The notes beneath the pieces are model-generated. The model did no database searches and was not told the origin of the DNA. It saw only the letters and a list, made by a program, of their open reading frames with translations. A program made the translations under genes and the position numbers. Of a stretch of 47,945 nt of DNA, positions 1 through 47,945 are shown piece by piece. Location of the stretch: the IMG/VR virus record IMGVR_UViG_3300015370_000021, positions 1 to 47,945 of that record, one strand, 5' to 3'. Source of the stretch: a virus. Lineage: Duplodnaviria; Caudoviricetes. Position 1 is the first letter of the stretch. Each line of letters starts with the position of its first letter.

Positions 1-123
1 ATACTTCCGCGCCACCTTACCCTGCTTGCCACGCCGACCATAATCAGCGAGCCGCAGCGCGCAGACCGTGAAGGCCAGTGCGGAGGCATCCACAGTCTTC
101 ACGGCTGCGCGGGTCCTGGGGCC
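1..123. repeat. Terminal direct repeat / circular assembly overlap (copy 1)
   Basis: 1-123 is identical to 47823-47945; an ORF reads through the join. Confidence 0.95.
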
Positions 124-492
124 AAATGAGCCATCGACGGTCAGTATCGTGGCCCTGTGCAGCCTGTTGATGGCCTCCTGCAGCAGCTCGATGCCGCCCA
201 GGAGGTTGTCGCCCTTCCGGCCCGGACCCATGTTGACCACGGCGTCCACGACGGCCTCACGCACCCTGGGCGGCAGCGCCTCCCACAGGGGCTGGTAGGT
301 GGCATAATAGAACTGAGACACGGCTGTGCCTATGTCCCGGCCTCCTGCGTCAATGATCATCCAGCCGTGCCAGTTTGGATTATGGCGCCGGGAGATCCCC
401 CACGCCGTCTGGCCGCCGGGGTCGTCCGGATCATGGTGTACAACCCGGCCCTCATGATCCATCAACCACTCGAAGAATTCGCTCCAGGTCAT
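1..492 (-). CDS. Endolysin, glycoside hydrolase family 108 (5' part; continues across the circular junction to 47775)
   Basis: Not in the ORF track; translated by hand as MTWSEFFEWLMDHEGRVVHHDPDDPGGQTAWGISRR..., matching the GH108 E-G..DP.D.GG.T.WGI motif. The ATG overlaps the upstream stop (ATGA). Joined ORF is 179 aa. Confidence 0.9.
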   Translation of the reverse strand, partial: MTWSEFFEWLMDHEGRVVHHDPDDPGGQTAWGISRRHNPNWHGWMIIDAGGRDIGTAVSQFYYATYQPLWEALPPRVREAVVDAVVNMGPGRKGDNLLGGIELLQEAINRLHRATILTVDGSFGPRTRAAVKTVDASALAFTVCALRLADYGRRGKQGKVARKY

Positions 493-1226
493 GACTTGTC
501 CTCCTGCAGCACGATGATGGCTGCGGCCGCATAGTTGATGACGCCAAGCAGCTCGCGCACTGCCCGCTCCTTGCCGTTGTCCAAGGCCAGCAGGATCGGC
601 GTCTCGTGGGACTTCTTCCAAGCCTGATAGACCAAGCAGCCCACGCCGAACCGCCTGCCACCCTGACAGATGGGCTGCTGGTCGAATGGCAGGCCGTTGG
701 CGTGGCGCTCCAAGCCCTTGCCGCCCTGGGCCTGCTCCAACGCCTGGGCATAGATGGCGCGCAGGGAGTCATAGCCATCGCCCGTGTGCCCGGTCGCCTC
801 TTCCATCCAATCGGCGCCGCAGTGGTCGCATTCCCACCCCGTATCCAGCTCCCGCCCGCATGCCGGGCAGTGGTAATACTCCCTGCGTGCTGCCTCCTCC
901 ATGGGCTTCAAGTTATCCGGCCTGGCGGCCGATATGTCCTCGAGGCCCTGCACGGAGCAGAATTCCTTGACCAGGTCTACGATGACCCCAGAGTCGTGGC
1001 GCGCAGACATCTTTGTCATCTCATCCCTGGTCGTGAGCCAAGCCACAAAACCACACACGGCCTCGCTAGGGTTCAGCGTCTTGGGGATATCTTTCTTCTG
1101 AGCATTGTGCGCCCGGACCTCTGCCAGATACTCCTGAACACCAATGTCCACACGCTCTGACTCGGTCATGTCCCGCTCGCGCTTGATCTCCTCCGCCCGG
1201 GCCAGGAGCTTATCCACGTCCGCCAT
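489..1226 (-). CDS. Hypothetical phage protein, multi-segment (CxxC zinc ribbon plus C-terminal GKGxERHA helical domain)
   Basis: ORF 489..1259; likely start MADVDK after GGAGG; CPACG...CDHCG and GYDSL...GKGLERHANGLPF motifs. Confidence 0.75.
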   Translation of the reverse strand: MADVDKLLARAEEIKRERDMTESERVDIGVQEYLAEVRAHNAQKKDIPKTLNPSEAVCGFVAWLTTRDEMTKMSARHDSGVIVDLVKEFCSVQGLEDISAARPDNLKPMEEAARREYYHCPACGRELDTGWECDHCGADWMEEATGHTGDGYDSLRAIYAQALEQAQGGKGLERHANGLPFDQQPICQGGRRFGVGCLVYQAWKKSHETPILLALDNGKERAVRELLGVINYAAAAIIVLQEDKS

Positions 1227-1527
1227 CTGCCACCTCCATGTGCTTTTTGAGTTTATCAATCTTGGCCGGGATGCGAAAAGGCACCAGGCCCGCCGCGCTG
1301 GGGATCAGGATCTCGTCGAGCTGGTAGAGCATAATGGCCACGTCCGCCCGCTCGTCCACGATGCGCTCCAGGGATGTGTCCCCGCCGTGCGCCGCCTTGT
1401 ACAGCTCGTCCGCCAGCTCGCGCAGCTCCTCGACCACTTCGATGACCTGGCAGCGGCGGCCGAACATCTCGACCGCCTCCTGGCAAACACGGGCCTGATC
1501 GTCCGTGAGAGCGATTCTAGAGGTCAT
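1210..1527 (-). CDS. MazG-like nucleotide pyrophosphohydrolase
   Basis: EELRELADEL...IVDERADVAIML matches the MazG ExxE...ExxD pattern; start MTSR after GGAGG. Confidence 0.8.
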   Translation of the reverse strand: MTSRIALTDDQARVCQEAVEMFGRRCQVIEVVEELRELADELYKAAHGGDTSLERIVDERADVAIMLYQLDEILIPSAAGLVPFRIPAKIDKLKKHMEVADGGRG

Positions 1528-1696
1528 CCCACCCCTCCGCACGGTTTTCCTGCTCCTGCGCCTCCAGGGGCGCGCTGGCGGCCAATGGTGACCATGGATA
1601 GAGGGCACAAAGTCCCTCGGCCCTGCAAACACCATCCGGCCAGGCTCGCATCATGCCGCACTGGGTCCTGCACTTCATCTCGATAGCTTCAAGCAT
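1517..1696 (-). CDS. Small Cys-rich hypothetical protein
   Basis: MLEAIEMKCRTQCG...C...CALYPW; AGGAG upstream; fills the operon gap. Confidence 0.6.
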   Translation of the reverse strand: MLEAIEMKCRTQCGMMRAWPDGVCRAEGLCALYPWSPLAASAPLEAQEQENRAEGWDDL

Positions 1697-1704
1697 GTGA
1701 TCTC

Positions 1705-2055
1705 CTACAGGTCTGAAAAGTCCGATTCTGGAAACAACTCCACCAGCCAGCCGAGCAGGATCTCGGCAGGCACAGTGGCCAACCACTCTCCCTTGTTACG
1801 CTTGTTGACCACCACAGGCACCTTGGAACCCGCGTCAGCCTTGGCTTGCGCCATCGCGCCGACCAGATCCAAACGCTCCGTTCGCTTGACCTCAAAATGA
1901 ATTCCAGGAAGGCTGTGAACCACGTCAGGTGAGATTCCACCTACGTTCCCGGCGAACTGCTGCCCCCGGCGCGCATAAATTCCAAACTCACGGAGCGCAT
2001 CTCTGAATTCCAGCTCTCCGCGCTTGCCTTTTGACCTCGAATTAACCTTCGCCAT
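1705..2055 (-). CDS. PD-(D/E)XK nuclease, Holliday junction resolvase-like
   Basis: NSRSKGKRGELE...PDVV...FEVKRTE motifs. Confidence 0.85.
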   Translation of the reverse strand: MAKVNSRSKGKRGELEFRDALREFGIYARRGQQFAGNVGGISPDVVHSLPGIHFEVKRTERLDLVGAMAQAKADAGSKVPVVVNKRNKGEWLATVPAEILLGWLVELFPESDFSDL

Positions 2056-2094
2056 ACATCTCACCGCCTTATTGATTTTAGATGCATTAAGCAC

Positions 2095-2415
2095 CTATTT
2101 TCGTCTGGTCTTGGGGCGCCCACAGACATTATTTTTGCCCCAAAAAGCCTGTTTTTGGCCCTACTCAATACTGTAATTGAGTAGTGAGTTTTTTTGTGGC
2201 CATAAAGCACTGATATAAAAGCTCTTTTCACTTACTCAAAAAATCGATGTTTTTCGAGCAAATTACTTTATAAAAAAACATTATGTGTGTGTGGGTCAAA
2301 TACATCTCTATATGGGCTTATATTATATTTGAATAATAGAGTAAGTGAGTATAGTATTAAAAACCAAATACTTACCTATAAAAAAAATCTTCGATCTTTA
2401 CTCAATACTCAATTT
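2095..2415. other. AT-rich repeat-bearing region, putative replication origin
   Basis: Long A/T tracts; TACTCA repeated in both orientations; 9-bp inverted repeat 2161-2169/2176-2184; immediately downstream of the primase-helicase. Confidence 0.6.
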
Positions 2416-4597
2416 CACTGAAATCATCCCATTCAATTGCCCCGCCGATGAACTTTTCAAAGTTCTTGCGCGCGCTCTCCAGTGCCGGGATGTGATACCC
2501 ATTTTCCCTTTCGGTCTCGATGACCCTCTGCGACCGGTGGCCCGGGCAGACACCTTTTGGTCCATAAATCTTGCGAGAGAGTATTTTCTCTCCGACGTAT
2601 GGGCGGCCAGGCCAGGACTTGGCCCACTCGCTGTACGCAGCCATCGCGTACCTGGGGATCAAGAAGTCTGGCCACTCGTGGTCGTAGATGGTCCCTTTGT
2701 GGAGGCAGTCCAGCCACCACTGGTACACGGCCTCGAGGCTCTCCTGCTTCTGGTGCAGCCTGGCCGCGGACTCTGGGGCCTTGAACAGGTCTATCTCCAC
2801 TTTGTACTGAAGGAGCCACGCCAGCAACGCCTCCGCCCCGCCGTTGTCTATCTCCCGGGCCAGGGCCTTGAAATACCCGTTGGAGTCCTGCTTGTGCTCG
2901 TCCCCGACGTCCATGACCATGAAGCGCCGTTCGTCAGGCCCTGCAGGCACGACCCAGTCTTCATTGCTGGCCATGATGCACCGAACGTATGAATCGACCT
3001 CGTAGGTATCCACGCCCTTGCGCTCCACGGGGATGCGGGGCTCTGTGATCAGGCCCTTGAGAACGCCTTCACTCTTCTTGTCCCCGGCCCAGAAGGCCTC
3101 GTCGAGGAACACGAGGACCTTGTCCGACAAATGGTGGTTGAAGCGCCCGGTCAGGTGTTCGCGGTTATTGAGCTGGATGCCGTGCCGTCCGAAGATCCTG
3201 AGAAGGGGTCGCACGAACATACCTTTGCCCGTGCCTCTCCCGCCACGCAGGACCAGGGCCACGCCGGGCTTCATGCCTCCCGGGCTTTGAACCAAGTGTG
3301 CCATCCAGGACCATACATATTGGATATGGACCGGGTCAGAGCAGCAGATGACCTTCTCGACGTGCTCGCGGTACATTAGGCACCGCTCCTCGGCATTCTC
3401 CCGCAGCGGATCGAGGGCAAACCCCTGCCACAGGTTGACCCATCCTTCGTCGCAGCCTTCCGGGCGGAAACATATACCGCGCGAACGCCGGCGCTCCTCA
3501 CTTTCTAGCCAGATCTTGGACAAGGGAATGCTCTTGGGCTTGTCTCCTTCCGACCATACCCGCTGGTTCTGCAGGAGTGTCTCGAAGTCCGCCTTGCGCA
3601 AGGGTATTACGTCATCGGTGTCCTCATGGATGATCATGACCTTGGACCCGATGGTCGCGACTGAGAACTCCTTGTTCAGTCTTTCTATGTTTGAAAGCGC
3701 GGGTTCCGTTGGCTCAATGTCCGCGAAGGCTGTCTCTGGTGTTGCGGCTCCGGGCGGTTTCAGCGCATACCGATAGGCATTCTCAATCTTTGTCTCGAAC
3801 CAGTCCATGTCGCAGTTTGTGACCTTGTCAGCATAGAGGTCGATCATCAGCTCCTTGCACTTGTCGAGGCTTACGCCAAAGTCCCGCACGCACATGGCCA
3901 CGGTCAGCACGCGTTTGTCGCCGCCGTCGCCCTCTATGGCTTCCGGCGCGTGCAGCAGGTACTCCACCGCACGGTGGACGTTATGGGGCAGATCCCATTC
4001 AATACCAACCGGGTCAATTTCTCCGCGCTCCTTCTGCCTGCGCTCCCCGGCTATGGCTTTGAGCCATTCCGGAAGAGGCGCCGCCGGGGAGCGCCTGACG
4101 ATCCGGTAGATGCCCTTGCCGACCACGTTGGACCCAGGAACCGGGATCATGACTGGGCTGTCCAGACCCTTGCCAAACTTGTTGACCCCGGTGCTGCAGG
4201 CCCCCATGAAGAGGTAATGATCACCGTCCGAGGGGGTGGCGGACTGCAGCGTGCCTGGGAGATCTCCATGGTCCAGTTCGAGACTGAGGAGCGTTTTGCC
4301 CCCGTCCTTCCCATTCTTTCGGTCTACATCGAGCACGGACATATCCGACTGGACTAGGGCGATGCAGGCGTAGACCGCGCCGTCCGTTCCAAGCCATTTG
4401 CGGATCTGCTCCGGGTCGGAGGAGGAGCCTGTGGACCAGGCCACGAGGGGGCAGTGTGTTGGTTTGTCGGCGCCTTTGGGCTTTCCCCACCAGGAGGGGA
4501 AGAGCTTCGCGTCCGGGTATTGGGACAAAAAAATCAAAGCGGCATCTAAATTTTGTGACATATAGGGTTCCATTTGACATACAGGCGGTGTGCCCAT
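2402..4597 (-). CDS. Bifunctional primase-polymerase fused to SF3 (D5/DUF5906-like) helicase
   Basis: VLDVD and TPSDGDHYLF prim-pol motifs; Walker A GGRGTGKG, Walker B VFLDE, sensor MASN. True start may be 4561. Confidence 0.9.
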   Translation of the reverse strand: MGTPPVCQMEPYMSQNLDAALIFLSQYPDAKLFPSWWGKPKGADKPTHCPLVAWSTGSSSDPEQIRKWLGTDGAVYACIALVQSDMSVLDVDRKNGKDGGKTLLSLELDHGDLPGTLQSATPSDGDHYLFMGACSTGVNKFGKGLDSPVMIPVPGSNVVGKGIYRIVRRSPAAPLPEWLKAIAGERRQKERGEIDPVGIEWDLPHNVHRAVEYLLHAPEAIEGDGGDKRVLTVAMCVRDFGVSLDKCKELMIDLYADKVTNCDMDWFETKIENAYRYALKPPGAATPETAFADIEPTEPALSNIERLNKEFSVATIGSKVMIIHEDTDDVIPLRKADFETLLQNQRVWSEGDKPKSIPLSKIWLESEERRRSRGICFRPEGCDEGWVNLWQGFALDPLRENAEERCLMYREHVEKVICCSDPVHIQYVWSWMAHLVQSPGGMKPGVALVLRGGRGTGKGMFVRPLLRIFGRHGIQLNNREHLTGRFNHHLSDKVLVFLDEAFWAGDKKSEGVLKGLITEPRIPVERKGVDTYEVDSYVRCIMASNEDWVVPAGPDERRFMVMDVGDEHKQDSNGYFKALAREIDNGGAEALLAWLLQYKVEIDLFKAPESAARLHQKQESLEAVYQWWLDCLHKGTIYDHEWPDFLIPRYAMAAYSEWAKSWPGRPYVGEKILSRKIYGPKGVCPGHRSQRVIETERENGYHIPALESARKNFEKFIGGAIEWDDFSEIEY

Positions 4598-4634
4598 ATG
4601 GTTGAGTCTGCATGTTTTGCTTCCCCCTCCTCCT

Positions 4635-4663
4635 AAACCCCGGTCCTACACAACCGGGGTTTT
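4635..4663 (-). promoter_or_regulatory. Stem-loop upstream of the primase-helicase
   Basis: AAACCCCGGT-loop-ACCGGGGTTT inverted repeat. Confidence 0.5.
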
Positions 4664-4804
4664 CTAATTCCCGCCGCTCGGATCTGTGGACATGATCAGC
4701 GCCAGGACACCAGTGATCGTCCCGCCAATCTTATTGTCCACGAGGGTGTACATCACCATGGCAGTGAGAATCAGCATGAAAGTCAAATAGGTGTTCAGCT
4801 TCAT
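4664..4804 (-). CDS. Small hydrophobic protein (46 aa)
   Basis: Hand translation [39 protein letters not shown]...; AGGAG SD; ATGA overlap with the MTase stop. Confidence 0.6.
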   Translation of the reverse strand: MKLNTYLTFMLILTAMVMYTLVDNKIGGTITGVLALIMSTDPSGGN

Positions 4805-5826
4805 GGTGTAACTCCTAGGAATGCTTCGATGAAGGCTTGCGCTTGCGGCGCGACAATGGCGTTACCATAACCGCGCAGTCGTCCCACTCGATTGGGAGCC
4901 CCTGCAACCAACGGGAATGTGCCGGGTTCAACTGGCCTCCACTTTCCATCCCTGCAGAGGATCCAGTCAGCATCTCGCCAGTGGCCGTCAGTCGGGCGGG
5001 ACCTGTGATGGCTGCTATTCCCGGCAAGCAGCAAAGTTTTCCCCTCTCCATTTCCCGCATCGCGCCTTCCGTCGTCCTGCTGTTTTTCTCTCCGTCCACC
5101 GCCCTCGGCGTCGGCCAGCCCGACAACGCCACTATCTGGCCCATTGGCTTGCCCGTGTCCCAGGGTCTCGCTTCCTTCACTCCCCGACTGGCGTCTGTCA
5201 CGGTCGTTGTCGGCCAACCCGCGAGTTGATGTGTGACCCATGGCAATGGCTTCCCCCTCGTCTGTTCCGCTCTCCCGGCATGATATTCTTCTGTCGCGGA
5301 CTCGCTCCGGAAGTCCCTCGCCGCAGGCGTCGGCCACCCAGTACATTCGCTGACGGATGTGCGGCGCACCGAAGCCCGCAGCGCAGGAATCAACCGCCCC
5401 GCAGGCGTAGCCCTCTCCTTCCAGGTCAGCGTGTACAAGGTCGATCCAGTTGAGTCCGTCCTTGCTCGCAACCTGTTCGCCAAAGACAACGACAGGGCGG
5501 TGGATGCGGATGAGATGGTGGAACGCGGGCCATAAGTGCCGCTCATCAGCAAACCCGCCTCCTTTGCCTGCCGCGCTGAAAGGCTGGCAGGGGCAGGAAC
5601 CTGTCCAGACGGGCCTGTCGTCCGGCCATCCTGCGTTTCGGAGCGCGTAGCTCCAGACGCCGATCCCGGCGAAGAAGTGGCACTGCGTAAAGCCATCAAG
5701 ATCGGCAGGAGAAACATCCTCAATACTCCTTGTGTCTACGACACCAGGGGCGATGTGCCCCGCTTTTATCAGTTCATGCAACCACTCGGCCGCGAAGGGG
5801 TCAAACTCGTTGTAATACGCCGCCAT
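4801..5826 (-). CDS. DNA (cytosine-5) methyltransferase, alpha polypeptide
   Basis: Motif I FFAGIG, motif [10 protein letters not shown], motif VI GEQV, motif VIII HIRQR, motif X YGNAIV; no motif IX in this frame. Confidence 0.92.
4815..5546 (-). CDS. Overprinted methyltransferase beta polypeptide (motif IX/TRD), alternative frame inside the MTase gene
   Basis: AGGAGG upstream of the ATG at 5546; three GWPT repeats; C-terminal [16 protein letters not shown] resembles motif IX. Confidence 0.75.
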
Positions 5827-6041
5827 CACAGAGCTTCCCCCTCGAAGTAAGGATTCTTTGTCTCTTTGGTATATATCCAATCCTCACGCTTGATTGACAG
5901 CCCCATCACCTTGCATGCCGCAGCCAGGCGCTGCGCCGTGCTGGCCGAGGCCTGCCTCTGCCTCTTAACATATTGCGTTATCTGGCTCGGGGCGACATCC
6001 GCCATCCGCGCCAAGGTCGCCTTTTCTCCTGATCTCCACAT
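5826..6041 (-). CDS. Cro/XRE-like helix-turn-helix regulator
   Basis: KATLARMADVAPSQITQYVKRQRQAS HTH; AGGAGG SD before MWRSG. Confidence 0.8.
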   Translation of the reverse strand: MWRSGEKATLARMADVAPSQITQYVKRQRQASASTAQRLAAACKVMGLSIKREDWIYTKETKNPYFEGEAL

Positions 6042-6075
6042 TCTTGTATCCTCCTGGGAAATTGTTCCCATCAGG

Positions 6076-6105
6076 TTAATAGTCTGACTGCCGGGAGAGT
6101 GTCAA
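6076..6105 (-). promoter_or_regulatory. Candidate sigma70 promoter for the leftward operon
   Basis: TTGACA-18 nt-TATTAA on the minus strand just upstream of the HTH gene. Confidence 0.6.
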
Positions 6106-6239
6106 CAACCATCCGAAAAGAGCCAAAAAATAAAAATAAAATATTTGTGGATTTTTCTCATTTTACGCTTGACTTTGTTCTCACCATGAGAATAAGAAGG
6201 ACTCAAGACGACACGGTCCTTGACAAAAAACGAGACACA

Positions 6240-6470
6240 CAAGCCGAGGCGGGACGAAAGGCCCCGAAGAGACCCGGCACAACACCTCCAGGATGGACCG
6301 TGGGTGCGGAGACCGCCTGGATACAACAGCAAAACAAAGACCAACAAATAGGGAGCCCGCACGGCTCCCTCCATCCCATCAGCCCCCGAGCAAAAGAAGG
6401 CTTGGTTCTTCTTGTCAGGTTGCTCTCTGGGACTGTGGCCTCGCCCGGCTCGCGGGCTGATGTGATGGAT
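6240..6470 (+). ncRNA. Structured non-coding leader of the early operon (putative)
   Basis: Several GC-rich hairpins, including a 22-bp stem 6370-6391/6448-6469, separated by A/C-rich linkers. Confidence 0.4.
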
Positions 6471-6492
6471 AACAAAACTACTGGAGGCACTA

Positions 6493-6681
6493 ATGGCTAC
6501 TGGACTACTGGACCAAATCATGGATTACGAGGCGGGGGAAATGGACGAGACCGAAAGGGTCATCTTCTTCCAAGATCTGATCGACACCGGAATGGCTTGG
6601 GAGCTGCAGGGCTCCTACGGTCGCACCGCCCACGCACTGATCAACGCCGGGGACTGCACGCTCCCGGCGAGGAGGGCCTAA
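6493..6681 (+). CDS. Early hypothetical protein
   Basis: GGAGG SD; FFQDLIDTGMAWELQGSYGRTA. Confidence 0.8.
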   Translation: MATGLLDQIMDYEAGEMDETERVIFFQDLIDTGMAWELQGSYGRTAHALINAGDCTLPARRA

Positions 6682-6683
6682 TC

Positions 6684-6917
6684 ATGACACCTTCTGATCT
6701 CAAATACCACCACGAGCGTCTGAACCCCAACAGCCACTTCTTTGATCGCGACACCATGCGCTTCTTCGGAGACACCATGAGCAACTACGGGGTCATCACC
6801 CACGAAGACTGCTACGAGCTGCGCCGCAAGAAGCCGGTCAAGAACGGGCTGCAGCGGTCTAACTACTTCGACAAAGTGACCTTTGAGATCCGCCGGGATC
6901 TCGGGAGGAAGAGATGA
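6684..6917 (+). CDS. Early hypothetical protein
   Basis: AGGAGG SD; MTPSDLK...HFFDRDTMRFFGDT; 3' part of ORF 6099..6917. Confidence 0.8.
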   Translation: MTPSDLKYHHERLNPNSHFFDRDTMRFFGDTMSNYGVITHEDCYELRRKKPVKNGLQRSNYFDKVTFEIRRDLGRKR

Positions 6918-7489
6918 GCTTCACATATGAAGCGAAAGCTACCGGGTACATGATTTTCTGGAATGGCAAGCCGCTCGGCGGCGCCGGGATAATTGGTGAT
7001 TACAAAGGAAGGAAAGCCCGCCAACAAGTGGCTTACTACGGGGAGCAGGCTAGAGCACGCATAGCAGAAATCAAAGAAGGCCGTGGGAGGAGCGACATGC
7101 TGGACACCTTGTCCAAGTATCGGGCCGAAGAGCAGGCCAAGAGGCACACCGTCTTCCTGGACGCATACATCAACGCAGCTTTTTGGACATCTTATGATGA
7201 CAACGAAATGCCCTTTGACGAGGTCTACCGCGTCGGTGACATCTCGAGCGAGGCCCTGGACCAGATGATAGAAGACTGCGCGGCCTTCCTGGACAAAGCG
7301 GACATCCCGGACAACCTGCTGCCCCAGGCGGGGCACGACTTCTGGCTGACCCGAAACTGGCACGGATCAGGCTTCTGGGACCGCCCCGAGATCTACGGCG
7401 AGGAGAAGGCCCAGGAGCTGTCCGCCCTGGCCGAGACTTTTGGGGTTGTTGACCTGTATGTCGGAGATGAAGGGAGGATATATGGATAG
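6914..7489 (+). CDS. Early hypothetical protein
   Basis: ATGA coupling; AGHDFWLTRNWHGSGFWDR motif. Confidence 0.85.
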   Translation: MSFTYEAKATGYMIFWNGKPLGGAGIIGDYKGRKARQQVAYYGEQARARIAEIKEGRGRSDMLDTLSKYRAEEQAKRHTVFLDAYINAAFWTSYDDNEMPFDEVYRVGDISSEALDQMIEDCAAFLDKADIPDNLLPQAGHDFWLTRNWHGSGFWDRPEIYGEEKAQELSALAETFGVVDLYVGDEGRIYG

Positions 7490-7721
7490 GTGCTGCTGGA
7501 ACTGTGCGAAGATCACGATAGAAGAAACCGCACAGGCCAAACTGGCAAAGGCCTTTCAGTCCAAGCTGAAGAAGGTTGGGGTGATGCACCGGGGCAACGA
7601 CATCCGCATGTCCTGCCCGGTCACTGGGGGTGTCATGATCCCCGCTTCTGAGGCCATCCTCAACAGAGTGTTCACAGGGTGCATGACGCTGCGCTGCTTC
7701 GAGCCCAAGGAGGAATCATGA
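7482..7721 (+). CDS. Cys-rich hypothetical protein
   Basis: GGAGG SD then MDRCCWNC. Confidence 0.7.
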   Translation: MDRCCWNCAKITIEETAQAKLAKAFQSKLKKVGVMHRGNDIRMSCPVTGGVMIPASEAILNRVFTGCMTLRCFEPKEES

Positions 7722-7876
7722 AACTGCTCTACTCAGGCCCTGCGCCTCTCGACCCAAACCATGTGCGGCGCCAAAAGCGCCGCGCGACCATCTTGGCACA
7801 TTTCTGGGAGTTTCTCGGAACCATCGCCCTGCTGACGGGCATCTGGGCACTCATCATTTTAATGTTCGTGATGTAG
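7718..7876 (+). CDS. Small membrane protein
   Basis: AGGAGG SD; C-terminal hydrophobic helix. Confidence 0.65.
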   Translation: MKLLYSGPAPLDPNHVRRQKRRATILAHFWEFLGTIALLTGIWALIILMFVM

Positions 7877-7884
7877 GGGAACTT

Positions 7885-9744
7885 ATGGGACAGCTTCAAC
7901 ACGACGGCCGCAGGTACATCTGGGGCGGGACCTACGCGGAGCGCCTGCTCCCCAAGGAAGCGGGCTTCCGCTGGAACCCAGAGGAAAAGATATGGTGGAC
8001 GGATGACCACCGCAAGGCCGTGGCCCTTTCCCAGTACATGGTGCGCAGCGCGCTCGACGCAAACACCGCATGGCGCGACAGTCTGAAAGCCTCCCGGGCC
8101 ACGGATGCCGAGATCGAGATCCCAGCGCCTGCCGGGTGTGATTATCTTGGATATCAGCGCGCGGGTATCGCTTACGCCGCAGAGCGCAAGAATGTACTCA
8201 TCGCGGATGAAATGGGCCTGGGCAAGACAATACAGGCCCTGGGACTCATCAACCTGGATGAGACCATCAAGACCGTCCTGGTCGTCGCGCCCAAGTCCCT
8301 GCTCCTCAACTGGCAGCGGGAGGCCGCGAAGTGGCTGACCCGCGAGGTCGAGCTGACCGTGATCAACTACGACATGGTCCACAAGCGCCTCGATCTGGCC
8401 CAGGCCAACTGGGATCTGGTCGTGCTCGACGAAAGTCAATATGTAAAGAACCCCAAGGCCAAGCGGACCAGATACACACTGGCCATCCCGGCCAAGCGCC
8501 GCCTGTTCCTGACAGGCACGCCGATCCTCAACCGGCCAGTCGAAATCTGGCCCACGATTGAGTCCATCGATCCGGACGGCCTCGGTCGTAATTACTTCGC
8601 TTTTGTTCGCCGGTACTGCGCCGCGCAGGAGCAGGTCATTCATACCAAAGATTTCAACAAGCGCACAGGCCGGATGGAGCATGTAACCCGCCGCGTCTTT
8701 GATGTGAGCGGAGCCTCCAACCTGGATGAGCTGCAGGACAAGATGCGCCTTGCCTTCATGGTCAGGCGCCTCAAAGCCGACGTGCTCCCCGAGCTGCCAG
8801 CCAAGCGCCGCCAGATCATCCCTCTGCCCCCGGACGGCATCAAGGTCCTCCTGCAACAAGAAGCCCGGGAACTGGAAGGCATGACCTTTGAAGAGGCAGC
8901 ACGGCGCCTTGAGGGCGAATCCGCTGCTTTCAGCAAACTTGCGAAAGTCCGCCATGACTTGGGTGTGGCCAAGGCCGAGAAGGCCATCGACCATATAGAG
9001 GACACGCTCGACGGGGCCGAGAAGGTGGTCATCTTCGCGCATCATCACGATGTCATCAACGTCCTGCAGGCAGGGCTCGCTGAGTTTGGATGCGTCACGG
9101 TAACCGGAAAGACGTCTGGCCCTGACCGCCAGGCGGCGGTTGACCGCTTCCAGACCGATCCGACCTGCCGGGTCTTCCTCGGCAACATCAAGGCTGCCGG
9201 CGTCGGCATCACCCTTACAGCGGCATCCACGGTCATCTTCGTGGAGTCCGACTGGACACCCGGCTGGATGGCCCAGGCTGAAGACCGCGTACACCGCATT
9301 GGCCAGACCGAGTCTGTGCTCATCCAGTATCTGGTTTTCGACGACAGCCTGGACGCAGTTCTGACCCAGATGCTGGTAGCCAAGGCAAACGTCAGCGACA
9401 AGGCGCTGGACCGGGACGTGGACCCCAAGGATCTGTCAGACATCATCGCCAAGGTGGAGATGGAAGGGCGGGGAGAAAAGATGGGCTGTGGGCCGGTTGC
9501 TCACGCAGAGCCCCAGATGACCCCAGAGCAGATCGACGCGGTCATGCTCGGCCTGCGCATCCTTGCGGGGATGTGCGACGGTGCCCGGGAGAAGGATGGC
9601 GTCGGGTTCAACGGACTCGACACAGGATTTGGTCATGCCCTGGCTGCACGCCAGACGCTGACCCCGCGGCAGGCCCTCGTGGCCAAGAAAATGATAGTCA
9701 AGTACCACCGGCAATTGGGCCAAGAAATCATCAACCAAATGTAG
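7885..9744 (+). CDS. SNF2-family (SMARCAL1-like) helicase
   Basis: LIADEMGLGKT, VLDES, LTGTP, GVGITLT and QAEDRVHRIGQ motifs. Confidence 0.93.
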   Translation: MGQLQHDGRRYIWGGTYAERLLPKEAGFRWNPEEKIWWTDDHRKAVALSQYMVRSALDANTAWRDSLKASRATDAEIEIPAPAGCDYLGYQRAGIAYAAERKNVLIADEMGLGKTIQALGLINLDETIKTVLVVAPKSLLLNWQREAAKWLTREVELTVINYDMVHKRLDLAQANWDLVVLDESQYVKNPKAKRTRYTLAIPAKRRLFLTGTPILNRPVEIWPTIESIDPDGLGRNYFAFVRRYCAAQEQVIHTKDFNKRTGRMEHVTRRVFDVSGASNLDELQDKMRLAFMVRRLKADVLPELPAKRRQIIPLPPDGIKVLLQQEARELEGMTFEEAARRLEGESAAFSKLAKVRHDLGVAKAEKAIDHIEDTLDGAEKVVIFAHHHDVINVLQAGLAEFGCVTVTGKTSGPDRQAAVDRFQTDPTCRVFLGNIKAAGVGITLTAASTVIFVESDWTPGWMAQAEDRVHRIGQTESVLIQYLVFDDSLDAVLTQMLVAKANVSDKALDRDVDPKDLSDIIAKVEMEGRGEKMGCGPVAHAEPQMTPEQIDAVMLGLRILAGMCDGAREKDGVGFNGLDTGFGHALAARQTLTPRQALVAKKMIVKYHRQLGQEIINQM

Positions 9745-9753
9745 GAGCCTCAC

Positions 9754-10170
9754 ATGTTTGACACTCTCATCGCCCTGTTTGAACGCCTCGTCGTAGCCCA
9801 CGAAAAGCTCGCTGCCTCCCAGGAGGCCATCCTGCGCGTGACCGATGTCCGGGACCCCAATCCGGAAGCCGCCAAGGCCGAACCGAAGACCAAGACGACC
9901 AAGACCAAGGCCGAAAAGAAGCCCGAGCCCAAGCCGGTCGAGAAGCCCAAGCCCGCCCTGGCGGACGTGAAGAAGGCCGTGGCCGGGTACGCTGCTCTGC
10001 GCCTCGAGGGCGGATCGGCCACCCCCAAGGATGACGCCCGCGCGCTGATGGCTCACCACGGCGCCGGTGCTACCAAGACCGACGACATCCCCGAGGACAA
10101 CTGGCAGGACGTGATCGACGCCTGCACCAGCGGCTGGGAGCCCATCCCGGCCAAGGAAGAGGAGCTGTAG
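9754..10170 (+). CDS. Hypothetical protein with Lys/Pro-rich linker
   Basis: AGGAG SD; typical position upstream of a DUF2800 gene. Confidence 0.85.
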   Translation: MFDTLIALFERLVVAHEKLAASQEAILRVTDVRDPNPEAAKAEPKTKTTKTKAEKKPEPKPVEKPKPALADVKKAVAGYAALRLEGGSATPKDDARALMAHHGAGATKTDDIPEDNWQDVIDACTSGWEPIPAKEEEL

Positions 10171-10173
10171 GAT

Positions 10174-10488
10174 ATGGGCGCCCACATGACAAACCGAAAG
10201 GTCGTGACGGGTAACCGGAAAGACCAGCAGCGGGCGCTGAAGCGGTCGTGGACCTTCCTCGAAGGAGGAGGGTCCTACTTGCAGGCCGAGCAGGAGCTGC
10301 GCCAGTGGAACAAGGACCGCCTCTCAAACCCCAATCTTGGGGTGCCGCCAACCATCGAGATCGACCCGGAAGCAGAGGCCGAGGCGCGGGGGCTCTTCGG
10401 AGCCCGAGCCCAGGACTTTGTGCGAAACTGCTACCGCTGCAAGGTCCACGGTCTAGGTCGGCGTAGAAAAACCAAACTGGAGGAATGA
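10174..10488 (+). CDS. Hypothetical protein
   Basis: 104-aa ORF with SD; starts MGAH-MTNRK. Confidence 0.7.
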   Translation: MGAHMTNRKVVTGNRKDQQRALKRSWTFLEGGGSYLQAEQELRQWNKDRLSNPNLGVPPTIEIDPEAEAEARGLFGARAQDFVRNCYRCKVHGLGRRRKTKLEE

Positions 10489-10613
10489 TGGCCGCTCACG
10501 CTAAATTGTCGCCCAGTGCGGCCTCACGCTGGATTGGTTGTCCCGGGAGTGTGGCGCCCTGCGTATCGACGGTAAACTACACAGTAAAAGGTAAAAGGTG
10601 GAGCAACGTATGA
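10485..10613 (+). pseudogene. Truncated duplicate of the exonuclease N-terminus (42 aa)
   Basis: MMAAHAKLSPSAASRWIGCPGSVAPC... is 20/25 identical to the start of the next gene. Confidence 0.8.
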
Positions 10614-11830
10614 CTGCACATGCAAAGTTATCCCCTAGCGCAGCGGCGAGATGGCTCAGATGCCCGGGGAGTGTGGCGCTATGCGCCACTCTACCAAAGC
10701 CGCCTTCCTCCCAATTCGCGGATCACGGGTCCGCCGCGCACGCGCTGGGGGAGCGGTGTCTCATTGAAAAAGGTGATGCTGAAAAGTACGCTTCTTGGTG
10801 GATAAAGTTGTCCCGAAAATATGGAGAAGGGGCTATTTTCTTAAATCCCTTAACATGTAAAAAAATGGAGGGCTTTGAGGTAGACAGCGAGATGGTGCGG
10901 GCCGTCCAGACATACCTGGACGCGGTGAGAGAACCCGGGGGGAAGATTATTCCGGAGCAGCGCCTGTCGCTGGAACACATATCACCTGGTATGTTTGGAA
11001 CCGCGGACGCACAGGTACTTTGTGAAGACAAAGGCTCCCTGTGGATCTTCGACCTAAAATATGGGCAGGGGATAGCCGTTCACCCCGAAGAAAACGAGCA
11101 GGGGATGATTTACAGCCTGGGGGCTATTGGGCCAAACCCTAAGCCTTGGATCAAGGATGTGAACATAGGGATCGTCCAGCCCCGGCACAGAGACGGGGGC
11201 GTCATGATCTGGGAAACCACCAAGGAGTTCCTGCTCGACTGGAAGAATGAAGTGCTCATCCCCGGATGTGCGGCGACAGCCAAGAAGGGTGCCCCGCTGG
11301 TCCCCGGCGAGAAGCAATGCAAGTGGTGCGCAGGCAAGGCCATCTGCCCGGCGCTCCTGGGCCAGGCTCTGGAAGTGGCCAAGGTCGCGTTCAAGGACAT
11401 CGTCGCGGAGGAGATCCCGACCATCACGTTCCCAAACCCGGCGAACATGACTCCGGAGGAGAGGGCCAAGGTCGCCGCGCTTCTGTCCGCACTTGATGCC
11501 TACAAGGATTCCTTCTTCACGCACCTGCAGGAACTGGCCGAGCGAGGCGACAGCACGCCCGGCTATAAGCTGGTACGCGGTCGGGCCAATCGGAAATGGA
11601 GATCCGAGGCGGTGGTCGTCAACACGCTCGAGCCCATCCTGGGCGAACTGCTCTACGACAAGAAGCTCAAAAGCCCGGCCGGTGTCGAGAAGCTCAAAGG
11701 CCTCGACAAAAAAGCCCTGGCCCAGCTCTGGGAAACCCCGGAGGGCAAGATCACTCTGGCCCCCGAATCTGACAAAAGGCAGGCAGTCATTCCGGCTGCT
11801 CTCAACCCCTTCAATTTTGATGACCTGTGA
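10610..11830 (+). CDS. Cas4-like PD-(D/E)XK exonuclease (DUF2800)
   Basis: HAKLSPSAAARWLRCPGS, FGTAD, DLKYGQG, QCKWC...C Fe-S-type cysteines. Confidence 0.92.
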   Translation: MTAHAKLSPSAAARWLRCPGSVALCATLPKPPSSQFADHGSAAHALGERCLIEKGDAEKYASWWIKLSRKYGEGAIFLNPLTCKKMEGFEVDSEMVRAVQTYLDAVREPGGKIIPEQRLSLEHISPGMFGTADAQVLCEDKGSLWIFDLKYGQGIAVHPEENEQGMIYSLGAIGPNPKPWIKDVNIGIVQPRHRDGGVMIWETTKEFLLDWKNEVLIPGCAATAKKGAPLVPGEKQCKWCAGKAICPALLGQALEVAKVAFKDIVAEEIPTITFPNPANMTPEERAKVAALLSALDAYKDSFFTHLQELAERGDSTPGYKLVRGRANRKWRSEAVVVNTLEPILGELLYDKKLKSPAGVEKLKGLDKKALAQLWETPEGKITLAPESDKRQAVIPAALNPFNFDDL

Positions 11831-11836
11831 GGGACT

Positions 11837-12052
11837 ATGAAAAAGAAACTCCGCGTAGGGGCCTCCCCCCTCACTGGCACGATCTACGTCGGAACGATCT
11901 TGAAGGATGGGATGACCTGGGCAGCAGACCGTCAGGACGTGACCGTGGACGCCCTGGTTGCTGTTGCGCAGCACGCCCTCCACTTTGGAAAACCGATTGA
12001 AATTACAAACGACGGAAAGCCGGAATTTCGGATCACCGTTGAAAAACTCTAA
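11837..12052 (+). CDS. Hypothetical protein
   Basis: GAGG SD; 71-aa ORF in operon. Confidence 0.75.
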   Translation: MKKKLRVGASPLTGTIYVGTILKDGMTWAADRQDVTVDALVAVAQHALHFGKPIEITNDGKPEFRITVEKL

Positions 12053-12073
12053 CCCATACTACTGGAGCCTACC

Positions 12074-12685
12074 ATGCCTATCGATCCTATCCTGACCCCC
12101 GATTTCCGCGCCCGCTGGGTGAGCCTCTCCGAGCCTGACGACAAGGGCAAGTTTTCCATCACCATGCTTTTCGACAAGGACGCCGACCTCAAAGCTCTGA
12201 AGACCATGGTCATCGCGTGCATCAAGGACAAGTGGGGCGACAAATTTAAGCCCGCCCAGCTCTCTACCCCGTTCAAGGACGGCAACGACAAGATCGACGC
12301 CGAAACCGGTGAGGTCTACGCCGAGTACAAGGACAAGGTCTGGGCCTCCGCGTCCACCAAATTCGCGGTCACTGTGCTGGACGCGACCAACGGCAAGAAG
12401 CCCGTCCCTGCCGCCGAGCTGAAGGCCGCTGTCTACGATGGCTGCTACTGCATCGCGCAGGTCGGCGTCTATGCCTGGGAATTCCAGGATGAGAAGACCA
12501 AGAAGGTCATCAAGCGCGGCGTTTCCTTCAATCTTGAGAACCTTCTCAAGTACGCGGACGGAGAGCCCATTGGCGGCGGCGGCAAGCGCCAGAAGGCCGA
12601 AGATGCTTTCGCGGACATCGCGGCGGGCGAGGATGATCCGAGCAACTATGAAACCGGCGGGGAGCCCGCTGAATGGGACCTCTAA
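12074..12685 (+). CDS. Single-stranded DNA-binding protein (DUF2815)
   Basis: KFSITMLFDK, PFKDGN, VYDGCY, GEPIGG and acidic C-terminal tail; located between the exonuclease and polymerase. Confidence 0.88.
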   Translation: MPIDPILTPDFRARWVSLSEPDDKGKFSITMLFDKDADLKALKTMVIACIKDKWGDKFKPAQLSTPFKDGNDKIDAETGEVYAEYKDKVWASASTKFAVTVLDATNGKKPVPAAELKAAVYDGCYCIAQVGVYAWEFQDEKTKKVIKRGVSFNLENLLKYADGEPIGGGGKRQKAEDAFADIAAGEDDPSNYETGGEPAEWDL

Positions 12686-12686
12686 T

Positions 12687-12971
12687 ATGACAAAACGACA
12701 ATTGATTGACCGGCTGGCCCCCCAGATGGGGGTCAGCAAGGCTGCTGCCGAGATGGCCCTCACCGCCCTCACCGACATCCTGCGCGAGGAGCTTGCGACC
12801 GAGGGCGGGGAGGTTGTCATCCGCGGCTTTGGGCGCTTCACATCGGTCCTGCGCCCGGCGATGCGGTGTAAGAACCCCAGGACCGGCGCGTCCATGTGGG
12901 CGCCTGCCAAGGTGCGCGTGAAATTCAAATCCCATATACCGGTATTCAAGGGCGAGGTGAGCCAGCCATGA
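12687..12971 (+). CDS. HU/IHF family DNA-binding protein
   Basis: MTKRQLID...VVIRGFGRF...KNPRTG...VKFK signature. Confidence 0.9.
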   Translation: MTKRQLIDRLAPQMGVSKAAAEMALTALTDILREELATEGGEVVIRGFGRFTSVLRPAMRCKNPRTGASMWAPAKVRVKFKSHIPVFKGEVSQP

Positions 12972-13282
12972 GCGCAAACTGCTTCTTTGACGAGGATGAA
13001 TGCCTGACCTCCGGCGCCTGTCTGGAGTGCGAAAGGTTCCCTGGGACCGAGGAGGCCACGGCCAAGGTGGCCCAGAAGACTGATCCCCGGGAGCCGCTGG
13101 TCAAGGCCAGAGACATAACCCAGCTCGACCCGGGGCAGTATGTGGCCCGGGTGGTCCTGCAATGGGACGAGGCCATCTACGGGATGGGTCCCTCACCCGA
13201 GGTGGCCCTCGCCATGGCGGACTACAATTTCGGAGAGGCGTACAACTTCGCGGTGCGCTTCCACGAGTTCATGACCAAATAG
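12968..13282 (+). CDS. Hypothetical protein
   Basis: GAGGTG SD; ATGA overlap with HU. Confidence 0.7.
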   Translation: MSANCFFDEDECLTSGACLECERFPGTEEATAKVAQKTDPREPLVKARDITQLDPGQYVARVVLQWDEAIYGMGPSPEVALAMADYNFGEAYNFAVRFHEFMTK

Positions 13283-13287
13283 CAGCT

Positions 13288-13313
13288 GGAGCCCTCCGGG
13301 GCTCCTTCTTTTT
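13288..13313 (+). terminator. Rho-independent terminator
   Basis: GGAGCCC-loop-GGGCTCC followed by TTCTTTTT. Confidence 0.8.
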
Positions 13314-13358
13314 GTCGATGCGGCGAGATCGTCGCCATATCCACAGGAGGAATTTATC

Positions 13359-13541
13359 ATGGGAACAAAAGAAGCCACAAACATTCTGCTGCAAGAGGCT
13401 ATTGGCCTTCTTCGGGAGTCTCTAGACCACATAACGGAAAAGCCCTGGGACGATGACACCCGACTCCATGAACGCATATCTGTGTTCTTGGGCTTACCAG
13501 TTGCGTATCCGAATTGGGGAAAAGAACAGGGGGACGAATAG
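13359..13541 (+). CDS. Hypothetical protein
   Basis: AGGAGG SD; 60 aa. Confidence 0.7.
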   Translation: MGTKEATNILLQEAIGLLRESLDHITEKPWDDDTRLHERISVFLGLPVAYPNWGKEQGDE

Positions 13542-13543
13542 CC

Positions 13544-15655
13544 ATGCACATCCATTTGGATTTTGAAAGTCGGAGCCCGCTCGATATCAAGAAGGCCGGG
13601 GGCTACGCATACGCAGAGCATCCAGACACAGAAGTCCTCTGCCTTGGAGTCAAGGTGGACGACGAGCCTACTACGATCTGGCTTCCGGGAGCTCTCCGGG
13701 GCGACGTTCCCCCCGACTATGACCAGCTCCTGGCCATCGTGATACACGGTGCCGACACCGTCAGCGCCCACAACGCCGGCGGATTCGAGCGGCCCATGTG
13801 GACCGAGCACATGGTCAAGCGCCGGGGCTTCCCGGAGATCCCGATTGACCGCTGGGATGACACGGCAGCCAGGGCGGCCATGTGCGCCCTGCCCCGGTCT
13901 CTCGCTGGTGTGACCAAGGCTTTGGGCCTGACCGCCGAGAAGGACACGGAAGGCCACAAGCTCCTGCTCAAGATGTGCAAGCCAAAGCCCCTAGTCAAGA
14001 AGGAGAGGATCAAGCTGGGCGCGGAATTCGGATGGCCCGAGGAAGAAGTGCAGGCTGCTGGAAAAGAAATTCTATCCATGCTCAAAGTGGACCCTCGCGC
14101 ACCCCGCTTGCTACGCAGGAGTAGCCGTTTTGCGGCAAGACCCTATCAAGAATTCTACAAATACCATTTCAACCAGGCCGACTTTGAGCGTCTCTGCCAG
14201 TACTGCATCCAGGACGTTGAGGTCGAGTATTCCCTGGCCAAGGAGCTGCCGCCCTTGCCCAAGATGGAGCGCAGGATCTGGGCGCTGGATCAGGCCATCA
14301 ACGACCGTGGCATCCTGGCCGACCTGGCAAGCGTCGAGCACGCCGAAGCCATCATCGAAGAGCATGCTGGTGGGCTGCAGGAAGAGCTGCAGGAGCTGAC
14401 CGGCGGGGATGTCGGCACGGCCAAGCAGGTCGCCAAGATGACCGCCTGGATGAGCGAGAACGGCTGCGAGATGGAGAGCATGACCAAGCAGAGCGTCAAG
14501 GACGCCCTGGCCCTCGATGTCGATCCGGCTGTGCGCCGGGTGCTCGAGATCCGGCAGAGCCTGTCCATGTCCTCGACTGCCAAGCTCGCGGCCATCCGCA
14601 ATTTTACATGCAGGGATGGCAGGCTTCGGGGCATGTTTTTATACCACGGGGCGGGCACGGGGCGCTGGACGGGCAAAGGACCACAGCCCCAGAACTTCCC
14701 GCGGGGTAATCCCGACCTGGACCCGGACACGATCCTGGACAGATGCCTACCTGACCGGGACCCGTCCTGGCTGGCGGACGTTTGGGGCGACCCCATGGAT
14801 GTGATCAGCTCCTGCCTGCGCGGGCTGTTCGTGGCGGCCCCTGGCCATGACCTGATTGCTGCGGACTATGCATCCATAGAAGCCCGCGGCCTCGCGTGGC
14901 TGGCGGGGGAGGAGAAAGTACTGGATGCATTCAAAAACAACCTTGATCTCTACAAAGTATCCGCGAGCGGCATATACAAGAAACCCTATGAGCATATAAA
15001 CAAGACGGAAAGAGCTGTCGGTAAGACATGCGTCCTCGCCTGCGGATATGGTGGGAGCAAAGGGGCCATGCTTGCATTTGGGGCGGATAGGCTAGGTATG
15101 TCTGATGCGGAGATTGTAGATGCCGTAGAAGCTTGGAGAGATACAAACCCCGCCATTGTAAATTTCTGGAAGGAAATTACAAAAGCTTGTGCGACAACAG
15201 TGCGGGACAACGTAGAAACCAAGTGCGGGAAGTTGGGGTTTCGCATGCGGGGAAAGTTCCTGCAGATGGTTCTGCCGAGCGGCCGCCCGCTCTGGTATTA
15301 CGCGCCCAGAATCCAACAGGTAATGATGCCCTGGGGCAAGGAGAAGCTCAGTGTCACCGCCATGACGGTAGACAGTTTGACGAAGCAGTGGGTACGCAGA
15401 CCACTGGGACACCCCATCTTATCGGAAAATGCCACGCAAGCTATGTGCCGGGATCTCCTGGCCCTGGGTCTCCTGCGCTGCGAAGCGGCAGGCTACCGTG
15501 TGATCGGCCACGTTCATGACGAGACCGTGGCCGAGGTGCCAGAGGGCTTTGGCAGCGTCGAGGAAATGGAGGCCATCATGTCGGAGGTGCCCAAGTGGGC
15601 GGAAGGGATGCCAATTTCGGCGGAAGGATACAGAGCAAAGAGGTATAGAAAATGA
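13544..15655 (+). CDS. DNA polymerase family A with 3'-5' exonuclease
   Basis: LDFES, AHNA.FE and YCIQDV exonuclease motifs; TGRW, ADYASIEAR (A), R..GK...LACGYG (B), HVHDE (C). Confidence 0.95.
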   Translation: MHIHLDFESRSPLDIKKAGGYAYAEHPDTEVLCLGVKVDDEPTTIWLPGALRGDVPPDYDQLLAIVIHGADTVSAHNAGGFERPMWTEHMVKRRGFPEIPIDRWDDTAARAAMCALPRSLAGVTKALGLTAEKDTEGHKLLLKMCKPKPLVKKERIKLGAEFGWPEEEVQAAGKEILSMLKVDPRAPRLLRRSSRFAARPYQEFYKYHFNQADFERLCQYCIQDVEVEYSLAKELPPLPKMERRIWALDQAINDRGILADLASVEHAEAIIEEHAGGLQEELQELTGGDVGTAKQVAKMTAWMSENGCEMESMTKQSVKDALALDVDPAVRRVLEIRQSLSMSSTAKLAAIRNFTCRDGRLRGMFLYHGAGTGRWTGKGPQPQNFPRGNPDLDPDTILDRCLPDRDPSWLADVWGDPMDVISSCLRGLFVAAPGHDLIAADYASIEARGLAWLAGEEKVLDAFKNNLDLYKVSASGIYKKPYEHINKTERAVGKTCVLACGYGGSKGAMLAFGADRLGMSDAEIVDAVEAWRDTNPAIVNFWKEITKACATTVRDNVETKCGKLGFRMRGKFLQMVLPSGRPLWYYAPRIQQVMMPWGKEKLSVTAMTVDSLTKQWVRRPLGHPILSENATQAMCRDLLALGLLRCEAAGYRVIGHVHDETVAEVPEGFGSVEEMEAIMSEVPKWAEGMPISAEGYRAKRYRK

Positions 15656-15846
15656 GTGATCTCAAATGTCAATTCTGCGAAAAGGTTGGACCCGACGTGG
15701 TCAACTACCACCAGCGCACACAGTACGTCGAAGAGGAAATGAACTGGGTGAACGCCTGCCCGGAGTGCAAACTCATGAATGATGAATATTGGGATGGAAT
15801 GTGGGCCGATTTGTATGGAGATATCCACAGCGGACTGGGGGTTTAG
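15652..15846 (+). CDS. Small zinc-finger protein
   Basis: CQFC...CPEC; ATGA overlap. Confidence 0.7.
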   Translation: MSDLKCQFCEKVGPDVVNYHQRTQYVEEEMNWVNACPECKLMNDEYWDGMWADLYGDIHSGLGV

Positions 15847-15847
15847 T

Positions 15848-16138
15848 ATGACACAAGAAACCATTTTCGCATGCGATGCACTGGGAGACCTGTACCGGTA
15901 TAATGAGCAGCTCCTCTGGGCGAACAAGGAACTGCTGGCGCAGTGTGACTTGTTGGAAGCGGAACTTGCCACGCTGGTGGATGCGGCGAGGCCGGTGGTC
16001 AAAGCATGGAAAAATAAGCGCGCCATGCTCGTGCGGCACGGCGAGATGGAACTGAATGGAGAATGCGACGACGTGTGTATCTGCGCTTCGTCAATGCAAC
16101 TTGACGCGCTGGCCGCGCTGGTCGGGGAGGAGAAATGA
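15848..16138 (+). CDS. Hypothetical protein
   Basis: Likely start MTQETIF within ORF 15779..16138. Confidence 0.65.
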   Translation: MTQETIFACDALGDLYRYNEQLLWANKELLAQCDLLEAELATLVDAARPVVKAWKNKRAMLVRHGEMELNGECDDVCICASSMQLDALAALVGEEK

Positions 16139-16655
16139 AAATAAAATTTGACCGCCAAGAGTATCTGGCTCTCGGAGAAATATTTGAGGTTGGGCAACTC
16201 GACGATGTGACATTAGAACTGTCTGAGTTTTCGGATGACATCGAAGACATGGCATATGAACTCGCATACACGAGGTATGAGTTGGCGAAGGCCGAGGCAC
16301 GTCACAACGCGCTGGTGGAGGCGGTTACGAGACTGCAAAAATTAGACAAGGATAGACCACTCCATCCAGTTACGGATGGACGGCTTATAGACGCCCGCGC
16401 CGAGGTGGACCGGCCGATTGAAAGGGGGAGAAGGGGAAGCAGGATGGCAGTTGATATACCAAAAGACATTCTCGCGTATCTCGAAGGCAAAGCTGCGCCG
16501 GTTGAGTGTAAAAAAGTCCGTGCCCTCCGTGCCCGCGTGGCGAGGCTAGAAGATGCACTAAAAGCAATACTCGGTTGGAGGGAACTGAGGGGCAAAATTA
16601 TGTTTCCCATTGAAAGAGTCGAAGACATTGCGCGTACCGCGCTGGTCGGGGAGGA
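16113..16655 (+). repeat. 19-bp direct repeat CCGCGCTGGTCGGGGAGGA flanking one gene
   Basis: Copies at 16113-16131 and 16637-16655, each containing the SD of the next gene. Confidence 0.8.
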
Positions 16656-16665
16656 AGGGAAATGA
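16135..16665 (+). CDS. Hypothetical coiled-coil protein
   Basis: GGAGG SD; ATGA coupling at both ends. Confidence 0.75.
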   Translation: MKIKFDRQEYLALGEIFEVGQLDDVTLELSEFSDDIEDMAYELAYTRYELAKAEARHNALVEAVTRLQKLDKDRPLHPVTDGRLIDARAEVDRPIERGRRGSRMAVDIPKDILAYLEGKAAPVECKKVRALRARVARLEDALKAILGWRELRGKIMFPIERVEDIARTALVGEEGK

Positions 16666-16835
16666 CACGCCAAGAACTAATCAACACCCTGCGACAAGGA
16701 GCCCCGATCAGCGCCAAGTTGGTGCAGAAGATCATCATCCACCTGGAGATGGCCGGGCACATGGAACAGAACCTCAAATACTACCAGGCCGAGGTCCAGC
16801 GCCTCGAAGATGTCCTGGCCGCGAAGGAGGGGTGA
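16662..16835 (+). CDS. Hypothetical protein (57 aa)
   Basis: Hand translation MTRQELINTLRQGAPISAKL...; coupled start and stop. Confidence 0.7.
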   Translation: MTRQELINTLRQGAPISAKLVQKIIIHLEMAGHMEQNLKYYQAEVQRLEDVLAAKEG

Positions 16836-17089
16836 TGGAGAACCCAAAGTCGATGGTATATAGAGACGAGAAGGCGGACAGATATGTTCATGTACTCTGC
16901 GCTGCCTGCCCTCCCCCTGACTTACAGGCTTTAATGAATCCACCCTCGGAGGGTACGATACCCCGCTTTTATTCACTGAAACACGCGGCGGATGCGGGGT
17001 GGGCAGCGACCAAGGATATAATGTTTTGTGACCCAAAATACGAGTTTGTCTTCCTCTGCCCAGAATGCGCGAAGGAGTTTCTCAAATGA
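16835..17089 (+). CDS. Hypothetical zinc-binding protein
   Basis: AGGAGG SD, MENPKS start; CAAC...CPEC. Confidence 0.7.
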   Translation: MENPKSMVYRDEKADRYVHVLCAACPPPDLQALMNPPSEGTIPRFYSLKHAADAGWAATKDIMFCDPKYEFVFLCPECAKEFLK

Positions 17090-17574
17090 TAATAAACATC
17101 ACCAAATTGACCGGCGTGGATCTCCTGCGCAAGGCTTGCTCCTTTACGACACATGGGCAGATTGACTCTGTGGTGACGCTCGACAAGATCTACCGCTGCG
17201 AGCACTCACCCATGCGAACCCAGATCTTTTGGATCGAGATGCGGGGCATCCCCTCCTTCGTATCAACCCACTTGGTCAGACACAAGATAGGAGTTGAAAG
17301 TTTTGTCCAAACCATGCGCGACGACCGGGGCGCGAACGAGGTCGCCAACCGACTGACAGAAGTCAACCACGCCATGCTGATCAACGCGCAGGCCGTCATC
17401 AGCATGGCCAGAAAGCGGCTCTGTTTCAAAGCACATAAGGAAACTCGCCTCCTGATGGAGGCCATCAAGGAGATCATGGAGCGAGTAGATATGGATCTCG
17501 CCCTAGCCTTGGTTCCAGAGTGTGAATATCGCGGCGGTGTTTGTCATGAACTGAAATCCTGCGGGAGGTACTGA
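17086..17574 (+). CDS. ThyX-like (FAD-dependent thymidylate synthase family), short divergent form
   Basis: EHSPMR, VSTHLVRH, NAQA...MARKRLC...A.KETR motifs. Confidence 0.75.
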   Translation: MIINITKLTGVDLLRKACSFTTHGQIDSVVTLDKIYRCEHSPMRTQIFWIEMRGIPSFVSTHLVRHKIGVESFVQTMRDDRGANEVANRLTEVNHAMLINAQAVISMARKRLCFKAHKETRLLMEAIKEIMERVDMDLALALVPECEYRGGVCHELKSCGRY

Positions 17575-18002
17575 TGCCTCCCATCTGTATCATCTGCGGG
17601 CTCCCGATTGAAGGCCGGCAGTCACATGCAAAATACCACGGGGGCGCTTGCCAGCGCGAGGTCTGGCGCCGGGAGTCCGAGAGGAAGCGAAAGCTGAAGG
17701 GAAAGCCCCCGTGGAAAAAGAAGAGGCCATGCTCAGAGTGCGGCAAGGTGTTCATGCCAAAATCGCCCAGGCAGGGAACGTGTGGGGAAGAGGTGTGCAA
17801 GTACGCGAGAAAGAAGCGCCTGGAAAAGCTCCGCGCTGCGGGTGTCTACCAGAAAAACGAGGCCGTGAATGCTTTTGGCGAGGCCCTGATACCAGATCCC
17901 TGGGAGCCGCATCTCGAAGGCAATGTTTTGTGGCCCGGTCTGGACATGCTGCCGCCCGAGTGCCGGTCGTGGTATCAGGCTGAGATGATGCCTTTAATGT
18001 AA
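17574..18002 (+). CDS. Basic double zinc-finger protein
   Basis: CIICG...H...C and CSECGK.F.P....Q..C...C. Confidence 0.75.
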   Translation: MPPICIICGLPIEGRQSHAKYHGGACQREVWRRESERKRKLKGKPPWKKKRPCSECGKVFMPKSPRQGTCGEEVCKYARKKRLEKLRAAGVYQKNEAVNAFGEALIPDPWEPHLEGNVLWPGLDMLPPECRSWYQAEMMPLM

Positions 18003-18011
18003 GGAGGACAT

Positions 18012-18218
18012 ATGGTAGACGTACACTGCCCGAACTGCGAGCACGTTTGGGAAGATGTGGACCTGTTTGATGAGACGGATATAGAGACGGAGACTGACAA
18101 GTTCCGAGACAGGCTTGTCATCAAAGAGGATCTCTTGGCCAGGATGCGCGAAGAGCTGAAGGGCATTGTAGATGAGTGGGACCAAGACCCTTTTCACGCC
18201 TTGGTCATCAGGGTCTAG
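18012..18218 (+). CDS. Hypothetical protein
   Basis: AAGGAGG SD; CPNC. Confidence 0.75.
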   Translation: MVDVHCPNCEHVWEDVDLFDETDIETETDKFRDRLVIKEDLLARMREELKGIVDEWDQDPFHALVIRV

Positions 18219-18265
18219 GATAGGCCGGACATCCAGCGCATCCGCAGACTGGTGGAGGAATAGAG

Positions 18266-18300
18266 AAAAGCCCCGGGGGAAACCTCGGGGCTTTTTTTTT
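18266..18300. terminator. Bidirectional intrinsic terminator at the convergence of the two arms
   Basis: AAAAGCCCCGGGG-GAAA-CCTCGGGGCTTTTTTTTT. Confidence 0.9.
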
Positions 18301-18374
18301 GCGGTGGTGTCGGGCGGGTTGTGGAGCAGGTTGTCACCTCGCACCAGAGAATAGACTTGGCGAGGGTAGCTGTC

Positions 18375-18572
18375 TCACAGAAAACCAGTAAATAGCCAAC
18401 GATTTTGAGTAAATGAACGGGCCACGAGTCGCCCCGCAACCCGCCTTTCCCAATCACCTACAGCCTCTGTGTGGTCGATACGTATATCACTGACGAGCAA
18501 GTCTGATAATTTTGTGAGAAGTTCCTCTATGCGGTCGAACCACTTTCCTTCAGTGCATCCGTGCTCTACCAT
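18375..18572 (-). CDS. Possible small hypothetical protein or gene remnant
   Basis: 65-aa ORF with AAGGA upstream in AT-rich DNA downstream of the tailspike. Confidence 0.35.
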   Translation of the reverse strand: MVEHGCTEGKWFDRIEELLTKLSDLLVSDIRIDHTEAVGDWERRVAGRLVARSFTQNRWLFTGFL

Positions 18573-18614
18573 TTTTTTAATCCTTAGTGCTATTATGAAT
18601 AATTGGTAGATGCT

Positions 18615-21113
18615 TTATTCGTTCGCAGAGTAGGCAAGGCGCGGTTTTATCCGTGTCTTGTAAAGCCTGATCTGGTCGCCTGCTGCGGCTATGTTTGTTT
18701 TTAACTGCAACCGCATCGCCCCCGCCAACGCAAACAAATCCTTTGTTATAGTGATAGTTCCATCACTTCCAAGCCGCTCCACGGAATAGCTGACTCTTTT
18801 AGTTGTTGACTGATAATTATAAATGCATATCTTACCTTTGATTGTGTATGTGTTTGCTGCTGACGACGTAATAGTTGCAATTGTTTTTAACTCTGTTGCT
18901 TCAAAAAGCGTCACAGTTTTATTGCCGGCTGTCCCGATGAACTGCGCATCAACTTCAAACTCAAAAACGTCACCATGTGTCCAGCCCCAAGCATCCCACT
19001 GCGGAAGAAGCGCGTCAATCAGCGTTGTATCTCCTGTTGCCAGCACTAAGTTTTGATAGTCCTTCTCTACTGGCAACGTGACTGAATTGACCGCGTCTTC
19101 CTCAAACCGGGATATGTTTCTTACATTGTACTGCCACGGCTGTGCGTGTGTAGCCGGATCAACACTGTGCGCGATCAGTACCCCCTTGAGCTTGCAATCC
19201 GTAATGGAGAGATCAACAACTCCGTATGAAGAATATGGGGACGCACACCCCCAGAAAAGTGCGCCATTCGCCACAACATTTTTTATTACAGCGTGTGTGA
19301 ATCCCTGTAGGGTGCTTACATAAATCGCGGCAGCAGTTGGTGGCAGCATAGCTGTAACCCCATCCACGATAAACGACACCCCATTTATGGCTGCTTGTGT
19401 TCTAAATATATATGCGCAAGACGGGCATTTTATAGTGAGGTCTTTGAAAATATGGCTTTTGATCTCGTATCCACCCCCACCCATCGTAGCGAAGCTGCTG
19501 CAGCCAGCTATGTCCATATGCACATTCTTGAAAATATAGTTGTCTCCCGCAGTCCCGGAGACCCCGACAACGTAAACGTCTGTATTAGTAAGGCCGGGAG
19601 CTATGAGCGTTACCCCATCGAAATCGATTCTCTGCGCGTATTCGCCAGCTTCAAGCCACGCCATATTTGAGGTTGCAATCTCCGACGAATCGCACCGCGT
19701 GTTCTTGTAGCTTGACGCATACGATCCAGTTTTAATTTCGTACAGCCTGAACGTGCCTGTCGCTACATCCATGTTCTTGCATACAATGTTATCCCATGTC
19801 GTGTAGCAGTCTGCGTTCGCGCTGTGTACATGACAGGCTCCATTTATTGTGATGTCATATACCTTGCACCGGTAAAGCCCACTCGTACTTAAGAACTGTG
19901 CTTGTATGCCTGCGGGTGCGGTTGACACATCAATGTACAGATCGTGGAATGACGAGTTGGCGCACCAATAGTCTGGCCCATATCCTGCGGGCAATGCTCC
20001 TGTGAAATCGTTCTGCTTGGCGATCCGCATACCCGTCATGCTATCAAAAATGGGAGACTCCAAGGTAAGCACGCCAGTTGCAGTATTTACTGACAATACC
20101 TTGTTGAGGAGGCTGAACCGGGGCTGCCAATCACTATCAGTGGCCAGCCCCTCAGTTGCAGACGCAATCAGAACTAACTCACCAACGCCGAAAGACTCTG
20201 CATCCGCAACCGTGGGTAGTGTGACCGTTCTCCCTGGGCTGATATTGTTCAATGCCTTCCAGTTACGGAGGTAATAAGTTGCGCGATGCACCCCACTGAC
20301 ATAAAAAATATGCGCCGTATTTTCTGCGTTTTCGATCAGAAAAAGCTGTGACATAACACCCGCACCAAAATAGTCCACGTCGGAGTATGGGCGCAGGTTG
20401 GTACACCCATAGCGACCGGGAGGAAAATAGAGGCCAAGTTTATTTGCCGAGCAGTACGCAGAGGCGGAATTGATTGCTGTAGTGTCATTCGTCACGCCGT
20501 CCCCAACCGCCCCAAAGTCCTTGACGCTCACAATGTCGCGGCTCTTGTCCTGCACCGTCCTCGCTACAGCTACGGTGCCAGATTGCAAGAACCCAACGAG
20601 CGAAGACCCCTCGGGGCCCAATAGCGGGCCGACAAGATTGGCGGAAGCCTCGGCAACCAAGGCGGCTGACACTGCTGCGTCCCTCGCCCCAAAAACCTGA
20701 TTGACCACATTGGCAGGGTCCTCCCCACTGGCTACCCCGACCCGCACCGTGCGACTGATCTCCTCGAGGAGCTGCTGGCGCTCTGCGGTCGCGATGTCCA
20801 GCGCGGTCTCGATGACCTCTGGGTCAAACCGCGTACCGGACACGAGGTCCACGTCCTGCAGGAAGTCCAGGAACCTGCGGAGGGTGATCTTCCACCCGAG
20901 GGGCAGGGGGTCGCCAACGGTCGGATAGGTCACTGTGCCCCCACTCCCCGCCAGCTCCACGGTCCAGTCACCGACCACCGTGTTGGCCCCGGTGGGGCTC
21001 GTTATGGACACCTCGAGATCCCCTGCCTTCCAGACCTTGAAGGCAAAGGGGAATCCGGTCTGGACCCCGTCGCCGTTTAGGGTCGCTTTGGAAACACTGC
21101 TTGAAATGGTCAT
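18615..21113 (-). CDS. Tail fibre/tailspike with pectate-lyase-like beta-helix
   Basis: T7 gp17-like N-terminus (GDGVQTGFPFAF); SVKDFGAVGDGVTNDTTAIN...LYFPPGRY motif. Confidence 0.9.
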   Translation of the reverse strand: MTISSSVSKATLNGDGVQTGFPFAFKVWKAGDLEVSITSPTGANTVVGDWTVELAGSGGTVTYPTVGDPLPLGWKITLRRFLDFLQDVDLVSGTRFDPEVIETALDIATAERQQLLEEISRTVRVGVASGEDPANVVNQVFGARDAAVSAALVAEASANLVGPLLGPEGSSLVGFLQSGTVAVARTVQDKSRDIVSVKDFGAVGDGVTNDTTAINSASAYCSANKLGLYFPPGRYGCTNLRPYSDVDYFGAGVMSQLFLIENAENTAHIFYVSGVHRATYYLRNWKALNNISPGRTVTLPTVADAESFGVGELVLIASATEGLATDSDWQPRFSLLNKVLSVNTATGVLTLESPIFDSMTGMRIAKQNDFTGALPAGYGPDYWCANSSFHDLYIDVSTAPAGIQAQFLSTSGLYRCKVYDITINGACHVHSANADCYTTWDNIVCKNMDVATGTFRLYEIKTGSYASSYKNTRCDSSEIATSNMAWLEAGEYAQRIDFDGVTLIAPGLTNTDVYVVGVSGTAGDNYIFKNVHMDIAGCSSFATMGGGGYEIKSHIFKDLTIKCPSCAYIFRTQAAINGVSFIVDGVTAMLPPTAAAIYVSTLQGFTHAVIKNVVANGALFWGCASPYSSYGVVDLSITDCKLKGVLIAHSVDPATHAQPWQYNVRNISRFEEDAVNSVTLPVEKDYQNLVLATGDTTLIDALLPQWDAWGWTHGDVFEFEVDAQFIGTAGNKTVTLFEATELKTIATITSSAANTYTIKGKICIYNYQSTTKRVSYSVERLGSDGTITITKDLFALAGAMRLQLKTNIAAAGDQIRLYKTRIKPRLAYSANE

Positions 21114-21116
21114 CTA

Positions 21117-24100
21117 TTACCTCCGTGATTTGGGCTTGACAAAGAAGAGATCCCGGACCTCAAATTCCGGGTCCTCCCCGGTCATGTAGTCCCAGATGTT
21201 GCCTAGTGTAATGACCGGCTGTTTGAGGGGCAGCTGGAATATATAGCCGACCGCTTCGACGGTAGGCCGCACAGCCCGCTCCGGATCTTCCTCTTCCACG
21301 GCCTTGTAAACCTGTCGGCCCCATTTGACCAGAGCGCCGGGCGCTGATGCCGCGGGGGTCATCTGGTAATCGAACCCGCTTTCAATGGCACTGGCGATGT
21401 CCTTGACACCCACGATGGTCAGGAAGGGGTAGGTCGCGATCAGCCCCGCGCCCCAGCTCCACCACTCCTCATCATCGTCAGGCCCGCGCCCGGCGATCAG
21501 CTCGGCCATGATGGCCGGGAGGAACCAGAGCGCCATGGCGGAACCAGCGGCGGTCGGGATGTCGGACAGGCTCTTGGTCATGCTGACCCGGCGGTACGTC
21601 AGGCTGTAGAGCGCGCTGAAGTAGGAATAAAACATGGTGGCCAGACGCTGGAATTCACCTCCACGCTGGACCCGGGCCAAATCCTTGGTCGCACCGGAGC
21701 CCTGTGAGATCCTGACCACAGAGTCCGCGTAGGCCACGGCCTTGGCCTCGTCTCCCAGGTTCTCGGACAGGCCCTTCTGGTAGGCGCCCCACCACGTCGG
21801 CATATCGACTCCGAGCTGCATGTACCCGATGCCCTTGAAAGAGAATTCCTGCACGCCGCGCATGAAGCTGTCGGCAGTTGTCAGGCCTTTCATGGCATCG
21901 CGGACTTCGCGGTCGAAGCTCTTGATGCGGTTGTTCATGAACGTCGATTTGGTCGTGATCTCATCATAGACCTTGTGGATACGCAGGGAATTTCCGTACA
22001 CATGCTTGAGCCCCACGGTGGACCATTTGGGGCCGATGACGTCCAGCGTCTGGAAGATGCCTAAAGGCTGCGTGATCATGGTCGTGAACTTGAGCCCCAT
22101 CTGCATGATGGTCGTGCCCTTGCGCGCCCAGCGGGCTGCGCGGTGGAGCTGGTTCATGGGCTCCTGCCTCTCCTGGGCCACGTCCTGCAGCCAGGGCATG
22201 AACTCCCTGTAGGCCTCGGGGGACAGCGCGTCCTCGACCATCTTCCGGACCTTGGGCCGCTTCATGATCTTGGCCACTTCCACCACGGCCTTCCTGTGCG
22301 TCAGGTCGTGGACCGTGTTGTAGAGGTGGTCAGTGATGACGCCAAGGTCCAGGGACAAGGCCTGTTCTGCGCCTGTGGCAGCGCGCTCTTTCAGATGGTT
22401 GTGCTGGGTCATGGCGGCGCCGTAGTTGCGCCCGCCAAAGAGCTGCTTGTCCAGATCCTTCTGCTCCCTGCTGAACGCCGTGTAGTTCAGATCCGTGTCA
22501 TAGTCCGCCGGATAATACCCACCCTGGAGCACCCCGTGCATGGTTGTAAGAGGCGTCGGCATGATCCGCTCGGGCTCACGACCGGTCAGGTACTTCTGCA
22601 GGGCGAAGCTCTCGGGCCGGAAGGAATCAAAGTAGTCCCAAATGTCCTGCACGAATTTCCAGTCCTTGGCGGTGAGCAGCTCCTCTGTCTGGGTCATGCG
22701 CTGGAAGAGGGCGTCCAGGTCCCAATCCGGAAATCCCTGCTTCAAGCGCAGGATGTTGCCCTCGTTGCCCATGTTGAGCGCGATGGCCAGGATCTCGGAT
22801 TTGCGCAGGGAATCATTGATCTCGGGGATGAAAACCCGGTCGCCCATGCCTTTCTTCACGGGCGCGAACAACTGCTGCAGTTTGGCGTGAACGTCTTTTA
22901 GCCTTTCACTGCGCGCATTTTCCGCGTCGGCTATGGGCTTGAAGAACATGTTCCACCAGTGCCCCTGGCTCCAGTTGTCCAGATCGAGCAGCATCGCTTC
23001 CATCTTCGCGTGGAAGGCGTGCGTTCCTGAGATCATCTTGCGCAGCTTGCTCTTGCGCTTGGACCTCTGGGTGCTGGTCATCTTCCGCCCAGTGGTGGAC
23101 TGCTCGAGCAGGGCCTCCGCTGCCTCCAGTGCCAGGCGCTGGCCATTCACGAGGACGGTGCGCTCGTTGCGGTCCACGGTCCTGATCGTGTTGACAGCCT
23201 GGCGCACCGCATCGAACTGCTCGACGGTCAGATCCTGCAGCGGGACGTACCCGGCGTTCTGTAGGACGAAGGGGTCGAAGTACACGCCGAAATCATTCTC
23301 ACGCTCGGCCGCCCAGTCCGATAAAGTCGGACGCTCTTCACCCTTGGCCGCGAAGCTCTGCGTGTACGCGGCCCAGGCTTTGTCCTTCTTCTGCTTGTTG
23401 TAGGGCATGAGCCCGTACTGGATGCCCAGGCCCTGCAGGAGGTCCTTGGCGTCGGGGAGCATGCTCTTCTGCTTGGCGCCCTTCTTGATGGCCTTCTCCA
23501 GTTTCTGGATCTGACCCCGGAGCTTCATCGACTCCATGAATAGCGCATGGTTCAGCAGCTCCTCGCGTTTGGCCTTGAGCGCGTCTGCGGTCCTGCCGGC
23601 CTTCTTGGCATCGCGGGCACGAATTGCCGCGTTGCGCTCGGCGCGTGCGAACTTTTGGTATTTCGTGGCGCTGCTCAGAGGCATCGACCGTATCGTCTGC
23701 CGGGCCACTTCCCGGGCAGCGGCCGCGTCCAGAGCCCGGGCCCGGGCGCCCTGACGTTTGGACGACTGCTCGGCCAGGATGGTGAACTCGGCTACCAGCA
23801 GGGCCAGGCGGTCCTCATTGTGGTAGGCCTCGTCTGCCGCGACGACGGAGTCAGCATCAAGCATGCCGCGCAGGATGGTCTGCCTCTCTGCCTCGACGCG
23901 CTGGTCCACAGCATCCTTGAGGGCCTGCTGTTTGCTCGGCGCAGCGGCCATGTCGAGAAGCATCTCGCGCGCGCTGTCGTATCCGTTCTGTGCCGCGACC
24001 ACGTTGGGGTCGAGGTCACCGCCGACCTTCACCGCTTTCCACTTCTTGCTGATGGCCTTGCGGGTCTCCTCCCCTACCAGGTAATCGATCTCGGACAGCT

Positions 24101-27100
24101 CAAAGCCACCATTCCGGGCCGCCTCGATGGCGGTGTAGACCCGGCGGGCTTCCACCTCTGCTCGCAGTTCCTCGGCCAGGGCTTTGCGGCCGCCTTGCGA
24201 TTTGATGTAGGCCTCGGTCAGCCTGCGCAGCCTGGAGTCGAAAGAGGCTTCCTGCGCCTTGTCGCGCAGGCGCTTTAAGTCCGCGCGGTCTTTCTCGCTC
24301 ATCTGGTCGGCCTGGTCGAAGAACGGGCGCTGCGCGGCATAGAAGGCCTCGACCTCCTGCATCTCCTGCTCGGTCGCGAAGAGCCTGTCGAAGATGGGTT
24401 TGAGATCCGGATTGAACTCTGTGCCGCTGGCCGCAAAGATGTTTTCGACTTCCCGGTAGATGCCTTTTAGCCATTCGGCGTATTTGGCGAACAGACCGCG
24501 CAGGCCAAGGGATGGGGCCTCGCCCTTGGCGAAGTAGGCTTCCAGGTTTCGCGACCACTCCTCGTGGGCCTCGCGGCTGATCGGGCCATCGCTGGGCAGG
24601 CGCAGGGCTGCCTTGGTTTGTGACCACAGGTCGACCATGGCCTGGGGCGCGTCGGCCTTTAAAGCCATGTCGCGGATCATCTCGAGGTAGAGGTGCCCCG
24701 TCTCGTGCAGGAAGCTCGACTGATTGGCTTTCTCGAAAAGCTCGATCAAAGGCTTGCCGGACGCGGTCTTGAAGGTGAAAGCCGCCTGGGGTTCGCCTTG
24801 CTGCTGCAGGAATGCCTTGCTACCATAAGAATCAACATCCTTACCTTGCATCCTCGCAGAGTCGAGAGAACCAGCACCGTTTCGAAACAACGCATCCAAC
24901 GGGCGTGCTTTTATAGCGTTGGCCATCGCGGCAACATTTCGCCAAGCAGACAGCGCGGCCTCGTTTGGTAGAATGCCGACTATGCCCGTGGCATTGGTGC
25001 GGTGGAAGCTCTTCAGCACCTCGCCAAGTCGGTCGCCGCGCAGGCGAGACATCTCCGCGGGGTCCAACGGGAGAAAGCCAATAGGCACGTTGTTGTTTGA
25101 AAGAAGGATGATACCCGACTCGGCTCCACCTGTTATTATGCTGATGTTGCTTTTGATGTCTTCTGGGCTGCTGACTGGGCCAAGCCCCCGCACCTTGTCG
25201 GCCTTAACAAACAGCCGCTGAACAACAGGGACTTTTTTCTGTTTGCCTGGGGGTGGGTAGGGCTGGTTGTTGCCATACTCATCGCCGTAGCCGCTAGGGG
25301 TGACCGCGATAATGCCACCATAGGACAAACCAGAACCTTCGTTGATGGCCCTGGTATTTTCGGAAAGACCACGATCTGCGGAGGACAGCACAGCAGTTTC
25401 AGCAGGGTGATTGTGTACCAGATAAAAGCTCTTGGCGCCCTCTACGTCCTGGATGGCGCCGAGCAGGGCTCTGTTGTCAACTTGTGTGCTGTCTATGTTC
25501 CCTATGGAATGGGATAAGATGGCGAGCGGTTTCCCGTTCTTGTCGAGGACCAAAGCAGAAAGTTGTTCCTGTGGAGCGTCGGAAAGAAAAGACATTGCGA
25601 CAGCCGCTTGGCGCGGACTGACTACTGCGGCTGGGACGCTTCTTTTTTCTGTGGACCTGATTTCGACAAGTCGGGCACCGGGTAAGGGGCGCATTCCTCG
25701 TTCTTCGGGGTAAACACCTTCTCCTCCCCGGGCGGATACAGAATCTTCTCCTCGGTCTGCTTTTTCATAAACCACCTCTTTTTCCTTGACGATACCACCG
25801 GGGCCGGGTTTGTCAATACCCAGCTCGTTCTGGTTCAGCGTCTGGCTCTGCACCAGATCCACTGGCACGGCAGCGTGGTCGCCCAGGAGCACGACCACAC
25901 CCTTGGGTGCCTGGGCGCGGGGCACGAAGATGCCGTCGAAGCCAGCGTCGATAATGGAGGATTCAAGATTGTTGAAGGACACATTCGGGTCGGCCATCTT
26001 GTCCGCATACGCGGCGGCGGCGAGCCCAAGCGGGTCCTCGTCGACGTTGTACACGTTGTTCAGATTGACGGCGTGAATGTTCGAGCCGACGCCCGGCTCT
26101 GGGCGGATGCCTTCGCCGGTGTCAACATAGAAATGGATGCGCTGGGAGAGACGGGGGTCGGAAGAAAGGGCGAGGCGCCGGGCCTCAGACCCTTTTATTC
26201 CTGTTCCGTAGAAGTGTCCGGAGAGGGACTCGCGGGGTTCTCTGGAGTAGTGGATTCCAAGGACGGAGCTTCCTCCGGCCTTTTGTTCCCCGTAGCTTGC
26301 TCGAACCGGTCCCACATCGCTGACTCGTAGGACTTGTGGGTCTCTGCCTCGAAGGGAGGCAGGGAGCTGCTGGAAGGTTCTGCTGTCGGTGTCGAGGGCT
26401 TCTCGGAGGAGCCTGGTCGCTTCGCTCCGAAGATTATCCGCCCGCCCTTCAGCGGATGGTCGTCCGGAAACGGCTTGTGTCCTAGATACGCCATAATCGT
26501 ACTCCTTTTTGTCTATGAAAGCAGAGAAGGCATCGCCAGAAGTGATGTCGAATTCTCCGCCCAGGTGTTCATTTATTAACCTGGCGAGAACCCCCGTGTC
26601 AAGGTTCGAGAAGTTCAAAACGACCATCTGGCCGTTGGCCGTGGTGTGCCCGCCGACCAATTTCTCGCCGTCCTGCTCCAGCTCCCAGAGCTTGTCATAG
26701 AGGGCTTCCACTTCCTTCGCGCCAAAGCCCTCGGGAAGATTTATGGTCACCGCGCCCACAGGCTGCGTGCCCACGACCTGCGTGTCGGACACGACCATCA
26801 TGCTGTCCTGGGACAGGGCGAAACCCAGCGTCTTGGCTGCCGTCACCAGCAGCTCGGGGCGATCCAGGAGAAGAGCCATGGGGGGATTTGTCGCGCCCAT
26901 GTACCCGCCGAGCTGCATATCAAAGGCGCCGGATACGCCAAGCTCCTTGAGGACCTGGGGCACGATGGCGGCCGCCACCTTCTGGCTGATATCCTGCTTC
27001 ATGTCCTGCGGCAGTGCGTCCCATTCGGAGGTGAGCTGCGCGTCATTCGGGTCTGGAGCCACCTCGAAGAAGACACGCGTCTGTGTGGAAGGCGTGGCGC

Positions 27101-30100
27101 CAGCTGGGCCCCTCGCGTCGATGGCTGCTTGCGCGGGGCCGGAATAGGTGCGCCGGACTTCCTCGGTAAAGGGCACCGTGGACCAGCTCGGGGGTGTAAC
27201 CCCTTCCGCCAATTCAAAGATCTCTTTCTGCGCCTGGTCCTGCTCGATCTCGCCGCTCTTGTAGCGCAGCCAGATGTCATTGGCTGCAGTCTTCATGCGG
27301 CTCTTTTTGGCGGCCTCGAAGAGCCCGCGCACTGCTTCCCAGGTAATGGACTGCATCTCTCTGGGCAGGAGACCTCTTTCCTTGGCCGCGCGCTTGTAGG
27401 CCTCGAGGTAGAGGGGATACGTCCCGTTCATGCCCGTGACATTGGAAGACGCGGACCCCGTGCCGCCGAAGGCCTGCAGGACTTCTGTGTCCGCTGCAGC
27501 CAGAGGGCGCAGCAGCGCGGCCGCCACGGCGTGTGTGTCGCTGGTCGTGAAGCCCAGAGGGCTGGCCGGGTCAAAAAGGTTGTTGTAAAAATTACGGACC
27601 TTGTGCTCTTTGCCAATCTGGTAATAGACATTTTCGGCCCGACCATCGAGCAGGATGGAAATACCCTTGGCGATGGTCGAATAGGACTTCCAGGCGTTGG
27701 TCGCATCGTTGCCAGAATTTGTCTGGGCCAGACCCGCCGCGCCGCCCTCGGGGGTCAGGACACGGTAGGCCCGGCTGTTGTGTGTCTGGTCGTAAACGCG
27801 AACCCATCTTGCGGCCACGTCGGGGCGGTCCAGCAGCTCTTCCAGCGTCTTGCCTTTGGCCTCGGCCATGATGGCATCGCCTTCTGCGATCCGGTCAGCC
27901 TCGGCCGTCATGGCGTCGTCCCAGCGAAAGTCGCGCATGCCGAAGACGATGTCGGCGATGCGCTCGGCCTGGCTCATGTTGGGGAACCATCCGTTCTGTG
28001 GGGAGAGGACAGCAATGGTCGCCGCGCCCTGCATCTCGCTGATACCATATCTTTCTGCCCACGCCTCGATGGTCTTCCTGCCGCCATCGTACCAGCGCTT
28101 GGCCCTGGCGCGCATATCGGGGTCCATGGCGTCATGCAGAAAAAGAAGGTTACTCACAACGTGGTTGACGAAGGCCTCGGCCTGCGCGGCGGGGGTCTTT
28201 GATCCCTTGCCCGTCAGCTTGCGCATGTTGGGCAGGGCCAAGAGGGCCTTCATGTTCTTCTCAAGCGTCTTGACGTCCGACAAGGCCACGTTGAAGTCGA
28301 GCGTCAGGACCTCGTTCAACGGATCCTCTGTAGACTTCACTGCCGAGGGCAGGCGCGTCGAGAGTGACTGATTCAAAATCCGCGCATCGCCCGGGTCAAA
28401 CGTACCGCGGTTGTTGACTGACTTGATCTGGGTGGGGTCTGTTACGAACCAAGACATGCCCGACTGATCATTCGGCTCATACACCCGCACCGAATCGTAG
28501 CCCCGCTCTTTCATGCGGCGCACAACTTCCGGGTTGTCCAGATGATCCCATTCCATCTGCCCGTCCGCAAAAACCTTGTCTATCCAGTCCCCGTTTTCAT
28601 CGAATTCAGTGCGGGATAATCCACCATTGAAATCGATGTACCGGTTCCCGTCCGCTTCGTACGCGGCGGGCTCCAATATATAGAACAGATCATCCCAAGC
28701 CTTCGCCACGGCGTCCTTTTCTGATTGAGGGCTGTTCGAGGACACCGGCATGTCGTTGGGGTTCACGAGAGGGTTCTTTGCTGACAGGTAGAATTCCGCC
28801 ACGTTGCCACCATAGGACTCCGCGTCCTCTTGGCTCAGGGAGAAAAATACCCCTTGGGATTCAACGTCCTGCTCGGAAAAAGTGGTGTACCTCTTGGTCT
28901 TCCTTCCTGTCTCGAAAGCGAAGTCCGAGCCCATTCGGGCCTCGGTCCCGTGGTAAACAACCAACGGTTTCCCGCTATCATCCACCACCTTGGACTCGCC
29001 AAACCACCTCTTGAAATACGGCGACTCCGTGCCCATCTCGGCCCACAGTCTCCCAGCCTCTTCGATCTCTGCCTGATTCTCGACACCAGCATATGCCGCG
29101 CCTTGCTGCAGGGTCTGCTCGTCAACAGCAGGCTGCCCGCCTCGCATGACCTGCGGCCCGTAGACCTGCCACAGCTCGGCTGGCGTGACATTGTTCATCC
29201 TGGCCAGCACGCCAAACGTCGCAGCGGTCATCCGCGCATCAGCCCGCGCGGCGTCGTTGACCAGGCCTACCTTCTGCCTCGAGGCCAGCAGCTCCTCCTG
29301 GATGGCCTTGACCTGCGTCTCGTATTCGCTGGTGGTCACGCGATCCTCTTTGAGCATCTGCACGAGGCGTGCCGTCTCGGCCTGGAAATCCTTCTGGGCC
29401 TGCACGGCCTCATTGCGGGTCAGCCCATCCACGGTCAGGCGCCGGTCGTTTGCAAAGCGCGCTGCGAACTCGGGGTTTGAGGCCACGACCTTGGCGTAGG
29501 TGCCGAGCGGGATGACCAGATCCTGCCCAGTGGTCAGCGCGGCGTCGAACTGATCCATGCTCACGCCGAGCTGGTTCAGCGTCTCGCTCATGCCCTGCAG
29601 GTCCGATTCAAAATTGGATGCTACGGCAGATGCAGGGACATAGATATTCTCGATCTGCCCGCCCTGCTGGATCGTCTCGACCACTTCCTGCAGGATGAGT
29701 GGGTCAAGCTGACCCAGCTTGGACTGCACGATGTTCTGGGTCAGGGTGTCGAGGACCTGCTGCTCCTGATCGGCTCGCTGGGTGATGATCTGCTCACGGG
29801 CCGTGTGCGCGATGTTCACGCCACCACCAAGGAGGAAAGAGGCCGGGATGACGTCAATGTTCTCAAAGCTCTTCCAGACGTTCTCGACCGTGGTGTCATA
29901 ATCGTCGCCCCTGGCCAGGGAGGAGAAGAAGGCGCCGAAGGGCTCTTCCGCATACTCGGTCAGGGCTTCTGTCGTACCAGCCACAAAGAACTTCCCAGCG
30001 CGCTGCAGGAAGGTCGAAGCGAGCTTCTTGGACAGGATGGCATCCAGGCCCAGCTTGTTCAGCACCGCGACCACGGGGACCATGGCCTGGGAGGCCAGAG

Positions 30101-30935
30101 CGGCCCGGTCAGGGTCCACGCCCTCCTCGATAAGCTCCTTGTACTGGCTCGCGCCCTCCATCATGCCACCCACAAAGCCGCCCAGCAGGTTGCTGCCAGA
30201 CAGCGCCGCAGAGGCGATGACAGGCGCCAGGGAGGCGGCCGCATCGCCCGCGTTCTGGAGGAGCCATTGCGGATCTACCATATACTGCGGGTTATCGATG
30301 AGCCGGCCGCGCAGTTCCTCGGGCAGGCCCAGATATTCGTCCTTGTAGTCCTGGATCTCTTTGCTGCTCGACAGCGCGAAATCCCGGATGTTTCCGAACA
30401 AGCCCCCATACGTCAAACCTGGGATGGCTTCCAGTCCCTTGGACGCGCTGTCCAGCGTACCTGCTACCAGACCCAGAGTGTTGTAGGCAAATTCACCGAT
30501 GGTCGGACCGAAGCGCAGCCCCACATCCAACGCGGTGCCCGCCGTCGCGATGCCCTTCTGGATGGCGCGCTCGATCTCGGCCAGGGTGTCCACGTCATCA
30601 GCCACGGCGGCCATCTTGTGGGGGCTCTGGTGGATGTAGGCGCGAAGGCCCGGAGCGCCAACGAGGCCCGCATTCATCTTCTCGACGTCCGCTTTGAGCA
30701 GGACCTCATCCCGGTTCCGGCTGACCAGTTCCGGGTCGAGCCCGGCGTCACGACCGAGCTGGATGTCCTGCACGGCGGTGTAGGGGTTCAGCAGCTTGGC
30801 CTGCTTGGCCCGGGCGTCCGGGCGCAGAGGTTCCATGCCGGGCGGGTAGAGGTCAGGTAGATCCGGGGTAAAGACATTCTTGGGCTTGGGGTCCACGATG
30901 CCTGTCGTGGGGAAAAGATCTGGAAGCTGCGACAT
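21117..30935 (-). CDS. Giant polyvalent internal virion (ejection) protein, 3272 aa
   Basis: Position after the internal virion genes; ART-like YHGT domain, HhH-like domain, JAB/RadC HNHP...SxxD, zincin HETGH. Confidence 0.9.
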   Translation of the reverse strand: MSQLPDLFPTTGIVDPKPKNVFTPDLPDLYPPGMEPLRPDARAKQAKLLNPYTAVQDIQLGRDAGLDPELVSRNRDEVLLKADVEKMNAGLVGAPGLRAYIHQSPHKMAAVADDVDTLAEIERAIQKGIATAGTALDVGLRFGPTIGEFAYNTLGLVAGTLDSASKGLEAIPGLTYGGLFGNIRDFALSSSKEIQDYKDEYLGLPEELRGRLIDNPQYMVDPQWLLQNAGDAAASLAPVIASAALSGSNLLGGFVGGMMEGASQYKELIEEGVDPDRAALASQAMVPVVAVLNKLGLDAILSKKLASTFLQRAGKFFVAGTTEALTEYAEEPFGAFFSSLARGDDYDTTVENVWKSFENIDVIPASFLLGGGVNIAHTAREQIITQRADQEQQVLDTLTQNIVQSKLGQLDPLILQEVVETIQQGGQIENIYVPASAVASNFESDLQGMSETLNQLGVSMDQFDAALTTGQDLVIPLGTYAKVVASNPEFAARFANDRRLTVDGLTRNEAVQAQKDFQAETARLVQMLKEDRVTTSEYETQVKAIQEELLASRQKVGLVNDAARADARMTAATFGVLARMNNVTPAELWQVYGPQVMRGGQPAVDEQTLQQGAAYAGVENQAEIEEAGRLWAEMGTESPYFKRWFGESKVVDDSGKPLVVYHGTEARMGSDFAFETGRKTKRYTTFSEQDVESQGVFFSLSQEDAESYGGNVAEFYLSAKNPLVNPNDMPVSSNSPQSEKDAVAKAWDDLFYILEPAAYEADGNRYIDFNGGLSRTEFDENGDWIDKVFADGQMEWDHLDNPEVVRRMKERGYDSVRVYEPNDQSGMSWFVTDPTQIKSVNNRGTFDPGDARILNQSLSTRLPSAVKSTEDPLNEVLTLDFNVALSDVKTLEKNMKALLALPNMRKLTGKGSKTPAAQAEAFVNHVVSNLLFLHDAMDPDMRARAKRWYDGGRKTIEAWAERYGISEMQGAATIAVLSPQNGWFPNMSQAERIADIVFGMRDFRWDDAMTAEADRIAEGDAIMAEAKGKTLEELLDRPDVAARWVRVYDQTHNSRAYRVLTPEGGAAGLAQTNSGNDATNAWKSYSTIAKGISILLDGRAENVYYQIGKEHKVRNFYNNLFDPASPLGFTTSDTHAVAAALLRPLAAADTEVLQAFGGTGSASSNVTGMNGTYPLYLEAYKRAAKERGLLPREMQSITWEAVRGLFEAAKKSRMKTAANDIWLRYKSGEIEQDQAQKEIFELAEGVTPPSWSTVPFTEEVRRTYSGPAQAAIDARGPAGATPSTQTRVFFEVAPDPNDAQLTSEWDALPQDMKQDISQKVAAAIVPQVLKELGVSGAFDMQLGGYMGATNPPMALLLDRPELLVTAAKTLGFALSQDSMMVVSDTQVVGTQPVGAVTINLPEGFGAKEVEALYDKLWELEQDGEKLVGGHTTANGQMVVLNFSNLDTGVLARLINEHLGGEFDITSGDAFSAFIDKKEYDYGVSRTQAVSGRPSAEGRADNLRSEATRLLREALDTDSRTFQQLPASLRGRDPQVLRVSDVGPVRASYGEQKAGGSSVLGIHYSREPRESLSGHFYGTGIKGSEARRLALSSDPRLSQRIHFYVDTGEGIRPEPGVGSNIHAVNLNNVYNVDEDPLGLAAAAYADKMADPNVSFNNLESSIIDAGFDGIFVPRAQAPKGVVVLLGDHAAVPVDLVQSQTLNQNELGIDKPGPGGIVKEKEVVYEKADRGEDSVSARGGEGVYPEERGMRPLPGARLVEIRSTEKRSVPAAVVSPRQAAVAMSFLSDAPQEQLSALVLDKNGKPLAILSHSIGNIDSTQVDNRALLGAIQDVEGAKSFYLVHNHPAETAVLSSADRGLSENTRAINEGSGLSYGGIIAVTPSGYGDEYGNNQPYPPPGKQKKVPVVQRLFVKADKVRGLGPVSSPEDIKSNISIITGGAESGIILLSNNNVPIGFLPLDPAEMSRLRGDRLGEVLKSFHRTNATGIVGILPNEAALSAWRNVAAMANAIKARPLDALFRNGAGSLDSARMQGKDVDSYGSKAFLQQQGEPQAAFTFKTASGKPLIELFEKANQSSFLHETGHLYLEMIRDMALKADAPQAMVDLWSQTKAALRLPSDGPISREAHEEWSRNLEAYFAKGEAPSLGLRGLFAKYAEWLKGIYREVENIFAASGTEFNPDLKPIFDRLFATEQEMQEVEAFYAAQRPFFDQADQMSEKDRADLKRLRDKAQEASFDSRLRRLTEAYIKSQGGRKALAEELRAEVEARRVYTAIEAARNGGFELSEIDYLVGEETRKAISKKWKAVKVGGDLDPNVVAAQNGYDSAREMLLDMAAAPSKQQALKDAVDQRVEAERQTILRGMLDADSVVAADEAYHNEDRLALLVAEFTILAEQSSKRQGARARALDAAAAREVARQTIRSMPLSSATKYQKFARAERNAAIRARDAKKAGRTADALKAKREELLNHALFMESMKLRGQIQKLEKAIKKGAKQKSMLPDAKDLLQGLGIQYGLMPYNKQKKDKAWAAYTQSFAAKGEERPTLSDWAAERENDFGVYFDPFVLQNAGYVPLQDLTVEQFDAVRQAVNTIRTVDRNERTVLVNGQRLALEAAEALLEQSTTGRKMTSTQRSKRKSKLRKMISGTHAFHAKMEAMLLDLDNWSQGHWWNMFFKPIADAENARSERLKDVHAKLQQLFAPVKKGMGDRVFIPEINDSLRKSEILAIALNMGNEGNILRLKQGFPDWDLDALFQRMTQTEELLTAKDWKFVQDIWDYFDSFRPESFALQKYLTGREPERIMPTPLTTMHGVLQGGYYPADYDTDLNYTAFSREQKDLDKQLFGGRNYGAAMTQHNHLKERAATGAEQALSLDLGVITDHLYNTVHDLTHRKAVVEVAKIMKRPKVRKMVEDALSPEAYREFMPWLQDVAQERQEPMNQLHRAARWARKGTTIMQMGLKFTTMITQPLGIFQTLDVIGPKWSTVGLKHVYGNSLRIHKVYDEITTKSTFMNNRIKSFDREVRDAMKGLTTADSFMRGVQEFSFKGIGYMQLGVDMPTWWGAYQKGLSENLGDEAKAVAYADSVVRISQGSGATKDLARVQRGGEFQRLATMFYSYFSALYSLTYRRVSMTKSLSDIPTAAGSAMALWFLPAIMAELIAGRGPDDDEEWWSWGAGLIATYPFLTIVGVKDIASAIESGFDYQMTPAASAPGALVKWGRQVYKAVEEEDPERAVRPTVEAVGYIFQLPLKQPVITLGNIWDYMTGEDPEFEVRDLFFVKPKSRR
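25622..25768 (-). CDS. Nested out-of-frame small protein (48 aa) inside the giant gene
   Basis: GAGGTG SD before the ATG; promoter-like element directly upstream; MKKQTEEKILYPPGEEKVFTPKNEECAPYPVPDL... Confidence 0.6.
   Translation of the reverse strand: MKKQTEEKILYPPGEEKVFTPKNEECAPYPVPDLSKSGPQKKEASQPQ
25789..25816 (-). promoter_or_regulatory. Embedded sigma70-like promoter within the giant gene
   Basis: TTGACA-16 nt-TATCGT with extended -10 TGn. Confidence 0.6.
26195..26494 (-). CDS. Nested out-of-frame small protein (99 aa) inside the giant gene
   Basis: AAGGAG-8 nt-ATG; MAYLGHKPFPDDHPLKGGRIIFG...; TTGACA at 26602-26597 upstream. Confidence 0.6.
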   Translation of the reverse strand: MAYLGHKPFPDDHPLKGGRIIFGAKRPGSSEKPSTPTAEPSSSSLPPFEAETHKSYESAMWDRFEQATGNKRPEEAPSLESTTPENPASPSPDTSTEQE

Positions 30936-30943
30936 CCTCGCTC

Positions 30944-32665
30944 CTATGGTTTGGGCAGTTTATCGATACCCTGTTCGAGCAGTCTTCTGTGGTATGCACG
31001 GATGGCCAGGTTGGTGTCACCTTCAAATTGCCCCGCCCACGCCTCGCGCAGGGCCGGGTTGGCGTCGAACTTGGCGCGGATGGCCGTAGCGGTGTCTGTA
31101 TCCGTATCCGGCAGCCAGTCAGGATCTGCGAGGCTCTCACCAAAAGACACGTCCTTCCCATACCCGAACCAGCTCCCGCCCTTCTTCTCGCCGTCGAGGA
31201 CCCAGATGTCCGCGAGTTTCTGCAAGTAGGTCGGGTCATCCGCCCGGTTGGTATCGGCCACTTTGCTTTCCGCCCACCGCTTGAACTCGAAAAGTTCGCG
31301 CTTCTCGCTGTCTTTAAGCTTGATGGGCGTCTTGCCGTCGTTGACCACGCCTTTGGCGGAAAGCCATACGTTCTTGAGATCCGCCTCCGTGGTCTTCTGC
31401 TTGCCGCCGAGGCTGCTCTCCAGGCGCTTCAGATCCTGGGCGCCGACCTTGGCAGCGGCGGGATCTTCGCGCAGGGCTCCAGGCGTTGTGACCTCCGCAT
31501 ACTGGATCTTCTCGGCCAGGGTCTCATATGCCTCCGGATTGGTCCGGAACCCGATGCCCGCGAAGGAGGAGTATTCCTTGTAGCGCCTGACGGCAGCATT
31601 CTTGACCGGGCCTTCCGGCAAACCCTGCACATATTTGTACTGGGCCATGAGGTCGCCCTCCAGGCTGTCCACCTGATCCATGGCGCCGTAGATGGCTTCC
31701 TGCCGGGCGGCGGTCTGCTCGGCCTTCCGGCTGGCATACAGCGCGTTGAATGTGGACTTGGCCACGCGGCGCACATCGAGGTCCTCGACGTTATCCATCA
31801 AATATTTCTGAGTGCCCTGCTTGTCGTAACCCTGGGCGAGCAGCATCTCGGCCAGGCTGTCGGCCTTGTCTGCCACCTCGGCCGGGCGCAGCGCGTCCAT
31901 GACCTTGGCCTTGTCCTCACCCGTCATGCGGTCGTCGCCCATGATCTCACGGGCCACCCCGTACTGGCCCTGCTTGACGTAGCGCAGCGCGACGTTCTTG
32001 ACCGTGTCCGACTTTCCAAGGCGGGTCAGCTCCTCGGTCTGCTCGGGGGAGAGGCCGCTGTACTGAGCGGCCAGGCGCAGGTTCTCTTCCATCCGGGCGA
32101 TGCCTGCGTTGACCTTGTCGGCGTCGGTGAAGTTAAGCAGCGCGTAGTCCGCTTCCTTCTTGGCCACAGACTGGTAGGTATTGATCAGGTCCTTGCGCCG
32201 CTCTGTCGATTCGTGCCGGGCCACGCTGACCAGGGACTCCCGCGAGACCGGCATGACCTTGAGCCCAAAGACTTGCTGCTGCGCCGGCGTCAGGCCCGCG
32301 GAGACTTCACGCTCCAGCTCCAGGAGCTTCTCCTTGGCTTCCTTGGTCAGACCCTGAGCAGATCCGCCGAGGCGGCCATAAGCTCCAGAGCCCGGGGAGC
32401 CATCTCCGACGAGGTAGTTGCTGACCCTGTTGTGGTAATCGCCATAAGCTTTGGTGACCGCCAGCTCGTCCTCTTCCTTCTTCATGCGGTCAGCAGCTGC
32501 CAGCATGTTCCGGCCGAGAGTGTTGATATCACTGCCGAGACCCTGCAGGGCTTTTGCATCCCCGCCGCCGAAGGCTTCGATAGGGGCCTGCAGGCTCTGC
32601 TTGGGCGCGCCCATGCTGACGGACTTCTGATCGAGTTTGCGCTCGTAAACTGGTATTCTAGACAT
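30944..32665 (-). CDS. Internal virion protein (helical)
   Basis: 573-aa helical protein between the core protein and the giant protein; MSRIPVYER start. Confidence 0.8.
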   Translation of the reverse strand: MSRIPVYERKLDQKSVSMGAPKQSLQAPIEAFGGGDAKALQGLGSDINTLGRNMLAAADRMKKEEDELAVTKAYGDYHNRVSNYLVGDGSPGSGAYGRLGGSAQGLTKEAKEKLLELEREVSAGLTPAQQQVFGLKVMPVSRESLVSVARHESTERRKDLINTYQSVAKKEADYALLNFTDADKVNAGIARMEENLRLAAQYSGLSPEQTEELTRLGKSDTVKNVALRYVKQGQYGVAREIMGDDRMTGEDKAKVMDALRPAEVADKADSLAEMLLAQGYDKQGTQKYLMDNVEDLDVRRVAKSTFNALYASRKAEQTAARQEAIYGAMDQVDSLEGDLMAQYKYVQGLPEGPVKNAAVRRYKEYSSFAGIGFRTNPEAYETLAEKIQYAEVTTPGALREDPAAAKVGAQDLKRLESSLGGKQKTTEADLKNVWLSAKGVVNDGKTPIKLKDSEKRELFEFKRWAESKVADTNRADDPTYLQKLADIWVLDGEKKGGSWFGYGKDVSFGESLADPDWLPDTDTDTATAIRAKFDANPALREAWAGQFEGDTNLAIRAYHRRLLEQGIDKLPKP

Positions 32666-32673
32666 CCATCCTC

Positions 32674-33285
32674 CTACAGGCCGGAAACGCGCCCGCCGCC
32701 CATGTTAAAACCGCCGCCGGTTCCGGTCGAAGTGCCCCGCGCGCCACCGACATTAAAGCCGGAAGTCTTGCTGCCAAGACTCATGAACCTCATGCCCGCC
32801 TGCCCCGCGCCGGAAATAAGAGTGCCCGCTGCGCCAATGTAGGGGTTGGTCTTGGACATCCCGAAAAGCTTGCCCTGCGCCTGGTAGTTGGTGCCCTGTA
32901 TCCTGGCGCGCCAGGCTTCCATCTGGCCCTCTTCAAGCAGGGCCATGGCGTCCAGCTCGCCCTGATGGGCTGTGTCGAGGGTCAGGTCCAGGAAGGACCC
33001 GGAGTCAACGACCGCACCGGAAGCGCCCATGCGAGCGCGCTGCGCCCCTATGGCGATGGCGGTCCTGCGCCTCTGCGCCTCCGCATTCTTCTGGCCCTGC
33101 TGCTCTGCGTACTGGGCTTCCATCTCGGCGGTGCGCGCGTTGTTGTTCGCGACCTTGGCCTGGTAGTCCGCCTGCGCGTTGGCCGCTTTGGCCTGCTGCA
33201 TCTGGCCATAAGCCGATACGGCCGTCCCGGCCAGGGAGGTGGTCAACGCTGCGATGGCCAGAGTCGTTGCTGTTATCTCACACAT
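32674..33285 (-). CDS. Internal virion/core protein (T7 gp14-like)
   Basis: MCE...hydrophobic N-terminus, Ala/Gln-rich coil, GAQRARMGASG. Confidence 0.8.
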   Translation of the reverse strand: MCEITATTLAIAALTTSLAGTAVSAYGQMQQAKAANAQADYQAKVANNNARTAEMEAQYAEQQGQKNAEAQRRRTAIAIGAQRARMGASGAVVDSGSFLDLTLDTAHQGELDAMALLEEGQMEAWRARIQGTNYQAQGKLFGMSKTNPYIGAAGTLISGAGQAGMRFMSLGSKTSGFNVGGARGTSTGTGGGFNMGGGRVSGL

Positions 33286-33733
33286 GCTTCCTCCAGAATC
33301 TACGAAAGGGATGGCCAAAAGGGGCAGTCACTATTTCATCACAGGAAAAGCCGAGCCATTTGAGCCACCGAACAGTTTTTGTGTTTGTCACGTCTACAAG
33401 ATTTTCAAGAGATCCATACTCCTCGAGCAGGGTGTCTATGATTCTCCGAGACTCCTTGGCGAATGCATACCAGACGTCTTCAAGCCTGTCAGTCCCTAGG
33501 AGCCACACTATGCCCCCGGGGTCAACCAGAGACTTGGCCATAACACCGCCTATCGCAAAGACTTCGCCGTCATGCTCTCCCACGAAGGAAATGTCGGAAT
33601 ATAGCAGCCCATCCCACAGTGCAGCAGTCGGGCCGCGCCCCGTGGAGCGGAAACATTCTCTTACGTCCACTTCGCGCAGGCCTCCCTTGAGCAAGGACTC
33701 GACGTCCTTTTGCGTTGCGGGCCTAACCTTCAT
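33278..33733 (-). CDS. GNAT-fold internal virion protein A-like (T7 gp13/DUF2833-like)
   Basis: VWLLGT...LENLVDVTNTKTVRWLKWLGF. Confidence 0.8.
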   Translation of the reverse strand: MKVRPATQKDVESLLKGGLREVDVRECFRSTGRGPTAALWDGLLYSDISFVGEHDGEVFAIGGVMAKSLVDPGGIVWLLGTDRLEDVWYAFAKESRRIIDTLLEEYGSLENLVDVTNTKTVRWLKWLGFSCDEIVTAPFGHPFRRFWRKHV

Positions 33734-35792
33734 AGGACACATCCAGCATGAGCGCGACGATGGTCATGGGCAGCGGCCTGTCCTGCGCGATCACCACTGA
33801 GGTCTGGGACGTTGTCTGCGTGTCCGGAATGAATTCCAGATCCCCCGTGAAGGGAGGGACTGGGTCGCCCCAGGTTTCCGGGGGATAAGGGAAGTCGAAG
33901 AGGCGATCCTCTGCAGAGCCGAACTGCCCGCCCACGGTGTCGAGGACCCGGATGCGGGAGAGGCCAACAGTGCGCAGGCGCCCCAGCGTGGTGCCCTCCC
34001 GCGTGTCCGTTTCAAACGGCATGGGGGACAGGACCGACGTGTAGGGCAGTCCGACGTGTATGGTGCTCGCCGGGTAGGGGAGAGTAAGCCCTCCGCTCCC
34101 ACTGACCGTCAACCCTTCCACCGGGGAGCCGTCCGCGAGAGCCACGACCGCCATCCCGGCCAGATGGCCCAGCCCGGTCAGTGTGGATGCTGGCACCCCG
34201 TAGTAGGAAAGCCCACAATCCACGAAGAAGGCTTCTTCGATGCCCTCAGACGACACCCATTTGTGGGTCATCAGTTCGAGGAAATATTTGGTCACCCCGC
34301 CTATGGTGCGCTTGACCACGAAGAAGGTCTGCTCCTCGAAGGCACCGGCGATGGTACAGGTGCTGCGATACTGACCCTGCGTGTCGTGCTGTGACCAGGC
34401 CCAGATGTCGTGCTCTTTCATGTACGTCAGGGCGAGGAACGCACCGTCAGACCGCACCACCCATATGATGGAATTTGGGGCCTGCTGGTAGGACCACTGC
34501 CGGATGGTGTAACCCTCGAAAAGGTGCGGGGCCAGGATGGTCAGGTCGTTGCCTGCGTATCCATCCTTCTCGAGGGAGAAGAACAGGTCGCGCACATGGG
34601 CGCCCTGCTTCTGGACGTGCAGGACCGAATTGCCGATAATCAGCGGCGGGATCTTCGCGCTGCCCCAGTAGGACTGCTGCTTGACCTGGATGTTGCTCGG
34701 AGTGATGGCATCATTGCCTCCACTCGCCTGGTACTCGGCGGAACCTGTGCCCAGTAGTAACTCGCCAAAAGAGGCCATCCAGTTTATGGCGTCAATGGAG
34801 CCAGATGCAATGGTGAAATCATACGGGTCGTCCTCGAGGAGCGGAGTGCGCTTGAAGAAGCCGGTGAAGTTCCCAGTCTGGGAGCCGTAGAAGGTTTGAG
34901 GGCTTTTCGCGGCCGCGCCGATCACCAGACGCTGCTCATGGAATCCCACCAGCCCGGGGTGGTTATCCCCAGAAAAAGGGTTGCCCTGCGAGGTCGGCGT
35001 CTTGCTCGTCTGCGCCACATACTTGGAATCCACCAGAGATAGCGCCGGGGCTTGAATGATGCCGATCAGGCCGAAGTATCCACCCTCCTCCCGGTATATC
35101 AAGTACTCCAAAGCGCCCGCCAGCGCAGTGACCGTGATCGTGACCTTGTCCCCCGCGACCCAGTCGCTGGGATGCCTGGCAGTCACGGTAATGGCCGCGG
35201 AGGCGTAGGAGTTCTCCCCCGCGGCATTGACCGCCACGGCCTTGTACCTGAGAGGGAAATCAGCCGCGGCAGCGCCAGTATCTGGCCCGGCGGTCCAGAC
35301 TGCCGAGGCTATTGTCGGCGCGGCGACGGAGGGGTCGAAGGTCACCGTGTCCAGGGAAAAAGTGATGGACGTCAGGCGGGAGAGCTTGCGTAGCGCGTGG
35401 CTCGGGTGGGCCAGGAAGACCACGTCCCCGCTCTGGGCGTATGATATCTCAAGAAGTTGCGCCGTCGTGTAGGGTGTCACCAGCTCAAAGGGCTTCCCGT
35501 CCAAGACGTCCAGAATGAATCCGCCGGCATTGGCGAAGCGCACTTTCAGATTGGTGAAGACCAGCACCAGGCACTGGGACGGATCACTGGAAAACTGAAA
35601 GGGGAGCAGGACAGCGTCCTCCCCTAGATCCTCCAAAAAATAAGTGCCGGGCCTGCGTCGGGCGTTGCCGTGCAGCTCGACCAGAAAGTTCTTCATGGTC
35701 TTGCAGGCCGGCTTGTACTTGGCCAGGTCGTACCTGGCAGACAGGGATTCCGCGATCTCGCCCGTGACAAAGCTATTGAAAGGAATCTTCAT
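33723..35792 (-). CDS. Tail tubular protein B (nozzle)
   Basis: NSFVTGEI...RRPGT N-terminus; FHEQRL; AWSQH; synteny. Confidence 0.88.
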   Translation of the reverse strand: MKIPFNSFVTGEIAESLSARYDLAKYKPACKTMKNFLVELHGNARRRPGTYFLEDLGEDAVLLPFQFSSDPSQCLVLVFTNLKVRFANAGGFILDVLDGKPFELVTPYTTAQLLEISYAQSGDVVFLAHPSHALRKLSRLTSITFSLDTVTFDPSVAAPTIASAVWTAGPDTGAAAADFPLRYKAVAVNAAGENSYASAAITVTARHPSDWVAGDKVTITVTALAGALEYLIYREEGGYFGLIGIIQAPALSLVDSKYVAQTSKTPTSQGNPFSGDNHPGLVGFHEQRLVIGAAAKSPQTFYGSQTGNFTGFFKRTPLLEDDPYDFTIASGSIDAINWMASFGELLLGTGSAEYQASGGNDAITPSNIQVKQQSYWGSAKIPPLIIGNSVLHVQKQGAHVRDLFFSLEKDGYAGNDLTILAPHLFEGYTIRQWSYQQAPNSIIWVVRSDGAFLALTYMKEHDIWAWSQHDTQGQYRSTCTIAGAFEEQTFFVVKRTIGGVTKYFLELMTHKWVSSEGIEEAFFVDCGLSYYGVPASTLTGLGHLAGMAVVALADGSPVEGLTVSGSGGLTLPYPASTIHVGLPYTSVLSPMPFETDTREGTTLGRLRTVGLSRIRVLDTVGGQFGSAEDRLFDFPYPPETWGDPVPPFTGDLEFIPDTQTTSQTSVVIAQDRPLPMTIVALMLDVSYEG

Positions 35793-36394
35793 CCTCTGCC
35801 CCCTGTGCGTGACGTGATCCAAGAGATCTCTTCCTCTTCCGGGGCCTCACCTTCCCTGTAGTCAGACAGGCGCGCCATCTGGATGGCCCTGTCGTAGAGG
35901 GCTTCCAGCTCCTGGACCTTCTGCGGATTGTTCTTGAGGATCGGGGTGGCGATGTCGGCGGCAAGGCGCCGGGCCACCGCGCGGGTGAAGTGCGGGTCGA
36001 AAAGTTCTGTCACGGTCACGATGGCCGTGTATTTCAGATAGACCACAGGGTCATTGGCCAGGATCATGCGTGATGCACCATCCTCACCGAGAGCCACATC
36101 GAATTTCAGTTCATTGCCCGCAGGGTCGATGAGTGTGTGCGCGTGGGCCACATCCACGGGCAGGGCGTAGGCATAGTGGAAATCCGCAGTGAAGGCTTCC
36201 GGCAGCGCGATGCTCGCCAGCCGCTTGCGCTTTTGGGCAAAGTTCCAGCGATGATCACGCAGGCACATCTCGACCGCGAGGTCATAGTACTGCGCGGCGT
36301 ATCTGGCCTCGGGCCGGTTCTCTGTCAAGGCAGCGATGGGAGGGGAGCCGAGCCAGCCAAGTGCCAGATTACATATTCCGATTTTGGTTGCCAT
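35789..36394 (-). CDS. Tail tubular protein A (adaptor)
   Basis: ICNLALGWLG...HRWNFA...YAYALPVD. Confidence 0.88.
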   Translation of the reverse strand: MATKIGICNLALGWLGSPPIAALTENRPEARYAAQYYDLAVEMCLRDHRWNFAQKRKRLASIALPEAFTADFHYAYALPVDVAHAHTLIDPAGNELKFDVALGEDGASRMILANDPVVYLKYTAIVTVTELFDPHFTRAVARRLAADIATPILKNNPQKVQELEALYDRAIQMARLSDYREGEAPEEEEISWITSRTGGRG

Positions 36395-36407
36395 CTCGTC
36401 TCCCTAG

Positions 36408-36433
36408 AAAAAGAGGGGCGCTAGGCCCCTCTT
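36408..36433 (-). terminator. Intrinsic terminator after the head genes
   Basis: Minus strand AAGAGGGGC-loop-GCCCCTCTTTTT. Confidence 0.75.
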
Positions 36434-36439
36434 CGTGGT

Positions 36440-36625
36440 TTAGAGGTCATCGTCCTGCACGCCCTTCTTGCCCTTCTTGGCAGGAGCGGGGGCGTCTTCC
36501 AGGATCTCAAGGTGGGTCGCCGTTTCGAGGTCATATCCTTCCAACTTGCGGCCTTCAAATTCCTGGCCGGCGGTGTAATAGACACCGTCAAAAAAGCAGT
36601 CTTCCAGAGCGCGATACTTGGACAT
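36440..36625 (-). CDS. Small head-associated hypothetical protein
   Basis: AAGGAG SD; 61 aa. Confidence 0.75.
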   Translation of the reverse strand: MSKYRALEDCFFDGVYYTAGQEFEGRKLEGYDLETATHLEILEDAPAPAKKGKKGVQDDDL

Positions 36626-36638
36626 AATTCAAACTCCT

Positions 36639-37079
36639 TTAGGCGACGACTCTGCCCGCGTTGATGTACTGGCCAGCTTCGTAGCTGTCCTGCTCTTCAC
36701 GAACGAGAGCTGCAGTGACACTGCCAGCGGTCGCGCTGAGGCCGACGACGGTGTAGACCAGTTTCAGCCAGGGCTTGGTCACGCTGCGGGGCAGAATGCG
36801 CAAGCCAAACTTATACCCGGCAACGAGAGACGCGAGGGCGATGGCCCCGGTGTCCCCGCCAGGGACGGTCGCGTAGGTGCCGCCCTCGGTGTCGGACTGC
36901 TGCAGTTCGACCTGGAGGGAGGTAAGGGTTGCGAAGGCTGCATTGACACGGATGTCAATGAAGATGGGGTCCATCTTGCCCGCGAGCTTGAGGCCACCGA
37001 GGTGGACCTTCTGGGCGCTGTCTGCGGTAGCGGTGATGGCCTGCTTGTCCGAGAACATGTTGAGAGCGTCAAAATACAT
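36639..37079 (-). CDS. Capsid cement/decoration protein (Bbp16-like)
   Basis: MYFDALNMFSDKQAITATA; follows the major capsid gene. Confidence 0.85.
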   Translation of the reverse strand: MYFDALNMFSDKQAITATADSAQKVHLGGLKLAGKMDPIFIDIRVNAAFATLTSLQVELQQSDTEGGTYATVPGGDTGAIALASLVAGYKFGLRILPRSVTKPWLKLVYTVVGLSATAGSVTAALVREEQDSYEAGQYINAGRVVA

Positions 37080-37095
37080 GGTATGTCTCCTTTAA

Positions 37096-37113
37096 AGGGG
37101 CCTTTCGGCCCCT
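37096..37113 (-). promoter_or_regulatory. GAAA-tetraloop hairpin after the major capsid gene (weak terminator or stabiliser)
   Basis: AGGGGCC-GAAA-GGCCCCT followed by a short T run. Confidence 0.55.
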
Positions 37114-37121
37114 GATCAAGA

Positions 37122-38108
37122 TTAGGACAGGGCGGTCTGCGTGGACAGAATCGCGTCACACTGGCGCACCGGGCGGCCATGCAGGAACGGGACGTTCTTG
37201 CTGTTGAACAGCTCACCGTACATGAGCTGCACGTTCCCCGCGTCGGAAGCCTGCAGCTCCAGGGCGGTCATCACGTCCTGGTTGCAGTACCACGTCAGGC
37301 GGTTGCGCTTGGCGGTAGGGATCTTGTTCTTGGCCTGGATGGTCAAGCGATGCAGATCGACGAAGCCGGTTTCGCCCTTGGCGAGGGTCAGCTTGGTGGT
37401 GTCGATGTTGCAGATCCGGACCACTGCGCGCCAATCGCGAACGGTCAGGCCCACGTTCCATTCAAACAGGGTGTCGACAGAGCGGAAGGGGTTGCCGCTC
37501 GCGTCCAGGGTGTCGTTCTCGGGCAGGACACGCATGGACAAACCGGCCTTGGAGTCCTTGGGGAAGATGCCGTGCACGTCGGTTCCGCCCCAAACGATGC
37601 CCCACATGTCAGTGCATTTGGTGCCGGACCCTGCGGCGTCTACGACGCCGGGGGAGCTCTTCAGCGGGTAGCGCATGTCCAGCCCGTTGAACTCGTCCAC
37701 GTTGGTGTTGGAGTTGCCGTAGAACAGGGTCGTGGCCAGCTTCTGGCGGAAGGCCTCGAGGAAGCCCCGGTCTTCCTGGGCGCGGTAGGACGCAGCCTGG
37801 GAACCATGGAGCTGGAGCAGCTTGACGTCGATGGTGTTGCGGGCTTCCATGAGCGCGCAAGCGTCCTTGACCTGGCTGATGCCCGTCTTGGAGCGCGGAA
37901 CACCCTGGTACAGCCGGCGCCAGTAAATGGTCGGCAGGCTGGTGCGGATCACAGACTTGTGGCCGTCGGTCTGGTTCGCTTCCATCCAAGGGATGTCGTC
38001 GTTGATGGAATTGTCCTGGTCCATGAGTTCGATGACGTCATGGATCTGTCCGCTGTCTTTGAAAAACTGGCCCCACTCAGCGAGGGTCCGCACAAGAGTA
38101 TCTGCCAT
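37122..38108 (-). CDS. Major capsid protein (BPP-1-like)
   Basis: RTSLP..YWRRLYQGV, EFNGL..RY, VRDWRAVVRICNID, PVRQCDAI; strongly biased codon usage. Confidence 0.92.
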   Translation of the reverse strand: MADTLVRTLAEWGQFFKDSGQIHDVIELMDQDNSINDDIPWMEANQTDGHKSVIRTSLPTIYWRRLYQGVPRSKTGISQVKDACALMEARNTIDVKLLQLHGSQAASYRAQEDRGFLEAFRQKLATTLFYGNSNTNVDEFNGLDMRYPLKSSPGVVDAAGSGTKCTDMWGIVWGGTDVHGIFPKDSKAGLSMRVLPENDTLDASGNPFRSVDTLFEWNVGLTVRDWRAVVRICNIDTTKLTLAKGETGFVDLHRLTIQAKNKIPTAKRNRLTWYCNQDVMTALELQASDAGNVQLMYGELFNSKNVPFLHGRPVRQCDAILSTQTALS

Positions 38109-38127
38109 TTGAATTCTCCTCTAAAAA

Positions 38128-38763
38128 TTACTCGGGGTTGGAAGGCCCCATGCCATCTTTGCCATAAAGGCGTTCAGGGACTGGGGCTGGCTTGCCTTTA
38201 TCATTCTGGCGCTCTCCAAAAACCTGATCCTCGCCCATGGCCGCGTGGATTCGGGCCAGGAATTTGATCACGCCGGGGTGGTCTCCGAAGCCGGAAGTCT
38301 CGAGGAGCTGGATCATCTGCCCAGCCCCATCGAACTTGCGCAGAGCGAGCTGTGCTCCCTTCACCGTGGAATCGAACTTGTCGCCGCCGAACTCCTTGTC
38401 GGTCTTGATCTCGTTCACCCACTCCTTGCGGGTCTGGAGGAATACCTCCTGTTGCTCTGTCTGGTTCGCGATGTGCAGATCGATGGCGGCCTGCGCCTGC
38501 TCCTGGGTGTACCCCGCGGCCTTGAACTGAGCTTTCACGCCGTCGAGCATGCCCTTGTCGATCTCGATTCCTTCAGGGAGGTTGAAGTCAGCGTAAGCCT
38601 CGGGAGCCCCCGCGGGCTTTTGCTCATCCTGTACTTCAGCCTTCTGCTCCTGGGTGGGGTCTCCACCAAGAAGCGTGTCAGCGCCGGTCTGTTCCGGAGC
38701 TTTTACTTCGCCACCGTCCGCGCCCGTGTTATCGTTGGCAGTGATGATCGTGTCTTCAGCCAT
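38128..38763 (-). CDS. Scaffolding protein
   Basis: Acidic; APEAYADF.LPEG, GFGDHP, ERLYG; directly upstream of the capsid gene. Confidence 0.8.
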   Translation of the reverse strand: MAEDTIITANDNTGADGGEVKAPEQTGADTLLGGDPTQEQKAEVQDEQKPAGAPEAYADFNLPEGIEIDKGMLDGVKAQFKAAGYTQEQAQAAIDLHIANQTEQQEVFLQTRKEWVNEIKTDKEFGGDKFDSTVKGAQLALRKFDGAGQMIQLLETSGFGDHPGVIKFLARIHAAMGEDQVFGERQNDKGKPAPVPERLYGKDGMGPSNPE

Positions 38764-39064
38764 GGAAATTCTCCTTGGAATGTTGTTTCAGTATGACCAG
38801 GGCGTCGGGTCTTGCCTCTGTAAGGATTTCGACCACGGCGGCTCCGATCTGTCTCATGCCTTCATGCCTGTAAACGTCCGCGTTGTTCGCGTAGCTCACC
38901 TTGAAATATCTGCTGGACTCGATGAGCCAGCACAGCAGCGTTCTGTGGTGCGGGCTGTCCATCATGGTCGAAAGCGCGGAGAGCAGCTCCTCGCGGATGC
39001 GCTCGTTGTCCTTGTCCCGTTTGGACTGCGCGACTACATCGTCGCCAAAGATCTCTTCCATCAC
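38756..39064 (-). CDS. Bbp19-like hypothetical protein
   Basis: EGMRQIG motif; located between the portal and scaffold genes. Confidence 0.75.
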   Translation of the reverse strand: MMEEIFGDDVVAQSKRDKDNERIREELLSALSTMMDSPHHRTLLCWLIESSRYFKVSYANNADVYRHEGMRQIGAAVVEILTEARPDALVILKQHSKENFHG

Positions 39065-40770
39065 ACGCCTCCGAAGGAACCGAGGAGAGCGTCAAGAGCA
39101 GACTCTTTTTCGCCCCCTATTTGGGTCTCGGAAAGGTTCTTGGCGGACTGAGCCATTGGCCCCATGGCCGCCATCTGCTCGGCCTGCTGCGCCTGGGCCA
39201 TCTGCTGCGCCCTCTGCTCGCGCATCGCATCCCTGTCTTCCTGGGCGCGGAGCATATCGGTCTCAAGGCCCAGGTAACCAGCGTACCCATCCGCCATCTT
39301 GTCCGTGTCCACGGCGTCGAGCAGATCCGGCAGCACCTGGCTGTAAGCGCCCACGAAGCCCATGAACTGATCGACAGCCGAGGTCGAAACCATCTTCTGC
39401 GCCTGGGCCAGGAGGCTGACAAACTCGACCTTGATCTCCTGCCCTTGAACTTCCAAGGGGGGCTCGGGCATCATGTTCTGCTCGGTCATCAGCTCCCAGG
39501 TCCGGTCGATCATGGGCATGAAGAGCTCGTCGTGCAGGCGCTCAAGGACAGGTCCAAGGAGAATCAGCTTCTCCTCTTCCCGCGCCGCTATCTCCCGCGC
39601 CGTGACCTGCCGGCGGTCAGATCCCATGAGCATCTTGAACAGGTCATTATAAAGACCACTTTTGATCTCATTTTTTAGGTCTTCAAGGGCCATCATCACA
39701 CCCTGCGTATCGGGGCGGATCTGCAGCAGCGGGTAGATTGGCTGGTTGCTGCCCTGCATGTCATAGACGTTCTCGGCACCGGGCAGCAGGGACAGACCCT
39801 TGACCCCAGAGGGCTTGGCCATGGGCGGGTCCACCAGCTTCTGCAAGGCCTTGAGCTTGGACCGTTCCATGGACTGCATCTGCAGCACGTTGCCCAGGAC
39901 ATCCATGCAGGGGCTGTCGCCGTACACGTCCATGCCTGTGACATCCCAGCGCGGGCCAAAGCCCGGGAAGGAGCGAAAGCCCCCCTCGGCCAGGAGGTGC
40001 GGATACTGAAGCCCGCCGCCTATGGTCTTGGTGCCGCCTTCACCTGCCTCCAGATAGTAGGTGCTGGCATAAGGCATGTTCATGCGGTCCAGCTTCTGTG
40101 GGTTGTGGTCCTCGCGGGGCATGACGGCATGCACCACAGTGAACCTGTCGACCATTCCCCGGGCCGGGGCTTCAAACATGCGCTTGACCGTGTCCGGGCA
40201 GTTATCGAACCCGAAGCGCCGCACGAGCTGGCGCACCGTCATGGGGCAGGATCTGAAGATCGTATCGACCCTCCCGTTCTCATCGATGTCGAGGACGTAC
40301 TCCCCAACGGCCAAAGGCATGAACCGGATGCCCGATCTCTCATCCTCCAGCTCAAACATGAAGCCCGTGCCAAAAGTGCCGAGCTGCGCGTACATGCTGT
40401 GGACCACGTTGTAGAAATTGCTGCGATGAAATATGGTCCGCATGCGGTCCTGGCAGTCATCGAGCCACACGCGGACAGGCTTGTATGTGGCCAGGGCTTC
40501 ATCCTGCAGGGAGAGCCGGAACCATGGCCTGGCCGGGGAGGTCATGCCGCCGTGCATGCCTGCAGCCAGGTCACGCATGGCCAGCACGCCCGTGTTGCGC
40601 AAGATGTCCTTGCGCAGGCCCCCTCTATTGGTGACATCACCCTCCTCTTCCAAGGAGCGCATCTTGCGCGGCAGGAAGTGCTGGGCCAGGAGCTTCCAGT
40701 CGGCTTCCCACGTCCGTCGCTCCTGTAGCAGGGCTCCACGGCGCTGGGATAATTCCTTCACTTCCACCAT
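39061..40770 (-). CDS. Portal (head-to-tail connector) protein
   Basis: GMTSPARPWF, SNFY, YGDSP, TAREI..R.EEK...LGPVLER. Confidence 0.93.
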   Translation of the reverse strand: MVEVKELSQRRGALLQERRTWEADWKLLAQHFLPRKMRSLEEEGDVTNRGGLRKDILRNTGVLAMRDLAAGMHGGMTSPARPWFRLSLQDEALATYKPVRVWLDDCQDRMRTIFHRSNFYNVVHSMYAQLGTFGTGFMFELEDERSGIRFMPLAVGEYVLDIDENGRVDTIFRSCPMTVRQLVRRFGFDNCPDTVKRMFEAPARGMVDRFTVVHAVMPREDHNPQKLDRMNMPYASTYYLEAGEGGTKTIGGGLQYPHLLAEGGFRSFPGFGPRWDVTGMDVYGDSPCMDVLGNVLQMQSMERSKLKALQKLVDPPMAKPSGVKGLSLLPGAENVYDMQGSNQPIYPLLQIRPDTQGVMMALEDLKNEIKSGLYNDLFKMLMGSDRRQVTAREIAAREEEKLILLGPVLERLHDELFMPMIDRTWELMTEQNMMPEPPLEVQGQEIKVEFVSLLAQAQKMVSTSAVDQFMGFVGAYSQVLPDLLDAVDTDKMADGYAGYLGLETDMLRAQEDRDAMREQRAQQMAQAQQAEQMAAMGPMAQSAKNLSETQIGGEKESALDALLGSFGGV

Positions 40771-40779
40771 GTCACTCTC

Positions 40780-41085
40780 CTATTGGCCAAGCATCGTTTT
40801 GCCGGTCGGGGCCGGTCCGCTAGAAGCGCCGAGAGGGCTGGTCAGCACGGTGCCTGCCTGGCCCATGTAACGCTTGCGCCTGGTGTCCTGCTCGTTCATC
40901 GCCTCAGTGGCCGCCGCGGTCACGTCCTTGGCCACTGCGGGCTTGGGTGTGGGCGGTGGGGGCTCCGGAGTCTTGGACTTCTTGCCGCCTCCACCGCACA
41001 GAGCCAAAGGCCCCGCGTATTCAAAGCTTTCTTCCTCAAGGACTGCACCGTCCCAGTCCAGTATAATGCGCTCATAAATTTTCAT
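40780..41085 (-). CDS. Small virion-associated protein
   Basis: GGAGG SD; CGGGGK...PPPP...GTVLT...KTMLGQ pattern upstream of the portal. Confidence 0.75.
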   Translation of the reverse strand: MKIYERIILDWDGAVLEEESFEYAGPLALCGGGGKKSKTPEPPPPTPKPAVAKDVTAAATEAMNEQDTRRKRYMGQAGTVLTSPLGASSGPAPTGKTMLGQ

Positions 41086-41573
41086 CTCTGCCTCCGGAAG
41101 TCGTAGACGCTCGCAACGCCCTCGACGTATTTGTTCTTCCTCTCGACCCAGCATGCCCCCGGTACATTGCCCAGGATATGGAAGCCGAGCGCCTTAATAA
41201 AGGGGAAAACATGGCGGTGCGTTGCCGGGGTCAGGCCGTAGACTGAGTGGAGCCACCCCCGCTCCTCCAGCCATGCCAATGCCGCCTTGCCTATCTGCAC
41301 CGAGTCCTGCCTACCCTCTTCAAAGATCGCAAAATGAATCTGTGCTGTGCGGCCCATATAACCATTAAGCCAGAAAAAGCCAACAGGCGCCTTGCCGTTC
41401 TCTACCAATGCCAGCCACCACGTTTCATTGCGCCGTATCCAAGCTTCATACGACTCGGGTGGCCCGTCGTACCACAGGGTTTTCCATAGAGTTACGTCGG
41501 TTTTCATGCGCTCGTACATAAGCATGAATTGGTCGCCGCTGAGCTGGGTCTTGTGTGTAAATTTGTACTGCAT
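41082..41573 (-). CDS. GNAT acetyltransferase-like protein
   Basis: VGFFWL...AQIHF...GLTP...KALGF. Confidence 0.75.
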   Translation of the reverse strand: MQYKFTHKTQLSGDQFMLMYERMKTDVTLWKTLWYDGPPESYEAWIRRNETWWLALVENGKAPVGFFWLNGYMGRTAQIHFAIFEEGRQDSVQIGKAALAWLEERGWLHSVYGLTPATHRHVFPFIKALGFHILGNVPGACWVERKNKYVEGVASVYDFRRQR

Positions 41574-41577
41574 ATTT

Positions 41578-43095
41578 TTATGCTGCCAGCACGTCGTAAT
41601 CAGTTTTGGCCCGGGTGGACCTGTCATCCTCACGCCCAGACGCCACGAAGTCCGGGAACTGCGCGGGGAAGTCCGGGTCCTCTATCCTCGAAATGCAATC
41701 CAGCATGTCGTCATGCGCGGACACGGGGAAGGCCAGGAACTCGTCGTCAATGAACTCCTGCACGAAGTCCCGGGAACGCCGCTCCTGATCCACATAGATG
41801 AGCCGGGAAGGAAGCAAGAACCTGCCCTGCTCGAAGACAGGGACCAGACGGCGGATGCGATCAGGCTTGGGCATGTTGCCCCCGAGCTTGATGATATTGA
41901 ACAGATAGTTGTCCTGGGCCTGCAGATACTTGATGTGCTCTATGTCCGCCTGCATGCCGTACTGCTCATACCCTGTGGCCTGCGGCCTCCACTTGCGGTG
42001 CAAGTGGAACAGGGTCCTCGCGCGCTCTGCCAAGTTCAGCCGGTCCCTGACACCGTCGAGGAGGCGGATGTGCTTGTCGGGACCAAGGCCCAGGACGACA
42101 AAGACAGAGTAGTCACTGTCCCGCTTCTTCTCGCTGGCCGGGTCCGCGAGCAGGTACACGTTCCACTCGTTGGGCACCTTATCCATGTGAACATAATACC
42201 GCAGCCATTCCTTCTCGAAGCCCTGTGCCTTGTCGGCCTTGGGGTCTTGGAGCATCTGGCAGCCGTAGACGTAAGGCCCCATCTCGCGGCGCTTGTCGTT
42301 CAGCGTCTTGCGGTCCAGGAAGACAGGCCTACCCGTGTCCTTTCCGTCATCGGTCGCCGGGTAGATCCGCGGCGTGGCAGCCTGGCGGTCCATCATGGTC
42401 CGGTAGGTGTCATTGAAATGGTATCTGGTGCCGATGTACCTGCGCCGGCCGCCATTGCTGCCAAGGTTGAGCGAGAGAGCCCAGGCCTCCGTGACCTTGG
42501 CAATCTGCTCGGGCGTAGACACGCTCTCCTTGGTGACCACGTCGTCATAGACGAGAATGGAATAGTGCTTGGACGTGGGCTGCCCATCCACCAGGCCCCA
42601 GGCCTCGACGGTGCGCTCCTTGGGGTTGGTCAGGCGCTGGACAGTGATGCCGCCGTCAAGAGACCAGCTAGGTGCGTCCTTCTTGGGATTGGCCCACAGG
42701 ATATCCGGGAACAAGGATTTGAGGTACTCGTTGGCTTCCAGTTCAGTCTTGATCTGCCCCAGGAAAGCCTTCGCGATGGGGCGATTGAAAGAGAAGATGC
42801 CAATAGTGACTTCCGGCGTGGTCAGGATGTCGCGGATGCTCTGCCCAAACGTGATGATCGTGGATTTGTAATGCTCCCGCGCCCAGAGATCGAGCATGAA
42901 ATCTGGGTGGGCTTCGACCTCGCGGCACCGCTCGTACAGCCAGTCCTTGTCGAGGTCGCGTCGGTTCATGGCCACGGAGAGCAGAAAATAGAGATCCCCC
43001 TGGCATAGTTGGCGCTGCGCCACGGCGTCCCGGGATTGCAGGACATCCAGATAGAGCGTGTTGCTCTGCGTGCGGGATAGCCCTCTACAAATCAC
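41578..43095 (-). CDS. Terminase large subunit
   Basis: REHYKST Walker A variant, VYDD Walker B, IGTRY, ADPAS, HDDMLD; GTG start after GGAGGA. Confidence 0.92.
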   Translation of the reverse strand: MICRGLSRTQSNTLYLDVLQSRDAVAQRQLCQGDLYFLLSVAMNRRDLDKDWLYERCREVEAHPDFMLDLWAREHYKSTIITFGQSIRDILTTPEVTIGIFSFNRPIAKAFLGQIKTELEANEYLKSLFPDILWANPKKDAPSWSLDGGITVQRLTNPKERTVEAWGLVDGQPTSKHYSILVYDDVVTKESVSTPEQIAKVTEAWALSLNLGSNGGRRRYIGTRYHFNDTYRTMMDRQAATPRIYPATDDGKDTGRPVFLDRKTLNDKRREMGPYVYGCQMLQDPKADKAQGFEKEWLRYYVHMDKVPNEWNVYLLADPASEKKRDSDYSVFVVLGLGPDKHIRLLDGVRDRLNLAERARTLFHLHRKWRPQATGYEQYGMQADIEHIKYLQAQDNYLFNIIKLGGNMPKPDRIRRLVPVFEQGRFLLPSRLIYVDQERRSRDFVQEFIDDEFLAFPVSAHDDMLDCISRIEDPDFPAQFPDFVASGREDDRSTRAKTDYDVLAA

Positions 43096-43684
43096 TGAAA
43101 TCCTCCGGGTCCTCTTCCTTCCGGACGGCGCCCTGCAATGCGAGGATGCGGTCCTTGAGGAGTGTGGGGCATACGCTGTGCTCATGCTGCAGGGGCTTCT
43201 CGCCACCCTCGACCTTCAAACGCTCCGACCACATGTCCAAATATTTACCCAGCAGTTCCTGGGCTTTGAGCTTGTCATACATCTCGACCGTGATCCGATC
43301 CCCGTACTGGCTCGGCTGCAGGGTGACCCGCTTGATGCAGGACCGGGCATTTTCTGGGATCTCAGACAGATCTTTCACTTCCAGCGTGGAGCCCGTGAAG
43401 TCCACCACGTCACATATGTCTGTGAAGGCCACCTTGGCTATCTCGCGCAGGACCTCGTCCTCGAGCAGCTCATTGCGGCGGCGCTGCTCCTCCTTGCGGC
43501 GGTTGATCTCATCCACGATCTTCTTGTTCTGCAAGAGACGCCACCCGGCGTTGGGGTCGCCGCAGTACCCAGCCTCGTCAGCAGCGCGCCTGGCAGACCT
43601 GCAGAGCATATAGCTGTCGATGAAAGCCGCCTGCATGGGCGTGAATTCATCAGCTCTGCGTGACCCTCTGCTTGAAACTGCCAT
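43085..43684 (-). CDS. Terminase small subunit
   Basis: Q..FIDSY....A..AA..AGY HTH; YDKLKAQELLGKYL. Confidence 0.88.
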   Translation of the reverse strand: MAVSSRGSRRADEFTPMQAAFIDSYMLCRSARRAADEAGYCGDPNAGWRLLQNKKIVDEINRRKEEQRRRNELLEDEVLREIAKVAFTDICDVVDFTGSTLEVKDLSEIPENARSCIKRVTLQPSQYGDRITVEMYDKLKAQELLGKYLDMWSERLKVEGGEKPLQHEHSVCPTLLKDRILALQGAVRKEEDPEDFSDL

Positions 43685-43983
43685 TACTTGCTCACCTCTT
43701 CGAGCTGATCGATGTAGAGCAGCAGCTCCATCGAATCCTGTTTGTCCATGCAGATCCCACCATCAACCTGAACCGTCAGGCTTTCCAGCGTCGGTCTTGT
43801 TGGTGGGATTGGCCTGGCTGTTGAAGCGGCGCATCCACTCAGCACCAGGATCAGCAGCAATGCGGTCAGCCCGGTCTTGAGCCGCCTTGATGTGCTTGGC
43901 GCGCTGCTCCCGCTCCCACCATTTGGAGAGAGCAAGGAGCGCGGCGCCAACTCCTGCGAGGAATGCCTTGAGCGCGCCCACAC
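43684..43983 (-). CDS. Outer-membrane spanin-like lipoprotein (start uncertain)
   Basis: RRLKTGLTALLLILVLSG-C lipobox and Pro-rich linker; overlaps the i-spanin in another frame. Confidence 0.65.
   Translation of the reverse strand: MWARSRHSSQELAPRSLLSPNGGSGSSAPSTSRRLKTGLTALLLILVLSGCAASTARPIPPTRPTLESLTVQVDGGICMDKQDSMELLLYIDQLEEVSK
43763..43981 (-). CDS. Inner-membrane spanin-like protein
   Basis: N-terminal hydrophobic helix then charged helix; directly after the holin. Confidence 0.6.
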   Translation of the reverse strand: MGALKAFLAGVGAALLALSKWWEREQRAKHIKAAQDRADRIAADPGAEWMRRFNSQANPTNKTDAGKPDGSG

Positions 43984-44201
43984 TACTTCACTGCCTTGCT
44001 GGCCTTGATGCGTCCAAAGACGGCGAGCAGACCGCCACCAACAGAGGCGACGACCACGACGGCGTCAGCAATGGCTGCCTGGTCTTCCGGCGCGATGGTA
44101 AGCCCAAAAGCGCCAGCGATGCCTGCGGCCACAGCGATCAATCCGCCCCAAACGGTTTTCGACAGATACCAAGGTTTCGCGTTTTCCATGTTGTCCTCCA
44201 C
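43983..44201 (-). CDS. Holin-like membrane protein
   Basis: KPWYLSKTVWG, two hydrophobic segments, basic C-terminus; start may be 44189. Confidence 0.75.
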   Translation of the reverse strand: MEDNMENAKPWYLSKTVWGGLIAVAAGIAGAFGLTIAPEDQAAIADAVVVVASVGGGLLAVFGRIKASKAVK

Positions 44202-44202
44202 G

Positions 44203-44316
44203 TTATAGGATGGCCCAAGCGGCCAGAAAGAAAAAAATTACCATCGCGGCCAGGAGTTTGAAAACGTCGAGCATGCCCCGTGTTATGTCCGCGATGAAAT
44301 CTTTTTCAAAGTCCAT
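44203..44316 (-). CDS. Small membrane peptide (37 aa)
   Basis: Hand translation MDFEKDFIADITRGMLDVFKLLAAMVIFFFLAAWAIL; fills the operon gap. Confidence 0.5.
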   Translation of the reverse strand: MDFEKDFIADITRGMLDVFKLLAAMVIFFFLAAWAIL

Positions 44317-44692
44317 TCTTCACGCCGCCCTGGCCGTTGTTCATGTTGGCAACCATCATCAGTATGCGGTCCATCTTGTCGTCCTGCCTGCGCATCCACT
44401 CAAGGGTCTCGCGCTGGTAGGTCCCGTTGCGCTCATAGCACTCTCTGCGGCACGCAGAGCAGTCCGCCTTGATCACGGCCTGGCTCTGCAGATCGGCCTG
44501 CTTCTGGTACAGTGTGTCAATCTTGGCAGACAGGATCTGGATGTCCCCGGAGATTTCACTTATCTTTGCGTCCATGGTGGCTATGTTTCTCCCGATGCTC
44601 CACTTTAAGACCCCGAAAGCCCCGAGGGCCGTGGCGCCTCCTATTGACACCCCCATCGTGACCAATTGAAACAGGCTGATGCTCATTTCCAC
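44306..44692 (-). CDS. Membrane-anchored coiled-coil protein (lysis-region hypothetical)
   Basis: AAGGAG SD; N-terminal TM segment, coiled coil, CxxCxxxC. Confidence 0.75.
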   Translation of the reverse strand: MEMSISLFQLVTMGVSIGGATALGAFGVLKWSIGRNIATMDAKISEISGDIQILSAKIDTLYQKQADLQSQAVIKADCSACRRECYERNGTYQRETLEWMRRQDDKMDRILMMVANMNNGQGGVKNGL

Positions 44693-44695
44693 ATG

Positions 44696-44902
44696 TTACT
44701 CCTTATCGCCCGCCAGATTCGCGCCGAGCTTGCGCTTGTGTATCTCGGCCTCGTACCCGAACCAATCCACCAACTCCTTAACATGTTCGATTTCCCCCAC
44801 CGTTGGCTCGTACCCCCTCAGCGCGTCGTGAATGAGCCGCGTTTGGCGCGGGGTCAGCCAGACTTGCCAGCCCAGGGTTACGCGGTCACAATCAAGCACC
44901 AT
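44696..44902 (-). CDS. Hypothetical protein
   Basis: GGAGG SD then MVLDCD. Confidence 0.65.
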   Translation of the reverse strand: MVLDCDRVTLGWQVWLTPRQTRLIHDALRGYEPTVGEIEHVKELVDWFGYEAEIHKRKLGANLAGDKE

Positions 44903-46883
44903 ACAAACCCTCCACTTCTGCTTTCTTCGGCACTTTCGACCACACCTGCACGCTGAGCAGCGTAGCTGGGGCGGTGTCGCTGAAGGCAAGGGGGATGGAG
45001 ATTGGGAAGTATTCTTCCGTTGCGTATGCGGTGATTGCGGGCTCGTTTGTCGCAAACGTGCGGATAAACAGCGAATCAACGTACGCAGTATCATTTAACT
45101 CTTTGATAATCCTCGCACGAACCACACCATCTATCTGACCAGAAAGCGTTGCAATTGGCGATCCGTCGATTTCTAACGATCCGCTTGTACCACTACCGTA
45201 CAACCTGAATGAGTGCCACCCAGTTGACCGAGCAACGCCCGTGCTAGTCAGTGGTACGCCGTTGCCGAGGTACACATAGTTTGATGCGTTATCTTGTGTC
45301 GATATGCCCAGATGCAGACCAGCCGTGGCAGACCCGATATGAAACAAGAACTTTAGCGAAGTACCGCCTCCGTCATAAAAACGCCCGCGGTAATCGTATC
45401 GCGTGAGTGAAGACAAATCTTTGTACGCTTGACCATAATGTGTCATGCGGACGGACTTCTCGCCCTGCGCAACCTGATCAGTTGATGGGTCAAACCGAAA
45501 CCAGTTGGTTACCTGATGACGCATAAGCAGCGCTGACATTCCAGACATGCCCCCGGCTTCTGCTTGCAAAACAACATTGTCCCAATCCGCTTCCGTATAC
45601 CCTATGCCCCAGATGTTTGAACTGTTCCGGGCGCTATACCACACGCGGAGCTTACCACTCGTTGAGTCATACAGAAAATCAGGGCGATACAATGACGAGT
45701 TGTCCCACCCAATTGCAGACGGCTGCACCACTGGTACAGGGTAATAGTTAAAAGCTGTTGGGCTACTGGACGTGCCCATCATTATCGGCGTAGACGACGT
45801 GCCGCTTCCCATGTGTGCGAGGCAAACATACAGGCTTTTTTCGGCTATATATCGGACCTTTGGATGCCACGCCTGGAAAGTGACTAGCGAGTTTCCGGCG
45901 CGATCTTTTGCCAAAACATTTGACAGCGTGGACCACGTCTTGCCATCGCTCGATGTTCTATATTTCAGATCCTTGTCACCAGCATGGACTGCCCAATACT
46001 TCCAACTAGACGCACCGTCCTTGATGATCGAAAACGAAACCTCTTCGGACGGAAAAGTAATACACATCGTGCCGTATGTCGTGGCAGCGCCGTCAAGATC
46101 CGTCCACGCTATACCGTCAGAGCTTTTTAAGCCTGCCAGATAAACACTAGTACCGTCATTGTACTTGTAGTACATCCAAATTTCATCTGTCGAGTCCTTG
46201 TAGACGAGCTCGATGTCTGCGTTGTAACCGCTTACGGGCGTCGGGACAATTGGATTTGCCAGACCTGTAGGGACAGACCAGTTTACCCCGTCAGACGATA
46301 CGACGATTGACGGGTTTTCATATTGGCTCTGATTGGCAGGGTACGGTGTAAAACCCATCCAGTACCTATAGCCGTTCCAACCCGTAGCCCCAAAATCAAG
46401 TATGGACGGGTGTATCGCCTGATTCGCGGATGAGCCACCGTCGTCGTAACACGGGATTTCGAGTTTGGACGATGCGTTTGCAAATGCAGGCTTCCACAGG
46501 TCGGGGTCTTCGCCGTCCACACCAAGGATAAAGGTTCCTTTCGCGCTGGACGCGTTTGCAGCAGTTGCGTTGCCATAATACACATACACGTCGAGAGTCG
46601 CCGGGGATGCGTCAATGCTCGGTATCTTGATCCAATAAACTGCGTTGTCGCTGTCCGTCTTGGACTCACGCCAATGGTTTAAAAGCGTTGTCCCGTCCGC
46701 AGCCGTGAATCTGATATCATCAAAATCCGTGGCGCAATGCTCGGAACAATACACGTTGCTGCCGCTGTCCGTTCCAGATCCGAAATGCACGGTTATCGGG
46801 ATCGTGTAATCAGTCTGCGCCCCATCAGTGGACCCAGTGACCGTTATCTTTTTGCGGTAGAGCCAACCTTCAAGATTCGCCAT
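44892..46883 (-). CDS. DUF2341-domain protein with glycosidase-like beta-propeller and LamG-like C-terminus
   Basis: W.YRK.IT...DF.DIRFT..DG.T.L.HW.E...YVYYGN (DUF2341); HPS...YWMG.TPYP...ENP.I..S.DG..W Asp-box repeats. Confidence 0.8.
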   Translation of the reverse strand: MANLEGWLYRKKITVTGSTDGAQTDYTIPITVHFGSGTDSGSNVYCSEHCATDFDDIRFTAADGTTLLNHWRESKTDSDNAVYWIKIPSIDASPATLDVYVYYGNATAANASSAKGTFILGVDGEDPDLWKPAFANASSKLEIPCYDDGGSSANQAIHPSILDFGATGWNGYRYWMGFTPYPANQSQYENPSIVVSSDGVNWSVPTGLANPIVPTPVSGYNADIELVYKDSTDEIWMYYKYNDGTSVYLAGLKSSDGIAWTDLDGAATTYGTMCITFPSEEVSFSIIKDGASSWKYWAVHAGDKDLKYRTSSDGKTWSTLSNVLAKDRAGNSLVTFQAWHPKVRYIAEKSLYVCLAHMGSGTSSTPIMMGTSSSPTAFNYYPVPVVQPSAIGWDNSSLYRPDFLYDSTSGKLRVWYSARNSSNIWGIGYTEADWDNVVLQAEAGGMSGMSALLMRHQVTNWFRFDPSTDQVAQGEKSVRMTHYGQAYKDLSSLTRYDYRGRFYDGGGTSLKFLFHIGSATAGLHLGISTQDNASNYVYLGNGVPLTSTGVARSTGWHSFRLYGSGTSGSLEIDGSPIATLSGQIDGVVRARIIKELNDTAYVDSLFIRTFATNEPAITAYATEEYFPISIPLAFSDTAPATLLSVQVWSKVPKKAEVEGLYGA

Positions 46884-47344
46884 TACTCCAACCCTCCCAC
46901 AAGCTGCACAGTCACGCCGATAGGCGTCATCTCAACCACTGCCGCGATCTCGTCACCGATGGCCCATGTGTGGGCGAGCGCGCCTTCCTGTCCGCCCAGC
47001 TTGCCGACGAGGTAGCTGTTGCGTAGGTAGAGAGGCCCGAAGACTTGTTCGTCACCAGTGATGCCATTGCTGGCCTTGGTCGCCTTGAACCGCACCACGC
47101 ACACCTTCCTCGTCGCACGGTTGACCGAGCCCATGTCAGGACCATTCCCAGCCGCTACGCCGTCAGCGGTGATTGTGGGCGTAGGAGTCCATGTGATGGA
47201 GCCGAGAGCGGCCTTAAGGCCGTCTGTTGAGCGGTAGAGTTTGAGGAGGCCGGAAGGCCAGGAACCGCCAGCGCGCCACGCGACAGGATCAAGTGCACCA
47301 ACGAGCGGAGAGATGGCAGGATTCACGAGAACCGGGTGGATCAT
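46883..47344 (-). CDS. Hypothetical protein
   Basis: 153-aa ORF coupled to its neighbours. Confidence 0.7.
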   Translation of the reverse strand: MIHPVLVNPAISPLVGALDPVAWRAGGSWPSGLLKLYRSTDGLKAALGSITWTPTPTITADGVAAGNGPDMGSVNRATRKVCVVRFKATKASNGITGDEQVFGPLYLRNSYLVGKLGGQEGALAHTWAIGDEIAAVVEMTPIGVTVQLVGGLE

Positions 47345-47634
47345 CGCCTTTCCTCGGCTCTGTGGCAGTAAGTGTAAGCGGCGTCGAGACCCGTGGGGAC
47401 CAGCTTGCTGGTCTCTACCTCGGCCTCAATGACGAATGGAACGCGCTCTGTGTCTGTGAAATATATCGTACCTACCGCCCGCTCGCCTGCTCCGAAGTCG
47501 ATGGTCACTGAGAGGCTGCCCGCTGTAGGACCCATGACGTCGATCTGGTGCCTTGAGCACCGGATGGGATCGACCAGAGCGATGGTAGTAGTTGTGCCCG
47601 CTGCGATGGCGGCGCCTTCTTTCCAAATGGCCAT
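47341..47634 (-). CDS. Hypothetical beta-rich protein
   Basis: GGAGGA SD then MAIWKEG. Confidence 0.75.
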   Translation of the reverse strand: MAIWKEGAAIAAGTTTTIALVDPIRCSRHQIDVMGPTAGSLSVTIDFGAGERAVGTIYFTDTERVPFVIEAEVETSKLVPTGLDAAYTYCHRAEERR

Positions 47635-47659
47635 GCTGTATTCCTCCGGAGAAAATGAA

Positions 47660-47682
47660 AAAGCCCACTTTTGGTGGGCTTG
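47660..47682. promoter_or_regulatory. Inverted repeat in the intergenic region ahead of the late genes
   Basis: AAGCCCAC-TTTTG-GTGGGCTT. Confidence 0.5.
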
Positions 47683-47774
47683 TAGCACATAGAATCAGAG
47701 TCTTGCAACCTTTAGGGAGTAGAGTTTATGAGTAAACCTCTCTGTACTCTAGGGTTTTCCCCAGTTAAAAACTT

Positions 47775-47945
47775 TCAAATATTCTCCATCAGGCTGCGCA
47801 CACGGTTGATCCATCCATCCAAATACTTCCGCGCCACCTTACCCTGCTTGCCACGCCGACCATAATCAGCGAGCCGCAGCGCGCAGACCGTGAAGGCCAG
47901 TGCGGAGGCATCCACAGTCTTCACGGCTGCGCGGGTCCTGGGGCC
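47775..47945 (-). CDS. GH108 endolysin, 3' part
   Basis: ...KQGKVARKYLDGWINRVRSLMENI*, with the GWxNR motif typical of the GH108 C-terminus; in frame with 492..1. Confidence 0.9.
   Translation of the reverse strand, partial: GPRTRAAVKTVDASALAFTVCALRLADYGRRGKQGKVARKYLDGWINRVRSLMENI
47823..47945. repeat. Terminal direct repeat / circular assembly overlap (copy 2)
   Basis: Identical to 1-123. Confidence 0.95.

Follow-up and report, generated by a model that had tools for sequence, protein, structure and literature searches.

The window analysed here, a stretch of 47,945 nucleotides (47.9 kb), corresponds to a phage genome or near-genome, with genes for a primase, a helicase, DNA polymerase A, terminase, portal, capsid and nozzle proteins and for proteins resembling T7 gp13 and gp14. 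No match to the integrase, repressor or RNA polymerase families was obtained among the window ORFs scanned (26 in one scan and 49 in another). Two long ORFs that overlap in different frames of the minus strand (4801-5880 and 4815-5723) both match DNA methyltransferase PHROGs, and we take them to resemble split two-subunit C5 methylases. The minus-strand gene at 21117..30935 encodes a protein of 3272 aa, which we assign to the phage polyvalent proteins in the sense of PMC5512222 because of its matches to LPD22, ART-PolyVal, DUF7178 and RadC; LPD and ART-PolyVal domains are thus combined with other, unrelated conflict domains in one large protein, as membership of this class entails. The gene occupies the position of an ejection protein gene, with the T7 gp13-like, gp14-like and nozzle genes as its upstream neighbours, and, judging from gene position, the giant protein may be packaged in the virion and injected.

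Nested in this gene, in the +1 frame relative to the 3272-aa ORF (30935..21117), is a minus-strand ORF of 48 aa (25622..25768), hereafter ORF B, that opens with an ATG at 25768 and closes with a TAG ending at 25622. It is preceded by a -35 box, TTGACA (25811..25816), which reads I-D-K in the host frame and sits at the 5' border of the JAB module described below, and, after a spacer of 16 nt, by an extended -10 element, TG-n-TATCGT (25789..25797; TG at 25797-25796 and TATCGT at 25794-25789), which reads G-G-I-V in the host frame. These elements would place the transcription start site near 25782, upstream of a Shine-Dalgarno (SD)-like GAGGTG (25773..25778) with a duplex energy of -7.1. An earlier note had drawn the promoter, the extended TG, the GAGGTG, the ATG at 25768 and the 48-aa out-of-frame ORF on the minus strand exactly as they are found here. 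When 20500-31500 was scanned for sigma70 promoters, the ORF B promoter was the sole 10/12 match and hence the best in the giant gene. Scans of 1-19999 and 20500-47945 yielded two 10/12 sites, and the extended TG occurs only at the ORF B promoter; the other site, at 4574-4602 (+), runs in the antisense direction just past the primase start.

The likelihood of such an arrangement arising by chance was estimated from 1500 synonymous codon re-draws of the whole giant gene in which the host protein was held fixed. A complete unit, defined as a promoter of at least 10/12, an SD of -7 kcal or lower and an ORF of at least 40 aa, thresholds that were chosen with the real case known, appeared anywhere in the gene in five of the 1500 re-draws. 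Looser cut-offs gave a unit in 75/1500, and a promoter of at least 10/12 alone appeared in 190/1500. Beneath ORF B the third position of the host codon is A at 24/49 codons, compared with 6.5 +/- 2.2 (maximum 16) in the re-draws, and the only other A-rich position-3 peak of this kind in the giant gene lies beneath a sibling ORF that starts at 26494 (ORF A). ORF B is thus an alternative frame with a start, an SD and a stop beyond chance expectation, as a nested gene should be.

The module that follows ORF B, taken as host aa 1750-2042, begins with a RadC-like JAB domain (25284..25670, minus strand; host aa about 1756-1884; Pfam PF04002), whose metal motif E / HxH / S / D is intact (invariant E41, H92, H94, S102 and D105). 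A second domain (24858..25241, minus strand) lacks HxH and has no Pfam match, and the order of its helices and strands is similar to that of JAB; it comes after JAB in 96 of the 103 phage loci introduced below. AlphaFold2 returned a confident two-domain model of the module (mean pLDDT 90), for which the best Foldseek match is RadC (2qlc, E 4e-5), and from the model we infer that the second domain is an inactive JAB-like partner. Prediction of a complex between the peptide and this JAB tandem scored 0.39, compared with 0.26 for the control, a difference that was given no weight for or against binding. According to the earlier note, ORF B ends where the JAB domain begins; the two do adjoin, but the last third of ORF B overlaps the first predicted beta-strand of JAB (host aa 1756-1768, pLDDT about 92). 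We know of no toxicity for RadC. In PMC5512222 its activity, as a nuclease or nucleic-acid processor, is put forward only as a hypothesis.

Homologous cassettes were collected from two viral scans with JAB alignments, using the best 80 of 165 and the best 80 of 156 matches. These supplied 117 distinct loci besides the window; one without HNHP was left out, 113 lie in long ORFs and 103 were retained after 70% clustering. At 74 of the 103 loci no stop interrupts the +1 frame in the interval -125..-85, counted in codons relative to HNHP; seven control windows gave 18-35 such loci, and the +2 frame 33. The motif GT[YFW]xP occurs in the +1 frame at 29/103 loci and at 0-1 in all other windows and frames, and in 29/29 cases a Tyr stands four residues past its P, although this position lay outside the search pattern. 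L005 and L074 are among the loci with a GTYSPPPPY version of the motif. Host residues opposite the motif vary (DVQP, DLFA, NMES, YLHS), the host frame at the invariant +1 Tyr reads V, A, L, I and others, and the motif Ser is encoded by AGY and also by TCN codons. At 65/103 loci a peptide that opens with an ATG and reaches 35 aa or more can be drawn (median 60 aa), and at least two Tyr per 50 aa are present in 78% of these 65 peptides, compared with 11% of 390 control translations. The corresponding family residues of ORF B are Tyr11, within Y-x4-E-K-V, and Tyr29. The related motif Y-x3,4-[ED][KRE][ILV] was devised after the peptides, including that of the window, had been inspected, and alignment A4 was pre-selected for motifs; an excess of +1 over +2 units (78 versus 3) was set aside because ATG is far commoner in the +1 frame throughout.

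Expression signals are less uniform than the reading frame. A full promoter stands upstream of 6/65 nested peptides (controls 0-3) and a -10-like hexamer precedes 18/65 nested ATGs (1-8 in ten control offsets), which indicates that the strong promoter is a feature of a lineage. The conservation in homologous cassettes that the earlier note had proposed to look for was therefore found for the open +1 frame, but for the full promoter at few loci. In a quick JAB tree of few columns and weak resolution, peptides are present in all main branches. The JAB motif is intact at 72/74 loci that pass the fixed-window test and at 28/29 that fail it, so that the presence of the peptide does not track the integrity of the motif; some failures are peptides shifted out of the fixed window (L046, L049, L068, L073 and L136). 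The linkage looked for in an antitoxin or immunity gene is accordingly present, at 74/103 loci across the tree with a single exception, L062. This locus has a second motif, GTYSPPPVY, in the +1 frame at about 3950-4070, without a clear ATG, before a non-JAB domain whose model has a pLDDT of 37.

The window peptide belongs to this family by several comparisons, although it has the two family tyrosines and not the GT[YFW]xP core. A profile of the 65 other peptides ranks it first among 924 window segments (E 0.0055; next 0.015), and a profile built without it scores it above 1006/1006 +1-frame decoys, at a modest 11.4 bits. In pairwise comparison it matches best the peptide of L143, the nearest JAB relative, with a score equalled by 4/300 shuffles, and across the Tyr11 block the identity to L143, which is also the nearest DNA homologue, is 7/15 in the +1 frame and 4/16 in the host frame. 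The JAB tree, again with few columns and weak resolution, groups the window with L143 (SH-aLRT 92) within 33 rows that contain no closed member. At 2190-2540 in L143, the 3' portion of the nested ORF together with the beginning of JAB is directly duplicated, immediately upstream of the complete copy. Cysteine-switch inhibitors of metalloenzymes have a conserved Cys in their inhibitory peptide, and the earlier note had envisaged the single Cys of the window peptide, Cys26, as a ligand of the JAB zinc; as a mechanism of the family this was discarded, since 38/65 peptides have no Cys, that of L143 is at a different position from the window's and the conserved residues are the two tyrosines.

No match to the window peptide was found in Pfam, PHROGs or the atlas, nor in protein databases by exact look-up or with the family profile at near and longer lengths, and these searches thus did not connect it with any known family of antitoxins or immunity proteins. 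Gene callers skip nested ORFs, and so absence from protein databases is to be expected. Proteins in which peptide and JAB are naturally fused in frame were not encountered either, which is weak evidence.

The same cassette occurs in two proteins, P0001 (92%) and P0002 (79%), which were compared at the protein level only, so that conservation of the promoter and SD in them denotes compatibility, and which are not independent of each other. Both retain [IF]D[RT]-x4-GI[VL] and EKEVVYE and thus permit the same -35 box, spacing, -10 element, SD and ATG: the host residue after D at the -35 box is K, R or T (window, P0001 and P0002), each compatible with a codon starting with A, G-I-[VL] follows at identical spacing, and EKEVVYE over the SD is invariant. 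A stop within the +1 frame is imposed by neither protein sequence. Under ORF B, all five host substitutions in P0001 are changes at codon position 1, four of them silent in the +1 frame, whereas downstream 4/13 are position-1 changes (single-base-reachable); for P0002 the counts are 8/14 under ORF B versus 3/11 downstream. DNA of a close cassette was found neither in viral contigs nor in GTDB genomes, metagenomes gave only the window's own record, and annotated phages offered no match covering JAB. L001/P0004 switches to another module directly after NELG and P0002 enters the cassette from another domain, which places the edge of the JAB module at the -35 box.

The earlier note read the host frame here as a linker, with the other frame as the constrained one. 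Selection on the +1 frame is indeed apparent at the amino acid level in the motif, the tyrosines and the substitutions, but the 3' third of the stretch encodes a folded strand, and a DLF-type motif, which we take to be clamp-binding-like, is present in the host frame of this stretch at 38/103 JAB loci, so that both frames are constrained; the window itself lacks it. An E-P-x-A-x-Y-like motif is found in host-frame codons -160..-90 at 12/103 JAB loci, and it and the DLF-type motif overlap the start of the nested ORF. Across the whole linker, host identity exceeds +1 identity in 21/22 disjoint pairs, in an alignment biased to the host frame, and this pair test accordingly favours the host frame. 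The excess of changes at position 3 is weaker in the linker than in JAB (0.36/0.32/0.51 versus 0.30/0.21/0.57). Overall, the motif, tyrosine, substitution and profile results bear out the earlier note to the extent that the frame is a coding one under selection and moves together with the JAB module.

ORF B is not the only nested unit in the giant gene. ORF A (26195..26494, minus strand; 99 aa), also in the +1 frame, has the SD AAGGAG and an upstream TTGACA at 26602 whose -10 element has decayed in the window. In L001 and in L003 / phage zth2-2 it is open with an SD, a promoter (TTGACA-16-TATAGT or GATAAT) and the same stop, which supports the earlier inclusion of this sibling in the pattern. 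When 48 further loci and two named records were reduced to 10 distinct contexts, a +1 ORF was found at the place of ORF A in nine of them, with loose thresholds and no control run. The N-terminus of ORF A varies along with the upstream module, and a weak terminator-like hairpin lies 8 nt past its stop (26187-26171, minus strand). The host domain between ORF A and ORF B (25854..26258, minus strand) has no Pfam match and is, we assume from motif resemblance, ART-like; it was rejected as the partner of ORF B because L001 has the domain without ORF B and the ORF B region of P0002 stands behind another domain.

Nested units also recur at other modules, in line with the suggestion that several cassettes carry them. 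Among 78 strong-SD +1 units, nine have a promoter, compared with a background of 1%, and six of the nine are JAB-linked. Unrelated nested units with promoters were found in L166/L004, L136, L155 and L156. In the first, a 70-aa +1 ORF with an SD that is unrelated to ORFs A and B (L004 about 2101-2310; L166 codons -325..-254) has, in L166, the promoter TTGACC-17-TATAGT, and the module downstream of it is presumably GNAT-like. The other three are promoter-SD-ORF units in the +1 frame at non-JAB modules (L136 codon +314, L155 codon -658 and L156 codon -267). A third type of nested peptide was observed at about codon -94 in L171, L192 and L205, its N-terminus being common to loci that share the upstream module. 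Nested ORFs were also seen in Limnohabitans phage DC33, at two other modules.

ORF B is likely a real, unannotated gene, since related hidden frames with shared motifs precede the same module in most of the related genes compared. The signals and the open frame are in place, residues of the +1 frame are under selection, and the linkage to JAB holds regardless of the upstream module. The comparative support for the gene is strong, and on this basis we consider it very probable that ORF B is expressed and functional; what it does we infer. The reading that we prefer, with a probability of roughly 45%, is that host RNA polymerase transcribes ORF B separately from the giant gene and that its product keeps the JAB tandem in check by binding to it, an inhibitory role that ranks ahead of a host-directed peptide, a positive partner, a non-functional frame and a launch pad for the module. 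The mRNA would be translated into a tyrosine/proline peptide, and, because no phage RNA polymerase gene was found among the ORFs scanned, the sigma70 promoter would be expected to fire early, soon after phage entry. By binding and inhibiting the JAB tandem, the peptide might end the action of the injected module once the first minutes have passed; alternatively, it might protect the cell during synthesis of the new giant protein that is to be packaged. Small unstructured partners encoded beside conflict enzymes are commonly antitoxins.

A peptide that has its own target in the host, as an anti-defence or takeover factor would, and is simply carried along by the JAB module is rather unlikely. 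Overlap would enforce co-inheritance whatever the function, promoters differ between loci, and the motif of L062 stands before a non-JAB domain; yet one motif family persists over the whole JAB tree and is found elsewhere only once in 103 loci, and other modules have unrelated peptides. We judge it unlikely, too, that the peptide binds the JAB module as an activator, adaptor, chaperone or packaging tag. The JAB linkage and motif results would fit equally, the conserved, pseudo-enzyme-like second domain suggests a regulated assembly, and in lambda the nested Rz1 serves Rz as a co-subunit and not as an inhibitor (PMC5295617). However, intact JABs occur without the peptide, and expression from a sigma70-like promoter of its own would be timed independently of the giant protein, as would be more fitting for a brake than for a subunit.

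That ORF B is non-functional in this phage, its frame held open by host-frame constraints or decaying as a relic and its promoter due to chance, seems quite improbable. The DLF-type motif, the higher host identity in aligned pairs, the frequency of promoters among the re-draws and the empty protein database searches could all be read in this way, but the invariant +1 Tyr opposite variable host residues, the A-rich third positions and the position-1 bias in P0001 argue against it. A launch pad that expresses the JAB module separately, by -1 frameshifting into the host frame or by re-initiation, has a precedent in the internal promoters of rhs (PMC7043789, in the part available), and an internal transcript would traverse JAB, this strand being free of terminator-like sites until 21260, but it is very improbable given that slippery heptamers in the nested frame are not conserved (15/103 versus 8-14 in four controls), a host ATG coincides with the nested stop in 1/65 only, in-frame ATGs with an SD are not elevated, P0001 and P0002 have Val or Leu in place of host Met1748, and re-initiation past the nested stop would lose the first strand of JAB.

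Our literature search, which covered mostly openly accessible papers, yielded no account of a module-linked family of nested peptides in polyvalent genes. In type II toxin-antitoxin and polymorphic toxin-immunity pairs, a small partner gene with a sigma70 promoter lies beside the conflict enzyme, whereas ORF B, encoding the putative partner, is nested within the ORF of the effector itself. Iyer et al. 2017 (PMC5512222) described polyvalent proteins with RadC/JAB domains, and the host gene resembles them in being giant and multi-domain, in combining LPD22, ART-PolyVal and RadC and in lying among virion genes. The available part of that paper describes no nested genes, the word 'overlap' occurring zero times in it, and presents RadC as specific to the polyvalent proteins of conjugative elements, whereas here RadC is found in more than 100 viral contigs.

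The individual ingredients, namely nested +1 genes (Rz1), promoters inside effector ORFs (rhs) and hidden out-of-frame phage genes, are already known separately. Lambda Rz1 is likewise a small gene lying wholly in the +1 frame of its partner, in a mutation-tolerant stretch, and the accessible text of PMC5295617 describes Rz and Rz1 as membrane spanin subunits of a late operon; ORF B, unlike Rz1, has its own promoter-like site, encodes a soluble peptide and is one of several nested genes tied to single modules. In the Rhs-CT/RhsI system a promoter is also hidden in the large ORF of a delivered effector, the internal start being in frame and making the toxin, with immunity encoded by a separate downstream gene (PMC7043789, as far as available); the ORF B product is instead out of frame and upstream. 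A module of the Rhs type was rejected for this locus because no in-frame internal start for the effector domain was found. The ShiLan HNH gene is similarly out of frame within an uninterrupted ORF, that of a phage methylase, where it corresponds to a loop in the host frame, and is a selfish homing endonuclease according to the part of PMC11855218 available, whereas ORF B encodes a 48-aa peptide without a nuclease motif.

Polyvalent proteins are a common kind of protein in which the G/R/E/A-rich 'linkers' pass for filler. Should peptides specific to individual modules be encoded there, annotation and protein databases would lack an entire class of phage genes. We tentatively propose, as a generalisation that we hold to be possible at somewhat less than even odds, that polyvalent genes carry a second gene layer in which each swappable effector module has its own overprinted +1 regulator and promoter, and that the Tyr/Pro peptides linked to JAB represent the first RadC inhibitors of natural origin. 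A cognate peptide would make the function of RadC/JAB, disputed for decades, testable, and would provide an off-switch for cloning, a structural ligand and a pointer to the active face. If true, this arrangement would explain how a multi-effector protein is produced without harm to the phage's own infection and why modules are exchangeable as units, and the giant gene would be a string of effector-inhibitor cassettes packed into one ORF.
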